Shown here: piece by piece, positions 1-64,000 of the stretch
How the letters are laid out: each line of letters starts with the position of its first letter
Position numbering within the stretch: the first letter of the stretch is position 1
The notes under the pieces: generated by a model
Told to the model about the DNA's origin: nothing
What the model saw: the letters and a program-made list of their open reading frames with translations, nothing else
Database searches by the model: none
Made by a program: the position numbers and the translations under genes
NCBI GenBank assembly: GCA_054600435.1
Contig: BAAIJX010000017.1
Coordinates: forward strand, 248,001 to 312,000
Length of the DNA: 64,000 nt
Reading direction: 5' to 3'
DNA from: Neophaeotheca triangularis
Lineage: Eukaryota

Positions 1-679
1 AAATGACGGTGGGGTTGTTCGCGACAAGCTTGCAGTAGGCTAGCTCTCCTCCAACTGGGGCCATGACGTTCTGAATATCCTCGGAGGTGGTGCCTGTCTG
101 GAAGTTTTGAGCGATGACGACGTAAGGTCCACTGCTGGAAGCAGAGCCACGGATGGAGAGGCCGTGGCCATCGTCGTTGACCGCTGCGGTGCGCTGCGCG
201 ACTGGTTGAGCGTGAGTGGAGGTCACCTTGTTGTTGTTAATGGCGGAGGAAGATGCTGTACGAGTGAGGCCGCCGCGTGGGTTACGGTTGAGGGCCGTAG
301 GGTTGCGAGGACCGCGAGGCGCATTGTTGGAGGTGTTGGCGAAAGGCGAAGCAGTCTGCTATAACTCGTTGTCAGTTCCGAGATTCTTCACTGCGCACTT
401 GAAGATAGAGCTCACCTTGCGCACGCCACTGCGACTTGCAATGCTGCCACTCAGGCCCCGGGTCATACCCGCAGGAGCGCCACCTCCCATACGCCTTGTA
501 CCTCCAGCAGCACCAGGAGCACTCTGACGACGGTCTTTGCCGAACATCTGGTCCGCCAGCCTCTGGCTCTTGGTGCCGAAGATTTCCTCTGCGATCCTCT
601 GGCTGCGATTCGTGACGAACATCTCGTTGGCCAGATCCTCCGCCCTCTTGCGCTCTTTGGCAAGCTTCTTGTTCGACAT
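1..679 (-). CDS. RRM-like RNA-binding protein, 5' part (runs off window start); intron ~415-356
   Basis: ATG at 679 (MSNKKLAKERKRAEDLANEMF). GTGAG donor at 415, CTGAC branch site, acceptor ~356-361. The downstream exon reads ...GLSIRGSASSGPYVVIAQNFQTGTTSEDIQNVM, resembling the start of an RRM. Confidence 0.6.
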
Positions 680-1187
680 CTTCTTCGGTGGTTTGAGTGG
701 GGTGCGGAGGTTGCGAGTAGGTGGTTTGGTATGGACTATGGGGAAACGAAGTGAAGGAGATGTTTGTGACAGTGGAGAGAGGCCGGCCAGTCGCGAAGCT
801 CAAGGTAATCTGAAGCTCACTAGCGCGTTGTCGGACCCTGACTCGCGCCAAGTATACACCTGGTCCGTGCACTGATTCGTTGAAGTAGGGGTCACGGTAT
901 GGGAGAGAACAAATTCTGTAACGTTTTAGGTACCGCATATATATATATTCAATTGTCCGCGAATACTCTTCGTCCAACCCCATTCGGCCATGCGTGCCGT
1001 TGTAGATGGACGGATCCGCGGCTCAGACAATGCCCGGTTCAATGCCATAGCTCTACACTAGAAAAGTAAGCGACGGCGTCGATTACTTGCTCCAAACGCT
1101 GTACATGCGTCAATCCCTCTCCAACTCAGTCGAAGTCTTCACGGCATCGCTCGCCGAGCTTTTGACACGTCGAGTCCAAACGCCATC

Positions 1188-4100
1188 CTAGCTGCCACCA
1201 CCCGGCGGATAATGGGGCAGTCCAGGATCAACGACCGGCCCACCATCCCCAATATGATCAACACCGCCGCCGCCGCCGCCAGTAGGACAGCTGTTAAACG
1301 ATATCCACCCCTAGATCAATCCAACGTTAGCAAAGCCTCCAAAAGCCATGAAAGTCAAGGAATCGCAACTTACATGCCCAGTCTTTGGATTAATCTTCAC
1401 CAAATCCGCTCTCCCCTGTCCTTGAAGACTGGGGAACTGCTCATTCTGACCTCTTGTCCATCCGCTGTAAAGGACCCCATTGTCTTTCCACTCGAACTTG
1501 CTACCTTGAAGCCTGCCCCGTTGCGACTCGTCCTTTTCCCCGGAATTCGTCCAGACGCGTCCGTTGCCTGTGAACTTGTCCGTGTGGATGAGGTCGGCGC
1601 GACCGTCGCCTGCGAATCACGTTAGAAACATTTGAGGACGGGTGTTGGCTGTATTGCTCTGGATGGCTGAAACTTACCATTGACGTCTGCGAATTGGAAA
1701 TCCGCGCGTTCTAGGTTAGGGCTCGATTTGATCTGCCCGACGAACCGCATGTTACTGTTGTTGTCGTTGAGCCATGCCGTCGCTCGGCCATTGCGTTCCA
1801 TGCATATGAGGTCTGCCTTGCCCTCGCCACTGGGTTCCGAGCTTGGTTAGTAGTATTCCTAGCTTGAGGTCTCCGCCACAAGGCTACGCACCTGATATCG
1901 ACTACATGCACTGACTGGTCGTCATAGCCTAGACCCCTCTTGATAGTACAAAACGGGCCTCCCTCGATCTGTTGCCGTTGGAAATCGAACGAGTTGCCGT
2001 TCCAGTTGTTCTTCCAGACCGTCACGCTGAAATCGTCATTGTTTACGCCAATAACATCCGCTCTGCCATCGCCATCCCAGTCGGCGATATGCAGAGCACG
2101 CCGGCTCATACCTGTTTCGAGTACCGAGTGCATCCCTGCGCCCCACAAAGGCTTACCCGATCCCCCTACTAAGCGCGAAATGTCGCTACGTGTATTGAGG
2201 TTGGGAAACACGTTCACGACACCCTCCGGGCTGATCCAGATGTAGTCGTCGATGCCGCGGTTCCGAAGGTCGCCCCAGCGTGCTCCATCACCTGCGCTTT
2301 TGTGTTAGCACGAACGGTGCAGTCAGATGCTCGTAATCGGCTTGTGGGATGCTCACCTTTCTGGAATTTTCCTCCGCTGCCTTGGTTTTCCCAAACCTTC
2401 AATTCTACACCGGAACCCGCCTTCTTGACATACACGTAATCTGCGCGAGGACTGCCATAGATATTGGCGAACTGGATGTTGTCGCGTGAATCTCCAGTCT
2501 CTTCCCATTGCCCGGCGTGAGTTACCCCAGCCTCGCGCCAGTAGGGAACCATTCCTGTCCCAGCGTCGCGCTGGTTGATGTAAGTTGTCACCTTTCCCGT
2601 TGTGGAGGTCCAGGTCCAGTCTGCTCGTCCACTGTGTGCGCATTAGCAGCAGCCCCTTCAAACGTCAGCAGGCGGCCGGTCAACTTACTCCCCGTTCAGG
2701 TCCGCAAACCTCACGCCTCGAGTGTCGCCCATGCCCTTTGCGTAGAAGACCGGGCTCCCTCGCCCCATGTCTTGCCATTCAGTTGCTCGGTTCCCGATGC
2801 CCGCGTTTCTCCAACAGCGAATATGGCCGTCGTTGCTGCCGATGACGCAGTAGTCGAGCCTCCCATCGCCATCAATGTCTCCAAGTCTGACGTCCTCTTG
2901 TTTGTACTCGGAACTGGGACGCTGCTTGTACACGCCGATATGCTCAAAATTCGGTGTTGTGCCTGGGTGGCCGCGATTCAGAGAGACCAGGAGCTCTCCA
3001 TCCGGCGTGATGCAGATAAAGTCTTCAAGACCGTCGTTATTCACATCGCCCCATCGGACGCCCCTTGTCTCGCAATCGAATCCAACGTCGATCTTGACGA
3101 AACTGTCGAAGGCCCCGTTACCCCTGTTGACGGCCATCTCCGCCGTGTTGGAACTGTCACCCATGCGAACGATCTCGTCCAGCTTTGAAGCGGAGTTGGC
3201 TTGGTTCGAGAACAGCTGCGCAAAGAAGTATTTGAAATTGCCTCCATCAGAACTCGTATAGATTGAATCACGGGCCTGTGATGCATGAGTGTAGGTCCCA
3301 TCGTCCTGAATGACCGAATCGCCAGCATACAGGATCTGAGGACTCCCACGAGGGTCAGAAGCTCCACTTGAACGTGATTTGGCGCAAGTATAGCTGGAAG
3401 CTCCGAGGGATAGCATTTCGGGGTCCTGGGATCCGCGAGACTGCGATCCGTCGTCGAAGTCGACCTGGTTGGGTCGTTGCAGCCAGCCTCTTGTTTCGGC
3501 TTTGCGGATGGAGTCGTACCACACGGCGGCCATCTTCTTGGCACCCAGCACGGTCGGGTGGATGCCGTCCCAAATGTCGTTGATCGTGAGAAAGCCGTCG
3601 TCCATCTCTGCCAATAGGATCTTCTGGCCTTCGCTCTGGCGTCTGCTGATTATTTCCCGGTACCGCTGGTTGATACGTTTGATCGCTTGGGGGGCATTGG
3701 CGTTTGGTAGGAGCGTGGAAAGCAAGACCACAGTGCCGCGCGAATCCTGAAAGCACTCGTCGAGTAATCTTTCCATGTCGACGGGAGCCTGGCCTTCGCC
3801 ACCGCCTTGTCCATCGTTTGTTCCGACATTGATGAGTATCAAATTCGGCTGATACCTTGGCACACTCGAGGAGGCTTTCTCACGGACACCGTCAACCCAG
3901 AATCCCGGCCAACCCTCGTTATCCTGCGATAGCACTCACTCGTTAGCTTTAACACCCTCAGCCTAAGGGTTTAGCCCTCAAACAACCACTTGTATCTGGC
4001 ACTAATACAAGGCGGCGGGGTTCAACGTACGCTGTCTGCCATGTTACCCCAGCTAGAGTAGGAGCCCACCATGTTGACTTCCCACCCATCCAGACGAAGC

Positions 4101-4348
4101 CTCTCCCGGAGAAACTTGCGGTATCCATTCTTGTCTGGATCATTGGGATCTGCCGGCTCACCACGTGTAATCGAGGCGCCAAGGGGCATGATGCGAAGAT
4201 AGAAGTCATCTGCTCTCCGGGAAAGTCGCGGGGATTCGACGCTGAAATCATCATGTGTATCGGCAAGTATTGGCGTAGCAAGAGTGAAAGGAAGCAAAGA
4301 GAGCAGCATAGCCCAGCACAAGGCTGGCATCGCCAGTGGGGAGAGCAT
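1188..4348 (-). CDS. Secreted SGNH/GDSL hydrolase (CE3-like) with C-terminal FG-GAP/VCBS-like repeats; 7 exons
   Basis: Signal-peptide-like N-terminus. SGNH blocks IMPLGASIT, EGWPG, INVGTND and DGIHP. Repeats DVNNDGLED, DIDGDGRLD, DLNGDGRAD, DWDGDGRAD. Exons read by eye with GT-AG ends and CTRAC/CTAAT branch sites: 4348-4031, 3923-2689, 2631-2357, 2291-1892, 1829-1678, 1609-1374, 1310-1188 (TAG). Confidence 0.85.
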
Positions 4349-5976
4349 GTCCCTTGTGTTTGGGGTGTGCAGTTTTCGACGGAGTGTGTGAAAACGAAAA
4401 GAGCTGGAGCACAGTGATTGCTCTCCATTCTTACGATGGATATTTAGGTCGGCACTTATTACACGGAGACGCTTCTATGGTGCGTGCCGTTTGCAGTGTC
4501 GAAGTGGATGCACCTGCATTCCGAATAGATTGGTGGCCCCGGATATCCGAAGGAATGCTGGGGCAGTTGCAATTACGATCGTGTGTTCGTGAAAGAAGAG
4601 GCTATGGCGGAGGCCTGGAGCGGCCGCTCGTACTTCACGTTTATTTGTGACCTTTTCGAGGGCTACTTGGAATGTCACCATGGCTTCATGAAGCCACAAT
4701 CTCGTAAGGTGCTGCCGCGAGGTATTAAGAGAGTTGGTTACTGTAGGTAGGTATATACTTTCGTAAAGAGTGGTGGCGGGTGTTCGTAACAGAAAGCACG
4801 TGTAGTGCCATGGACGCACCGACTGTATGTTACAAGTATTGATAGCGCGTATACCTTTTAGCGGCAGCCTTACTGTAGTGGACTGTGGCGCCACATACCT
4901 TAGCGCCATGGATGTTCCCGGTGATAACAGAATTAATCGCGAGTCCTCGTGGCACTACGTGTTTCCATGCCATGCTTCTCCGAACGGCCCGCCCTGGGGC
5001 ATCCAGGCATGGTATGTATCTCGTCTCCACCTGGGCACAGATTGCTCGATTTCTGGTATTAGGGCACGACTAGGCGGCACTGATTTCTGATAGCGTCTGT
5101 CTACGAATGTCGGAAATGTCGCTGTGGTATGCACGCTAGCTGCACTACTATTCCTGGGAGTGTTCGGTATCGTGGTTCATCCAACCGCTAGTGGGAACTT
5201 ATATAAAATAACCTTAGGTAAGGTACCAGGCACTACCTACTGTGGCTTGCTAGAAAACAACACCTGTTTGACGTGACGAGAAGCTCGCGCCAAGACGCCG
5301 TGAACGTCGGCGCATGCTTGTTTGCTTCTTCTACCTACCTCGAACAATGCAACTACGCATGGCTAGGTACCTTACCTTAAGGTTGCCCTTTTGACGATCG
5401 ATGTTAGTGCACCTTCTAGACTTGGGCAATACTGAGGTAGGTAGTAGCCCACCTGCAGGTATTGTCGTGCTATTACGTCGCGACCTGGATACATAATAGT
5501 ACCTGGGACTGGGTAGCCAAGGTAGATGTAGGAACAACTCCCGTCCCCATTCTCCCGGGAGGTGCACCCAAACCCTAATTCTTGTCACATGCACTATACT
5601 ATCTTCCCAGGTACTGAGGCGTCGAGTGAGACGCAACACAATGATTGCTTTCGTTGAGACAGACTGAAGCTTCTACAGACCTGGCTCAGAAGGAAGAGCG
5701 ACTTTACATACTGACGGCAAAGCGGCCCAGGGGTGCCTGACTTGGAGCTGGCAAGAGGACCATTCTGTGCGCCTAGTACCTTCCATTGATGCTTACAACG
5801 ATATGGTAAGAGCAGTGCATCCACGGACGTCCAACGTAAGGTAGGTAGAGCCCGTCACACGACCAATTACTTTCCCTTGTCGGCCTTCCTATCAATTTGC
5901 TCCAACCCCTCGGCATCCGCGCCAGACATCTCCAACCGCTTCGAACCCCGTTTCTATGATCCATCATACGCCCAGC

Positions 5977-8900
5977 ATGGATCGCAACGGAATATCCACG
6001 CCGCTCTTTGAAGAAGACAGCGGCCTCAGTCTCAGGAAGAAACCCTCGTCGTCGTCTCCGTTTTTCGGCAGTGTTCGCAATACTTTACACAAAGCCGCTC
6101 TGGGTGCCAAGTCCGTAGTGGATCACGCCAGAGGGGAGGGCAAGCCGGCTGAAGAGTACTTCGAAACTTTGGACTCGAACAGACTGGCGAGGTTTAATGC
6201 TGACAGTGAGCAGGGAACCATCTTCGAGCGCAGACCCGCCAAGGGCATCGATCGAAAGCCAGGTTTCTGAGGTGTCTGCTTCCAGCAGCAGCCGTAAACA
6301 TCGCGGTACTTTTGCCTCCAATTCTGCCGTGGCCTCCCTGCGTCAACACCTGTCTTCGAGGAAGTACAACAAACGTCCTAGCATCTTGGGCAACGTCGTT
6401 ATCGATGGCGTTGATAGCCGCGATAGCCTCGATGGCGCTCAAAATACACGGAGTCCGTGTCCAGAGGAGAAGCAAAAGTCCCGTGGTCGCCGCTATAGCA
6501 ACTTCATGGGTAGCGTTAGGATGGGCAAGAGGCGAGAGTCTGCCCGCTTGGGCTCTCACTCCCCGGAGAGCTGCGGCCGTCGAAGTGCTTCTTCAGATCT
6601 TGATGCCCCAACAGAGCCGATAGACATTCCCAACGCCCCGCCGCTTCCATTACGTCTGGACCTACCTCCAACAGGAAAACTGATGCCCTCACCCTTCCAA
6701 AGCTCGGATGATGGACAGCCTAGCGATAGCCAAGGGTGCGGCAAGAACGACGCAACGCCCAGCTACTCGCCATACCATCTGCCTACCTTTCCGGACGAAG
6801 GGGACTTGAGCCCATCTTGTCGTCTGCCAGAACGCACCTCTCCCAAGCTTAGCCTTCGAAGAGACGAAGATCACATGACTCCTATGCCAGGAACGAACCT
6901 ACCACTTGAGATAGACCCCATCGACACTCTGGACGACGTCAAAGAGCCCAAGGCCGGCATCCGCAAAATGCGCTCTCTCAACGACATGCTAGAGGGCGAC
7001 CACCTATCGGATGAGTCTGAGGATTCGACGCGTGCTTTGCCGCCTTCTTCTATCCTCCGGCAGAAAAGCATGGCGGACAGCCGCGCACTCGAGTCCCCTC
7101 ACACGGACGTCTGCGAACGCATCATCGGCTTGCAAACCCCGAGTGCAGGGCACAGAGACGAAGCCACTGGCCGGTACATCAGTCACGACCCCGCCGCTCC
7201 GGAAGTTCTAAAGTCGAGCCCCGGTCTACCTTCACCAGACAAAGAGACGACCTTGCCCCTACGCCCTAAGCGCCGACACAACACAAGCGACTCGGATTGG
7301 GAGACCGTCAGCCCGCCCCCAGGGGACCAACCTCCACGAATCCGCAACGAGCAACAGCGAGTCTCCGAAAATAGCGGCACGAGCTCCGAACTCGCCGAGA
7401 TCCTGCTTCGCAGCACCCAAAGCTGGGATTCCCTCGTCGCGACAGCTCGCGCAGGCCTCTACAGCCCCATCCACCGCACTCGCGTTCTCGGAACCGTCGA
7501 CAGCGCAGATTCAAGCAGTTCCGACGAGTCCAGCGAGCTTGAACACTGGGCACTACCGCCCCCCGGTATCACTGCGAGGGAGGAGAGGCAGGTTGACCAG
7601 GTTGCAAGGGCGAGTGTGCCCGAGTATAAGGATCCGTTTGAGCGGGATCGGGAAGTGCGGCGGAAGGCTGAGGCGAGTTCGGGGAGTGAGGCTACGACTT
7701 GTGTGCAGTCGGAGGACTCGGTGCCGGCTTCACCTATGACGGTTCAAGAGCTCTTTTACGATGATGATGAAGATGTGCCGGCTTTGGCGTCACTCGACGG
7801 CCGTGCTGGCGGTGGGAAGCAAGATCAAGCGCAGACTGCGTTCCGTGACGAAAACAAGGTGGCCAGTAACCCGTTTGACGATGAAGAATTCCCTAGTGCC
7901 GAAGACGAGGTTAGGGGACGTTATAAGGGCGACAGTATTCCTGCCGGCTCGTCAGGACGGTCCTCACCACTGGCACAGCAGCCTCACGGCCGCGTCAAGC
8001 AGTCTCCCTCGAGAAACAACCTTCTTGCCGCGAGCACTATATGTCACCTCCCACAATGGTCCGACCCAGTCTTCAAAGCTGCACTAGGACCAGGTAATCC
8101 CCAGCGTCAAGAGAACGGGGTCTATCAGTCACAGCATGCCCAACATCATCAAATGACGCAGACCAGTCGCTTCGACAGCAACGTAAACGAAGGACACTCC
8201 ACCCACCTGAATCGAGCGTACCGCCCTGCGACTGGAACGCACAAGCCCTCTGCCACCGACATTACTGGTGCTGAACCCTTGCCGAATTACTCAGGACCCA
8301 CGGAACTCACACTGCCTGATTACGACAGTTTCTCTTCCGGCTGGCCACAGTCGGATCCACAAGCTGCGTCGTACCAATCGGAGTCCCTTCATGGCGATCT
8401 CGCGACTCGAGACAAAAGGGAGGACGGCCCCTGCGCGCCCGCGTCTACGCCGGAGGGGATCATTCTTATTCGTAGGGATGAGTTGAGGCCGAGCACGCCC
8501 AGAAGTATGCCACTTCTCGCGGATCGCTCTGAGCAGTGGCGGGAGCATGTGCTGATGGCTTTGGATCAAGGAAGTGGCAAGTCGGTAGAGGACAACAGCG
8601 GGCCTTTTGACGACGCGAACCAAGAGGAATCCAACAAGGGTCCTGGGATATCTGGTAATTTCCCACAGTCGATAGGGTTGAGCAAATGTGTACGAGAGAG
8701 TGCACCGAAAAATATGGAACTGGAGACGTCGCTTTTGTCGAATGCGTTACAGCAAGCCGAGTCCGTCGTCTTAAACGAAAACCCTACCGATCGTGGCAAG
8801 GGCAAAGCTCCCGTTAGAAACAGGACACCAGATCGATCTACTCGCAAGCCTGTCTGCCATGGACGCGGCAATCGATATGCTGCGCTTGCGGAGAGCAGCA

Positions 8901-9037
8901 GTGGCGGCAACGACGCAGCGATGCCGAAGCCATTGCCATCATCGAAGCCAGGTGGCGCAATCGTTTCGAATGATGAGGTCGAGATGGACAAGGAAAACCG
9001 AATGGGGCAAGAGGAGGAAGAGGAGGATGGCGACTAG
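5977..9037 (+). CDS. Hypothetical Ser/Pro/acidic low-complexity protein (~985 aa); one intron 6111-6213
   Basis: ORF 5956-6270 joins the 946-aa ORF 6197-9037 in frame if 6111 (GTCCGT)...GCTGAC...CAG 6213 is spliced (GAK|EPSSS). No recognisable domain. Confidence 0.65.
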
Positions 9038-9820
9038 ACCGACCGGCGGGGCATTGGCCGAGGGGAGATGCGACGTGAAATGAAGCATGAGGTATCACGT
9101 ACAACAACAACGACAAGTTAGTCGACAGTATGGCGACGGCGGCATCAGACGGTGGTCGCTGGTGGTTGATAGGTGGTTGATGGTGTTGGATGGACAACCA
9201 TTTCTAGACAGGCGGCACGCATTCACTGACCGTATGTAGAAATTGTATGCGAAGTTTTGCCTCTTAGTCAGTGCACGTGAGGGGATGGTGGATTAGAGTG
9301 TCGCCTCACGGCGGGCCGCATCGTGTGCGACTTCAATCGCCTTTCCAAGCTTGTTGCTCTACCGTGGTCTATCCATTCAAGCGGGTCTTCCTCCACAAAG
9401 CGTGGATAACCGACCATCCGAGCTCTTATCGCGCGTGGAGGCCGACCGATAACGAGAAGCTTAGCATCTCGTCCAACTCGTCAAGATAATCGCGCTACAT
9501 TCTTTGGGGTAATCTTTTGCCCGCGCCTGTGTCTGAACGTGTTTCTGTCATTTTGTCCTCTTGTCTCTTCCCGTTCCCTGGGGAAGCATTGTTGTTCTTT
9601 TACCACCGACCTCATCCCCTCCTCTTTGCTATTCCTTTCCTACAACTCACTCGACAAGCAAGCAAGCACAAACACGCAGCTCAATCCCCGAGCTTCCCGT
9701 GCCACCTTGACCTTTACGACGACGACGACGACTCTCACTGGACGAGCCTCTAAATCTCTGAGGTTGGGTGCACAGCACAGCTCTCTCTTGACGACTATAG
9801 GTATAGCATAGGCACGCAAG

Positions 9821-12800
9821 ATGCCAGCAGCGACTTCAGTCTTGCGTTTGCGCGCACAATGGCTGGCCACCCGTCGGCCGCTCTCGCGCGGCTGCCTGCT
9901 TCTCAACGGACAAGGTAGCGTCACACGCGCACGCCTCTCTCCAGCAATTTCGCAAGTGCACAAGCCCGCAGTCAGGACGTTCTACTCAAGTACCGTCTCA
10001 GACAGCGGCGGCAACGAGAAGGACGGCAGTTCAAAGCCCAAAGATGCCTCCATCTTCGAGCCTCTTGACTCTTTTGCCCGCAGGCACATTGGGCCTTCGG
10101 CAATCAGCACAGAGCAGATGCTCAAAGCCCTAGACCCGCCGATCAACAGTCTAGACGAGTTCGTCAGGCAAGCACTCCCCGAGGATATCCTCTCGGAGAA
10201 GAACTTGCAAGTCGACGGCCCGCTCGCGCAGGATGGCTCCGTCATCACGAGGACTCAGGGATTCTCGGAGAGCCAGTTGCTCACGCGTCTCAAAGAAATC
10301 GCCAGCGAGAACAAAGTCTACAAGTCTTATATTGGCTGCGGGTACGCCGGGACTCGTGTCCCTGAGGTGATCAAGCGCAATGTTCTCGAGAACCCCGGGT
10401 GGTATACCAGTTACACGCCCTACCAGCCCGAGATCAGCCAGGGCCGTCTCGAGTCATTGATCAACTACCAGACTATGGTCTCTGATCTGACTGGTCTGGC
10501 TATCAGCAACGCTTCCGTTCTCGACGAGCCCACGGCTGCAGCGGAGGCCATGACACTCGCGGTCAACGCTCTGCCCGCTGCGAGGCAGAAGAGGGAGAGG
10601 AAGGTGTGGTTGGTGAGCCACTTGTGCCACCCCCAGACGATCGCAGTACTAGAAAGCCGCGCACAAGGCTTTGGCATCACGGTCGAGGTTGCGGACATCC
10701 TGGCGGACGGCAGTAAGAAGGTGGATGAGATTGGCGAGGACCTTATTGGTGTGCTCGCGCAATACCCGGATACGCTGGGTGGAGTGGCCGACTACAAGAA
10801 CTTGGCGGACAAGGTGCACAAGCTCAAGGGCACTTTTGCTGTTGGCACCGATCTTCTGGCGCTTACGATGCTCACACCGCCTGGGGAGTTTGGCGCGGAT
10901 GTTGCTTTCGGTAACGCTCAGAGATTCGGTGTGCCTTTCGGCTTCGGTGGTCCTCATGCGGCATTCTTTGCCGTTAGTGAGCAGCACAAGAGGAAGATTC
11001 CCGGCAGACTCATTGGCTTGTCCAAGGATCGTTCGGGCGACACAGCTGCCAGGTTGGCGCTCCAGACAAGAGAGCAGCATATCAGGCGTGAGAAGGCGAC
11101 GAGCAACATCTGCACTGCGCAAGCACTGCTGGCCAACATGAGTGCCATGTACGCTGTTTACCACGGACCTCAGGGTCTGAAGCGCATCGCCGAGAAGGTC
11201 ATGAAGATGACCCAGGTCCTTGCCAAGGCTCTGCAGCAGGCCAATTGCGAGGTCAGCCCAGCTGCCTTCGACACTGTCGTTGTCAAGCGCCCCAACGCTC
11301 AGGCCTTCGTCGACAAGGCTGCGCAGATGTTCAACATTAACTTGCGTGTCGTTGATGCTGAGCGCGTGGGTATCACGTTGGATGAGACTGTCGGACGCAA
11401 GCAGGTTGAAGAGATTATCAAAACCTTCACTACCGACGACATCGACGTTGGTAGCCTCGCCGAGGGTCTCGAGACGGTCGCTCACCTGCCAGAGTCGCTG
11501 AGGAGGACGTCTTCATTCCTTACGCACCCGGTCTTCAACTCGCATCACTCTGAGACAGAGCTGATGCGTTACATCTACCACTTGCAGTCGAAGGACCTGT
11601 CTCTGATCCACTCGATGATTCCCCTCGGATCCTGCACCATGAAGCTGAATGCGGCCACCGAGATGGCGCCTGTCTCTTGGCCTGAGTTCTCAGCGATCCA
11701 TCCCTTTGCCCCGAGCGACCAGACTCAGGGCTACCGTAAGATGATTGGAGAGCTGGAGAACGACCTTGCCGAGATCACTGGCTTCCACTCCGTATCTCTG
11801 CAGCCAAACTCGGGAGCTCAAGGCGAGTTCACTGGCCTTCGCGTCATTCGCAAGTATCTTGAACAGCAGCCTGGCAAGAAGCGTGACATCTGCTTGATTC
11901 CCGTCTCTGCTCACGGCACCAACCCCGCCAGTGCTGCCATGGCCGGCATGCGTGTCGTGACTATACGTTGCCAACCTGACAACGGCAATCTCGACATGGA
12001 AGACCTCAAGGCCAAATGCGAGAAGTACAGCGAAGAGCTCGGTGCCATCATGGTCACCTACCCAAGCACTTTCGGCATCTTCGAGCCGCACATCAAAGCC
12101 GTCTGCGACCTCGTCCACCAACATGGCGGCCAAGTCTACATGGATGGCGCCAACATGAACGCCCAGATCGGTCTCTGTTCCCCCGGAGAAATTGGCGCAG
12201 ATGTCTGCCACTTGAACCTTCACAAGACCTTCTGTATTCCCCACGGCGGCGGTGGTCCCGGGGTTGGTCCCATTGGTGTTGCAGAACACCTTACCCCTTA
12301 CCTACCAGGCCACCCCCTCGTTGCCAACGTCGGCGGCGAAAAGGGCATCGCCCCCGTCTCAGGCGCACCCTGGGGCTCCGCCAGCATCCTTCCCATCAGC
12401 TGGTCTTACATTAAGATGATGGGCGGTAAGGGTCTCACACACGCTACCAAAATCACTCTCCTCAACGCAAACTACATTCTGTCGCGCCTAAAACCCTACT
12501 ACCCAATCCTCTACACCAATGAAGCCGGCCGCTGCGCACACGAGTTCATCCTCGACACGCGCAAGTTCAAGGAGTCCGCCGGCATCGAGGCTATCGACAT
12601 TGCCAAGCGCCTGCAAGACTACGGTTTCCACGCGCCCACTATGTCCTGGCCAGTGGCCAACACTCTCATGATTGAACCGACTGAGAGCGAGAGCAAAGCC
12701 GAGCTCGACCGCTTCTGCGACGCTTTCATTTCCATCCGCAAAGAGATTGCCGACGTGGAAGAGGGGAGGCAGCCGCGCGAGGGCAACGTCCTCAAGATGA

Positions 12801-13075
12801 GTCCGCATACGCAGAAGGATTTGATTCTGGGCGATTGGCAGCGCCCGTATGGTAGGGAGGTTGCGGCTTACCCGCTGCCTTGGCTGAAGGAGAAGAAGTT
12901 CTGGCCGAGTGTTGGCAGATTGGACGATGCGTATGGAGACATGAACTTGTTCTGCAGGTGAGTTATGCCCTCTCTTGACTACTCCAATCGGATTATGCTG
13001 ACAATGTTGTTCAGCTGCGCGCCCGTCGAACCGATTGAAGGCATCACTGGCGCTGCCGCACCAATGCCTACATAA
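9821..13075 (+). CDS. GCV2: Glycine dehydrogenase (decarboxylating), glycine cleavage P protein, mitochondrial
   Basis: Motifs YTSYTPYQPEISQGRLE, REQHIRREKATSNICTAQAL, MIPLGSCTMKLN and PLP-lysine HLNLHKTF. Arg-rich presequence. Intron 12958-13014, stop TAA 13073-13075. Confidence 0.97.
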
Positions 13076-13770
13076 AGAGCTGGAGAAAGAGTAGGAAGAT
13101 ACAAGGAAGAGAACGGAGCCGGGGCTGGATGGCTTGATGGGAATGCGATAAAAATGAGTGGAGGTTGGCCAGCTTTTCAACAATGACCAGCGTTCAAGCA
13201 ATGGAGTTAAGTATTATCACGGGATCAGAGACGAAAAATCTAGATCGAGACTGGGAGGTGTGCATGTGTTGTCGCGTGTGTGTGCTGAGCGTTCAACACA
13301 TTCTACGCTGGGGATGGGTTTTTGTGTTGGTAGGATTTTTGCATCTATAGATTTTGGAAGTGCTTTTCTTTCTGTGACTTCTGCTTGGTGACGTTTGCTT
13401 TCGAGAGCTTGTTCGTTGTCCAAGAATAGGAGGTACGGGTGCCAGAGCAGCTGTAAGGGCGCGTTCGTTTGTCTAGTTTCACATCCACATCCACATCCAA
13501 AACCTCGATGTGGTGCTAAGGATGTAGATATTAGGGGGTCGTTCGATTTTGGATGTAGCACATCTAGTACCACATCGCGGTAGTTACTCGGCTCGCTCTT
13601 TGTCGCTATAAGGGGTATAGAGGCACCACATCTGCACTACATGTCCGTGCGACAGATATAGTGCTTAGAGGTAAAGTTTTGAGTACTACATCCTACTACA
13701 TCCTTAGCAATATTAATCTACTAGAGCCGACATAGAGCCTAACGAATCGAGTAGTAAGAGCGGTGTTATT

Positions 13771-14943
13771 ATGGCGCGCGCACGTATAGTCTAAGCTACT
13801 GTTCTAACCGCTAGTATGCTCGTTATTACATACCTTAAACACATACCTTATAGTAGACTTAATCTACGGTACTAGGACTTCGTAAACCGCAGTAAACATG
13901 TCTTTTAGGACCTATACTAAGACAGTGAACGGCTCCGGCGGTATACGCGGTTTAGGCTATATTAGTTTGATAAGCTCTTCTTTCGAATAGGCGGTAACTT
14001 AAAGGACGGTTATAACATCTCTAGCCGCTAGAAGCTTATAATATTCTTACATTATGTCGGTAAGGGACGCTCCTTTTAGGGTCTTATAGAGGAATACTAC
14101 TACTCTAAATCTACTATATCCTTACTCTTTTATAAGGTGTTAGCTATATGTGTACAAATCTATAGAGAGCTCGTTAAAAGAGTAACCGAATAGGACGCTA
14201 ATCTACTACTTCTTCGTTAAGACGCCTCTAAGTATTAGCCGTAGTTTAAAGGGGTAGTAGGTACTCTAGATAGCTCTTATATCTACGCCTACATCGAAGA
14301 GGATAACTAGTCTCTATAGCGTAACTAGAAGGGGTTTATGTCGTAGAATGTACTCGCTATTATCGACTACTAATAGCGATTTACCTATGTTCTACTAGGG
14401 TAGGAAGGATTAGCTTATAACGGCTATGTGCTAAATGCTACTCGGTATATAGAAGGCCTTACTACTCCTCCTAGTAAATACTACCTCGTAGACGCTAGTT
14501 ATACTAATATAGACCTTATATTAGTACCTTATCGAGGTATGCGGTACTACCTTTAAGAGGTTATAATTACTAGTATGACGCTATAGACTCTAGAGGAGCT
14601 ATTTAACCTAAGACACTCTTCGCTCTATAATGTTGTCGAAAGCACCTTTAGTATCTTTAAGGCTCGGTTCCGTATATTCGACGCTACTCTAAGGTTTAAT
14701 CTAGAGACGTAGGTGTAGTTAGTATATGCCTATACTACGCTCTATAACCTACTTACGATAACTAGCGGTAACTTTATCGACTAAGACGACCTCGTAATAC
14801 TACTACTAGAGCCGGATTAGTATAATGAATTCGATAGTACTATAACTAGTAGGGGTAGAGATAGTAGTAAGAAGAACGGTATAATAAAGAGGCGTGTAGA
14901 GATAACGAAGGCAATGTAGGATAATTATATAGTAAGGAAATAA
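13771..14943 (+). pseudogene. Harbinger/PIF DDE transposase (HARBI1/DDE_Tnp_4-like), RIP-mutated
   Basis: One frame from ATG 13771. RIP-corrected motifs: GALDGSHI (~14261), RNRKGFMSQNVLA, FTYVLPGWEGSAHD, KYYLADAGY, ELFNLRHSSLRNVVESTFGIFKARFRI, AMWDNY. Confidence 0.9.
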
Positions 14944-15168
14944 GGTCAAGGAGACTAAGGAAGGTGAATTTTGACTATACGTTTAGTCATTAGGGAATAA
15001 GGAGGAGGTTATAGATAAGAGAGATGCCTTAGCGGGTATAGATGCCTATATTCCCCCTAAAACTATATATAAAGGAGCCCTCTTAACCTATATCACTACC
15101 CTATTTACTCTAGTCTACTCCCTTCGTCCTAATTAGCTAAGGGGTAACGTTAACTTCTACCTTAGGCG

Positions 15169-15443
15169 CTAATAGTTACCGTCTAAACCTTATATACCTT
15201 CTACGAGGTATTACTTAATCATTATCACCTATATATCCTCTAGCGCCTTAATGAATGACTCTATAGTCGACCTATCTACTAACCTCTTCGCTATAACTAT
15301 CTTCTCCTCGAATGCGAACCCCTCTAGTCGCTATAAGATACGAGCCGCGAGTTAGATAGGCGTTACGGCAGTAACCTTATATGCCTCTAAGCTCTCTATA
15401 ATTACGGTTATAAGAGCCTTAATAGAGCTCCCTACTTAGTTAG
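15169..15443 (-). pseudogene. Harbinger Myb/SANT protein, 3' part
   Basis: Continues the minus-strand frame across the GTTAG TSD (NQVGSSIKAL...PIQLAARILQRLEGFAFEEK...). The end position is approximate. Confidence 0.6.
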
Positions 15444-15659
15444 TATAAGAGGGAGAATTCCCTTTACATGATATGTAAGCTATATGTGATCCGCACGAGC
15501 TACGCTTAGCACCTATAGCTAAATATTAGCTAAGTCGGGTACCTATACATAAGTTCCTTAAGAAATATTGTACATATATTATAGTAGACACATTTCTATC
15601 TCACGCTATTAATTAGTATTATGCTATATATATTCTATATTAGACAATACACCCTTACA
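15444..15659 (+). repeat. 5' LTR of element A
   Basis: T(A/G)TAAGAGGGAG...CCCTTACA. Near-identical to 42030-42245, differing almost only by transitions. Confidence 0.95.
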
Positions 15660-15679
15660 TAATATTTCTTCCGAGATAG

Positions 15680-18600
15680 TAGCCCGAGATAGTCGAGACA
15701 CGCTAATCGTCCTGCCTAGTATTAGATAAAACCTAGCGACTAGGGACAAGCGACTCGTATATAGACCGCGACTTAGATATAGGTATCCTAGCGACAATTA
15801 GCGAGCGAATCGCTATGCTTAAAGTAGAGCGAGATGCGCTATGCTAAGCGTCTACCCTTACATGACTAGAGCGTAATGTAGAGGCGCTAAGACGAGGTAA
15901 GGAACCTATATTAGAGCTAGGCCGCACGATGACCGTACCTTAAGAGCATGTAGTAAAGAAGCGTACCTTATGACTAAAGGACCCGGAAAACTATAGTAGA
16001 AAAACGCTAAAGGTATATAGAGTTTTTATGTAGGAGTATAAAATGGCTTTTAATATTACCCTAGACAACTTTTAAAGCGACCACTATAAGATTATATAGG
16101 CTATATAGTTTCTCCGAAATACCCCTACTAATTTATAGTTTAGCTACTAGCGATCCCTCGATAACTCGACTCGAGTAACATAGGACGACTTTATAAAGTT
16201 CCTACTAGACGAGGTCGAAGATCCGTTTAACTATAGGTTAGACATAGCTAAATGATATAATAATGTATACTAGGGAACCTACTTAGTAAAGGATTTCGCA
16301 ATCTACCTCGAGACCCTCGAAGATTAGCTCGCTCTATATAGCGAAGAACACCGTATCGAGTACTTATATACGAAGCTTCGAAAGGAGCTCTATATTACCC
16401 TTACGAATCTCTATAAGATACCTATTACACGGGAATCGCTTATAGTAAAGGCGGCTATCCTAGAGCGTAATATATAAAAGAGCGGTATAGCTAAGTCGTA
16501 CACGACGGGCGCGACGACTATATCTCGGTTACATAATAAGCATAAGGGCGACGAGAATAAGAAAGAGAATAGTAGAGATAAGAAAGAGAACAGAACAAAC
16601 CCGGGCGTATATATACCGGCTTCGACATAGTTAGGCGATACTAGGGTTTACTATACCTACGGCTAAAAGGGCTATATCTCTCTTACCTATCTAAAGAAGA
16701 AGGATAACCCTAATAGCCCCCTAGTTAGTAACATCTAGGGAAAAGACCGTACGTCCTAGATGACTCGGGATAAGTAAGGCGTAAACGGATTGACCTTATA
16801 CCGCTAATAGAACATACCTAGGACATACTCGACTCGTAATCGCGACTACGGCCTATCCGAGTTACCTTAGACCCTAGGGGCGTAGTAAGTATAATTAGCT
16901 AGGCTATAGCGAAGCAACTAAGCCTTACGCTAGTTAAGAGCGATCTACCTATCCTAGTATAGGTAAATAGCAAGAGAGAGTACTACTACGTAGTATATAA
17001 GGTTAACCTGTAGGCAACTAACGATAAAGGGGAGTTTCGCGTATTCTCCGCTACGGTATATAGGATCGACAAAGAAGGCCCTAACCTATTTATTAGGAAT
17101 TCTACCCTAAGAAGACAAAGCGTTATAATCGACTATAGAACGTAGCTGTTCCGCTTCGGCCTTATTAATAAGGCGCTAGTATAGCTCGTTAAGCTCGATA
17201 ACCTAATAGATAAAGAGAAAGGCACTCTCGCTATACTAGGCATAGTCTAGCTAGTTTACGAACTATAGGTATCGGGAATAGCGGCATTGTTTAGTATAGG
17301 CGAAGAGCCTAAGGTACGTATACTAGACGCACTTTAGGAATATGCGGATATATTCTCTACGGATTCGGCAGCCCTACTCCTAGTACATAAAGGAACCGAC
17401 CACTAGATTAACCTATACCCTAACATAGAGCTACCTTATAGACCTCTATATAACCTATCGTATAGGGAACTTGAAATCTTAAGGGAGTACCTAATAAAGG
17501 CCCTTAAGAGAGGCTAGATAAGATATAGTACTTCCCCTATAGGAGCCCTAGTAATGTTCGTTCTAAAGAAGGACGGCACCTTACGACTATATGTCGATTA
17601 CCGTGTAATTAATAAGCGGATAATTAAGGATCGATGTCCGATTCCACTAATTAGCGAGACTCTCGATCAGTTAAGTAGTATAAAGTACTACTCCTATCAA
17701 GACCTAAAGGACGCCTACTACCGCATTCGAATAGTAGCGGGGGATAAATAGAAGATAGCTTTTCGTACTAGGTATAGCTATTTTAAGTACCTAGTTATAC
17801 CTTTTAGATTAGCTAATGCTCTAGCGACCTTTTAGGCCTATATAAACTACGTACTAGCGGGTTTAGTCGACATTTCGTGCGTTGTCTACCTCGACGACAT
17901 TTTGATCTATACATATAACGTAGACCTTAAACGCTATTAGATCATAGTTCGAAAGGTCCTAGACTGCCTATAAAACATATAGCTATTTGCGAACCTTAAG
18001 AAGTGTAGTTTCGCTATCTAGTAGGTAGAATACCTAGGATTTATCGTAAGTATAGAAGGTGTTTAAGTAGACCTTAAGAGGGTAGCGACAATCTAGGAAT
18101 AGCTAGCTCCTTAGACAATTAAGGAGCTCTAAGGCTTCCTAGGATTTACGAACTTTTACTGCCGTTTTATCATAGGATACTCGCGTATTATTACGCCCCT
18201 TACCGTATTAACGCGGAAGGATACCGTATAGTAGTAGGAAGGCGATACGGAGCGTACCTTTAACTAGTTAATCGACGCTTTCTAATATATGCCTATCCTA
18301 CGGCATTTTAATGTATTATAGGTAATTCGCCTCGACATAGATATATCGACTTTTGCGATTACGGGTATTATGTTATAGCAAGACGAGAATAGACAATAGA
18401 GGCTAGTAGCCTTTATCTCTTACAAGCTAGAACTAGTAGAGCGGAACTACGAGGTATATAACTACGAGCTTATAGCTATCATGTTCTGTTTTAAGTAATA
18501 GAGGCATTACCTTAACGGTACTTAGTACATTACTTAGGTCTATACGGACTATAATAACCTATAGGGTATACGCGATGTGCGGAAGCTTAACCCGCGATAA

Positions 18601-20173
18601 GCGAGATAGGCAATGTTCCTTACTAGCTTCGATTTCGAAGTTTACTACTAGGTAGGAAAGACAAATCCTACGGACGGTCCCTCGCGAAGGCCGGACTACT
18701 ACACGGAGAATGACGTAGTTAACTCCTTATTACCTATACTTTAACGTAAAGTGCGTTTGTCGATAGATAAAACCCTACTAGAGTATATGAATACGTTCGT
18801 AATTAGGGCTATAAACACTATAACTATAGCGGGTAAGTAACGCTTATTATCTACACCTTAAGGGGTTACGGAATATACTAACGAAGGATTACTAGATCCT
18901 ATGTCTAGTATAGCTAGGTATACATAGCGCGTGCCTCGTTATATAGTAAGGTTACTACTAAGTAATAAACCTATATAGGGTATAGGCGAGTAGTTACGAG
19001 AAACAATCTATAAGATGTAGTAGAGGGACGCCTTTATATACAAATAATTAGATACCGCCTCGCACGACACTCGTACTACCCGAAGTAGCGATATACAGCT
19101 TTAGCGTAAAGACGAAAACAGTCTTCTCCGGTATAAGGGGAGACTATATATTCCTTACGAGGAGTTATTCTAGGTAGAGCTTCTACGGAAGTGTTATGAT
19201 AATCCTATAGCGAGTTATTATAGAGCCCTCTCTATATAAGAACTCCTGTCTAGGCACTATTAGTAGCTAGATATAGAAAAACATGTATAAAACTATATTA
19301 GTATATATACGGTTTACTAGTAGAGTAACGTACTAAGACATAAGCCTTACGGCGAGATGAGTTCCTTATCTATCCCTAAGAATGTGTTTAAAGAGTTAAC
19401 TATAGACTTCATTATAGGGCTACTACTATCTAAGAGAGATAACTACATATATGATACGATCCTCGTAATAGTCGACCGCTACTCGAAGATAGTCCTCTAT
19501 ATACCTACTTATAAAACATAGACTACTTAGGACTTTACAAAAGTCTTTATAGACTACGTAATATGTAAGTATATTATGCCTAACGGGGTTATCTCCGATA
19601 GAGGATCGATCTTTATATTAGCATTTTAGTCCGAGATATGCTTCTAACTACATATAGCGAGATGCCTATTAACCGCATTTCATCTATAGACGGATAGCTA
19701 AATAGAAAGACAAAACTAGGTACTAGAGCATTACCTAAGAATCTTCTACTATGAATAGCAAGATAACTAGGCCCCTATACTACCTATTACTAAATTTACC
19801 TATAATAATATAGTGTATTTAAGTATAGGAACATCGCCTTTTTAAGCATACTACGGTAAATCTAGTAATTATCCCGAGGCTCCTAAGGATAGTCGCCCTA
19901 GAGGGGAGGTACCTACTACGTATAACAGAATAAACTACCTACGGGAGATACGCGAGTAGCTTAAGAAGAAGATCCGAGCCGTACAAGAATCGTAGAAGAG
20001 GCATTACAATGCGAAACACTAACTAATACGCTTTAAACTAGGAGATATAGTGATGCTAAATACTAAGAACCTTAAGGTAAATAGACTAAGTAGGAAGATA
20101 TTAGACAAATTCATTAGGCCTTTTAGAGTTAGCACTATAGTTAGCTTATAGGCGTACCGTATATAGATACTAC
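15680..20173 (+). pseudogene. Element A gag-pol (gag with CCHC knuckle, PR, RT, RNase H, integrase), RIP-mutated
   Basis: CCHC CYTCGQKGHISLTC (corrected) at ~16648. RT FVLKKDGTLRL(C)VDYR at 17554 and VYLDD at ~17884. RNase H ERNYEV..YEL.AI. Integrase HPQTDGQTERQNQVLE (corrected) at ~19681. Start approximate. Confidence 0.88.
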
Positions 20174-20528
20174 TATCGTGGTAACTCCTATGCTGTATTT
20201 ATAGGCGGGCTAGTTTTGCGGTATTTGCTTTGTCATTACCCCCTTTACATACTTATACCTCCCCTATACTAGCACTTATATCTTAGACACCTACCGACCT
20301 AGATAGACACGGAATGAATTGCGACTGCTTAAATTAGCCTTTATGCACTATAACCGACCTAATTGATTTCTGACCCCCGACGTATTATTCGTAACCGTTA
20401 CGAACAATCCCTAATTCTCGACTATACCCGATTCCTAATGCTACTACATTGTTCATAACCATTATGAACAATACCTCTCCGAGTAAAAACTAGTCTCCCG
20501 GCTTATCGAGTGTTTACGCCGCACGACA
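20174..20528 (+). repeat. 5' LTR of element B
   Basis: Direct repeat of 39882-40237 (transitions plus one C-run indel). Contains two 25-bp palindromes. Confidence 0.95.
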
Positions 20529-21207
20529 TATTTAGAGCCGAAGGTAGGGCGATCGCATATTGTCTTCGTCCTAATAGCCGAACCTACGCTCTAGGAATTA
20601 TACCTACTATAAGACTACCTAGCTTATAGAACTTACCCTTCGATAAGGGAACTAGAAAAGGGACTCGATAACGCGATAGCGGCGCTACGGTTAACCCTAA
20701 GAAACCCACTACCCTACCCCGCTATTCTCCTATCCTAACGAAATGACGATAGCGGCTTCTAGATAGCCTAGACTACTACTTACTGCTTTAGCTTTTCTCG
20801 CCCTTACCGTTCTACTTAGCCTAGATACGGTTATCTACGCTACGTAAGGTTTTAGACTGTTCGGTATTATCGCCGAAAACTTAATAGAGCTTTAAAAATG
20901 TAGAGGCCGGAGTCTCCCGCGACGACGCTCGTCTTATTTTAATAGAGGTAAACCTTCTACATGCTACCGGAGAATCCGGACCTTTAGGACCTCTAGTAGA
21001 GAAAAGATATCATCTCGGCTATAGATCGAAGAAAGACTACGAGGTACCGCTTAAGATTAACTTCGCAAATTCACTACTAAGAACATCGCTTACATTCTTA
21101 GCTTCCTTACTCGGTCTATTGCTTATATGTTCTAAGATTCTACTATTTTATTTACGCCGCCTTACTATTATTACTGTTTCTAGAAAACTGAACAAATAAC
21201 TTAAAAT

Positions 21208-24200
21208 ATGTCTAACTCCCCTCTCGATATTTCCCTTACCCTAGAAGACATGTAGGACGCGGGGCCTACTACTTCCTCGGCACTATCTACCCCCGCGCTT
21301 ACCCTAGGATCTAGCGGGGACGGCCCCGGGGCGTCCCTACTGTCGCGTCCCGCTAATACCCTAGGGTACGTGATTACGGCGTCTCCCCCGAGCCCCTACG
21401 AGCCTAGAGCGGCCTACTTCGATAGTAGTAACCTTACGAGCTTTATGCGGAAGTATAAGAAGATATGCGTGTAGTTTAGGTTCGACTCCTATCGCGTAGC
21501 CGAACTACTCGATAGCTACGTTAGCGACGAGGTCTAGGCCTAGGTGTTAGACCTTAAGCACGACAGCTCGTTAGTAGGCGTCTTCGCTACTATAAAGGTT
21601 AAGTTCGGGGATTTCGACTTGGAGCGACTTACCGGAAGTGTAGAAGTACTCGCGGGTTTCGTAGCTAAGAGTAAAGCCGCTAGCTATCCGAACGGGATCC
21701 TAGAGTATGTTCGTAGTTTCGAGAGCATTGTCTATAAGGCTAAAGATTAGGGGAACCCTCTTAGGGGACTAGAGATTATAAAGCACTTCCTCTATGGTTT
21801 GCCTTAGAACTTATAGGAGCGTCTTATCCGGCGGTTCTAGATTAATCCGCTTATGTCTAGCGAGTCTATTAAGTACCGATAACTATTCGGGGCTATCGAG
21901 GACAAGGTCCGTGCCGACTAATCCTTAGAGATGTTAAATTCGGTTTATAACGCGATGGCCCGTATAGAGGCTAGCGAGAAACCTATCGTATATACGCTAG
22001 TCCCTACCGCGGCATTCCCGGCGCCGGCTTTCGGGAGCTAGGGACGTCCTATACCTAACTTCCCTAAACAGCCTACCTCTAAAAAGGAAATAGACGAACT
22101 AGTAGCTAAGTTCAAGACGCTTAAGTTAAACGCTATAGACCTAGCTATTATAGTTAAGAATGCGGGCTACTACGGATTTACTATATCTAACATTCTAGCC
22201 GGCGCCGCGACTAATGTCTTCTAGGCAGCTCCGTAACCTTCCTTTCCCGAACGGTCTACTTACGCCCCTACTACTACTACCCCTAATTTTAATAACTACA
22301 CGTAGTATCCTAGTTAGGGTTATAGCGCTCCTAATGCTACCTACGGAACGGCGCTAGGAGGCTACTTTATGTATAGCGGCCTATACGGATAGATAACTTA
22401 CCCCGGATTTCTCGAGCTTGTTAATAAGGGACTCGTATACTCTAACCTAAGTAGTAAACGTATCCGATAGGGATCTGTTTAAAACCCGGGAGATGAACTC
22501 TAAAGGCTTCTATAGGAAAACCGGCTCGATACTATTAAGTAGAAGATTGAACGGGGCGAGAACCGGTTCGTGCCCGTCGCCGCGTAGGGTCCCGCGGTTC
22601 GCTTTATGACTATACTCCCTCTATTATCCCGTTCCGACACCTCCGAGGACGAGGACGACGCCTCTTTATATCTAATGTAGACTCGATCTAGCCCGGGGCC
22701 GGTTCAAGATCCGGACGCGAGAGTGTACAAGAAGCGAGTTGCTCCTAAAGTCCGCGTGACGAGGCCTAGCGAGTACGAGAAGCTAGTAGACAGCGCGACT
22801 TATGAGAAAAGCTAGACTATTCCCCGTAACTCGCTAATTAATCGACTAGTCGAGGAAAGGGACACCGATGACGAAGACTAGTAACAGCCGGCGCCGCTAG
22901 GGACAAAACAGTAGGCCTCGAGACGTACGAAGCTCCTCGATATCCTTATCCGAAATTAGTGCGATAACGCTACGATACTAGAGATACTCCTTAGCGGCGA
23001 TGTTACCGTAAACCGTATAGACGTCTTAGCGAAGATACTAGGTGTCTAGAAGCTACTATTTAGCCCGCTACCCGAGGGGCTAGCTAACGATGTGTAGCGA
23101 GAAATAGATATAACCGCTACGTAACGGCGCCTTGCCCGTAAAGCGAAGAAGTCTACCGCTAGAGGTGCTTCCGTGTTGCCTACTATTACCGCAGCTCATG
23201 ATTCGGTCGATAGGCGTCGACGGAATGCTACCGCATTAAACACTACGTTACTCTATATAACCGCCTATGACATCGACAATCTTATAGGAGAGGACCTAGT
23301 TTATCGTAACGACTCCCTAGTCTACGAGATAAGGATCGGGAAGACTAACGTAACTATGCTCCTCGACTCTAGCGCGGATATTAATGTTATGACGAGAGAC
23401 GTGGCTAAACGCGCTCGACTACTAATTACGAGGTTACCGTCTTCTATTAGTCCGGGCATTATAGTAGCAAATAGAGATGTAGTCACCTTTATTAGGTAGG
23501 TTCCTAACGCGCCCGTTTAGGTCGGCTAGGTCGTTATTCGTACGCCGATGCTAGTAGTAGAGTAGTTATCGAAACCCTATATCCTCGGAGAGCTATACGC
23601 CTACCGCGCTTCCCTCGAAGTTCGGAGGAATCCGTTAGGCAAAGTTACCTACTAGGTCACTAGTAAGGATAGCTTAGCGACTATAGACTTTATTCCTAGT
23701 ACGGGGATTCGTCGACTAGTAGGCTTAGATTCTAAGGCTAGAAACCATTTCTCCCTTAATAGTGTTAGCATATATACGGTACGTGTAGATCGGAGCGCGT
23801 CCTCTATTTATTCGTTAAAAGGTAGGGCGGACAAGTAGGTTCGATTACTACTACTAATACCTACCGAGAACTAAGCAAATCATTATTCATAACTACTACG
23901 AATAATCCTAGCTTTCACGAAGCGACTAATAACACTATGACGACCCGAGCATTGTTCGCAACTACTACGAATAATCCCTCCGGTCACGTAACACCCGGAC
24001 GCTCCGCTAACTCCGCGACTAGTACCCGAGCGTTGTTCGTAACTACTATGAACAATCCCTCCGGTCACGTAACACCCGGACGCTCCGCTAACTCCGCGAC
24101 TAGTACCTAAGTATTATTCGTAACTACTATGAATAATCCCTCTAGTCACGTGACACCTAGACGCTCCGCTAACTCTACGACTAGTACCCGAGTATTGTTC

Positions 24201-24436
24201 GTAACCGCTACGAACAATACCCTAGGTAGGGTCTCCTACGTATAGAGGTTAAGCATGATAGCGGATAGTGTAAAGCTCTCGTAGAGTGTAAAACCTTTAG
24301 AACTTATAGCGCTCGCCTCCGACCCTACCTTATTACCGAAGGAGAATTTCAGTGTTATGACTATAGCTAAACGGAAGGCGGACAAGGTAGTGCCTATCGA
24401 CGACTCGAGTGCTATCCCCTCTAAGATTCCTAGTAG
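21208..24436 (+). pseudogene. Element B gag, protease and start of pol, RIP-mutated
   Basis: ATG 21208. AYFD(G)SNLTSFMRKY gag-like motif. CCHC CFMCGGPHGQNNC (corrected) at ~22363. Protease MLLDS(G)ADINVM at ~23356 in the gag frame. AKRKADKVVP pre-RT motif in the -1 frame. Confidence 0.8.
23882..24218 (+). repeat. Tandem array of 5 palindrome-containing units (period 69, 81, 81, 81 bp) inside element B pol
   Basis: Cores at 23882, 23951, 24032, 24113 and 24194. The 81-bp units are near-identical and frame-preserving (ALFVTATNNPSGHVTPGRSADSATSTR-like). Confidence 0.9.
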
Positions 24437-24659
24437 TGTTACGACCGCGGCGCTAGCGGGACATCGGCGGCCTAAGCTATAGAGTAGCTCGGGAGTACTA
24501 AGCGTACACACTATAAAAGTATATGAGATAGCTAATAGTGAAGTCTCCTGTCTACTATCGAATAGTTTCTATATTAAAGGACTATTACTATTATTACCAT
24601 TATTACGCTCTGCCCTCGCTCCGCCGTAGTCCTAACCGAGTTATAGTCTCGGTCTTACA
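24437..24659 (+). repeat. 5' LTR of element C
   Basis: TGTTACGACC...GGTCTTACA; direct repeat of 31978-32200. Confidence 0.95.
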
Positions 24660-24769
24660 ATTCTATTCGATCTTAGAACCTTTTCAGGTTAAGATTCGCT
24701 CGGACATTATAGTACTATCGCGCTCGCTATACCCTCGGGTTAACGACGCTAACCTAGTAGACTCCCCTA

Positions 24770-27700
24770 ATACTATAACCGGAGTTAACACCCCGTAAGA
24801 ATAAGAAGAGGTAGCGACGGACTAATACACGGTCCTTACTACCGCCATTACGGAACTCTAATAGTAATTAGTAGAGCGTATAGCGCCTATTTAGCGAGCC
24901 GCTAATAGAGCGACGGTCCCCCGCAACGAGTCCGAAAGAGGACATATCGAACTAGAGGACCTAGTAGACATTGCCCCTACCCTAGTAGTATGTAAGTAGA
25001 CGGTAGATGAAGATCTACCTGCTAGCGTAACGATAAAGGAGCGAAAGTCTTATATCGATATCGAGAAAGCTTTTCGCTCGGCTAAACTAACGGTTTATAG
25101 GAGTTATCCTAATCTCCTAAAAGTATAGACGTTTATCTAGCAATGTGAGCATGTGTTTAAGATATACCCTTATGTTTACTTTTACTAGTATAAGCGTGTC
25201 TAGTATGCCGTAGGCCGCCTATATGGCCGCGTCGGCTAGAACTAGGAGAGTAAAGAATCACGACTCGAACGCGAAGAGATAAAATAGCCTATATTTAAAG
25301 AATGGCTACTAGATTAGATCCTCGGCCCCGAAAACCGCGCTATAAATATAGCGTTCCGAGGTTTTAGACATGTTTAGGGGGCGACCTAATCTATTCACGA
25401 CTACCTCTCGTATGTCGAAGACTCCCTCCGCGAGGCCGACGTCGCCCTACTACTAGAGTATACGCTCCTTACCCTCGTTAAGATAGGTCTACAGGAAAAT
25501 CTTAAGGCCAAGCTAAATGCTTAGCCGACAGTACTAGACAACCGGTATAACCTCGTCGCGCTTTATACGCGCCTCGACGATACTAGCCGCGGCGGCCGGG
25601 ACGCTAAAGGCGAGATGGCGGATAGGCCACGTAAGACCGACTTAAGAGGTTTTAGCTATAAGAAAAGAGAACAAAACTAGAGTATAGGCGATAACAACTC
25701 TAAACCGCGCCGCTAGCATACCGATAGAATACTAGCGACCGGTGTAAACCGTATAGGTACGACCTACGGTAGCGAACGAAACAACAAAGCCCTCGAAGAA
25801 AACCTTTGTTTCAAATGCGGCAATAAAGGCTACTAGTAAGAAAATTGCCGAAAGGGAAAAGCTTAGCCCTAGGTCATTCAATTGTTAGCCTTAAGGGCTT
25901 AGGGCGGCAAGTAGGCAGTACGTTAACGGAGCGCCTATAGGCTATTATAAAGATATACGATCGTACCTATGACGGGCTACGCTTCGAGGCCCGCGGGCTT
26001 ATCGACACGGGAGCGTATTATAATGTCATCTTAGGAGACATCGCGGTCCGGTATAACCTGCCGATAAAGGGTAACTAGATTCGTAGGCTACGAGCCTTTA
26101 GCGATGTCGAAGCCCTAATAGTAGGCCGATGTCGACTCTATACTAAAGTCGCTAATTTAGACGGTATGGTTTAAACTATCCCGTAGATGTTCGAAGTAGT
26201 GAACTAGAAGGATTATGAAATGATTCTTAGAATGCCTTAGATCCGATCTACGAAAGCATAGCTTAACTTCGCGTCGCCGCTAGTGTAGTGGCGCTATAGC
26301 GGCGTATATAATAAAGAAGAAGTCGAAATCATCGAGGCCGAAGAACTAGCCCGAGATATTAACAGTAGAGCATCTATCCTCGCCATTAGCGTAGAAGACC
26401 TACGCGGGACCCTAGCGGAGCCGTAGGTACCCGAGTAGTTAGCGGAATACGCTAGGGTGTTTAAATCGGAGAAGGCGAAAGAGTTACCTCTACATACACT
26501 TCACGACTACTATGTCGAACTAGTCGAGGGAAAAAACCCTCCTAGTAGACCGATCTACCTATGCTCCGAGCTAGAGCTTAAGGAAATGTAGTCGTAGATT
26601 AATAACCTGCTTGCGACGGACTACATTAAGCCTAGTACTAGCCCCGCTAGCGTACCGTTACTGTTCGTTAAGAAGAAAAACGGCAAACTTCGTATATACG
26701 TCGATTACCGCGGCTTAAACGAAATCACTATTAAGAACAAGTACCCTTTACTGCTTATTAGTAAACTCTTAGACAGAGTCCGCGGATTAACGTGGTTTTC
26801 GAAAATCGATTTAGTCGAGGCATACTACCGTTTACGTATCGCCTAGGGCGACGAGTAGAAGACGGCGTTCCGCTATTAGTACGGCCATTTTCAATATAAG
26901 GTTATGCCTTTCGGACTCGCTAATACACCGGCGTCGTTCTAGGCCTTTATTAATAAGGTTCTTATAGAGCTAGTTAACCATTACTACGTAGTATACATAG
27001 ATGACGTTCTTATCTATTCCCGTACTGAAGTAGAACACCGCGAACACGTTCGAGCGGTCTACCGTCGGCTCGCTAACGCTAAGCTGTATACTAGCCTCGA
27101 GAAATGCGAGTTCATGGTCCGAGAAATTAGATTCCTCGGTTTTATCATTAACTCTACCGGAGTAGCGATAGAGCCCCTACGGGTAGCCATAGTATAAGAT
27201 TAGCTAATGCTAAAGTCCTTAAAAGAACTCTAAGTGTTCCTAGGATTCGCGAATTTCTATCGTCGCTTCATCGAGGGGTATGTAAAGATTACCGCTCCCC
27301 TTACGGACTACCTACGGCATAGCGGCGGTAAATGGTAGCCACTAGGTAAAGATACCTAAAAATCCTTTAAAAGGTTAAAGCATAGCTTCATTTTAGCACT
27401 AGTACTACGGCACTTTAACGCTACGCTAGAGACCCGCCTTAAGACCGATATATTAGGATACGTATTAGGAGGCATACTCGCGTAGAAGTACTCGGACACG
27501 CTATAGCATCTAGTCGCATATTACTCTAAGAAGCTTAAAGGGCTAGAGTTACGATATCTAGTGCACGATTAGGAACTGCTCGCTATCGTCGAGGCGACGC
27601 GCTAATAGTAGCACTACATATTGTCGGCTAAGAGTAAAGTTTAGGTGCTTATAGATCATAATAATCTAAAGTACTTCCTATCGACAAAGAAATTGTTAGG

Positions 27701-29790
27701 CCGCTAAGCGCGCGCCGCGGAAGAGCTATCGTAATACGACATCGAGATCATATACCGTAAAGGTAAATCAAACCCTAGAGCAGACAGTCTCTCGCGCTAT
27801 CCTAACATAGAGGCTAATAGAGAATTAAGTGGGGCGGAAATGCTACCTACATTAACTAGGCTTTTCGCTCCCCCGGCGGGCTACTATAAGGCCGCCGAAG
27901 TTCCGGCGAGTAGCCGTACGACGGCCGCTAAAGATAGAGTAGAGATCCTATCTATATCGCTAGGATACGTAGCGCCGGTAAACTACCGGGCATTAGCTAC
28001 CTCGCTAGTAGGCTACACGATAGCTACTAGAGACACCGGTCCTCTAAATAATAAGCTTTAGAGTAATGATACTATGTACACTAAGCGAACGCTCTAAGGG
28101 GGAGGTAAACTAAACCCGACTAGCTCTATCGCTATAGTAGCGCTAACCTATCATGACCCCGTGGGTAAGTAGCTAGGTATACTCGCTATTACCGAGCTAG
28201 ACATTAGAGAGCCTAACGTGGCGGTAGACTAAATCGACCTTAGAGCGGATGTGTTACGCGTATAGTAGGGAGACCCCTTTACTAAACGCATTCGTAAAGA
28301 GATCGACGAGGGACAGTACTATAGAGACGCCGACGGCGCCGCGCCTACATGGTCGGTTAGTTTTACGGGACTTCTTAAAATTAATAGAAAGGTGTATATA
28401 CCGCCGGTAGAAAGCCTACGGGCCGCCGTGCTAAGCTACTACCACGAGGACCTATTAGTAGGACACCTAGGAGTAGGGAAGACTAAAGCCGTTTTCTATA
28501 AGGAGTTTTAGTGGTCTAAGTAGACTAAGGATGTCGAAGAGTATGTCCTTAGGTATAACACCTACTAAAGACATAAGTCGCGCCGCTACCGGCCCTATAG
28601 CGCATTATAATCGCTAAGGGTTCTAGGTGCTAATAAGATCTTCAAGCATTAGTCTATAGACATAGTAGTTAAGTTGCCTGTCGTAGAGACATATAAGGGC
28701 GAAACAGTCGATTCTGTGTTAGTCGTTATTAACTACTTCTTAAAGTTCGCGAGGTATATCCCTATTAGCGAAGCGATAGGGGCCCGCTAACTAGCCGATA
28801 TTTTCGAGCACGAAATTCTTATAAAGTTTAGTAAGCCGAAATCGATTATAACTGACAGAGGCAGTATATTCACCTCCGCATTTTAGATAGAGCTCCTTCG
28901 GTATTAGAAAACCGAGCGCAAGTTATCGACGGTATACTACCCTTAGTCCGACGGGTAGACGGAGAGGCAAAACTAAATAATAGAACAGTATCTACGATGT
29001 TTTGTTAACTTTACATAAACAGATTGGCCTTATTACCTCGTATAGGCTGAATTCGCCTACAATAATAGCGTAAGCGTATCGACTAGAATGTCGCCGTTCT
29101 TTACCGTCTATAGGGCGGAGCCCTAATAGCCCGGCGGCGTTATAGATAACGCCGTCGGAGAGGGAGGTAGCGAACCGACAATCCCCGACCTCTAAGAAAG
29201 AACCGAAAACCAGAAAGCAATTCGCAAAGTCGTCGAGGAGAATATTCGGCACGCTGTCGGTAAGTAGGCAGAATACCACGACTAAAAACACGATCCTATA
29301 GTATTTAGTGTCGACGACGAGGTTCTTATTTCCGCGAAAAACCTAAAAACGTTAAGACTAACTAAAAAGTACTCCTCGCGTTATGTAGGGCCCTTCCGAA
29401 TCGTAGTAAGGGTCGGAAAACAAGTATACCGATTAGCCCTACCTCTATACCTTAGAAAGATCTATAACGTCTTCTATGTCTCTCTCCTCGAACCGTACTA
29501 CCGACGCGCCGACTTCGTACTACTAGCGGAGCGAGAAGTCGATAGAGGCGGCGAATAGGTTGTCGACGAAATAACGGCATCCGGTCTCGACGACGACGGC
29601 GACAAGATGTACTAGGTTCTTTAGAAAGATTAGCTAATAGAAGAGGGTACCTAGGAGAAAGAGAAGTATCTAAATAACGCAAAAGAAGCGATCGTAGACT
29701 TCGAGTAACACTAGCGGACCCACGGCAGCGCGAAAAAGAAGCGTAGAAAGAAAACATAAAGCCCGAAGAAGAAGAATGTTAAGAATACAT
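24770..29790 (+). pseudogene. Element C gag-pol with chromodomain, RIP-mutated
   Basis: CCHC CFKCGNKG(H)..ENC at 25807. Protease GLIDTGA at ~25996. RT LFVKKKNGKLR..VDYRGLNEITIKNKYPL and VYIDD at ~26991. Integrase (HPQ)SDG(Q)TERQN. Chromodomain E(W)VVDEI...(W)KD(W)...T(W)EKE at ~29550-29700. Ends approximate. Confidence 0.9.
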
Positions 29791-29972
29791 AGCTAGGGAA
29801 AAAGAAGAAAACTATAGGAAAAGGACGTAGTATACAAGCTTCTTAATTAACAGCTACTACGGACGGGCTAGCGATAGGATAATAGCGCTTATAGAGAGTA
29901 CGCAAATGATTAAACAAACGCTTAAGCCCTAGTGTCTAACTCCTTCGTAACCTTAGCAATATTAGCCTATAG

Positions 29973-31264
29973 CTAATCTTCGGCACTAATAGACTCCTCT
30001 ACATTCTTACCTGCCGACGGAGCGGCGTCGTCCCCATAGCGTATCCGAAGGAAGCCTAAGAGACTAGAAGGCTTCTTCGGAGCCTTATCCTCCTTATCTA
30101 GCTCCGACGACGAAGAAGAGCTTTCCCTAGAAGATACCTCTAGCGGCGTACCGGCGTCGCCCCTACTACTCTTCCGAACTAGACCCTTAGTCTCTACCGT
30201 AGGCACCTTAGGGGCTACTACCGGCGCCGGCGTACCGACGGTCTCGTCGTAAGGCGGTAACGTATTAACACTAGGCATATCGCGTACTAGCGAAGAAGAA
30301 GGCGCGGCGCGACGGCGGCTAAATATCTCGCCGATAAGCATAGACATTTCCGTGCGGTAGACGGCGATAAGCCTCTCGATAGCATTAGTAACGATCGTAG
30401 CGAAGTCGCGAGTTTAATCCGTAATCAGGCGTACTATGTCGTGCGGAGTCAAGATCTTATCGTTATTAGGACCGGAACGACGAAGGCCCCCCGTTAGGAT
30501 AACGGCGCGGTTATTTTTATAGAAGTACTAGGAGACCTTAGCGTCGACTTCTAAGACCTTTAGGTATATCGGCGAATTAGCGTCGGAACTACCGGTACGG
30601 TTAGCGCGATAGAGCATAGTAGTATGGTTTATCTAGATATAGTAGGCGCGCTAGCTAGCGAGGTTAGGAATGATCTAAAGAGACGTTAGTGAAACTCGTA
30701 ACGACGATAGAGCTACGGCGGGCTTACCTCGACGCATGATTACTTCGCGTTAAAGTAGGTATTATATACCGATCCGGTCGCGGAAGGCACTATCTTATAT
30801 AGCGGGACGAAGTCGACGGACCTAGCGAGAACGTTACTTAAGAGCTCCTTAATGTAGCGCGAATAACGAGGGCGATTAACATTAATAGGAGTAAGCTCCT
30901 TACCCTTATTAATGTCGGCGAAACGACGGAACGCCGGCGTACCCTTATTAGACCTACTCTCCTCACTATTATTACCCTTAGCACGCTTACGTTTCGAGCC
31001 TATACCCTTAACGGCCGCAGCGCGCTTCGTACCAACACCCTCCGACTTTAAACCCTTCTTAGTAGACTTCGACTCGTTAACTAGATCCTTTAACTCCTCC
31101 TCTATAAAACTACTAGCGGCGATCCGACGGCGGCCCTTAGTCATAAAGACTCCCTTAGCGACAATCGCGCTATCTATAGTAAAGGCACCCTTACTATTAA
31201 CGGCTATAGCGCTAACGCTATAGTCGACTAGCGCCTTCGGACGCTTACTAATACATAGAGGCAT
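29973..31264 (-). pseudogene. Element C antisense intron-containing gene with Cys6 zinc-finger-like motif
   Basis: ORFs 30740-31264 and 29973-30347 join through a canonical intron 30727-30675 (GTAAGC...CTAAC...TAG). Corrected RPRCSRC...PLC...SVCNTCFNAKQSCVE. Basic NLS-like GSKRKRAK; Ser/acidic tail. Confidence 0.7.
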
Positions 31265-31977
31265 AATGGAACGGCAGTAGAGTAGTAAAGGCAGTGAATA
31301 AAGTTAGCGAAAAAGGCGATAGCGAGATCGCGAAAAAGTGGTCGATAAAGAAGGAAAGAAGGTATCGGAGGTACAAGGAGCGCCTTTTTGTTAAACTGCG
31401 CTAGGTAAGGTTTTCGAAAGGTTACCGGAAGCAGGTAATAATAGGAAACTAGGTGAGGTTAGTTTCATTATCGAAGAACAATAGGAACCGTATACGGACT
31501 AATAGTAGCGCGTACATAAAGAACTAAAGTTCACTTACTAATAAAGAAGGTCACCTTGTTAAAAGGCAGACCGGCACGCCGAAGGGACTACGATAGAGTG
31601 GAGGCTGTTGTTATTATTATAGTTAAAAGGAGGAAGTCTTCGAAAGAGAAGCGGCCGGCAGGTCACCTCCGCGTAATCATAGCGTAATCACGCTAAGGCT
31701 CCGCTAGCAATTACCGCTCCGCTAGATTACCGCTATATAGCCGTTAATACCGCTTATCGCGACGATAACGTACCTCGCCGTAGCGAACTTAGGTTTAGGG
31801 TGAATTTACTCCGGGGACCCGACGGTACGACGGCAGTACGCGGTATCACTCTTTTCCTTAGTAAAGACACTACCGAGGTTTTTAACGAGGATACTAACAT
31901 ACACGCTATAACGGGGTCTCGCATAACTATACTTATAAGTGCTAGCTCGAGGACGAGCTACTAGAGAGGGAGGTAAT

Positions 31978-32200
31978 TGTTACGACCGCGGCGCTAGCGG
32001 GATATCGGCGGCCTAAGCTATAGAGTAGCTTAGGAGTACTAAGCGCATATACTACGAAAGTATATGAGATAGCTAATAGTGAAGTCTCCTATCTACTATC
32101 GAATAGTTTCTATATTAAAGGACTATTACTATTATTACTATTATTACGCTCCGCCCTCGCTCCGCTATAGTCCCGACCGAGTTATAGTCTCGGTCTTATA
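31978..32200 (+). repeat. 3' LTR of element C
   Basis: Direct repeat of 24437-24659, followed by the TSD AGTAG. Confidence 0.95.
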
Positions 32201-32205
32201 AGTAG

Positions 32206-35200
32206 ACAGTTAGATTAGCTTAAAGAAAGCTATAGAGCGCTAGATTAAAAGCATGCCGAAAAATCTTGTCGCTTACTCTAAGTACGATAGCTACTTCGAA
32301 CCGCGATACATATAGGAGCTAAGGGGCTATAGATTAACCCTAGAACGAATAGCGGGAGTAATAGTTAACATCACGCTCTTGCCGGAAGAACGTCGGCTAT
32401 TCGAAGTAATGTTAATAGCCCGTAAGCCGGCCCTTACGTAGGACTTTAAGGAGTATAGTATAATCTACGAAGATGTATGCCCTCTAGTTAAGATAAGAAC
32501 GGTGCCCTATAAAGCTTAGTAGGCTAAGACATATCCCGTGCCGAAAGCTTTATCTAGGGAGCTCGTCGAGATGTTAGAAGACCGACTAAAAGCCGGTGTC
32601 CTTAAGTATAGCTAAGGGCAATACCGGAATCCTTAGTTTCTAGTTAAAAAGAAGAACGGTAAACATAGGCTAATTAACTCGGCTACCATTCTAAATTCGG
32701 TTACAGTTTGAGATACCATGATACTACCGGACCTCGCGAGCTTCGTCTATTATGTTACGGGTAGACCGCTCCTCTCGCTATACGACGTCTTCTCCGGGTA
32801 TAACGAAATCCGTTTACACGAAGAAAGCTAGGACATAACGGCTATTATGACTCCGTTAGGGCTCCTAAGGCAGACAACGCTACTAATAGGCTAGACAAAC
32901 TTAGTAGCCGTCTTTTGTCGAGCTATGATGTAGATGCTTATAGTGCTATATCTACATGACGCCGTCCCGTACGTCGACGACATTGTCGCTATTAGCGACT
33001 ATAGTGACTCCTAGGGCGACCCTAACCCTTTGCCCGGTATCCGGCTCCTAGTCTATAACTATATCCGGAAACTAGACCGGCTACTCGTAGACATAGAGCG
33101 AGCTAGATGTACTATCGCTATAGGGAAATCGCACTTCCTTTCCGAGGAGCTTAAGGTTATCGGCTTTATATACACGCCTAACGGTACGAAGCTATCGCGT
33201 TTAAAGGTTAAAGCTATCGCCGAGTGGACTAAGTGTCGCATATTGCGTGAAGCTCGTGGCTTTATTAGAATGTATACGTACTACAAGTAGTTAATCTAGG
33301 GATTTACATAGTATACAAGACTAATTATTACGCTTACACGGAAAGATATACCCTTCATCTAGGGACGGGAACAAGCCGCGGTAATAGCGGACCTAAAAGA
33401 GTAGCTAATGAAATTCCCGATAGTGGCCCCGGTTAAATATAGCGTGAACGTAGGCTAACTAGTTCTTATAGTCGATGCGTACGGTACCGGCTAGGGACTT
33501 TACTTATAACAAGAAGTTGCTAGCGCGAAAAGACGAGTTATCCGGTACGATAGCGGTCTCTAGAATAAGAGCGAGCAGAAGTACGATACTATTAAGCTCG
33601 AGTACTAGGCGTTAATGATCGCTCTTAAAAGGTTACGGCTATACCTTTACGGTACGAGGTTTGTAGTCGAAACAGACGCTAACACGCTAGTTGCCTAGCT
33701 TAATAAGGTTGCCTCGGACGTGCCGAATACCATAGTAACTCGCTAGCTAGCTTAGATTTAACTATTTGATTTCGACGTGCGACACGTCGCTAGTATGAAA
33801 AACGTTATCGCTAATAGCCTATCCCGGAAGTCTAATGGGCTAGCTAATACTAAAGATATCGACGACTAGGTTAACGTCTATCTCGACAGCATTTCGGTAG
33901 GGCTGCCCCCGGGACTAGGCCTAACGCCTACTAGTCGCGAAAACAAACCGCGGACCTTAGCGGTAGGGCTACCCCTAGGACTAGGCCTAACGTCTACTAT
34001 TAGTAGAAATAGAGCACCGGCCTTAGCGGTAGGGCTGCCCCCGGAGCTAGTCCTAACGTATACTAGTAACGAAAATCGAGGATCCGTATATATAGTAGGG
34101 TTACTCCCGGTATAGGGCCTAACGCCCGTAAGCGACGAAGACGGAGCTTCGACTCCTTCCGATAGGGAGGGGGAACCTACCGACGACAATATACTCGACT
34201 CTACCTACTCCGAGTACTCGTAAAATGTCGCCCGCTAGCTCACGACTATACGAAGGCCCGTAGACCTATCTAAATCGGAGTTCCGGGCATTTAAGCGACA
34301 AGCGATACGATTCCTAGTCTATAGTAACTAACTGTTTCGCCGCATAAATAGGAACTAGCTATTAACTCGCGTAGTAGATAGAGAGCGGAACCGACTACAG
34401 ATAATAAAGGAACTTCACGATAAGGGTAGTTACCGCGGAAGAGAAGGGACATACCGGAAAGTAGTAGATAGGTACTAGTAGGAAGGCATATATAATACTG
34501 TTACGGCGTATGTTAAGACCTGCCGGGAGTGTTAGCTACGTATACGGAACCGATTAGAAGAACCGCTATACCCTACCTATATAAACGTAGTAGGTAGGAA
34601 GTAGGCCGTCGACCTAGTACGAATACCGGAATCCCGTACTTTCTAGTATATTGCCCTTACCTAGGAAGACGTGTCCGGCTAGGTAGAAGGCCGACCACTA
34701 CATAACACCGAGAGCTATAGGCTAGCTCGCTTCCTTTACGAGGATATCGTAACTAGACACGGAGTGTTCGGGAAACTAGTCTATAATAGAGGCCCGGAGA
34801 ACTAAGGGTAGACTACCGTCCTACTCGAAGGATACGGTATCTAAGACATCACGATCTCGCTATATTACCTATAAGCTAATAGTATAGTGGAACGAGGCTA
34901 CCCGACTATCGTTAACGCGTTAGCTAAAGCGAGTCGAGATACCGGACGACCGTGGCCAGACCTACTCTATAGCGCGCTCTAGGCTAATAGGACTACCGTG
35001 CGAGCTACTACTAGTATGACTCCGGTAGCCGTGATCTATAGTAGGGAGCCTGTCCTACTAGTAGAGTTGTTATTCCCGACCTAGTATAACATTAACTAGA
35101 ACGGCGTTTAAACGACGGAAGACCTACTAGTAGCGCGGATAAAGTAGCTCGAACGTTAGGATAAGAAGATAGACGAAGCCCTTCTACGCTTACGACGCTA

Positions 35201-35670
35201 CCGCGAGTTTAATAAGAAGTACTTCGATAAGACTTACTAGACAAGGCCGGAAGAATTAACTATTAGTGATCTAGTGTTACTCTTCGACTCGGTGCGTAAT
35301 ACTGATATAACGGCGAACCGCAAATTCTCCCCTCGCTAGCTTAGTCTATATCGCATCAAAACGGTCTAGGAGAATATAGGCTCGTACCGACTCGAGGAGC
35401 TTAATGGGACAGTACTAGATAAGCCGCATACTAGTCGACTATTGAAATTGTTCTATCTAAGACCTAATGCACTCGCGATACGGGACGAAGACGACGTAGA
35501 TAACATAGAGGAGCGGGACTCGATATATAGGGGTAACGCGTCTAACCCTAAGGACATCGTCCCGGCTACATAGGAAAGGCCTCGTAGGAGCTAGCGGTTA
35601 TAACCGACTACCGATACTACGCTAGTACCGAGGCGGAGTGGTACTAGTTTCGTCTCGATTCCTAGTATTT
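32206..35670 (+). pseudogene. Element B pol (RT, RNase H, integrase; no chromodomain seen), RIP-mutated
   Basis: YRNP(W)FLVKKKNGKHRLINS; TPLGLLRQTTL(PM)G(W)TN; YVDD at 32970-32981. RNase H RYDSGL(W)NKSEQKYD. HHCC ELHDKG(GH)RGREGTY...CREC. Core (YHPQ)AN(GM)VERG(H). Confidence 0.88.
33895..34125 (+). repeat. 66-bp in-frame tandem repeat (3.5 copies, VGLPPGLGLT) between RNase H and integrase of element B
   Basis: Units begin at 33895, 33961, 34027 and 34093. Confidence 0.85.
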
Positions 35671-35735
35671 AGTATGACCCGATAGAGTATAAGCAATTTG
35701 GTGACCTAGATTCCGATGAAGATTAGTATTACTAC

Positions 35736-36062
35736 ATTGTTCGTAACCGTTATGAACAATAATGGGCCTAATACCGCGTACCCTTATAACACCTTAGCGA
35801 TGCCGTCGAGGCTCGTCGTATTATTCGTAACTATTATGAACAATGCCTTCCGTTACCTTATAGTACCTCGGCAATGTAGACGAGGCCGTCGCATTGTTCG
35901 TAACCGTTATGAACAATGCCTACCGTTAACCTATAATGCGGAGTTATCGCCGCGGCCGCGTTATATTGTTTATATCCGTTATGAATAATGTCTCCCTTTA
36001 CCCTATAAATTCTTGGCGTTACGGCCGAGCTTATCACATTGTTTATAACCGTTGTGAACAAT
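35736..36062 (+). repeat. Array of 5 copies of the 25-bp palindrome ATTGTTCGTAAC-C-GTTAYGAACAAT with 47-59 bp diverged spacers
   Basis: Cores at 35736, 35820, 35893, 35965 and 36038, between the end of pol and the extra ORF. Confidence 0.9.
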
Positions 36063-36756
36063 GATTACTTTTACCTCTATAACACTTTAGTGTTACATGC
36101 CGCGTGTCGGCTAATAACGTGTAGTCACTACTCGTATTACTAGCGTATAAGTTAGTAATATGTAGTCGACACATGCTCCGCTAGCCGACGTAGCTACCTA
36201 TAAAAGAGGCCTCCCCCCCTACTCTACTCCCTCTACCTCTCCTCTCTCTCTAATAGTAACTACTACTACTACTACTACTCCTTCTTCTCTTTCTTATACC
36301 GAGACATTATTAACACTAACTACACTACCCCCGTCTAACTAGCTGTTATTAGTAACACTACTACGAGAACCTTCGAGAAGTTTAGCTTCACTTCTAGAAG
36401 GCTTGAACTACCTACTCCTACCGGCCTTTTACGACATCTTTAAGCTCCGGAGCCTACTACTCCGACACCTCTATCCTTCTCGATACCTCTATCCTTCTTA
36501 ATACTTCTAACACCTCCGTCCTTTAGTGCCTACACCTACTTCCTTACTTCACATTCTTCTAAACCTACGACTTTACCGACACCTTTTCACTTTAATACCT
36601 ATACCGATACCGACACTAATACCGATACCGATACCGATACCGACACATCTTAGCGCGCGACACACTAAGCAACTAACTCTACTTTTCTTCTTCTCCTTAC
36701 TTTCACATCTCTCTCTCTCTCTCTCTTTCCTACATTTAAGATTAAGATTGCTAACT

Positions 36757-39700
36757 ATAGTACCTAAGGAGTCTACTCTAAAGCGCCTATAGGCGAGTTC
36801 CTAAACCGGCTCCGGATTAGGTAGTTCGAATAAACTAGTAGCTCCTAAAAGCCCTCGCCTTACCTATAGCAGCTAGCCTACTACGCGCCCTACTACTACC
36901 TCGGCCGCGCCTACGACTATAACCGCGCCCGCGCCCGACACTACTATAGTAGCGAGGTCTACCGATACGAGCGTCTACCGAAACTAGGGAGTAACTAACG
37001 ACTAGGGAGCTCCTATACTCGACACGTAGCGATATACCTTGAGCTTTTCCGGTATATAGCTTAAAAACACTATAAAGGAGATGCTGTAAAAGATAACTAC
37101 TATAACCGACCTATACGCCTAAGATGCTACGTAGCTCGCTATGCTTAAGATAGTGCATAAAGCTAGCGAAGACTAGGACATGTTAGCGTACATAGTAGAT
37201 AACTATACACGAAGCGACCCTATATAGGCCCCGAAAAGAGCTAAGTTTAGGAAGGTTAAAGACATGGCTGCCCGTAGCCTCGCGACCCGTATATTACTCG
37301 AAAGGAGAACTTCCTCTCTTCGTGTAGGCTAGTTAATGCCGCCGAAGCCGTCGCTTCGGAAACCATTAACCGCATCTTTATAGCTCTAGAGAATGTGTCC
37401 CGGGGATTTATCGATCTCGCTAAATATACCTAGACATCCGAGTAGATGTTCCGGAAGCTACGTACTACTACTAGTATCTAGCTTATACGTAGGCTTGTTA
37501 AGGAAACTCCTATAGGTTAACCGACTAGTAGGAAAGGGAAACTACTCCGCGCGTTCTTCTACACTAAGGCCGACTTTAATTACGCGGTAGGTATAGACTA
37601 GATATCTAAGTTTACGACTAAGCGGACTACCGACGAGCTATAGGACATAGTAGGGGAACTAATTGAAAAATACAAAAGGGTACGCCTAAATGATCGCGTC
37701 CTATACCGAGGATAGGATAGCTAGCTCTCTTTCCTTACCCGTCCTATAGCCCCGACGATACCTAAAGCCCTAGAGACCCTACGACGAGAAGGGCGCTTCG
37801 TTAGTACTATCTCCCCGAGCCCTATAGGATAGCCGCGATCTCGAAACACTAGTATGCCACTAATGCCTACGATTAAGGAGGATGTAGCATCTCTAGTGTC
37901 TACGTCGGAGGAGCTTCGTCGCTAGCTCTAGGGGTATTACTAGCTAATGTAGCCCTCGCCTACGCCTACGTCTACTACCTTAGCCCTTCGTACTCGTACT
38001 TATACCCGGTCTACTAGTGTAGGAACGTTAGCTCCGTCCCCGGGCATGTTAGCTCTACCCCCGGGCATATTAGCTATACCCCCGGGTATAGCCCTAATGC
38101 AAGTAGTACGAGGACCCTAGCTTAGCGAGTTACCCTCTCTAAAGCCGGAAGAGATCCGAGTAGTTATAGAGGCCTAGTTTGCTAGTAATGCCGCATGCGG
38201 TAGTCTACGCGGCGGCCGATATACGTGTAAGGTAGATAAGATAGCCCTACTATAGTTACGGGTCATGCTTAGAGCCGATAACGACTAGCGAACCGGTTTC
38301 CGTATTGCCGTAGAAGATAGGGATCGTATAGAGTTATGTACTAGCTATAGTACCTACCACTATAGCGTGTACGCGACCTACCGGAGACTAGTAGCGTAGA
38401 GTCTTAGGCTAGTTATCTAAGGGAAAGATACGAAGACAACCGACGACTACATCTTCTACATCGCGAAACTCCCGAAGCAATCCTAGAAAAACGTCGTTCG
38501 TGGTAGTATCCGCTAGTTTCTAAACACCGAAGTCTAACGCCTACTAGGGATCTTAGCTAACGTTAATAACCTAGAGACTTTCGCGTACAAACCGGTTAAG
38601 TCTAGCGTAATACGCTACCTCGACAATGACTAGAAAGCGAGGATTACGGAAGGACTCGGCATTACGGTCGCCTAGCGCAAAGAATAGGAAAGGAACGGTA
38701 CTATTAACATTCCGGATTTATTCCCCGAGCTACTAGAGGTTAAGGACCTAATCAATAGCGAGTTTAGCATGTACGACGCCTACCTATAAAACAATATGTC
38801 TAATAGGGGCTAGTGTAGAAATATGTACTACAGCCTAATTTAATAGTACCTTCGCTAGAGCCTAGTGCTAATCCTACTATATGCTCTCTTACGCGATAAC
38901 GGCTTACTTTAGCTAGTGTCCTACCCGTATTACACTAAGAACTAGCACCCTAGGGACTCTACTAGATTTAGGCATATCGATTTGAACCCGGTGTTTACAT
39001 AGAATAACGGTACCGGCGTGTATACTATTTAGGGTAGCGTTAGCATCCTTAATGAGTTTAAGGACGACTATACTATAGTGGTTAAGGGGATATACTAATG
39101 CCTAGAGGAGTGGACGGACTTCCTCGTTACTAATAACCTAGACTATAAGAAAGAGATTATAGCTGTCGACGACACGAACCTGCCGAAAGCTTAGCTCTTA
39201 GCCCGGGGTTTAAAGTAGTAGCCGGTCCCCTATAAGGCCTTCGAAGTTCGCGTTTCTAACCTACGCCTACCCTATAGCACTACTACGTCAAAAGCCGTTC
39301 GCTAACATATAACCGTCCTACCCTAGTTCGTAGGAATCGACCGAGACTATAAGTACCTATAGAATGCCGCTAGTAGAAAGTAGAGCGATATTACTACTAC
39401 ATACCGCGACTTCGTGCCTAGCCCGTTAAGTGCCTCTAGTTACACTACTAAGTATAGAGCTCCTCGTGCACTATTTCCCGCGACCCTACATCTAGCGGTA
39501 TAGGATGCCTTATCTAGAGTAGCCGTCGGCGAATTACGGTATACGAGCCCTAACGTCTAGTAAGTACTACGCACTATTACTACGGAGAGCCCGCGTTATA
39601 TCTAGAAGTACATTTAGGAAATCCGGGATAACGCTATTAAGGCGTACGAGCTCGCCTAGACATATTAGCGAGACGAAGAGAAAAGGGTGTTTTAGAATAA

Positions 39701-39857
39701 GTCGTTCTACCGTTCGGAAAGTTCTAGCTCCGCTCTACCGCTATAGGATAGAGGCAAGAGGGGAGCTATACTAGTAGGATAGGAGGAGCTTATAGAGGAA
39801 ATGTAGGATAAGGAGAACTTAATAGTGGTTTAGGGTAGCGCGGCTACTACGGAGTAG
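36757..39857 (+). pseudogene. Element B extra ORF (~1000 codons) with C-terminal Fe(II)/2-oxoglutarate dioxygenase-like (PhyH-type DSBH) domain, RIP-mutated
   Basis: Single frame from ~37300 to the stop at ~39857, with stops only at RIP-type TAG/TAA codons. The 5' part (36757-~37290) is offset by one frame. Motifs: LVSYPYYTK, FRHIDLN (HID intact at 38973-38981), I(Q)GSVSIL.E..DD(C)T.VVKG(MH), P(C)KAFEVRVS..RLP(HG) (39273-39278), (R)ITVLP(W)FV. Confidence 0.7.
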
Positions 39858-39881
39858 CGAGACTTTCTAGCTAGGGAGGGA

Positions 39882-40237
39882 TGTCGTGGTGACTCCTATA
39901 CTACATTTATAGGCAGGCTAGTTTTGCGGTATTTGCTTTATCATTACCCCCTTCACATACTTATACCTCCCCCTATACTAGTACTTATATCTTAGACACC
40001 TACTAACCTAGATAGACACGGAATGAATTGCGACTACTTGAATTGGCCTTTATACACTATAACTAACCTAATTGATTTCTAACCCCCGACGCATTGTTCG
40101 TAACCGTTACGAACAATCCCTGATTCTCGACTATACCTGATTCCTAATACTACTACATTGTTTATAACCGTTATGAACAATACCTCTCCGAGCAAAAACT
40201 AGTCTCCCGGCTTATCGAGTGTTTACGCCGCACGACA
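39882..40237 (+). repeat. 3' LTR of element B
   Basis: TG...CA termini intact, followed by the TSD CTAC. Confidence 0.95.
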
Positions 40238-40241
40238 CTAC

Positions 40242-40546
40242 CTATATATTAGGTGTATAACGTCTTCTATATGTCCTTACTAGAACCCTACTACTACTAG
40301 AAAGGTTAACCTTTAGATAATATAGCTAAGCTAGAGGTCCTTCTAGACGGTAACGAGGTATAGGAGGTAGAAAGTATCTAAAAGAAGAAGAAGGTTAAGG
40401 GAGACACCTTATACCTAGTTAAATAGAAAGGTTATAATACTAGTTAGAACTAGTAGGTCCCTAAAGAAGACTTCGAGAACATACGGGAGTCAATTAATAA
40501 GTTTAAGGCGCGAAACAAGCGCGGGAAACGTACGAAGAAGACATAA
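40242..40546 (+). pseudogene. Element A pol C-terminus with chromodomain
   Basis: Removing element B plus one CTAC copy rejoins AYR...|...VHNVFHVSLLEPY (corrected) in frame. It is followed by (W)EVESI.KKKKVKGDTLYLVK(W)KGY...(W)VPKEDF. Confidence 0.85.
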
Positions 40547-40816
40547 TTAGATGTAGAGCTATATAGGCTCGAGATTAACCCCGAAGGGAAAATATCTACT
40601 AGTAGAGGCCCTAAAGGGTAACGCCTAAAGGACTCTACAAAAAGCTAAAAAATAACGTAAACTCTAAACCTATAAAGACCCTAGAGGGTAATAACCCTAG
40701 AGGGAAGAGAGTACCTAGAACTACACTATAGAAACGAGAGCAATATACGATTAACGTACGCTTATCCTATAGCTAGAGGCTAGAACGCCGGTGCTACACA
40801 TGACTACCTAGGTATC

Positions 40817-41579
40817 GCCTAGAGCCTCGGAGGGCTCGGAGACGATAGTATTAGCGTCGCTATCATCGCTACTACCCTTAGAGTTAGAGTCTAAAGACTC
40901 CTCCTCGTTAGGCGTAAGCCCGCGGCCCTATAAATTAGTTAGTGAAAAGCGTAAGAGTAAGGTACGATAAAGGGGTAAATATACGATACGACGCTACGTC
41001 TTCGCTATACCCTTAAGATGCTTCTCCTATTTCTCCTAGGAGGATAGGATTAGACTAAGGAAGTCCTACGTACTAGTAAGGACCTTAGTAGGAACCCTAG
41101 TAGCGCGACCGCGACGCCCGGCGACACGCTTACGAGCGAGGTACGAGTAATATATAGTACGCTAGGTACGTGTAAGCTTTACACCGACACGACGAACTAC
41201 CGGTACCTTAGAAGTAGTCCTACTACCCCTATTGTTATTAAGGGCAGTAATATACTCCCTATAGAGCTAGTATAGATGCTTAGCGCGCCCCTAAAACTCG
41301 TAAGGAAGCTATAAATCGTAGTTAGCTTATAGCTTATCGAATTGTAACCTAAAAACTTATAAGGTAATAGTTAGCCCTATAGCCCTTATTACACTTCTAG
41401 TACGCCTTTTCACTAATGTCGTAGATAGGGCCGTTCTTCGTAATGTTAGTAAAGTAGCGCGTATAGGTAGGAACGCGAGACGCGTTCGTATTAGCTACGA
41501 GTATAGTACGGCTAAACTTGTACTCGGTAACGCCGCGCGCGGACTTAGTAATATACTTAGGGAGTACGTAGTTAGGCAT
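40817..41579 (-). pseudogene. Element A antisense intron-containing gene with Cys6 zinc-finger-like motif
   Basis: ATG 41579. Corrected PTCTRCF...PICDISEKACQKCNKGHRANCCL, then an intron 41360-41309 (RIP-mutated GTAAGT, GCTAAC, TAG). Probable second intron 40984-40928. Acidic tail. Confidence 0.6.
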
Positions 41580-42029
41580 AATAGTAGTAAGAGTCGTTAG
41601 TAGTTATAGTGCGTGTAATATACGTATAGTAGATAAAGAAGGGGTAGAGCGCGTAGATATTAGTAAAGGTATTAAGAGGGTGTTATTATTATAAAGGAGG
41701 TAAAGAGTTAAGGGTAAGAAAGTCGAGGGAGTAGACCTTAAAGGGGGCGTAGCCTTTATTGCCCTTAGTAACAAGCTCGCCTTTATTATCTAATATAGAA
41801 AGCATAAGGCCTAGACGCGCGCTTTATTAACGCTCTATATACGGGCGTCATATAATAAAGTAGAGTTACGTAGAAGCTTCTTGTTACCTACCTAACTTAA
41901 GGAAAATAAAGGAATATGCTAGAACTAGCGTAATAAGGATACTCTTTCCTAGGTATTTCCTAAAGGGTTTACTAGGTTTTATCGAGGCCTTATATTACTA
42001 CTAGGGACATTAGCGTAGGGGGGAGCGAA

Positions 42030-42245
42030 TATAAGAGGGAGAATTCCCTTTACATGATGTATAAGCTATACGTAATCTATACGAGCTACGCTTAGTACCT
42101 ATAGCTAAATATTAGCTAAGTTAGGTACCTATATATAAGTTCCTTAAGAAATATTATATATACATTGTAGTAGACACATTTCTATCTCACGCTATTAATA
42201 AGTGTTATACTATACATATTCTACATTAGACAATACACCCTTATA
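42030..42245 (+). repeat. 3' LTR of element A
   Basis: Direct repeat of 15444-15659, followed by the TSD GTTAG. Confidence 0.95.
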
Positions 42246-43148
42246 GTTAGGCCCTAATACCCTTAACCGTTTCCTCTCTCTTATAAGGCTAATAGCTACT
42301 CTCTTACGTATACTAGCTATCTAACTACTACTATAGCTTCCTTTAGAGAGCGCTAGTAAGCTCCGAGTCCCTTCGCTACTACTGTCTTTAGTAGAAGGTT
42401 TAACCCCTTAACCGTCCTCGCTATAGGCTACCCTTTACTAACTATGTTCGATTGTAGTAGATAGACCTATAGTAAACCGCCCTTCCGCCGTAGTACCTTC
42501 GAATAACGTACCGAGCTCGTTCTTAAAGGCTAATGGTTTTACGGCAAACTTACGAGCCTTTAGATAAGCTCTAAAGTATACATTCATAACCTCTACGTCC
42601 GTACGTATATAGCTAGTAACCGGATCGCGGCTCTAACTAGAAAGAGAGTTTAACTCCGACTATAACCGCTAATCTTCCTTTATATTACCGGCCTTGTTTT
42701 TCACCTTAGTTATCCCTATAGCCGGTTTTATAGATAGTAGAGTAGCTACTATTATGGCCTCTAGAGCTTTGTTCTATGTAGCTACCTTAAAACTACCGTC
42801 TACGCCGTTACCTTCGTTAGTAGATATTAGGAGGGAGTCGATTAACGTAAGGGCTATATCGTCGTTCTATTATAGTGTCTATAAGGCTCTACTAACCGAC
42901 ACTAAGCTTGCTCTTAAATTAGACACTACTAAGCTTAGATTACGACTCCGAGAAGGTGTTAGAGGCTAAATTAACGAGCTAAAGGTACTCGTAGGCGTCT
43001 AATAAGACGAAGGAGGTGTATTACGGAGCTAACTTATAGGAGTCTCTAGCTTACGGAATAGGAACTAAGATGCCTCTAGAAGCTCTAAAGGACTACTAAC
43101 AGTCTGCTTATTGACTCTAGTAAGTCTAGGATCGATATTAGGGTCTAT
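42246..43148 (-). pseudogene. Harbinger Myb/SANT-like DNA-binding protein, 5' part (split by element A)
   Basis: RIP-corrected translation WNDDMALTLIDSLL...DGSFKVATWNKA...KVKNK...KEDWRLW..LNSLSGWSRDPVTG...HPKARKF.VKPLAF.NEL..LFEGTTAEG, typical of the PIF/Harbinger Myb/SANT-like protein. Confidence 0.8.
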
Positions 43149-43856
43149 AGCGGTCTATAGACTACTATAGAGACATATAGTATAAGGGCATAAAGTCTAG
43201 TTATATAGGTTATGTGATTACGCTAACTATACTACTAGTTATACCTTGTAGATGTGCTACATCTGCTCTTTTTACAACAATCGAACGATCCGCCATTTTC
43301 ACATCCGGCTCCTACTGCTAGACCTACTACTACATCCATGCTAAGAGCACTACATCCGTAGATGTGAAACTGGACAAACGAACGCGCCCTAAAAGTGTCA
43401 CATTGTCACATTGTCATGCATATGTGTCGTTGCAATAGTTGATCCGACGAAACTCATCACTTCGATCGTCGGCTCGACGAAATGGTGTTTGGAACTAGAA
43501 GTGGTATTAGTCAATTGATGGCTGCATATATGTGTTGCCAACGCGTTTTGTTACCGTGATCTTGACTGCGAGAGATAAAATCCACGATCACATGTGTGAC
43601 TGTTAAAAGCCCAAAAACAGCCTTCGATTAGCGCCGTCCGGAGGCCATCCAATCAGCGATCGCCAGTACTCTCGTCAAGCAAAACTGGCCCAAGCTCCCA
43701 GAAGTCGGACTTTACACGCATCTCCTCCGTCCGCGTTTGCGCAGGTCAAAACAAAATACCTGCCACTCAACTTCCCATCCGGGTAACAAACACTTCTCTC
43801 TCACTCACTGTAGTTCTCTTTCGTTCCCTTTATCGGTGAGCACAGAAGGGGCCATC

Positions 43857-46800
43857 ATGTCCTCACTGTTCGGCGGCGGGGCCGGCAACACCAACAACCA
43901 TAACGCAAGCGGCGGTGGAAGCAGTTTGTTCGGCGGAGGAAACGCTGCGCCGGCTTCGTCAGGAGGGGGAGCGGGTTCGCTTTTCGGTGGCGCGGCGCAG
44001 AAACCTGCGAGTGGTGGGGGTTTGTTCGGAGGCGGTGGAAGCGGCGCGACCGGCGGCGGTGCGCAGGGTGGTGCCTCGTCGCTGTTTGGGGGTGCTGCTG
44101 CGGGTGGACAACAGAACAATACTACTCAGGGTGGTACGGGCAGTGGGCTGTTCGGTGGTGGTGGAGCGGGCGCGCAAAACAGCAATACTCAGGTGGGCTC
44201 TTCGGGGAGTAGTTTGTTTGGTGGTGGAGGTGCGGGCGCGCAAAACAACAATGCCCAAGGAGGCTCGGGAAGCAGTTTGTTTGGTGGAGGTCTAGGTGCG
44301 CAGAAAGACACGGCACAAGGCGATCAGGGCGGCAACGCGTCAAAGGGAGGTTTTGGGGCCAGCTTAGGTGGACCTGCGACGGGTGGGCAGAACACTACTA
44401 ATACGCAGCAAGCTGGTGGAAGCAGCTTGTTTGGCGGAGCGGCAAACAACAACACTCAGCAAGCTGGCCAAGACAACAAATTCCTCAACAAGGATTCAGG
44501 GCCCAACAATAGCTTATTTGGTAGCTCCCTCCTCGCGAGTAGCAAACCTGAGAACGCACCTCAGAACCCGAATGGACCATCCCCGCAACCGGCGTACTTC
44601 GATCACCTCCTCGAACGCGGCAAGAAGCGACAGAATGAAGAGCGTAATGGGGCTTTTGGCGAGCTGCCTCAATTGCAACTGGGACTTGCGGACATCTCGC
44701 GCAAAGTCAGGAATCTGGGTCAAGGCGGCCCCACGGCTGGGTTGGCAAGAGCTGGAGACGCAAAGGCACACTATTTACTTTCCGCTTCTGGCGTCAATAC
44801 AAGCCACGCGCTCAAGGACCTCGAGGATCTGGCTGGACAGGGCATAAGCGGTGCTTCTGCTGCTCAATCGAGATTCGAGACTGCTGATGATGTGTACCAA
44901 TCTTCTGTCAAAGACTTTTTGGCCAAGCGGTACCAGGATCAATTCCAGGCGTCTATCGACAGGACTATTCAAAAGTCCAAGGATGATTTCAATCGCATGG
45001 TCGAGGATGCGATGCCTGGGTATGATAGGGATGCACAGATGCAGCGTATCTACGAGCACTTTGGGCTCAAGAAGCCGCGCGAGGACGCTGGGCTTGATCA
45101 AAGTGCAGCTGGCACGGGCTCGATGCGCGAGACCGGCGGTTTCGGGCGCACTGCCAAGCGTAGCAGGGCCCATGGCGCGTCGAGCATCGGCAGGTCTTTG
45201 GGCCCGAGCAACATGACGAGATCCGTCATTGGTGTACCTGGGCCAAAGGGCGCGAGAATGAGCGCTTTCGGCGACGTGGCAGACAAGGTTCCTATGGATG
45301 GCGTTAAGACCGCACCCGAGGATCGTTTGATGCGTACGAAGCAAGACAAGTACAGCGACCGTGTTAGAGAGCTCAACGTGGCCAGGATGCAAGAAAAGGT
45401 TTGCCCCGTGCTTCTCAACTTCTCGCAAGTGGAAGCTCAGCCTTCCAACGAGGACACCTCCATGCTGGTCAACGCGTACAAGGCCATCAAGCAGATCACT
45501 GGTGAAGATGAGTCCAAAGACAGCCTGGCGGATCCTGGTGCCATCAAGGAGCGTCAATACGCGTCCGATTACCTTGACGAAAGCAATGCCGCCGAAGGCC
45601 AACGCAGGATACGCAAGCGAATTATCGATGGTTCTCGCACATTCTTGGAGAAGCTCTACTTCGAACAGCTCGAGGCCACGGTTAGCAGGAACCCTCGTGA
45701 AGCTAATGTTGGCGGTGTTCCAACAGCATTGGCCAAGGTGCGAGGCTACGTGAGAGTAAGAGCAGCGCGCAAGGAACTCGTACCGTCCGGTGACCTCGAT
45801 GTTCTTCAACAAGTCAGCCAGGACTACTGCTGGGCCGTTATCTTTTACCTGCTGCGCTGCGGCTTGATGCAAGAAGCGCTCGAGTATGTCGAAGCGAACG
45901 CCCAAGCTTTCAGGCAAATCGACCGCTCCTTCACACGCTACTTGCAGACCTACGCCAGTAGCCCTGATCGCAAGCTGCCGAATGAGCTGAGCAGGAGCAT
46001 CAACAACGAGTATTCCCAACGTCAGCGTCTTGCGCCCGAAGACTCGATCGATCCGTACCGCATGATGTGTTACAAGATCATCGGCCGCTGCGATCTCCCG
46101 AGACGCGGTCTCGAGGGCCTTCACACCGACATGATGGACTGGATTTGGCTGCAATTTACTTTGGCAAGGGAGTCCAACAAGGCCGACGATATGGCGCACG
46201 AAGCCTTCGGTCTCGAGGAGATCAAACAGACTGTCCGGGAGATTGGTGAACGCTACTTTGGACCCGGTTCCGAGATCCCCAACGCCCCAACTACGTACTT
46301 CTTCATGCAGATATTGGCTGGACTGTTCGAAAAGGCTGTCGCGGATCTGTACGCCACCAACTACGTTTCGGCCGCTCACTTCGCAATTGCGCTTTCCTAC
46401 TATGGCCTCCTACGCGTGAGCCACAGCGACAACAGCGACGATCTCATGTCGTACACCACCCGACAGCAGCCGCAGATTGCTTTCGCCAACGTGCTCGGCC
46501 TCTACACGCGCGACTTCCGCACCTCGAACCCGACGACTGCTGTGGATTACCTGGCGCTCATCTGCTTGAACAAAGATCTACCAGGCGAGCTGGGCAAGAA
46601 CCAACGTCAGCTCTGCCATCAAGCCCTGCAAGAGCTTGTGCTGGAAACGCGCGAGTTTGCTCAACTCCTCGGCGACATCCGTGGCGACGGCCAGCGCATC
46701 AAGGGCGCGGTCGAAAACCGTCTCAAGCTCATCGGCCTGGAGAACGAGCAAGAATTCCTTAAGATCATCACCCTTTCCGCGGCGAGAACAGCCGAAGACC

Positions 46801-47559
46801 AGAACCGCACCACGGATGCCGCTCTGCTGTTCCACTTGGCAGAAGACTACGACAAAGTCATCCAAGTCATCAACGAAGCCGTCTCGCTCGCCCTCAACCT
46901 CGACATCGGCGAGCAGCCCATGCGCATCGAGCCCCTCAAACCCCGCTCCGACGCGCAGCAGCAGACTCAAAACCAACCTGAAGGCAGCCTCAGCATGACC
47001 GCCGTCGACGACCCAATCGACTTGGCCCGCAAGATGCGTGCCGTCTACGAAGGCAACAACATGTACTACAGCAAAATCGCTCAGCGCAACATGAGCGCCT
47101 GCACCATCCTGCTGCAACTCGCATCCGCGCGCCAAGCGCTGGAGAACCAACACTGGGCCTCCGCGCTCGAAGTAAGTATACCCACAAACCCCTGCATCGA
47201 AAAGCTCCCTTCCCACTCACAAAGACACCCAGCACATCGCGCACAGCAAAATCCTCCCCTTGCAAGCTTCAGGCTCCGTCTCGCAAATCCGTCAACAAGC
47301 CCAAGCTTTCGACAACATGCCCACGCCAGTGTCGCGCGTCGTCGGGCAGGTGATGCTCTGGTCGGTCATAGCGGCTGCCCAGAACGTCGAAGTCTTGTCC
47401 TCGCAGCAGTTTGAGACGGGCCAGAGGCAGAGGACTATCGAGCAGAACGTACAGGCTGCGAGGGATGTTATGGTCTTTGCGGGCTTGATACGGTATAAGT
47501 TGCCCGGTAGGGTTTGGGAGAGGATTGCTAGGGCTGGGGAGGGGGTTGGGGGTGTTTGA
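43857..47559 (+). CDS. NIC96: Nucleoporin Nic96/Nup93
   Basis: N-terminal SLFGG repeats. GELPQLQLGLADI, KAHYLLSASG, WAVIFYLLRCG, DPYRMMCYKIIGRCD, DWIWLQF, ETREFAQLLGDI. Intron 47172-47232; the last exon ends FAGLIRYKLPGRV...TGA. Confidence 0.95.
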
Positions 47560-47567
47560 ATGATAGC

Positions 47568-47569
<2 letters not shown>

Positions 47570-47598
<29 letters not shown>
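47570..47598. repeat. (GA)n microsatellite
   Basis: Pure GA run just after the NIC96 stop. Confidence 0.9.
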
Positions 47599-47600
<2 letters not shown>

Positions 47601-48192
47601 GTGATGTGGTTCGTAGCGAGAGTTTGAGGGATTCAAGGATCGCGTGGCATGAGTACGGACTGTTTCTACTAAAGCGAAGAGCGTCGGGGGAGGCAAGCCT
47701 AGGGCCTGGCTGGGCGTAGCGTCGTTTGGCGGACTATTTATTGTAACAAAAAGCTCATACGTCGCTGTCCAGTGGCGCTGCAGTCGTGGGAGAAGAAAGA
47801 AATGCTACTGCAGATCTGCGATTGACGCAAACAATCAATCCTCCTATCTTGAAACAGAACGGCTCATGGTAGCAAGGATACCAACGTCAGGCACGAATAA
47901 AGGTTGAGCGTTGTCCAGCCTTGGGCAAACTTCTATAGTAGCATGATTGTGATCAACAACAAAAGCTGTTTGACACAACATGAGTACCAAACTTCTACCA
48001 ACCTGCCTACCGCAAACAGACAATTGAACCACCAACACAAAACCCAACTTCTTGCAAGCCAGCAGTCTCTGATATTCTCCAATCCCGACCACACTCGCAA
48101 CACGTCTAACCGGTGCTGATCCCCAGTAGCCTCCTCCGGTCCAATCCACCCCTGAACCCCACCCCTCTCACATTCAAAGAGAAACAACAACA

Positions 48193-48849
48193 ATGGCAGC
48201 CTGGTACCACCCAGACCCCTTCACCGAAACCCACCAAGCCAACGCCTACAACGGCATTCGCGCCCCAGAGCACGGCTTCGCACGCACGCAGCCGCGCGAA
48301 GAACCGTTCAAAACCCCGCACCGCCACGGCGGCTGGCAGCAAGGCGGGCGCAAACTCCCCAACCAGCGGAGCAAGAAATACTGGGCGCGGCCGCTCGACG
48401 GCAAACGCCGCGGGTACCTGGGCCGTCTGGCGGACGGGCTCACGAACCAGGGCGCCGACGTCTTCGTCGTGAGCAATGTCGACAGGCGCACGTTTCATCG
48501 CGATTTGCCCCACCGCGCCTACTGGAGCAATTGGACTGAGAGGGATCCGCGCTTCGATCCGAATTGGGGTTATGTTTTTGAGGACCCGGATTGGTATGGC
48601 AATGTCGGGTTGAAGACGACCGGGTTCGCGGATCGGTATCGGCAGGGGAAGCTTTATAACTTTCGCACGCGCAAGTATGAGCAGTTGACCAAGGGGAACT
48701 TTGCTGGGTTTTGGAGCGATGCTTGGTATGCGGATAATTGTAATAGGGGTGATGGCCAGATGCCGATGTGTTGGCGGGATGCTTGGGGGAATTGGGTTTC
48801 GAGGGTGCCGAATAGTGCTGGGTTGTTTGCGGGTGGGAGGCCGGTGTAG
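48193..48849 (+). CDS. Hypothetical Trp/Tyr/Arg-rich protein, 218 aa
   Basis: Uninterrupted ORF with a good start context (ACAATGG) and C/G-ending codon bias. No recognised domain. Confidence 0.65.
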   Translation: MAAWYHPDPFTETHQANAYNGIRAPEHGFARTQPREEPFKTPHRHGGWQQGGRKLPNQRSKKYWARPLDGKRRGYLGRLADGLTNQGADVFVVSNVDRRTFHRDLPHRAYWSNWTERDPRFDPNWGYVFEDPDWYGNVGLKTTGFADRYRQGKLYNFRTRKYEQLTKGNFAGFWSDAWYADNCNRGDGQMPMCWRDAWGNWVSRVPNSAGLFAGGRPV

Positions 48850-48949
48850 ACTTGAAGGGGATTGTAGTTGCGTTGAATTGGTTGGCATCGTTGGCTTTTC
48901 GGTAGCCTTGCAATTTCCTCGAGGTTTCGCCTCAATCTAGACATTTTCA

Positions 48950-49294
48950 TCAATCTTCCCCAGCCCTTGCCAGTGCTTCCCCGGTCCTCTCGCTCTGCCA
49001 TTCCTCCCTCAACCCTTTGACACCTTGCGAAGAGGCCACCGCGGCTTTCTTTACTTCCGCAAACATTTGTGCTTTGGAATCGCTAGGTCGCAGAAGCGGG
49101 GAAACCATGGCAGGCAAAGCAGAGCGGAGGCTTGAGATCTGTTTCTGCAAGTCTGAAAGATGGGTGAGAGCTGCCTCGTAATCCTGAGGTGTCCAGGGCT
49201 CTTGCGATCTAGAGTTTGGGGAGGCTTGTTGCTGTGAGTCTGTAGCGGTGGTGGTCGGGGCGTTGTTGTTGTTGTCCTTATTCGGGGTCGACAT
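48950..49294 (-). CDS. Small helical hypothetical protein (114 aa), possibly Mediator-subunit-like
   Basis: ORF with amphipathic helices YEAALTHLSDLQKQISSLRSALPAMVSPLL...MFAEVKKAA. The family assignment is tentative. Confidence 0.55.
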   Translation of the reverse strand: MSTPNKDNNNNAPTTTATDSQQQASPNSRSQEPWTPQDYEAALTHLSDLQKQISSLRSALPAMVSPLLRPSDSKAQMFAEVKKAAVASSQGVKGLREEWQSERTGEALARAGED

Positions 49295-50078
49295 GGCGCA
49301 AGGGACGAGGTGGTGGCGATTATTTTAGACAATACTGACCTATTTCACAAGGCCAGCAGGGTTCGAAAATCAATGACGATTTCCAGCGAAGGATTTCGAC
49401 TGCGACTCTCACGAGTACTGTATGATATCTACCACGTAAGGATTGGGAAATCGTCGTTTGTAACGGACTACGAACCTACATAAGCTTAAGGTACACGAAG
49501 TGAGGTCGAAATAGACTCTAAGCCTCTTCAGGACTAGCTCACTGTTCAGGCTGAGGTCGAACACATTCATGGATGGCCATGCATTTCAAGGAGCTGTGTT
49601 CCAACCACAAGAAAAATGCCTACCTATCTATATTTACGAGCTCATTGCTGCAATAACAAGAGGCGAAGGAGCAAGACAAGTGGTTCCAAGTTATATCTGC
49701 TCTCCAGCTTCTACAGCCCCAATTCCCAACACTCCTCAAGACGGTCAAGTAGAAGGCTTGCGACCAGCCATTGTCCCCTCTGGTAGCCTTGAACTGATAC
49801 TAGCGATACCAAGCAAGCAAGTTTACAATGGCTAGGATATACAACTACGCCAGCGTCGTCAATCCGAACACTCCAAGCGGCCCAGATCCGCCACCACTTT
49901 GCATCTTTTCATGCTCTGACAGACCCAGTCCATCGCGAGCGTCGCGTTGAGCAGTAACGGCTGGGAAATTAATACAATAGTAATACTACGAGGTACCGAC
50001 GCTTAACACCATCGTCGGAAGTTACGGGGGCCAGGTAGGCCCTCGAATGAAATGGAGCGAGCGAGTACTCTGCCCTCT

Positions 50079-51839
50079 CTAATCATACATGCACTCCACA
50101 AGGTAGATGAGGCCGAAAGCCAAGAATGCCAGGGCACCGCCGATGGTAACTTTGCAAACATATTAGCGCAAACTTCACAGCAACAGCAAAATCTACCGGG
50201 TGGGGGGACAAAACTCACCAACACGCATGCTAACTTTCCCAGCAAGTGCGCGACCTCCCAGAACTGCCACGCCAGTGCACACGGCGTGTCCGGTGATGGC
50301 GCCCAGCGTTACGAGCCAGTAGTCCTGTCCGGCAGCCATGGCAATTGTCGCAATTTGTGAGCGGTCGCCCCACTCGCCTAGGAAGGTCATGACGAATGTT
50401 TGCACCCATGCGGGACTCATGATCAAACCCGCAAGGTTCATGAGACCGCCGAGACCGCCTTTGCTAGGGCTGGGGGAGCGAGAGCCGGGAGATGAAGGGG
50501 GCGAGGGGTCGCCGCCGCCGTTGGGTCGTTTGATGGAGTGGGAACGACGACCGCGGCCGGCTTCGAGGCTGTAAGGGTCTTCGTGATGATGATGGTGGTG
50601 GTGGGATCCGTGACGTTCCATCTCGTGTTCCTTTTCTTCGAGCTCGGCTTCGACTTCGCGCATTTCCTCGCCAACGCCGGCATCTTTGTCCATGGCGAGA
50701 CCTTCGTGGAGCATTTTGGCACCGAAGACGAGGAAGAGGATTGCGGCGGCGAAAGCGGTGAATTTCTTCGGCAGCAGGGTGGGGACTGCGTGTCCGAGCA
50801 CGGCGCTGAGGACGGTCATGACGATTAACGCGCCAAAAGCTGCGCTGAAGACTTGCAGGCGCGGGTGTCGCATTGCCATCAGAGCAGCTACGAGGAAAGT
50901 CTTGTCGCCGATTTCAGAGAACAGGATCATAGTGAGAGAGAGCACAAAGGAGTGGAACCATTCCATGTAGCCCTCGTCTTCAGCTGGCGCGAGGGAGCCA
51001 TCGGGTTGCGGGATGCTGGGTTTGGGCTTTTCGCCCTCGGTGTAGGGGAGCGTTTCTTTGAGCCAGCTGTCTCGGCCTCCGCTCACAGGTGGGCCATCCT
51101 CCCGCTCGGTGACCACAGGCGATCGTGTGTCCGTATAAGGGATGTTGTGCGGTTTTTCGGGAAGGTCTTCCGGTTTCTCCATCCCGTAACCTCCATCACC
51201 GTACTCCCCGCCCTTCTTCTTCGCTCCCTCACCCTGCTCGTCGGCCGCGTCCTTCCTTGCGCCACTCTTCTCCCCATGTTTCTCCTGATCAGCCTCAATA
51301 CGCTTCTGCTCGCTGTGTGGTAAAGGCGGCGCCTCTTCGGGGCTCTTGGGCTTGTTCTCCGCATTGCCCTTCATCAGCCGCTCCTTTTCCTTCTCAGTGA
51401 CCCCGCCCTCCGTTCCAGTGGTCCCCTTCCTCGGCACTGGCCTGCCCTCGTCATTCATGACACCATCGTTCTTCTCGGGTATGTCTTCTATTCTCCAGCC
51501 CTCGGAATCAACTGTCTCGTCTCCGAAGTTCTTCAACGAAGTAGGAACTGCTTTGGCGGCTTCAGTGTCCTCGGGCGTGGTGTCGACAAAGGGCCCCGCG
51601 TGGGGCTTGCCGTCCATGCCATCGACGGGCGCATCTTCGGTGCCTTTATACGGTTTTGTCTCGCCAGCCAGTTGAGCGTTTTTCTGCGCTTCCTCTGGCG
51701 TTCGTGCTTGCGCTCCGTGGTTGAGAGCGAGTATTTGGTCGTTGGTGAGTGCGTCGGCTGGTGATCGTCGTTGGAGATGTGCGGATGCGAGGGCTGGTGC
51801 GAGGAATAGCAAAAGTGGGAGCGGTTTCCGGAGTTTCAT
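50079..51839 (-). CDS. GDT1: GDT1/TMEM165 (UPF0016) Ca2+/Mn2+ transporter
   Basis: Two signature motifs EIGDKT and EWGDRSQ. Signal peptide and long acidic N-terminus. Intron 50218-50150; last exon VTIGGALAFLAFGLIYLVECMYD*. Confidence 0.92.
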
Positions 51840-52579
51840 GGTCGGTGTACCCTGAAAGATTTAGGCCTTGACGGGTAGGTGTATAAGGGAGGGGGGCGTT
51901 GAATGTATATGGGACAAGCAAGGGTCAGAGACGCTTTTCCAAGTTAAATTATTGTGAAGTCAATAAGTATGATTGAAATGGAGTCGCACACGGCATGAGA
52001 TCAAGTGTCGTTGTCGTATGGCTGGTAGCACAGCAGTGGGGTGGGACAGTAGTAAGAAGAAGAAGAAGAAAAGAATGGCAGGTATGTAGTAGTAGTAGTA
52101 ATAGTAGTAGTAACTAGTAGTGGGTAAAGTTTCAAGGGATGTCCAGATGTCCCTAAGCACTAACCAAGCACTCCTGTAACTGCCACTGCCAGGCGTGTCT
52201 CTTGTCTCTTGTCTCTTGTCAGGTCTGGATGCCCGGGACGGGAGCGGGGACCTGAGCTGAGTTTTGGCGAAGCTGAGGACTACATTATTATGTAAGCAGC
52301 ATCACAATATGGAAGTCTCTAAAACGGGCTTAGCGCCTTTCACTCCTGGCTAGGTAGCAAGGCTAGGCAGCAGTAGGCAGCAGTCACACACAACAACAAC
52401 GACGCGACTTGCACTTGGCTTCCAATTGGCTTAAGGTTCAGCCTCAGTCCAACACCCGACGCTTCTCCCCCTTCTACTCCCCCCCTTCTCCTCCCCTCCC
52501 CCTTCCACACAGATAATACCTTACTGTCCAAGGAACATAGTCGTCTGGACTGTGTAGAGTCAGGTTAAAGGGATAAGAG

Positions 52580-55263
52580 ATGGCAAAAGTGTCATCCACC
52601 GCGCCACCGGCCAGCCGTAATGGCGACGGTCACGGTCAGAGTGCGCCGTCTGCCAGCGCGCCTGGTGCCAGAGTGACGCGTAGCGCCAGTCGTGAGCCAG
52701 TCGAGCAAACCTCGCCTCGTCGTACCCGTGGTGCGAGGCAGCAGCAAGTGCTGGAAGCTGGTGTAAAGGGTGGACAACCGCAGCGTCATGTTGAGAATGG
52801 AAATAGTGATAATGTTCATGGTATGTTGCGGCCTTGAATTTGCTAACCCTAACCTCAACCATAACCCCAACCATAACCCCTACCCTTCATCATCCATCAC
52901 GCACCATAACATGTGTTCATACTACCTAGGGTTTCATCGCTAACGTCAACTTACCATCCCATTAGATCAGCAACTTGCCACTGTCGTCGAAGACGATCAT
53001 GCCATCGACCCCGAACTCACCGCTGCCGACGATGCCGAAGCCCTTCGTCGCGCCTCGGTCGGCGCCCAGTCAGTGGCCCTCTCCGGCACCACCGCAAAGA
53101 CTTCCTTTTCCGACACCGAAATTGGCCAGATCGACAAGGACCTGGTCCTCGAGACCCTGCCTCGCCTTGACGCTGACGCTGAATCAATCCTCCAACTGTT
53201 GCTCCCCACCGATTTGAACGCGCGCGCAATCGTGTGGAAAGAGATTGCTCAAGAAGGCTCCCTGGCACAAAAGATATTCGCTCGCCGCCTCGCCAGCTTC
53301 ACAGTCGACAAGTCTGACTTTGGCTCCAAGCTGTACATTGACCAGAACATCGTTCTACGTGTGCTGCTCGACGCTCTGACTACTGGAGAGCTCCCCAACG
53401 GTCTCTGGCGGCCTGATCCGCTTTTGGCCAAGGCCAATGTCGCACAGGCTCTCGCCGCTCTGGTGCAGATTGGCAATCACCAGAGCTCCAACTACGCCAA
53501 ATGCTACGAAGGACTCTTGCCGCTAGAGAGGTCCTTTGCCAAGGCTATTGGCACTCCAGTCTTCACAAAGGAAGCCTTCGAAACGTACCTTGCTATCGCT
53601 ACGCAGCTGGCTATCACCCGTCTCGCTGTGGGCCGCGAAGAGTCGGACTTCTCCCCCCATCGATATGTCACGATGACCTTTTGGGAGGACTCGGATGATG
53701 GAGAGAGCGTCTTCCCGCACATTGAGGACCTTCACATGCAGAGGCTGCAGGATGACGCCTTACAAGCATGCATGTTTCGGATCAACGAGCGCGCGCAGGA
53801 TCTGCTCGAACCGTTCGGTGAAGGCGACATGGAAGATGAGCAGTATGTCGCCGCCGTTAACGCCCTGCACGCCAAGTATCCTTGGTCGACATTCCTGGAG
53901 GAAATCCGCAAATATGCCGTTGGTCGCAAAGCACAGCTTGACCGTCGTATCATGCAAGCTGGTGGGACTGAAGGCCTCGTCGCAAAACTTCGCAAGCAGG
54001 TCGACCAGCTGGACGATGCGCGCCTGACAGAGACCCGGAAACAAAGCTTGATGCAGACCGGTGGTACTCCAACTACAAAAAAAGGTTATGGTAAGGGCGC
54101 TGCGGCTTACGTCAGGGAACGCCAGCAACAAGTCGCCCAGCAGAATGTTGCTCCCATCGCTCAGATGGGCCAGGCTCCAATCGCCTACCCTCAAAATGCC
54201 CCGCCTATGGACGACAACCTAGAGGACTTCCTCGTCGATCCTACGCCTGACCCTGCTGCTACCGCTCAAGGCACTGCTCAGGCCGGTCTCGCGCAGCTTT
54301 CCGGCAGGGGCTCCTCTAACCTTGAGATGTTGTCAAACTTCCAAACCCAACAGGCCCGCAACGCCGGTCAAGCAACGTCTGGACACCAGGGCAAGCAGAG
54401 GTCCTTCCTCGATCGTCAAGCAGGTGCTCAGCGTATAGAGTGGGAAACCCAGCCCTCTCAGTACTCGAATTACAACGCGGAAGACGCTCAACTCGCGTCG
54501 CGTCTGGGCAAGCACGCTCGCGACGAACCCGATGAGCAAGACGCTTTCGAGCCAACCCAAGACGAGGGCTTCCAAGTTGACACCCGCGACCACACCGGCA
54601 CCAGAGTCCAACGCGCGCTTGCCCCAGCTGTCGACCCAGGCCCTGCTCCAATGGCAAGTATGGGCAGCACTCTGAGCGAGGAGATTGCTCGCTCCAACCC
54701 GGCCAAGCGCCAGCGCAAGAACCCCGGTTCCTCCATTCCCCAGCCCCTCGCACCATTCGAACCCGACGACGACATGTCCGATGCCAAACCAACCTCACAA
54801 TACGAGCGCGCCAAGATCAGCGCCAAACAAAAGCGCGCCATCGCTCAATCGCAAAAACCGCCGCAAGTGCGCCGTCCCTGGAACGACGAGGAGGAAGCCG
54901 CGCTCATCGAGCTCATCGAAGAGCTAGGCGAAGAAGGAATCAGCTGGTCGAGCCTGAAATCAGCCGACAGCAACCGCGGCGATGAACCTAGATTGCCGAA
55001 CCGCAGTTCTGAGGACATGCGATTCAAAGCCCGGAATATGAAGTTGACTTTCTTGCTGTAAGTTCCGCTACTCCTTTACACTGGTTTGGTTTCAATTTCC
55101 TTTGTCCTGCTTTGCTAACATATTTGGCGTTAACAGAGGCGAAATGCCGCTCCCTCAGAATTGGAGCCACGTCATCCTCGACAAGAAGGCTAGGGACAAG
55201 CTCGCAGACCGTGGAATCCAGTACCACCAGGAGAGCGTCAGGCAGAGTGGCGTGGGCGTTTGA
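52580..55263 (+). CDS. Myb/SANT (telobox-like) domain protein, possibly a telomere-repeat binding factor
   Basis: Exons 52580-52820, 52966-55057 and 55137-55263 join in frame. C-terminal RRPWNDEEEAALIELIEELG..GISWSSLK...NRSSEDMRFKARNMK. Confidence 0.75.
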
Positions 55264-55942
55264 GCAGCCTTTTACCACCCGAACAAAGATGGCATGAGAT
55301 GACGACGCCAGTTCAGGTTGCGAGAGAAGTCGGGACTGAGCAGCAACGAGACTTGCTGGGCGTTCCTCCACCGTATCAAGGGCACGAATTCTATTGGGGA
55401 ATGGTTTGCGGCGTATATATATATCCAGGCAAAGGCACTACATTTTCTTCTCTACTCGAGGGCGCTGGGAAAGATCTGTTTCCGGGACCAGTATCTTGAA
55501 GACGGCAGAGCTCGCCACATGCCAGTCAAGACAACTTTGCGGTTCTGGGCTTTTTGTATTAATGTCTATCTACCTACCTACCTACCGTGCTTCTTACAAT
55601 GCTCGCACCTTTCTGCTATCTTTTGAGTTTTTATGCTTGGCGGTGCTTTCTGGCGCTGTTTTCGAACGGGGTGCTTACGTTTGAGTGCTGCGGGGCTTTT
55701 GTGAACTTTGATTGAGAGGGTGAACTTCGCCTGGGCACGGCAGATCGTTGCGGTCATCTGTGACGGGGATCTGAACGAGAAGGGAGTTGTTGATTGTGGT
55801 TTCTCGAGAGCGATGGACATATTGACTAGGAAATATCGAGTGGTAGGACCGGATATTTTAAGAGACCGCGTGAGCCCACTCCCTTACACCCTCCAAGCCC
55901 CACATTCCCAATCCCAAGCACGGCCCGGGTCAAGTGGGCACC

Positions 55943-57295
55943 CTACCTCCTCCCCAAATCCACATCCAGAACCGTGACAAACCCATCATCCTCCTCCTGC
56001 TCTCCATCATCCGCCCCATCCTTCCCACCACCGACGGCAAAAACCCCCTTTAACCCCCTCCCCACGACCCCCTCAACCAAACCGCCAACCACCCCCCTCA
56101 ACTCGCCCCCAGTCTGCGCAAAATCCGGAAACGCATTAACCTCCAACAAGCACACCCCACCCGTTTCATCGACCATAAAATCCACCCCAAAAACCTCAAA
56201 AGCATTGGGTAAAGTCTGGAAATGCACCGACATAGCTCTAGCGGCGGCCTCGAAAACCTGCGCCGTGGCTTCACACACCTGCTCGAAAACGGAGCGTTTC
56301 CAGTCGCTTTGTGCCGGCAAGTTGGGCAGAGTGGATGGCAGGGACCAGAAACTGTGCACGGAGCCTTCGCGCTCGCCCGATTGGAGGCAGGTGTTTGTTA
56401 AGTGTCTGGCGAGGGCTGTGGGGCTGGTTGTTGTTGACGGGGTTGGGGCGCTGTAGGTTTGGCCGGCGAAGAGCGCGAGCATGGGTTTGTAGACGGCGAT
56501 GCGGAGGCTTCCTGTTGCGAGGACGTAGGTGCGGAGGTGGAATTTGCGGTTGCTGGAGGGGTGGGGTGGGGGGAGGAGCAAGGGCGGGTGGATATAGGGT
56601 TGGACGACGAAGTGGCGGAGTTGGGAGGTGATGATGCCGTTGGTGTTGGTTGGGGCGGGGTTGGAAGAGGAGGAGGGTGGTGGTGTGGAGGTTGGGGAGG
56701 ATTGGGGTTCGCCGTTGGAGTCGTCGTCATCTTCGTCGTCAGAGGGCGGGTCCCACTCTTCGAAGATGGCGGTGAGTTCTTCTTCGGAGCTGAAGAGACG
56801 GATGCCCTGGCCTCGGTCGCTCATGCCGGGCTTGAGGATCCACCACTCCTTCTCGTCGTCCCCTTTGCCCTCGTTACGCGCCCAACTCTCTCGCAGCTCC
56901 CACGCTTCGGCGGCATCGAGCGCTTCGTCTAAGAACTCAGCATAATCGACCTCAAAGTCCACGCTGGGTTTTGTGTATTTCCGCAATACACTTTCCGGGT
57001 TCTTGGTGAGCCAGTGTGCCACTGTGGCTGAAAGGTAGTGTTTCCGGATGAGAGCTTTGCGGATCACGTAGCTGTTTGCGAGACTGGTTGATGGGTTGTC
57101 TAGTAGGTGGTCAAAGTCTATGCTTTCGTATTGCCGCCATTGGAGGAGTCGGCTGTTCGGTGATGGCAGCTCTGCAACGTCTTTGATGAGGACGAGGAGT
57201 TCTGGTGGAATTTTTGCTTTTAGAGCTTCGAGTATGAGTGGTTGCACATAATCGTCTTCGTAGTCGATGATCGCGTATATCTTATCGTCGGCCAT
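55943..57295 (-). CDS. Tubulin-tyrosine ligase family (ATP-grasp) protein, Pby1-like
   Basis: NSYVIRKALIRKHYL, WILKPGMSDRGQGIRLF, FVVQPYIHPPLL, RKFHLRTYVL, HLTNTCLQ, FEVFGVDFMVD, LLEVNAFPDF. Confidence 0.9.
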   Translation of the reverse strand: MADDKIYAIIDYEDDYVQPLILEALKAKIPPELLVLIKDVAELPSPNSRLLQWRQYESIDFDHLLDNPSTSLANSYVIRKALIRKHYLSATVAHWLTKNPESVLRKYTKPSVDFEVDYAEFLDEALDAAEAWELRESWARNEGKGDDEKEWWILKPGMSDRGQGIRLFSSEEELTAIFEEWDPPSDDEDDDDSNGEPQSSPTSTPPPSSSSNPAPTNTNGIITSQLRHFVVQPYIHPPLLLPPPHPSSNRKFHLRTYVLATGSLRIAVYKPMLALFAGQTYSAPTPSTTTSPTALARHLTNTCLQSGEREGSVHSFWSLPSTLPNLPAQSDWKRSVFEQVCEATAQVFEAAARAMSVHFQTLPNAFEVFGVDFMVDETGGVCLLEVNAFPDFAQTGGELRGVVGGLVEGVVGRGLKGVFAVGGGKDGADDGEQEEDDGFVTVLDVDLGRR

Positions 57296-57548
57296 GGCTG
57301 CAGCTTAATTGATCTTTATCACGTTGTCTGATCGCGACGTCCAAATTCTGGATCGTTTCTGATTTCTCACAGAGGTGAAGTCGGAAGTGGATCCCTTGGA
57401 CAGCCAATCAGAGACTCGGAAGCGTGTTGTATGTTTCAAGCAATAGGTAGCCTTGCTTGCACAACATTCATAAACATAGCATACCTATATTTCCTTCTGC
57501 ATCAGCCAAGTGGGAGCAGAGACCAACATTGTTGTTTCCCGGTCAACT

Positions 57549-58871
57549 TCAACTCTTTTTCGCCGGAGCCTTTCCAAAAAACGCACTCATCTTTTTCATC
57601 CCACTCGTGTCTACCTTTCCCAATTGCTTGATGCCGCGACTCTGGCTCTTCTTCTTTGCTTCTTCTTCCTCCTTTTTGCGCTTCTTCGCTTCAGCCTTTT
57701 CCATTTGCTCTTCGTCTTCCATTGCACTTCTCTTGCGACTAACGTTATCACTAATAGAGCGGAGAGCCTGCGCTTCCTTTTTGAGACCAGCGATGGCGGA
57801 GAGATGCTTGTCTAGGGTTGAGAAGCCTATAGGGGAGTCGGGGGAAGCGAGACGGATGGTGAGGGGTGTGCGGAGGTGGGAAGGCGTGTATGCGTGGAGG
57901 AGGTAGGTGAGGGCGGTTCGTAGGCGAAGTTGGCGGATGGTTTCTTCTGTGGCTGCCGCTGGCATATCGGATGCTGGGGTCGAAGCTATTGAAGTTGCGG
58001 CTGTAGAACCGCTCGTGGTTGTTGTCGCTGAATTCTTGGATTCTTGCGAGTCCTCGGCTGAGACAGTCTGGGACTCTGCGCCTGCGTCTGCGTTCTCCTG
58101 ATCCGCATCTGCGCTGATGCCACTCTCTTCCCTTTTAACACTCAACACTGGCACTTCCAATTCCTGCCGCACAAACCGCTCGTCCATGCTCGCGGGCAGA
58201 CCGTGTTCAGTCATCGCCGTTGCCTTGCGCAATAACTCCTCAAGTAGCTTGGCAAGCGAGAGTTTGTACATTTTTTCGTCTCCAGCATCCACCGTATCGC
58301 AGACCGCGGCTAGGCGGGATTCAAAACGCGCCTCAAGCTTCTTTCTCGCAGCTTCATCATCACACATCTGGCGGAGATGCGCGGCCTTGTCCGTCAAGCG
58401 CTCCATGTAATCTGAGAAAGCGAGAAACATGGTGTCGTTGGGTGATAGGGTCGACAGTAGGAGAAACATTGGGTCGATTGGTGTAGCGACGAGCAGCTGA
58501 GGTGTTTCCAGCACGTAGCCCTGGCTATCTGATTCGGATTCAGATTCAGTCTTCGATCCACCATCTTGTCCTGTGATTGCCTCCTTTGTTGTCCTTTCTG
58601 GAGCCAACAGCCAGCTCCTGCAACCCTTGTTGGGCGCGGCAATGCTGGTGAATTCAAACGTCCCTTTTTCCGGACAGATGAAGTATCGATTTGGAACTGA
58701 TGTCGCCGGGTTTGGTAAGGATGCTACTCGCGCTTCGCTTGAGGCATCTTTGGGCAGAACGAACAGCTGCGATGGCTCTGCTACGCTGGGCCGGAGGGAG
58801 TTGGTAGTGGTCGACTTTGGTGTTTCTTCCTTGGTCTTGCTCGTGGTAGGCTTCTTGGAGCGCGTCTTCAT
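57549..58871 (-). CDS. RNH202: Ribonuclease H2 subunit B
   Basis: LFVLP...LPNPAT...RYF.CPEKG.FEFT, RSWLL, LVATPIDPMFLLL, VCDTVDAGDEKMYKL, LPASMDERFV. C-terminal PIP-box-like GMKKMSAFF. Likely start MKTRS at 58871. Confidence 0.85.
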   Translation of the reverse strand: MKTRSKKPTTSKTKEETPKSTTTNSLRPSVAEPSQLFVLPKDASSEARVASLPNPATSVPNRYFICPEKGTFEFTSIAAPNKGCRSWLLAPERTTKEAITGQDGGSKTESESESDSQGYVLETPQLLVATPIDPMFLLLSTLSPNDTMFLAFSDYMERLTDKAAHLRQMCDDEAARKKLEARFESRLAAVCDTVDAGDEKMYKLSLAKLLEELLRKATAMTEHGLPASMDERFVRQELEVPVLSVKREESGISADADQENADAGAESQTVSAEDSQESKNSATTTTSGSTAATSIASTPASDMPAAATEETIRQLRLRTALTYLLHAYTPSHLRTPLTIRLASPDSPIGFSTLDKHLSAIAGLKKEAQALRSISDNVSRKRSAMEDEEQMEKAEAKKRKKEEEEAKKKSQSRGIKQLGKVDTSGMKKMSAFFGKAPAKKS

Positions 58872-59031
58872 GATGCTGGGGTGACTCTTGCTGTGCAATG
58901 GTATGTTTGGTTCAGATATGTCGAGTAGAAGCTGCGACAATAGTATGCTTGGATACTCGTTCTGGCTGTAATGTTGCTATACGATTCTGCCCGAATACTA
59001 GTAGTTATCAAATTGAATGAAGCAAAGTTGG

Positions 59032-59049
59032 ACGCGTCCAGAGTCGCGT
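59032..59049. promoter_or_regulatory. MCB-like elements (ACGCGT, TCGCGT) in the divergent RNH202/MCM10 promoter
   Basis: ACGCGT at 59032-59037 and TCGCGT at 59044-59049, between two DNA-replication genes. Confidence 0.55.
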
Positions 59050-59248
59050 CTCCTCACGATCCCCGCAGACGTTTCGGAATTAATTGCTGCATGATACTTG
59101 AACCCTGAACCTTGAACCTTGTCGCACCAACCTCCCGTTGCTGTCTCTCTCTCTGCGCGACGGCAAGTAAACAAGATCCAGCATTGTCAACCCCGGACGA
59201 GAAGAAAGGGGAGTATCCTAATGCCCACGCGATTCACGAACAGCAGAC

Positions 59249-61825
59249 ATGGTCGTGGTCCGCCAATCTCCCAAGGCCCATGTCTCCCCGGACAAAACGG
59301 CTGAGCAATGGCCCCCACGATCTCCCTTTCAGGCCCTGCTCTCCTCCCCTAGTGGTCGCAAACGCTGGCAGGATAGGAGCAACACCATACGGGACCGAGA
59401 CCGAGAGGAGGATCGCTCTCCCTCGCCATCTCCACTACGAAAGCCAATGGAAAGTTCCAGAGCGTTGCAGGCATCGTTCGGAATGTCAAAGGCCGCAAAC
59501 GACGAAGAGGAGGAAGATGATGATGAAGAGACACTTCAACTACAATTGAAAGCCATTGAGGCCAAGTTGAAACTCAAGAAGCTGCAAAAAGCAAAAGGAA
59601 ACGACAGTGGCAGTGATGCACAGCAGTCAAACAGTAGCGCTCGTTCACGAGAAGAGACCATCAGAACGTCCCCCCGGAAAGCACTCGCAAATGCTCCCTC
59701 ATTGCGGCCTCCTGGGCAGGATCGTGTAGAGGTGCCTGTCTCGCCCAGCAAGGACCGTATTATACAGCAAAAGGATCAGCTATCACCGGCCCGTGTCAGA
59801 CTAGGTCTGGATGCTGCTGCCAAAGCCTCAGATGTCTCGCTCAAACGAGCCAGAGATGGTACACAGCTCAAAAAGTCCGATCCGACAAGGCCGGCATACA
59901 GCGATCGTGCAAACACTGATACTCCAAAACCAAAGAGCTTCAGTCAGAGGCTGGCTGAGAACAGACTTGATGCGCAAGGGCAAGAGGAGAAAAGCAGACG
60001 CATTCAGCAGTCGAGGAGTAAAGGCTTCGGTTTGGGGGCAGCTAGTGGTGGTGGTGGTATCAAGGACGATGAATCCTCGCCCTTCAAAACAGCCAGATCG
60101 AGGAGAAGTAACGAGCAGGGAAGTATGGCTCCGCCATCGATAGGAAGATCCCATTCCACATTCCGGCAAGGCAATGTAGACGCACAACACGAACTCACGC
60201 CCACGAGGCCGACCAGCTCCGATAGGTCTCCCGAGAGGTCATCAAAGACATTGAAGCAACCTCCGAAACCAGCCTCCAGCCACCACACGAATGACAGCGA
60301 GATGGACGTCGACTCTGTCCCAAAATCACAGTCCCAACCCCAACCCCAACCCCAACAGCACAACTCGTTCGAACCGCACTCCCAAACCCACCTCAGCAAA
60401 CGCCAAATCCCACATACCGATATCACACGCGCCCTCTCCTCCAAAGAAATTTACACCCTCCCTCGCCTGCTGAAAGAAGTCAAATCCCCACACTACGAGC
60501 CCCCCGACTGCGAATCCGACTTCGTGGTCCTCGCCATCCTCGCCTCCAAATCCACCCCCTTCAACCAGAAACCTGCCCACCACACCTCGGATTCCCACAA
60601 ACCCCAAGACGACCCCGCGGCCCCGCGCAACAAATTCATGGTCCTCAAACTCACAGACCTCAAATGGGAAGTTGACTGCTTCCTCTTCGGCAGCGCCTTC
60701 GACCAATTCTGGAAACTAACCCCAGGAACCCTCCTTGCCATTCTTAACCCCTCCATCATGCCCCCCAAAGCCTCCACAACCAACAGAAATGCCCAACACT
60801 CCGGACGCTTCAGCCTCAAACTCGGCAGCTCCGAAGATAGCGTCATGGAAATAGGCACCGCGCGCGACCTTGCCTGGTGCAGCAGCGTAAAAAAAGACGG
60901 CCAAACCTGCGGCGACTGGGTCAACAAGACCAAAAACGACTTGTGCGAATTCCACGTCAACATGCTTGTCGAGCGAGAGCGCAAAGGCCGCATGCAAGTC
61001 AACACCATGGCCCGCGGCGCCGGCGGGGCTTTCGCACCTAAGAGCCGCGAACGCAGCCAGGGCGGTCCGCGCGCCGTAAATAGAGACGCAGGCACTTACC
61101 ATCGCGAATTCGGCCAATTGTACTCGGTCGCCTCGGGCGGCAAGGGCTCCACGGCCGCCAGCCTCCTCGACGCCGACGATACGGACAAACTACACAGCAT
61201 GACGCGCGACGAAGCCAGCCGCAAACGTATCGCAGCCGCCGAACGCGAGCGCGCCACGGCAAAACGCCTGGGCGCCATGGGCAGCGGCATAGGCGCCGAG
61301 TACTTGCGGGCCAAACACGACCCCGCTGCCAACGCCACGGCAAGCGAGCTCGAGACCGCGCAGAATATGTTCGACAAACCCAAAATCGAGACGCTGGGGC
61401 TGCTGGGCAAGAGCGCCGGCGACCAGCGTCTTAGCCCTGCGAAGGATCGGAAGAGGCATTTCGGCATGGGCGCTGCGGCGATGGGGAAGAAGAATGGCCG
61501 GGCCGAGGGCGCAATGGGATGGGGCGGGGCGAGGAAGGCGGGGTTGTTGATGCCCAAGGCCGGGGCCGCGATGGGAAGTCCCGAGCGTGGGCAGGGGACG
61601 CTGGAGAGCGCGATGCGCCCGATGAGTAAGGGGAGTGCTACCGCTAGTGATGGGAGTGTGAGTCCGAGGAAGAAGAGGGCGAGATACGAGATTGTGGGCA
61701 AAGGGATCAGGGAACCTGGGAGGGAGAGTTTGGGGGAGGAGTTGAGTGGGGGGAAGAAAGGGATTGGGATTGAGGAGGATGGTGGTTATGATGACGATGA
61801 TGATGACGGGTTGGATATTGTTTAG
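59249..61825 (+). CDS. MCM10: DNA replication factor Mcm10
   Basis: WPPRSPFQALLSSPSGR N-terminus. OB fold DFVVLAILASKS...KFMVLKLTDLKWE..FLFG. CCCH finger CSSVKKDGQTCGDWVNKTKNDLCEFH. Confidence 0.92.
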   Translation: MVVVRQSPKAHVSPDKTAEQWPPRSPFQALLSSPSGRKRWQDRSNTIRDRDREEDRSPSPSPLRKPMESSRALQASFGMSKAANDEEEEDDDEETLQLQLKAIEAKLKLKKLQKAKGNDSGSDAQQSNSSARSREETIRTSPRKALANAPSLRPPGQDRVEVPVSPSKDRIIQQKDQLSPARVRLGLDAAAKASDVSLKRARDGTQLKKSDPTRPAYSDRANTDTPKPKSFSQRLAENRLDAQGQEEKSRRIQQSRSKGFGLGAASGGGGIKDDESSPFKTARSRRSNEQGSMAPPSIGRSHSTFRQGNVDAQHELTPTRPTSSDRSPERSSKTLKQPPKPASSHHTNDSEMDVDSVPKSQSQPQPQPQQHNSFEPHSQTHLSKRQIPHTDITRALSSKEIYTLPRLLKEVKSPHYEPPDCESDFVVLAILASKSTPFNQKPAHHTSDSHKPQDDPAAPRNKFMVLKLTDLKWEVDCFLFGSAFDQFWKLTPGTLLAILNPSIMPPKASTTNRNAQHSGRFSLKLGSSEDSVMEIGTARDLAWCSSVKKDGQTCGDWVNKTKNDLCEFHVNMLVERERKGRMQVNTMARGAGGAFAPKSRERSQGGPRAVNRDAGTYHREFGQLYSVASGGKGSTAASLLDADDTDKLHSMTRDEASRKRIAAAERERATAKRLGAMGSGIGAEYLRAKHDPAANATASELETAQNMFDKPKIETLGLLGKSAGDQRLSPAKDRKRHFGMGAAAMGKKNGRAEGAMGWGGARKAGLLMPKAGAAMGSPERGQGTLESAMRPMSKGSATASDGSVSPRKKRARYEIVGKGIREPGRESLGEELSGGKKGIGIEEDGGYDDDDDDGLDIV

Positions 61826-62131
61826 AGGGTAGATGGCCAGCAAGAGACTGCTGTGGTTTCCTGTGACTTCCCATGTGTGTGAGCCCAGCCACTGACAGAA
61901 ATGAGCGTCGTTTACTTCCTCAGTAGGAAGCCGCTTGAGATGGACATGAATTGTTTGTGAGGAATATAACCTCGACTGCAGAAAGCGCTGATTATGCAAG
62001 CAATCATAGACAGGACAAGACAGGACCTCAGTAGGCAGTGTTGAGACTACTATACCACCCGCAAAACCCAGGGTATCGAACTCCACGCACCAGACCTCAC
62101 CACTCCCTCATCCTCATCTCCCACCACAAAC

Positions 62132-64000
62132 TCAAATACTAGCCCTCCTAGGCGCCATAGTGCGCCTCAAATTCCGCTTCTCCTCGCCCTCCTCCACAAC
62201 AGGCAAAACTCCCTTCTCCCGCAACTCTCCCAAATACTTCTTCCCAAACTGATACCCGACCTGGTAAATCTCATCGAACTTGCTAAACTCCAACGTCCCG
62301 TACCCTTCCACCGGGGGCCGCATATACCTCACCCCGGGCATGCTTTTCGCACGCTCCAGAGCATCCACCGAGCTCACGTAGGCCAGCCTAGCTTGGATCT
62401 CGGAAAGCGTGGGCGGGTTTGGGTGCGAGGAAAAGGGGTTCCAGCGGTTGAGGCTGGCCCAGAAGCCCGAGAGTGAGTCGCCATAGTGTTGGGCTTGGTC
62501 GTCGTCAAGAGCACCAACGTCGATGGCGAAGATGACGTCGGCGCCGAGGGATTTCATGTGCGAGACGGTCAGGTTGTCAACGTAGCCGCCGTCGAGCAGC
62601 ATGTTGCCCTCGTCACACATAGGCGGAGTCAGGCCTGCGAGCGACATGGAAGCGCGTACGTAGCGCCAAACGTAGCCCGAGGTGTGGATCTCGGAGCGTG
62701 ATTTGGAGATGTTGGTTGTATTGCAGTAGTATTCGAGCCAGAAGTCTTCGATCTGGCTGTCGCCGAAGGTCTTGAAGATACCACGGTTGAATTCGTGCCC
62801 CGTCGTGTAGGAGGCGCTCGGGTACGTGACGTCGAGCGCGAAGCGCCACATACTGCCCATGCGGCCGGAGAATTTCTTCGCGCGGCCGTACATTGGGACT
62901 ACGTCGGCATCCCAGGCGTAGAGGGCGCCGATGAAGGCGCCGATGGAGGTGCCGCCTACGATGTCGATGGGCAGGCCTGCTTCTTCGAGGGCGCGGATGA
63001 CACCGACATGCGCGATACCTCGGGCACCGCCTCCACCGAGGACGAGACCTACGCTTCGACCGCAGAGACGGCGGGCTAGGCGGTGGAAGTCGCCTTTGAA
63101 AGGCGTCTCGGCGCTGTAGAGGGGAGTCTGACGCACGCGCTTCGAGGTATACTTTTGAATCTCGGCCTGGAGCACTTGCACACGTTGCTTGAGAGCGTTT
63201 CCAAATCGTTTGATTTGTGGGTGAACTGGCTCTGCCGTCGAGTGGAAAGACATTTGTACGTGGTGGTGGCCGCCATTGATCCAGGTGCGATTACGCAGCC
63301 AGCGGCGTGTGAGGCCAGGAGGGCAATAACGCTCGCTGTGGAGGAGTACGAGTTCTTTTCGTGCCGTTGTCTTTGTGGTCAGCAAGAAGCGCTCATATTC
63401 GCCAATGCTAGGTGAGCCCTCTGCAAGGCCGACGAGGTAGATGCAGTCGGCTTGGCTGATGCAAGTCTGGGTCCAGGGTGATTTGACGCTGGTATCGGCG
63501 ATGTAGAGCACCAGTCCGTACTTCTCTTCAAGGTCCGCGAGGTACTGCGAAAGCTTGAGCTTGCCCATGCGACTAAATGCGTGCCGGCCCAGGTGATTCA
63601 GGATGGATGCTTGATTGAGAGTGGTAACTCCATTAGCTGTGCCGATCTGAGTTAATGCCGTTTGCAACCTGTTGCCGAATTCAACGACCGGAACTCCAGC
63701 TGTACAAGGTACGATTGCCACTGTCCGAAGGTTGACCGTAGAAGTAGCCATCGATCGCGATACCGACATCTTCGCTTCAGTGCTAGGCTCCGTCATCGGG
63801 TCTTCGATCAACGCTCGCATACGAGAAGCGATTATCTTCGAAACCTTGATAGTGATACCTGGATGCTCCTGTGCGAGACTGTTGAAAAGTGTCTTGGGAA
63901 ATTTGGCTAGCTCCGTATCCCGTATAGCATGCAACGTTCCGGGCCTTGGTGACTCTGTAAGCACCTCCAACTCGCCAACACTCTCACCCTGTCCGTACTC
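62132..64000 (-). CDS. NTE1: Lysophospholipase NTE1 (patatin plus cNMP-binding domains), 3' part
   Basis: Patatin motifs GGGGARG, GTSIG and DGG. cNMP-domain end [24 protein letters not shown]-terminus RRASI. The gene runs off the window end. Confidence 0.95.

Follow-up and report, generated by a model that had tools for sequence, protein, structure and literature searches.

Palindromic sites that travel with a PhyH-like dioxygenase gene in a fungal Ty3/gypsy retrotransposon and its relatives: putative docking sites for a dimeric protein

Very few systems are known by which a transposon defends itself against silencing by its host. In Arabidopsis, VANDAL21 combines a transposon protein, VANC, with a short family-specific motif that lies in tandem arrays within the same family; VANC binding and the loss of methylation have been shown experimentally, and the motif differs between related families, is short and is not known to be a long palindrome. 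The Drosophila gypsy element carries about a dozen copies of the Su(Hw) core with variable spacers, as one cluster within the 5' untranslated region; Su(Hw) is a host zinc-finger protein and its binding core is not palindromic. At the RNA level, retroviral dimerisation initiation sites and the PAL sequence of Ty1 are palindromes of about 6 nt in loops of the 5' leader. We know of no description of the cis side of an anti-silencing system in fungi. Fungal DNA transposons (KDZ, Plavaka and others) carry TET/JBP dioxygenase genes, which move between unrelated element types and are thought to aid the fitness of the element against silencing (PMC12730594). In the sections of this survey that we draw upon, no retrotransposon encoding such an enzyme was found, nor were inverted repeats or palindromic sequence reported where the shared gene segments end (PMC12730594). 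Orchid Ty3/gypsy elements have acquired an AlkB-type m6A demethylase domain (PMC9289625).

How does element B, which lies in the 64 kb window analysed here (the window being the whole stretch of DNA), compare with these systems? Like VANDAL21, B has a family-specific motif in arrays (14 sites), as does a related locus, L012, with 11 palindrome copies in three clusters. However, VANDAL is a plant Mutator-like DNA transposon, whereas B is a fungal LTR retrotransposon known from sequence alone, and the third gene of B, ORF3, is PhyH-like, whereas VANC is not known to be a dioxygenase or to be related to ORF3. A VANC homologue on a Mutator-like transposon was considered and rejected, since B, as the carrier, is of the gypsy LTR type and ORF3 is PhyH-like. 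With the Su(Hw) array of Drosophila gypsy, B shares a Ty3/gypsy-type element and clustered core copies with variable spacers, but its sites are palindromic and occupy locations of three kinds, one of them a coding linker. Retroviral dimerisation sites and Ty1 PAL are self-complementary as well, whereas the palindromes described here measure 25-43 bp, are symmetric to the centre, occur in several places and are present also at loci where gag-pol was not found. As in the fungal TET/JBP transposons, a 2OG/Fe(II) dioxygenase is an accessory gene of a mobile element, but ORF3 is PhyH-like, is found in gypsy elements and has palindromes alongside it, as judged against the same sections of the survey (PMC12730594). 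The orchid elements are likewise LTR retrotransposons with a 2OG/Fe(II) oxygenase domain; unlike B they belong to plants and carry an AlkB fold that acts on RNA, and palindromic sites are not mentioned in the part of that paper used here (PMC9289625).

Element B is a 20-kb Ty3/gypsy retrotransposon degraded by repeat-induced point mutation (RIP) and carrying a nested gypsy insertion. On the forward strand, it is bounded by a direct repeat pair, the 355-bp 5' LTR (20174..20528), which ends TG..CA with the first TG reading TA, and the 3' LTR (39882..40237). The alignment of the two LTRs shows 26 transitions, no transversions and one indel, and 4-bp CTAC stands at both outer flanks. A purine run, AGGGAGGGA, precedes the 3' LTR and fits a polypurine tract; in the RIP-altered sequence of B, no primer site matching a tRNA could be recognised. 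The ORF1 remnant (gag and aspartic protease; 20888..23845, forward) is interrupted by RIP stops. Its frame of 20890 gave weak Pfam protease matches under the curated cut-offs, and ORF1 of L006, an intact relative with three ORFs and LTRs that are 99.6% alike, matched B by tblastn at 21367-22155 and 22930-23700. An unrelated gypsy element (24437..32201, forward) with 224-bp direct-repeat LTRs (24437-24660 and 31978-32201) interrupts B and lies outside the palindrome feature; in two contigs of run X1 without it, 24436 and 32222 are joined through 15 other letters. Pfam and tblastn placed the remainder of ORF2 (RT, RNase H, integrase) at 32222..35725, forward. In the frame of 32202, Pfam matched RT_RNaseH (1.1e-15), Integrase_H2C2 (2.7e-10) and RVT_1 (1.1e-05, below its cut-off), and L006 ORF2 matched at 41% and 39% identity. 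Protease, RT, RNase H and integrase follow one another in the order of the gypsy type, in agreement with tblastn using L006 ORF1 and ORF2.

A search tolerant of RIP-type changes found exactly 14 palindrome sites in the window, all of them in B and all where the sequence-only reading had located them, and neither an extra full site nor a clean half-site in the rest of the 64 kb. RIP-type tolerance is needed for the full set, as a strict pattern with up to 3 mismatches recovers just 8 of the 14. Among 100 dinucleotide-preserving shuffles none had any match. The copy at 40093-40117 is indeed the perfect 12+1+12 palindrome of 25 bp that had been described, and against it the 14 sites show 44 transitions and a single transversion, the signature of RIP. 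Each LTR holds two sites 64 bp apart, at 20384-20408 and 20448-20472 on the 5' side and at 40093-40117 and 40157-40181 on the 3' side. Cluster 2 (23882..24218) comprises five sites, starting at 23882, 23951, 24032, 24113 and 24194, in 69/81-bp units in the protease-RT linker, within the pol (RT) frame. Cluster 3 (35736..36062) comprises the other five, starting at 35736, 35820, 35893, 35965 and 36038, in the ORF2-ORF3 spacer.

The clusters differ in their build. Cluster 2 is an in-frame 81-bp (27-codon) tandem repeat whose RT frame is almost open, with 3 stops among 204 codons; each of its palindromes translates as LF(I/A/V)TT(T/M)NN, and its core variant has C at position 15. The number of 81-bp units differs among B copies (run X1 joints 23991->24088 and 24218->24169), and in other B copies in run X1 contigs the LTR flank is joined to the palindrome as well. 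Cluster 3 begins about 10 nt past the final pol-frame stop, upstream of ORF3, with periods of 84, 73, 72 and 73 bp, and each of its cores is followed by a partly retained YCCGTTACC..TATAA stretch. A role as stimulator of a -1 frameshift was rejected: the ORF1/ORF2 overlap of L006 (3497-3512) has GGGAAAC at 3503 with no palindrome after it, and in B the last ORF1-frame stop precedes the first palindrome by about 40 nt, with no identifiable slippery site.

Do relatives of B carry comparable sites? The comparison set consisted of 80 metagenome loci encoding ORF3 homologues. A B-like RT/integrase on the same strand precedes ORF3 by at most 5 kb in 37 of the 80, and flanking LTR pairs are present in 29 of the 31 loci examined; ORF3 is the standard third gene of one gypsy clade. 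The palindrome of B is absent from all 80 loci. Instead, related dioxygenase-carrying elements have family-specific palindromes of their own, as the sequence-only reading had considered, both in gypsy relatives and at loci where no B-like pol was found beside the gene. In one related family, comprising 34 loci, the spacer between pol and ORF3, a location shared with B, holds one 13+1+13 palindrome. Its positions 11 and 17 read Y/R in 26 loci, R/Y in the other 8 and are mixed in none of the 34, a perfectly co-varying symmetric transversion. The half-sites of B and L006, in an equivalent element position, are identical at 7 of 13 positions, with 3 further positions differing by transitions. Private palindromes with an odd centre were also found at dioxygenase loci without a B-like pol match (L001/L002/L003/L027, L012, L014/L015, L022, L007/L009, L029 and L079); among the loci where B-like pol was not found, one is bounded by inverted repeats and others have a RecQ-like helicase, and some of the palindromes stand in arrays.

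In the relatives, the palindromes share the build seen in B (12-13 bp arms, one central base), span 25-43 bp and are placed upstream of ORF3, within its disordered linker or before neighbouring genes. Palindromes scoring at least 11 number 58 in the 80 loci (35 with a 1-nt centre), compared with 2 in shuffled loci. By the criteria used, 11 of 54 loci with sufficient upstream sequence have no palindrome, and L050, a complete gypsy relative, has an imperfect one alone, with a 4-nt centre. The spread over LTR and pol clusters is unique to B among the gypsy relatives. Since the relatives have private palindromes and the version of B is missing from all 80 loci, the palindromes appear tied to the dioxygenase gene.

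The core is indeed better retained than the spacers, as proposed, although one array does not show it. In cluster 3, the core shows 4 transversions in 250 pair-columns, while the spacers show 106 transversions and 54 gaps in 527; in cluster 2, the core is no better conserved than the spacer because the three middle units are recent copies. LTR retrotransposons are a known source of satellite-like arrays, and palindromes that provoke slippage and template switching during replication or reverse transcription could leave selfish or neutral arrays of no function. This would fit the tandem arrangement of all three B clusters, their variable unit number between copies and the presence in B of in-frame repeats free of the palindrome, one of 66 bp and one of 21 bp. 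The 66-bp (22-codon) repeat (33895..34075, forward), in the RNase H-integrase interval, is absent from relatives of B. The 21-bp repeat (2.9 units, 38027..38092), in the ORF3 linker with the core CCCCCGGG, ends in a unit that is a 9+2+9 palindrome (38073-38092) and may be a relic of an ancestral in-gene palindrome, its position relative to the Zn motif being an estimate. Yet a functionless origin accounts poorly for a core conserved beside spacers that diverged by transversions and indels, for a conserved position upstream of ORF3 with a co-varying symmetric transversion across 34 of 34 loci, and for an architecture that recurs wherever the dioxygenase gene is found, and we consider it quite unlikely.

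The symmetry of the sites bears on the molecule that they may act in. All 17 distinct palindrome types have Watson-Crick pairs at +/-1, +/-2 and +/-3, and several pair types occur at +/-2 to +/-7. A hairpin loop would leave the central positions unconstrained, so that complementarity up to the centre favours sites for a dimeric protein on double-stranded DNA over RNA hairpins. The 17 palindromes are not 17 independent trials, owing to descent from related elements, and the majority share a GCC-S-GGC centre, which could be conserved for its sequence alone. Hairpins or self-pairing in the transcript, serving translation control of ORF3, RNA stability, packaging or dimerisation of genomic RNA, would agree with the folding of the B core into an 11-bp stem (-10.0 kcal/mol), the pairing of two copies at -31.6 kcal/mol and the few arm mismatches that are G-T. 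They would also agree with the palindromes of L038 and L079, which lie 35-70 nt ahead of the ORF3 ATG and, by this location, are possibly transcribed as part of a 5' UTR. Nevertheless, the non-Watson-Crick pairs mix G-T with others without strand bias, +/-1 to +/-3 are complementary in every type where a loop would leave them free, and the same palindrome class occurs where gag-pol was not found. An RNA role thus has a low probability in our estimate, and the packaging or dimerisation hairpins offered earlier as an alternative are disfavoured. Retroviral packaging or dimerisation in particular cannot be the general role, and a signal limited to retroelements was rejected, because the class is also present in L001, L012, L014, L022 and L079, where no B-like gag-pol match was found.

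What could bind such sites? ORF3, within the region 36100..39800 (forward; phmmer and tblastn), has 386 phmmer homologues at E<=0.001 and combines an N-terminal helical domain with a CxC..CxxH zinc module and, at the C-terminus, a PhyH-like 2OG/Fe(II) dioxygenase domain, which the L006 ORF3 tblastn match places at about 38688-39710. Its protein is weakly assignable as a PhyH-type enzyme: the translation of B itself matched no Pfam family, PhyH was matched in 4 of 14 homologues (3 of the 4 reaching the cut-off) and in 2 of 8 ORF3 genes from the loci, and in the atlas the neighbours, at 0.86, are clusters of PhyH proteins, a lead only. H644, D646, H744 and R754, corresponding to the HxD...H iron triad and the basic 2-oxoglutarate residue, are invariant in 30 homologues; B retains RHID, and its second His position reads Y, a RIP-type change. 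A TET/JBP dioxygenase was rejected, as Pfam Tet_JBP was matched in none of the 14 homologues or 8 locus ORFs (E<=0.01 / 0.001). For the N-terminal domain and zinc module no known DNA-binding fold was recognised (Foldseek, 0 matches at E<=0.001); in the fold comparison VIA Z scores peaked at 4.8 and 4.5, and the sole hints were low-Z SAP/LEM-like rows. We know of no precedent for a PhyH-type enzyme working on chromatin or DNA.

We propose, tentatively and at somewhat less than even confidence, that the palindrome of B and its kin are dyad-symmetric sites which travel with the ORF3 gene and are bound by a homodimer, with the ORF3 protein as candidate binder. The ORF3 protein is the most economical candidate since its gene is the only one common to all palindrome-bearing elements. 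A homodimer would bind each palindrome on double-stranded DNA with one monomer per 12-13 bp half-site, and might thereby recruit the oxygenase to copies of the element that encodes it, for their regulation or for the removal of a repressive mark. In the B lineage, a single ancestral site upstream of ORF3 would have diverged and been amplified to five tandem copies; further copies would have reached the LTR (two) and, in frame, a permissive linker where pol begins (five), so that sites now stand ahead of all three ORFs; this copy would later have been inactivated by RIP. The dimeric, element-encoded binder suggested by the sequence-only reading is partly supported by the symmetry and the gene association, but ORF3 as that binder is so far unsupported, no known DNA-binding fold having been recognised in its N-terminal half. 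The palindromes might, as that reading further suggested, mark copies as self. The 14 copies in B and the private versions in relatives point to a putative docking site for a protein recognising the element's own DNA.

Tandem factor sites are common in retroelement LTRs and leaders, as exemplified by the Su(Hw) sites of gypsy, Tnt1/Tto1 and the MLV enhancers. A host transcription factor could likewise use the palindromes as enhancer or promoter of the LTR and as internal promoter of ORF3, the captured gene having brought its own upstream site. Sites are found in the LTR and upstream of ORFs, they also precede neighbouring genes where no B-like pol was found (L001 8107, L014 6589, L022 6941/7022), and dyad symmetry to the centre suits any dimeric factor. 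However, the sequence varies by family while the gene is constant, which would be expected rather of a binder coevolving with the element (hosts may differ), and the ORF3 coding linker and pol are odd locations for promoter elements; we regard the host factor as unlikely.

A more far-reaching version of the proposed homodimer binding is a portable module of gene plus address, in which the PhyH-like dioxygenase would read the palindrome through its own N-terminal half, the pair would hop among fungal gypsy, inverted-repeat-bounded and helicase-bearing elements, and the enzyme would erase a silencing mark on its own copies. A private palindrome per family would then deliver the enzyme to these copies only. 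We consider this version possible, if rather doubtful. Alternatively, recombination or nicking might take place at the palindromes and transfer the gene, as a cassette, from one mobile element to another. The gene adjoins gypsy pol or RecQ-like helicases or sits inside an inverted-repeat-bounded unit, related palindromes lie on either side of the ORF in L038, and one follows shortly after the stop codon in L022 and L029. Yet many sites lie within the gene's own linker or in arrays distant from its borders, the 34-locus family has one site only, upstream, and no recombinase is common to the elements, so that a cassette appears very improbable.

In summary, we found a defined palindrome of 25-27 bp together with one candidate protein, a pair that is testable, and intact natural relatives exist for experiments, with natural specificity swaps between families as controls. 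A PhyH-like oxygenase is the regular third gene of a gypsy clade, compared with a TET/JBP survey that, in the sections drawn upon, names no retrotransposon carriers (PMC12730594). Putative functional DNA sites can lodge in frame within disordered coding linkers, and one accessory gene, accompanied by its site, has spread across widely differing genomic contexts. If the module of gene plus address were true, it would constitute a fungal counterpart of VANC that acts via a different protein, and the first case of an anti-silencing oxygenase that is carried by a retrotransposon and has a defined cis site.

The sequence-only reading had counted 14 copies of a 25-bp palindrome in four clusters, all within element B, a RIP-degraded Ty3/gypsy LTR retrotransposon of 20 kb on the plus strand. 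A strict pattern allowing up to three mismatches found 8 sites in the window. A pattern tolerant of C/T and G/A exchanges found exactly 14, on both strands as a palindrome should and all in the places named by that reading, and a transition-aware scan of the whole window returned the same 14 and nothing else. None of 100 dinucleotide-preserving shuffles contained a match in either the strict or the tolerant search, and the half-site alone did not occur in the window outside the 14 palindrome places. The site at 40093-40117 is indeed a perfect 12+1+12 palindrome, from which the 14 sites differ by 44 transitions and one transversion. Between 13.7 and 43.6 kb, TpA/ApT lies near 2 and (CpA+TpG)/(ApC+GpT) near 0.32, compared with 0.7 and 1.2 in the flanks; these values are a RIP signature, and the departures from the perfect palindrome are therefore post-mortem damage.

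Between the two LTRs of B (20174-20528 and 39882-40237) we counted 26 transitions and one indel but no transversion. The frame of 20890 retains remnants of gag and protease; that of 32202 encodes reverse transcriptase (RT), RNase H and integrase. The protease-RT linker is interrupted at 24437-32201 by a nested gypsy element, unrelated to B and with LTRs of 224 bp, which adds a net 7770 nt, a number divisible by three. Two 214-bp direct repeats, 91% alike and 26.6 kb apart, bracket B (15444-15657 and 42030-42243). B probably inserted into an outer element of which these are the LTRs, which would give three nesting levels. Exactly at the end of the RIP-affected block begins a 1260-codon open frame (43632-47414), a host gene beside the transposon nest, with 63-66-bp tandem repeats at 44115-44287.

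Each LTR of B carries two palindromes, 64 bp apart. Cluster 2 (23882-24218) is a 69/81-bp repeat directly past the end of the ORF1 frame. It is read in the RT frame, which has 3 stops in 204 codons from 23826 to 24437, and each of its palindromes yields the peptide LF(I/A/V)TT(T/M)NN; the linker containing it is about 210 nt longer in B than in L006, an intact relative. Cluster 3 (35736-36062) starts about 10 nt past the last pol-frame stop, upstream of the third gene, ORF3, and its periods of 84, 73, 72 and 73 bp mark it as non-coding. The palindromes are thus found ahead of all three ORFs, with those of the 3' LTR past ORF3. The flanks differ between clusters, as had been noted: only 4-7 nt are shared, which led us to reject the internal clusters as copied LTR segments. 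Cluster 2 was also considered as a frameshift stimulator and rejected, being too far downstream. The claim that the core is retained relative to its surroundings held for cluster 3, where we counted 4 transversions in 250 pair-columns of the core and 106 transversions plus 54 gaps in 527 pair-columns of the spacers. It did not hold for cluster 2, whose core is kept no better than the spacer because the three middle units are young duplicates. Within cluster 3 (35761-36100), a partly kept YCCGTTACC..TATAA stretch follows each core after a few bases; it repeats the right arm's inner seven bases and may be an extra partial half-site.

Further copies of B were found in X1, a sequencing run under the same organism label, which contains 70% of the words sampled from the 3' half of B. 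On a 20-kb stretch spanning B and the nested element, 3798 contig pieces aligned at 80% identity or more; C>T and G>A changes set most of them apart from this stretch (with 40 of the 3218 variant rows listed), so that both families are multi-copy there. In two contigs, 24436 and 32222 are separated by just 15 other letters, which shows that other copies of B are free of the nested element. The nested family is the more abundant one: summing the contig depth in X1 gives roughly double the B value. Joints in this run come from copies one 81-bp unit shorter or longer and from LTR flanks joined to palindromes. From two other runs under the same label, X2 and X3, no contigs aligned to the 20-kb stretch, the abundant nested family included, which is not proof of absence; either strains differ greatly in transposon content or the contigs were filtered out.

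Is ORF3 an accidental passenger of B or a regular gene? Using an alignment of 30 ORF3 homologues we retrieved 80 metagenome loci with their flanks; RIP-like transitions and their gene content suggest that these are fungal. In 37 of the 80, a B-like RT or integrase lies at most 5 kb upstream on the same strand, and LTR pairs about 10.4 kb apart were seen in 29 of 31 loci examined; thus ORF3 is a regular gene of a gypsy clade, for which our literature search, judged by titles, found no description among dioxygenases in fungal LTR elements. The family plan can be read from L006, whose LTRs are 99.6% alike: ORF1 (gag-protease) and ORF2 (RT-RNase H-integrase) share 16 nt, which include GGGAAAC, with a -1 shift of frame between them, and ORF2 is followed by a 357-nt spacer and an ORF3 of about 950-986 aa. 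Aligned spacers of this position (L006:7200-7330 and family L, the 34 loci sharing one palindrome) contain a conserved pyrimidine run ending in CAG, then AAG|GTAAGG. These resemble a splice acceptor and donor, so that ORF3 may be expressed from spliced RNA, like env genes.

The assignment of ORF3 as a dioxygenase, proposed from the sequence alone, is reasonable but distant. None of the three translated frames of the B ORF3 region matched a Pfam family, and a word-based homologue search with the RIP-damaged ORF3 gave none at E<=0.001. With exhaustive phmmer, 386 proteins passed E<=0.001 and 29 even E<=1e-30; each aligns on the C-terminal ~340 residues. Pfam PhyH was matched by 4 of 14 homologues (three at or above the cut-off) and by 2 of 8 ORF3 genes from the loci; Tet_JBP was matched by none of either set. 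H644, D646, H744 and R754 are invariant among the 30 homologues, and it is on these residues and the PhyH matches that calling ORF3 a dioxygenase rests; the atlas neighbours of ORF3, PhyH clusters at 0.86, are a lead only. Upstream of the oxygenase domain the same alignment shows a CxC..CxxH motif, with C389 and C430 invariant and C391 and H433 nearly so.

The palindrome of B itself is absent from all 80 related loci, where the best full 25-mer match has 6 mismatches and half-site matches are isolated. The exact form had no match in metagenome, viral and prokaryote genome contigs, none of these being a fungal genome set, and a text search with pieces of it, judged by title and abstract start, found no literature on the motif. 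Dioxygenase-bearing elements elsewhere nevertheless have palindromes of their own. At a score of at least 11, the 80 loci contain 58 palindromes that are not AT-rich, 35 with a 1-nt centre, against 2 in block-shuffled loci. Lowering the score to 10 or more, we obtained densities of 0.161 per kb for the 3.2 kb that precede the oxygenase domain and 0.059 per kb elsewhere. Among the 54 loci with at least 2.5 kb of this zone, to which the count was limited (many other palindrome-free loci being contigs of 1.4-5 kb), 27 have a palindrome, 16 more are RIP-worn family-L copies with a degraded form, and 11 have none by these criteria. The imperfect palindrome of L004 was seen only under transition-tolerant scoring. 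Chance or a mere satellite is a very unlikely account of the palindromes.

The 34 family-L loci (32 with pol upstream) have a single palindrome each, GATTTTCCATGCC-G-GGCATGGAAAATC, in intact or RIP-worn form, between ORF2 and ORF3; from there it is about 190 nt to the conserved ATG of ORF3. Two versions occur, ..ATGCC-G-GGCAT.. and ..ATCCC-G-GGGAT..; positions 11/17 are pyrimidine/purine in 26 loci, purine/pyrimidine in 8 and mixed in none. This change is symmetric, but it is one event. Many of these loci lie on contigs with the same name prefix and are therefore copies of one family, not independent lineages. A second type, AACTTTAACCG-C-CGGTTAAAGTT (L057:18488, L067:15329, L069:15556), follows the family-L palindrome by 74 nt in at least one neighbouring element copy (L069), with only a degenerate version in L006. 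In L023 the palindrome lies in the RNase H-integrase linker. L050 is a complete gypsy relative whose ORF2-ORF3 spacer holds no more than an imperfect palindrome of 54 nt, with a centre of 4 nt. Counting 11-mers in 12 of the 31 loci with pol gave no B-like multi-cluster motif. No locus had three or more identical perfect palindromes, in a scan blind to L012 and L001 owing to one G-T pair and differing centres.

Palindromes also occur at loci with no match to a B-like pol. L001, L002, L003 and L027 share TAATCGCAAGCC-S-GGCTTGCGATTA; L014, L015, L022, L007, L009, L029, L079 and L004 have a version each; in L038 the ORF is flanked by longer palindromes whose centre is 2 nt. The closest parallel to the layout of B is L012, with 11 copies of the 27-bp CATTTCCCAGCCC-N-GGGTTGGGAAATG in three clusters (4311-4526, 6514-6792 and 9701-9784), four after one ORF and five before another, in 63-bp arrays, and two inside ORF3. 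The neighbours of the dioxygenase gene vary. In L001 it lies with an integrase-core (Pfam rva_4) ORF and an ORF without family in a 6.4-kb unit (6194-12600) whose 71-bp terminal inverted repeats are 92% alike, which looks like a DNA transposon with the same cargo. RecQ-like DEAD-box helicase genes adjoin it in L014, L022 and L079, with palindromes between, which hints at a helicase-bearing, possibly subtelomeric, element type as a further carrier. Cassette recombination at the palindromes ranks fifth among the readings we weighed.

One palindrome lies in frame within ORF3 in L001, L002, L012, L014 and L022; it falls in a disordered acidic linker and precedes the CxC motif by 78-97 residues. 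Near the corresponding position B has a 21-bp repeat of 2.9 units with a CCCCCGGG core, the last unit a 9+2+9 palindrome, which may be a relic of such an in-gene site. Between its RNase H and integrase, B also has a 66-bp (22-codon) in-frame tandem repeat (33895-34075) absent from the 37 related pol genes; together with the repeats of 81 and 21 bp, it shows that growth of in-frame repeats is tolerated in every disordered linker of B. Neutral expansion of the palindromes we place fourth.

Do these sites act as DNA or as RNA? For an alignment on their centres we took the B palindrome and 16 others from 14 loci, 17 distinct palindromes that share ancestry. All 17 are Watson-Crick at +/-1, +/-2 and +/-3, with several pair types at +/-2 to +/-7. 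Most types share GCC-S-GGC, so that only B (AAC-C-GTT), L079 (GTG-C-CAC) and L057 (CCG-C-CGG) are independent centre types. In a hairpin with a single central base +/-1 cannot pair and +/-2 adds little; RNA or single-strand folding therefore does not explain a symmetry that runs to the centre, which a dimer on two abutting half-sites of duplex DNA would. The RNA hairpins for packaging or dimerisation suggested earlier may apply to any sites that are transcribed, since the B core would fold at -10.0 kcal/mol and self-pair at -31.6 kcal/mol, but besides the centre-deep symmetry the same palindrome class occurs in loci where no gag-pol was found, and we rank an RNA role third. The half-site of B agrees with that of L006 at 7 of 13 positions, with 3 further transitions; given this likeness and the shared position within the element, cluster 3 and the single ancestral site are probably homologous.

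Which protein would bind? The earlier proposal of a dimeric, element-encoded protein fits the centre symmetry, and ORF3 is a candidate solely because all palindrome-bearing elements share this gene and no other; our searches of its N-terminal half gave no DNA-binding fold. AlphaFold modelling of the N-terminal 522 residues of L006 ORF3 predicted two confident parts, a helical domain at about 20-210 and a zinc module at 359-480 (pLDDT 91.5 for the module alone), with a disordered linker at 212-358 between them. Foldseek with the N-terminal half and with the module alone returned no match at E<=0.001, and the exhaustive aligner VIA gave best Z values of 4.8 and 4.5, noise level for helical models; several rows resembling SAP/LEM (Z 3.0-3.9) are a lead only. 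Binding by a host factor comes second in our ranking. The most likely mechanism would be that a dimeric protein, with ORF3 as the best candidate, binds the palindromes on DNA.

B resembles the TET/JBP-carrying fungal transposons in its dioxygenase cargo, but is not a member of that group. The known system that it would work most like is VANC/VANDAL, the anti-silencing protein and motif-bearing transposons of Arabidopsis, to which it does not belong either. The palindromes belong to a class of dyad sites that recurs in linkage with the gene for a PhyH-like dioxygenase carried by transposons.

Follow-up and report, generated by a model that had tools for sequence, protein, structure and literature searches.

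Element B is a Ty3/gypsy LTR retrotransposon that RIP has inactivated and a nested element has split; after gag and pol it carries a third gene (ORF3), predicted to encode a PhyH-type Fe(II)/2-oxoglutarate (2OG) oxygenase. The element occupies positions 20174-40237 of the window, the whole stretch of 64,000 nucleotides of Neophaeotheca triangularis DNA that was analysed. The reading we favour, with a probability of roughly 0.7, is that this third gene was kept as an accessory enzyme that raises the element's own success. An initial annotation, made from the letters of the window, had described a dioxygenase-like gene inside an LTR element; every item it listed is present in the sequence where it had been placed. 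All coordinates below refer to the window, and the features lie on its plus strand, apart from the target-site duplication and the palindromes, to which no strand was assigned.

B is bounded by two LTRs (20174-20528 and 39882-40237; direct repeat families D1 and D5) that are 92-93% identical; the 3' copy has TG...CA ends, as established by repeat comparison and direct reading, and the 5' copy ends in CA and begins with TA in place of TG, a RIP-type change. The pair is flanked by a short target-site duplication of 4 bp, CTAC, read directly at 20170-20173 and 40238-40241, and a polypurine tract (AGGGAGGGA, 39873-39881), also read directly, abuts the 3' LTR on its 5' side. No PBS was recognisable in the window after the 5' LTR of B, possibly blurred by RIP; L015, a relative, has TTGGTGC immediately after its 5' LTR. 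B is inserted in element A, whose integrase frame resumes across the insertion in translation and sequence, and is itself split between protease and reverse transcriptase by element C (24437-32201; LTR pair D2, 224 nt, 93% identical), a second gypsy-type LTR element with gag and pol motifs visible in translation.

The pol of B has the Ty3/gypsy order of protease, reverse transcriptase, RNase H and integrase, by Pfam and by tblastn against the polyprotein of an intact relative, L043. The aspartyl protease region (23335-23700) matches L043 polyprotein residues 830-954 (E 7e-10), which coincide with a Pfam gag-asp_proteas match; reverse transcriptase and RNase H (32286-33893) are recognised by RVT_1, RT_RNaseH and RT_RNaseH_2 when the frame is read with X at stops, and match L043 pol residues 1168-1702 (E 2e-99); the integrase (34191-35519) is recognised by Integrase_H2C2 and matches residues 1717-2147 (E 7e-54). 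The spacer between pol and ORF3 contains two copies of a 23-nt palindrome (35737-35759 and 35894-35916), found by pattern search, that is also present twice in each LTR and once in an 81-nt tandem array at 23943-24223; the search returned 12 strand-matches at 7 sites, with 0 expected from 100 shuffles. For its expression ORF3 would rely on a subgenomic RNA or on one initiated inside the element, and the palindrome might conceivably serve as an internal promoter element.

ORF3 (36759-39857) is a single frame of 1033 codons between integrase and polypurine tract, an env-like position. It is interrupted by 70 stops, all of them TAA or TAG and none TGA; the choice of frame rests on homology, because all six frames over this stretch contain 70-100 stops each and the stop count does not single one out. 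Between 14001 and 44000, TpA/ApT ranges from 1.76 to 2.43 and (CpA+TpG)/(ApC+GpT) from 0.23 to 0.58, against 0.47-1.01 and 1.06-1.39, respectively, outside that interval, a shift that bears out the RIP to which the initial annotation had attributed the stops. The translation was searched with X at the stops, and intact relatives were used for alignments and folds. When the X-read frame was supplied to phmmer against 1.84 billion representatives, 382 matches were returned at E<=1e-3, 205 at <=1e-10 and 29 at <=1e-30, which upholds the proposal that a real gene lies within the LTR element between pol and the polypurine tract.

The ORF3 protein, of about 1000 aa, would consist of a poorly conserved N-terminal region, a CxC...CxxH module and a PhyH-type oxygenase domain. 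The Pro-rich linker that had been pointed out corresponds to a 21-nt tandem repeat of 2.9 copies (38027-38086; Tandem Repeats Finder). A putative zinc module (38220-38381) was delimited by column conservation in a 60-sequence alignment, in which C14 never varies and at least 90% of sequences retain C16, C61 and H64. The window now reads TAT ACG TGT (Y-T-C) at 38220-38228 and Y-A-T-Y at 38370-38381; these residues, restored in the initial annotation to CTC and CATH as a zinc site, fall on the family's C-x-C and C-x-x-H columns, and the module probably binds zinc.

The PhyH-like Fe(II)/2OG oxygenase domain (38568-39641) was placed by tblastn to L043 ORF3 residues 677-1033 and by alignment. Its HID is intact at 38973-38981, and the codon taken for the distal His, now TAT (Tyr) at 39273-39275, does fall on the distal-His column of the alignment. 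An Arg some way past this His had also been proposed; the family does have a conserved 2OG-binding Arg column there (consensus R850, window numbering), but the Arg pointed to in the window sits two residues upstream of it, and the column itself is His. Between residues 600 and 1010, 62 columns are conserved in at least 17 of 19 relatives, and the window has the conserved residue in 38 of them; the 24 that differ are mostly C-to-T or G-to-A changes and include H>Y (four times), C>Y (twice), W, Q or R to stop (six times), D>N, G>S, G>R, P>L, A>V and R>H. Twenty-seven stops lie within the domain, nine of them on columns whose commonest residue is Q or W and the remainder on variable columns. The HxD/E...H metal triad, present in the family, is thus broken in the window at the distal His, and since this His and the conserved Arg are both gone, the window copy is, to judge from its sequence, dead and non-functional.

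Where a source was named, the phmmer matches were Pezizomycotina hypothetical proteins, mostly of 800-1000 aa, and family members have in common the CxC...CxxH motif and, at the C-terminus, a domain of about 340 aa. One relative, P0002, used as a query in turn, gave 115 matches, the source-named ones again Pezizomycotina hypothetical proteins, and 15 of the 115 carried a precomputed PF05721 label. The named members belong, as we take it, to Eurotiomycetes, Dothideomycetes, Leotiomycetes, lichen-forming fungi and Geoglossum. Across 58 sequences, the catalytic columns hold H in 54, D in 57, the distal H in 52 (Tyr in four) and Arg in 57, at a family identity of about 30%. A stop-free frame runs through the domain at 46 of 79 loci, and dN/dS, the check proposed at the outset, was 0.09-0.20 in the eight pairs with unsaturated dS, Helitron-borne copies included. 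Together these comparisons indicate that the ORF3 family is under purifying selection and that its catalytic residues are kept.

Sequence profiles reached PhyH weakly, and in a minority of relatives. The Pfam PhyH family was matched by 6 of 18 relatives, four of which reach the 22-bit cut-off (29.9, 22.8, 22.5 and 22.2); Pfam returned no family for the window ORF3 at E<=10 and none for L043 ORF3 at E<=0.01, and phmmer of the window ORF3 against PDB sequences gave chance-level matches only. A profile search of PDB sequences had as its best match AviO1 (4xaa) at E 0.16, a weak score at which the family Arg aligns with the HGS...RRT motif of that enzyme. In enzymes of this kind, a basic residue about 10 residues past the distal His binds the C5 carboxylate of 2OG.

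To these profiles we added structure prediction, carried out on the intact L043 ORF3 and not on the RIPed window copy. Two AlphaFold models were obtained (pLDDT 81.6, pTM 0.77; and 93.1, 0.91), and both Foldseek and VIA-align recognised a double-stranded beta-helix core in them, as the initial annotation had anticipated for this check. Foldseek returned 249 PDB matches at E<=1e-3, and all those listed are 2OG oxygenases, with SnoN, EvdO1, GriE, proline hydroxylase H11, YbiU and EctD in the top rows. VIA-align gave Z scores of 19.6-19.8 for YbiU (4rgk), 18.5-19.6 for GIG2 of Candida albicans (6akz), 13.7-13.8 for PHYH (2a1x) and 12.9-13.1 for PHYHD1 (3obz); the best, 19.8, spans 278 residues. 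In model 2, the Cys/His module falls within the first 140 residues, a stretch for which no listed chain gave a match.

The fold models and the residues kept in 52-57 of 58 sequences support the assignment of the C-terminal domain as a PhyH-type Fe(II)/2OG oxygenase with a predicted double-stranded beta-helix and an HxD...H plus Arg site. The original suggestion of a PhyH-, AlkB- or TET-like enzyme is borne out for PhyH, whose type occupies the top of all three fold-match lists; as to the other two, neither Tet_JBP (at E<=0.01) nor an AlkB-type family was matched by Pfam in the 18 relatives, and no TET/JBP or AlkB chain was among the fold matches listed. Nor did Pfam match DUF1479 in the 18 relatives, though YbiU and GIG2 are the best structural neighbours (11-12% identity). 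YbiU, GIG2, PHYH and PHYHD1 share the fold and the metal and 2OG ligands with the ORF3 domain; at 8-12% identity, the ORF3 family differs in its added Cys/His module, its long N-terminus and its carriage by transposons.

The order seen in B recurs elsewhere. Genomic contexts of relatives were taken from metagenome contigs, not from complete fungal genomes, and five different metagenome sequences, of which one is open throughout, proved to have pol followed by ORF3. L015 has both LTRs, with pol at 4002-7151 and ORF3 at 8037-10577. L043 has an open gag-pol of 2250 aa, in which Pfam identifies an aspartyl protease (829-918), RVT_1 (1288-1461), RNase H (1524-1652) and Integrase_H2C2 (1779-1833), and an open ORF3 of 1223 aa; its last 277 bases do not match its first 800, on a contig too short at that end to reveal a 3' LTR. 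L072, L078, L063 and a sequence represented three times (L022, L023 and L026) likewise have pol upstream on the same strand. Overall, a gypsy pol or integrase lies upstream on the same strand at 10 of the 23 loci with at least 3 kb upstream of the domain; seven of these matches are strong and three weak, reducing to seven distinct sequences (five strong, two weak). A fused pol-dioxygenase protein of more than 1632 aa was searched for and none was found, which counts weakly against the favoured reading. This recurrence rules out a one-off capture, an outcome that the initial annotation had named as the alternative.

The five alignable integrases of ORF3-linked elements are 30-42% identical to one another, and elements A and C, ordinary gypsy elements in the same window, gave no match to the ORF3-linked integrase at E<=1e-3; we reasoned from both results that the association is old and lineage-specific. 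Pol and ORF3 trees are partly congruent (WINB, L043 and L015 against L072 and L078), on a set of five integrases that is too small to carry more. In the domain tree the LTR-linked copies are scattered, with at least four label changes among seven LTR rows, which means either repeated moves of the gene from one context to another or a pattern masked by the many copies of unknown context. The integrase comparisons show ORF3, at the level of sequence, to be a long-standing component of one distinct gypsy pol lineage.

Whether homologs consistently sit between a gypsy integrase and a 3' LTR had been put forward as a check; several do follow a gypsy pol or integrase, but others lie inside a Helitron repeat unit or beside RecQ-like helicases. 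In L045, L046 and L040 a Helitron RepHel immediately precedes the dioxygenase gene in the same orientation. The DNA of L045 matches that of L046 at 78% identity over an unbroken 7738 bases that span RepHel and the dioxygenase gene; L046 shows a tandem unit, and the gene lies inside the Helitron repeat unit. Where pol is absent, the identifiable neighbours are for the most part mobile or repeat-type genes themselves: Helitron genes (L034, L036), DDE_1 (L036), RecQ/OrsD helicases (L038, L052, L007, L008, L009) and an rva_4 integrase core (L002, L066). The gene family, judged by these contexts, is not specific to gypsy elements.

Such contexts bear directly on the view that ORF3 belongs to a host gene family, a small-molecule or protein hydroxylase residing in repeat-rich or subtelomeric regions, of which the transposon copies are side branches. 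Several observations lean this way: annotation treats the named members as ordinary hypothetical proteins, and they lie on long contigs (those of Rhinocladiella mackenziei, Penicillium frequentans and Coleophoma crateriformis among others); at 10 of the 23 long-flank loci, the place immediately upstream on the same strand is taken by neither a gypsy pol nor a RepHel; L022 has an open frame of 986 aa adjoining a decayed integrase; and the nearest solved structures are small-molecule, metabolic or uncharacterised PhyH-type enzymes. A metabolic role for the family may exist. Nevertheless, we consider a host family with transposon side branches unlikely, given the mobile character of most nameable neighbours at pol-less loci, the many P0002-match clusters with several member sequences on short contigs, and the fusion of one of the 18 relatives scanned to a Ulp1 protease domain. 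Ulp1 protease domains are common in transposon proteins.

Next in plausibility, and improbable too, is that a host PhyH-like gene was captured by a gypsy element and separately by a Helitron and rides along without benefit to either. Captured genes are known on Helitrons and some LTR elements, as the available text of two reports describes (PMC4289320, PMC5408684), and the scatter of LTR-linked copies in the domain tree would fit. A useless 3-kb cargo should, however, decay in a retroelement, whereas the gene is full-length and keeps its position and strand in elements with integrases as divergent as those described above, its frame is open in L043, and the dN/dS of the family is low in Helitron-borne copies as well.

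Very improbable is a non-catalytic ORF3, in which the fold would act as scaffold for a structural or RNA-binding particle protein of env- or gag-like function. The position after pol is the site of env-like genes, and chain 14 of 8fnc, a subunit of the trypanosome RNA-editing RESC complex, matches the models at Z 15.3-15.4; yet retention of the triad and the 2OG-binding Arg in nearly all members at such low identity is hard to explain without catalysis. That ORF3 is foreign to B, as a separate insertion or an assembly chimera, is scarcely credible despite the non-coding, repeat-bearing spacer of about 1.2 kb between integrase and ORF3, since no repeat pair brackets ORF3 within B, B has a single LTR pair with target duplication, and L015 and L043 have the same order and a comparable spacer.

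Under the favoured reading, an accessory enzyme kept because the element's own success rises, the most plausible route would be oxidation, by hydroxylation or demethylation, of a host molecule that keeps transposons in check; candidate targets would be a methyl mark carried by DNA, RNA or histone, or one of the proteins that make up the silencing machinery. A broader proposal is tentative, possible but more probably wrong than right: ORF3 may be a counter-defence enzyme shared by Pezizomycotina transposons and traded among gypsy elements, Helitrons and other selfish elements, which erases or blocks a silencing mark or inactivates a factor of silencing or RIP. If so, it would be an ascomycete, retrotransposon-capable counterpart of the transposon-borne TET/JBP enzymes, and would point to a mark or pathway with which no PhyH-type enzyme has so far been linked.

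Two known systems are comparable. In the accessible portion of one report, giant Ty3/gypsy elements of Phalaenopsis orchids carry an ORF for an AlkB-type 2OG oxygenase, whose domain demethylates m6A RNA in vitro and is proposed to act against host surveillance of transposons (PMC9289625). The likeness lies in an extra ORF of a gypsy-type element encoding an Fe(II)/2OG oxygenase; the orchid enzyme is AlkB-like and from a plant, whereas ORF3 is PhyH-like with a CxC...CxxH module, occurs in Pezizomycotina and is also found on Helitrons. TET/JBP dioxygenases, according to the available text of a survey, ride fungal DNA transposons (Kyakuja, Dileera, Zisupton, hAT and Helitron) in Pucciniomycetes, Agaricomycetes and Pezizomycetes and are thought to aid escape from silencing; that text states explicitly that retrotransposon carriers were not found (PMC12730594). 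In both cases a dioxygenase is passed among unrelated fungal transposon lineages with Helitrons as carriers, but ORF3 is of another oxygenase family, is on a retrotransposon too, and its named hosts, as far as that text goes, are in other fungal groups.

Elsewhere, the accessible parts of the reports describe 2'-O-methyl nucleoside demethylation by PHYHD1-type enzymes (PMC12709175) and bdelloid rotifer LTR retrotransposons with gained ORFs common to other element types (PMC5408684), which resemble ORF3 in sharing extra ORFs across element types and differ in having animal hosts. A Blastomyces genome paper reporting dioxygenases and a gypsy expansion was considered and set aside; in its accessible portion, the dioxygenases are metabolic genes unrelated to the elements. 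The initial annotation knew of no such component in fungal Ty3/gypsy elements, and our literature search agrees, finding no description of one among the papers it covered; the 2011 survey 'LTR Retrotransposons in Fungi', in the text available, refers to additional domains solely where elements are complex and nested, and names no oxygenase.

Two kinds of transposon-borne oxygenase have been known so far, TET/JBP in DNA transposons of fungi and AlkB in gypsy elements of orchids, both read as anti-silencing; ORF3 adds a third, unrelated oxygenase family, and one that crosses transposon classes. The fungal lineages that host it are those best known for RIP and for DNA-methylation-based genome defence. 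Since L043 and many open relatives supply intact copies, direct testing with recombinant protein is possible. Should the enzyme turn out to work on a silencing mark or factor, it would reveal a new target in fungal genome defence; if it is a metabolic passenger, ORF3 would still be a clear, long-lived extra gene in a fungal LTR element.

RIP-mutated repeat DNA formed a block from ~14 to 44 kb of the window, in which TpA/ApT was 1.76-2.43, versus 0.47-1.01 in the flanks, and (CpA+TpG)/(ApC+GpT) was 0.23-0.58, versus 1.06-1.39. The flanks carried ordinary fungal genes (Nic96, GDT1, tubulin-tyrosine-ligase-like, RNase H2 subunit, MCM10, NTE/patatin lipase and glycine dehydrogenase); for the last of these, the nearest relatives with a source name (~80% identity) were from Lecanosticta, Vermiconidia, Peltaster, Zasmidium, Zymoseptoria and Hortaea, which we take to belong to the Mycosphaerellales/Capnodiales group of the Dothideomycetes. 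Three gypsy-type LTR elements made up the block, each in + orientation and nested one within another. Element B was inserted into the integrase of the outer element A (LTRs 15444-15657 and 42030-42243), whose integrase frame continues past B, and element C (24437-32201; LTRs 24437-24660 and 31978-32201) was inserted into B between protease and reverse transcriptase. The pol lineage of A and C differs from that of B.

Element B is a single bona fide insertion on the + strand; its LTRs (20174-20528 and 39882-40237) were 92-93% identical to each other, began with TG, altered in RIP fashion to TA in the 5' copy, and finished with CA, the target duplication CTAC lay on either side, and AGGGAGGGA immediately preceded the 3' LTR. 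Pfam searches of the frame, translated with X at stops, together with tblastn using an intact relative, placed the + strand pol domains at 23335-23700 (protease), 32286-33893 (RT-RNase H) and 34191-35519 (integrase), followed by a spacer of ~1.2 kb without coding signal and then by a third gene, ORF3. Between RNase H and integrase, the pol frame held a 66-nt tandem repeat (2.7 copies, 33895-34075), the product of which is a repeated Gly/Leu/Pro-rich stretch. A 23-nt palindrome occurred at seven sites in the window, versus zero expected by chance: two in each LTR of B (20385 and 20449; 40094 and 40158), one in the 81-nt tandem array that follows the protease (24195) and two in the integrase-ORF3 spacer (35737 and 35894); it may serve all these places as a common regulatory site.

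The ORF3 frame (36759-39857, + strand) comprised 1033 codons with 70 stops, exclusively TAA or TAG. Because all six frames of this stretch held 70-100 stops, stop counts cannot single out the frame; it was identified by homology, its X-containing translation matching 382 proteins at E<=1e-3, 205 at <=1e-10 and 29 at <=1e-30, through residues ~600-1010. These matches confirmed the coding-like sequence that the initial annotation had noticed downstream of pol, and the four parts it described were recognizable: an N-terminal region, weakly conserved; a Pro-rich linker, present as a 21-nt repeat; a putative zinc site, reading Y-T-C and Y-A-T-Y on the C-x-C and C-x-x-H columns of relatives; and an oxygenase-like block in which HID was intact and the distal-His column read TAT. 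The Arg proposed to follow the distal His was not borne out, as the conserved Arg column is His in this copy, which thus lacks two catalytic residues. Across the 62 best-conserved columns the window copy agreed at 38 and differed at 24, most of the differences being RIP-kind C-to-T or G-to-A changes. This copy is defunct, and what makes it interesting is the family to which it leads.

Relatives of ORF3 were mostly 800-1000 aa, and those with a source name were Pezizomycotina hypothetical proteins, from Rhinocladiella, a Chaetothyriales species, Penicillium, Aspergillus, Coleophoma, Alternaria, several lichen-forming fungi and Geoglossum. Pfam detected PhyH in 6 of 18 relatives (4 at or above cut-off), and no family in the window copy or in the ORF3 of L043, an intact transposon-borne relative from a metagenome contig. 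The C-terminal part of L043 ORF3, folded with 58 aligned sequences, gave a pLDDT of 81.6 and a pTM of 0.77, low values being limited to the C-terminal tail; a longer piece including the Cys/His module, folded with 60 sequences, gave 93.1 and 0.91. Foldseek returned 249 PDB matches to the L043 model at E<=1e-3, led by the PhyH-type oxygenases SnoN, EvdO1, GriE, proline hydroxylase H11, YbiU and EctD. Against 48,161 representative chains, VIA-align scored YbiU (Z 19.6 and 19.8) and Candida GIG2/DUF1479 (18.5 and 19.6) highest, followed by many PhyH-type enzymes at Z 13-15, human PHYH and PHYHD1 among them. This likeness of the AlphaFold model to PhyH-type oxygenases supports the DSBH dioxygenase fold suggested at the outset. 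The triad and Arg were retained in most of the 58 sequences (H 54, D 57, distal H 52, R 57), and the Cys/His positions were invariant or at least 90% kept among the 60. Given the fold matches and these conserved positions, the family is one of PhyH-type Fe(II)/2OG oxygenases that carry an extra Cys/His module, probably metal-binding; from residue conservation, we infer that the family would be catalytic. One 1289-aa relative, P0116, has a Ulp1 (Peptidase_C48) protease domain fused at its C-terminus.

Scanning metagenome contigs with the family alignment yielded 79 loci (L numbers). The order pol-then-ORF3 on one strand was found in L015, L043, L072, L078, L063 and L022/L023/L026. L015 is decayed (LTRs 469-725 and 10725-10973, pol 4002-7151, ORF3 8037-10577), in L043 both the gag-PR-RT-RH-INT frame (2250 aa) and ORF3 (1223 aa) are open, and L022, L023 and L026, one sequence found three times, retain an integrase remnant only. 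In L022, a 290-nt inverted repeat (92% identical; 2245-2534 and ~12962-13251) encloses the decayed integrase and an open 986-aa dioxygenase gene. Weak integrase fragments lay upstream in L020/L021 and L035. Sequence of 3 kb or more before the domain was available for 23 loci. In 10 of them, which reduce to 7 different sequences (5 with a strong match, 2 with a weak one), gypsy pol or integrase preceded the domain in the same orientation; a Helitron RepHel did so in 3, and the remaining 10 had neither. A one-off capture, the alternative that the initial annotation had set against its own reading, did not hold, since the pol-then-ORF3 order recurs in several distinct sequences. Five integrases had enough length for alignment; they were only 30-42% identical to one another, and elements A and C of the window gave no match to the B-lineage integrase at E<=1e-3; together, these sequence comparisons indicate that ORF3 is part of one old, distinct pol lineage.

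The gene family extends beyond gypsy elements. A Helitron RepHel (DUF6570, Helitron_like_N, PIF1) precedes the dioxygenase gene in L045, L046 and L040, in the same orientation. L045 and L046 share 78% DNA identity over 7738 continuous bases, from RepHel through the dioxygenase gene, and L046 opens in the tail of the previous unit, which places the gene inside a repeated Helitron unit. A Pfam scan of neighbours covered 54 of 167 frames of at least 130 aa from nine loci, the longer ones being chosen. Helitrons lay in opposite orientation near the gene in L034 and L036, the latter also with a DDE_1 transposase, and L039 had a DUF6589 neighbour. RecQ-like/OrsD helicases were upstream on the same strand in L038, downstream on the same strand in L007 and L008, and on the opposite strand in L009 and L052; these helicase genes, some of the RecQ-like ones with an OrsD domain, could be subtelomeric or belong to an element not yet described. 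Four different dioxygenase-helicase arrangements were seen (L038 583-7132, L007 155-8417, L009 1809-7456, L052 9140-17034). An rva_4 integrase-core gene lay near the dioxygenase gene in L002 and L066 (6640-7629 in L066); in L002 (6515-9541) it is accompanied, just upstream of the dioxygenase gene, by a conserved 405-aa frame of unassigned family, 70% identical in L001 (2-913). In L012 (518-4354), a 1279-aa open frame upstream of the dioxygenase gene on the same strand has no match in Pfam and is weakly related to the end of L003.

The domain tree used 65 of the 80 sequences with a domain hit; the 15 dropped, L063 and L078 among them, had a best segment below 250 aa. The window copy grouped with L043 and L075 (SH-aLRT 97, with a warning from the tool of long branches), the four Helitron-linked copies formed one clade (99), and the seven LTR-linked rows required at least four label changes. 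On this tree the gene has evidently changed carriers, or many copies of unknown context mask a simpler history. A stop-free frame ran through the domain in 46 of 79 loci. Sixteen close pairs were taken for dN/dS, two of them without an intact frame and six with saturated dS; the eight usable pairs gave 0.09-0.20, and Helitron-borne copies 0.11-0.19. The oxygenase gene looks active, is maintained by selection and travels within two or more unrelated types of mobile element. Transposon-borne 2OG oxygenases are already known as a general idea; as far as seen, the enzyme family is new, and so are its Cys/His module, its host group and its riding on a retrotransposon in fungi. Searches of full-text articles, mostly outside subscription journals and Repbase-type reports, found no account of a PhyH-like oxygenase gene on an LTR retrotransposon or Helitron of fungi.

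The main rival explanations, that the gene is a passenger or that the family mainly serves hosts and sits in repeat-rich DNA, together hold about a quarter of the probability. We favor the reading that the gene is kept probably because its carrier benefits. Since the carriers transpose by unrelated mechanisms and share host control of repeats, the help would most likely concern that control; the oxygenase could take a methyl mark off DNA, RNA or histones or, alternatively, hydroxylate a host factor. The structural neighbours of the family are small-molecule or uncharacterised enzymes. PHYHD1, a PhyH relative, was recently linked to 2'-O-methyl nucleoside demethylation (PMC12709175), so that nucleoside chemistry lies within reach of the PhyH fold. 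By analogy, the AlkB-type m6A demethylase of orchid gypsy elements (PMC9289625) and the TET/JBP genes on eleven fungal DNA-transposon lineages (PMC12730594) point to the same role, against host control of repeats.
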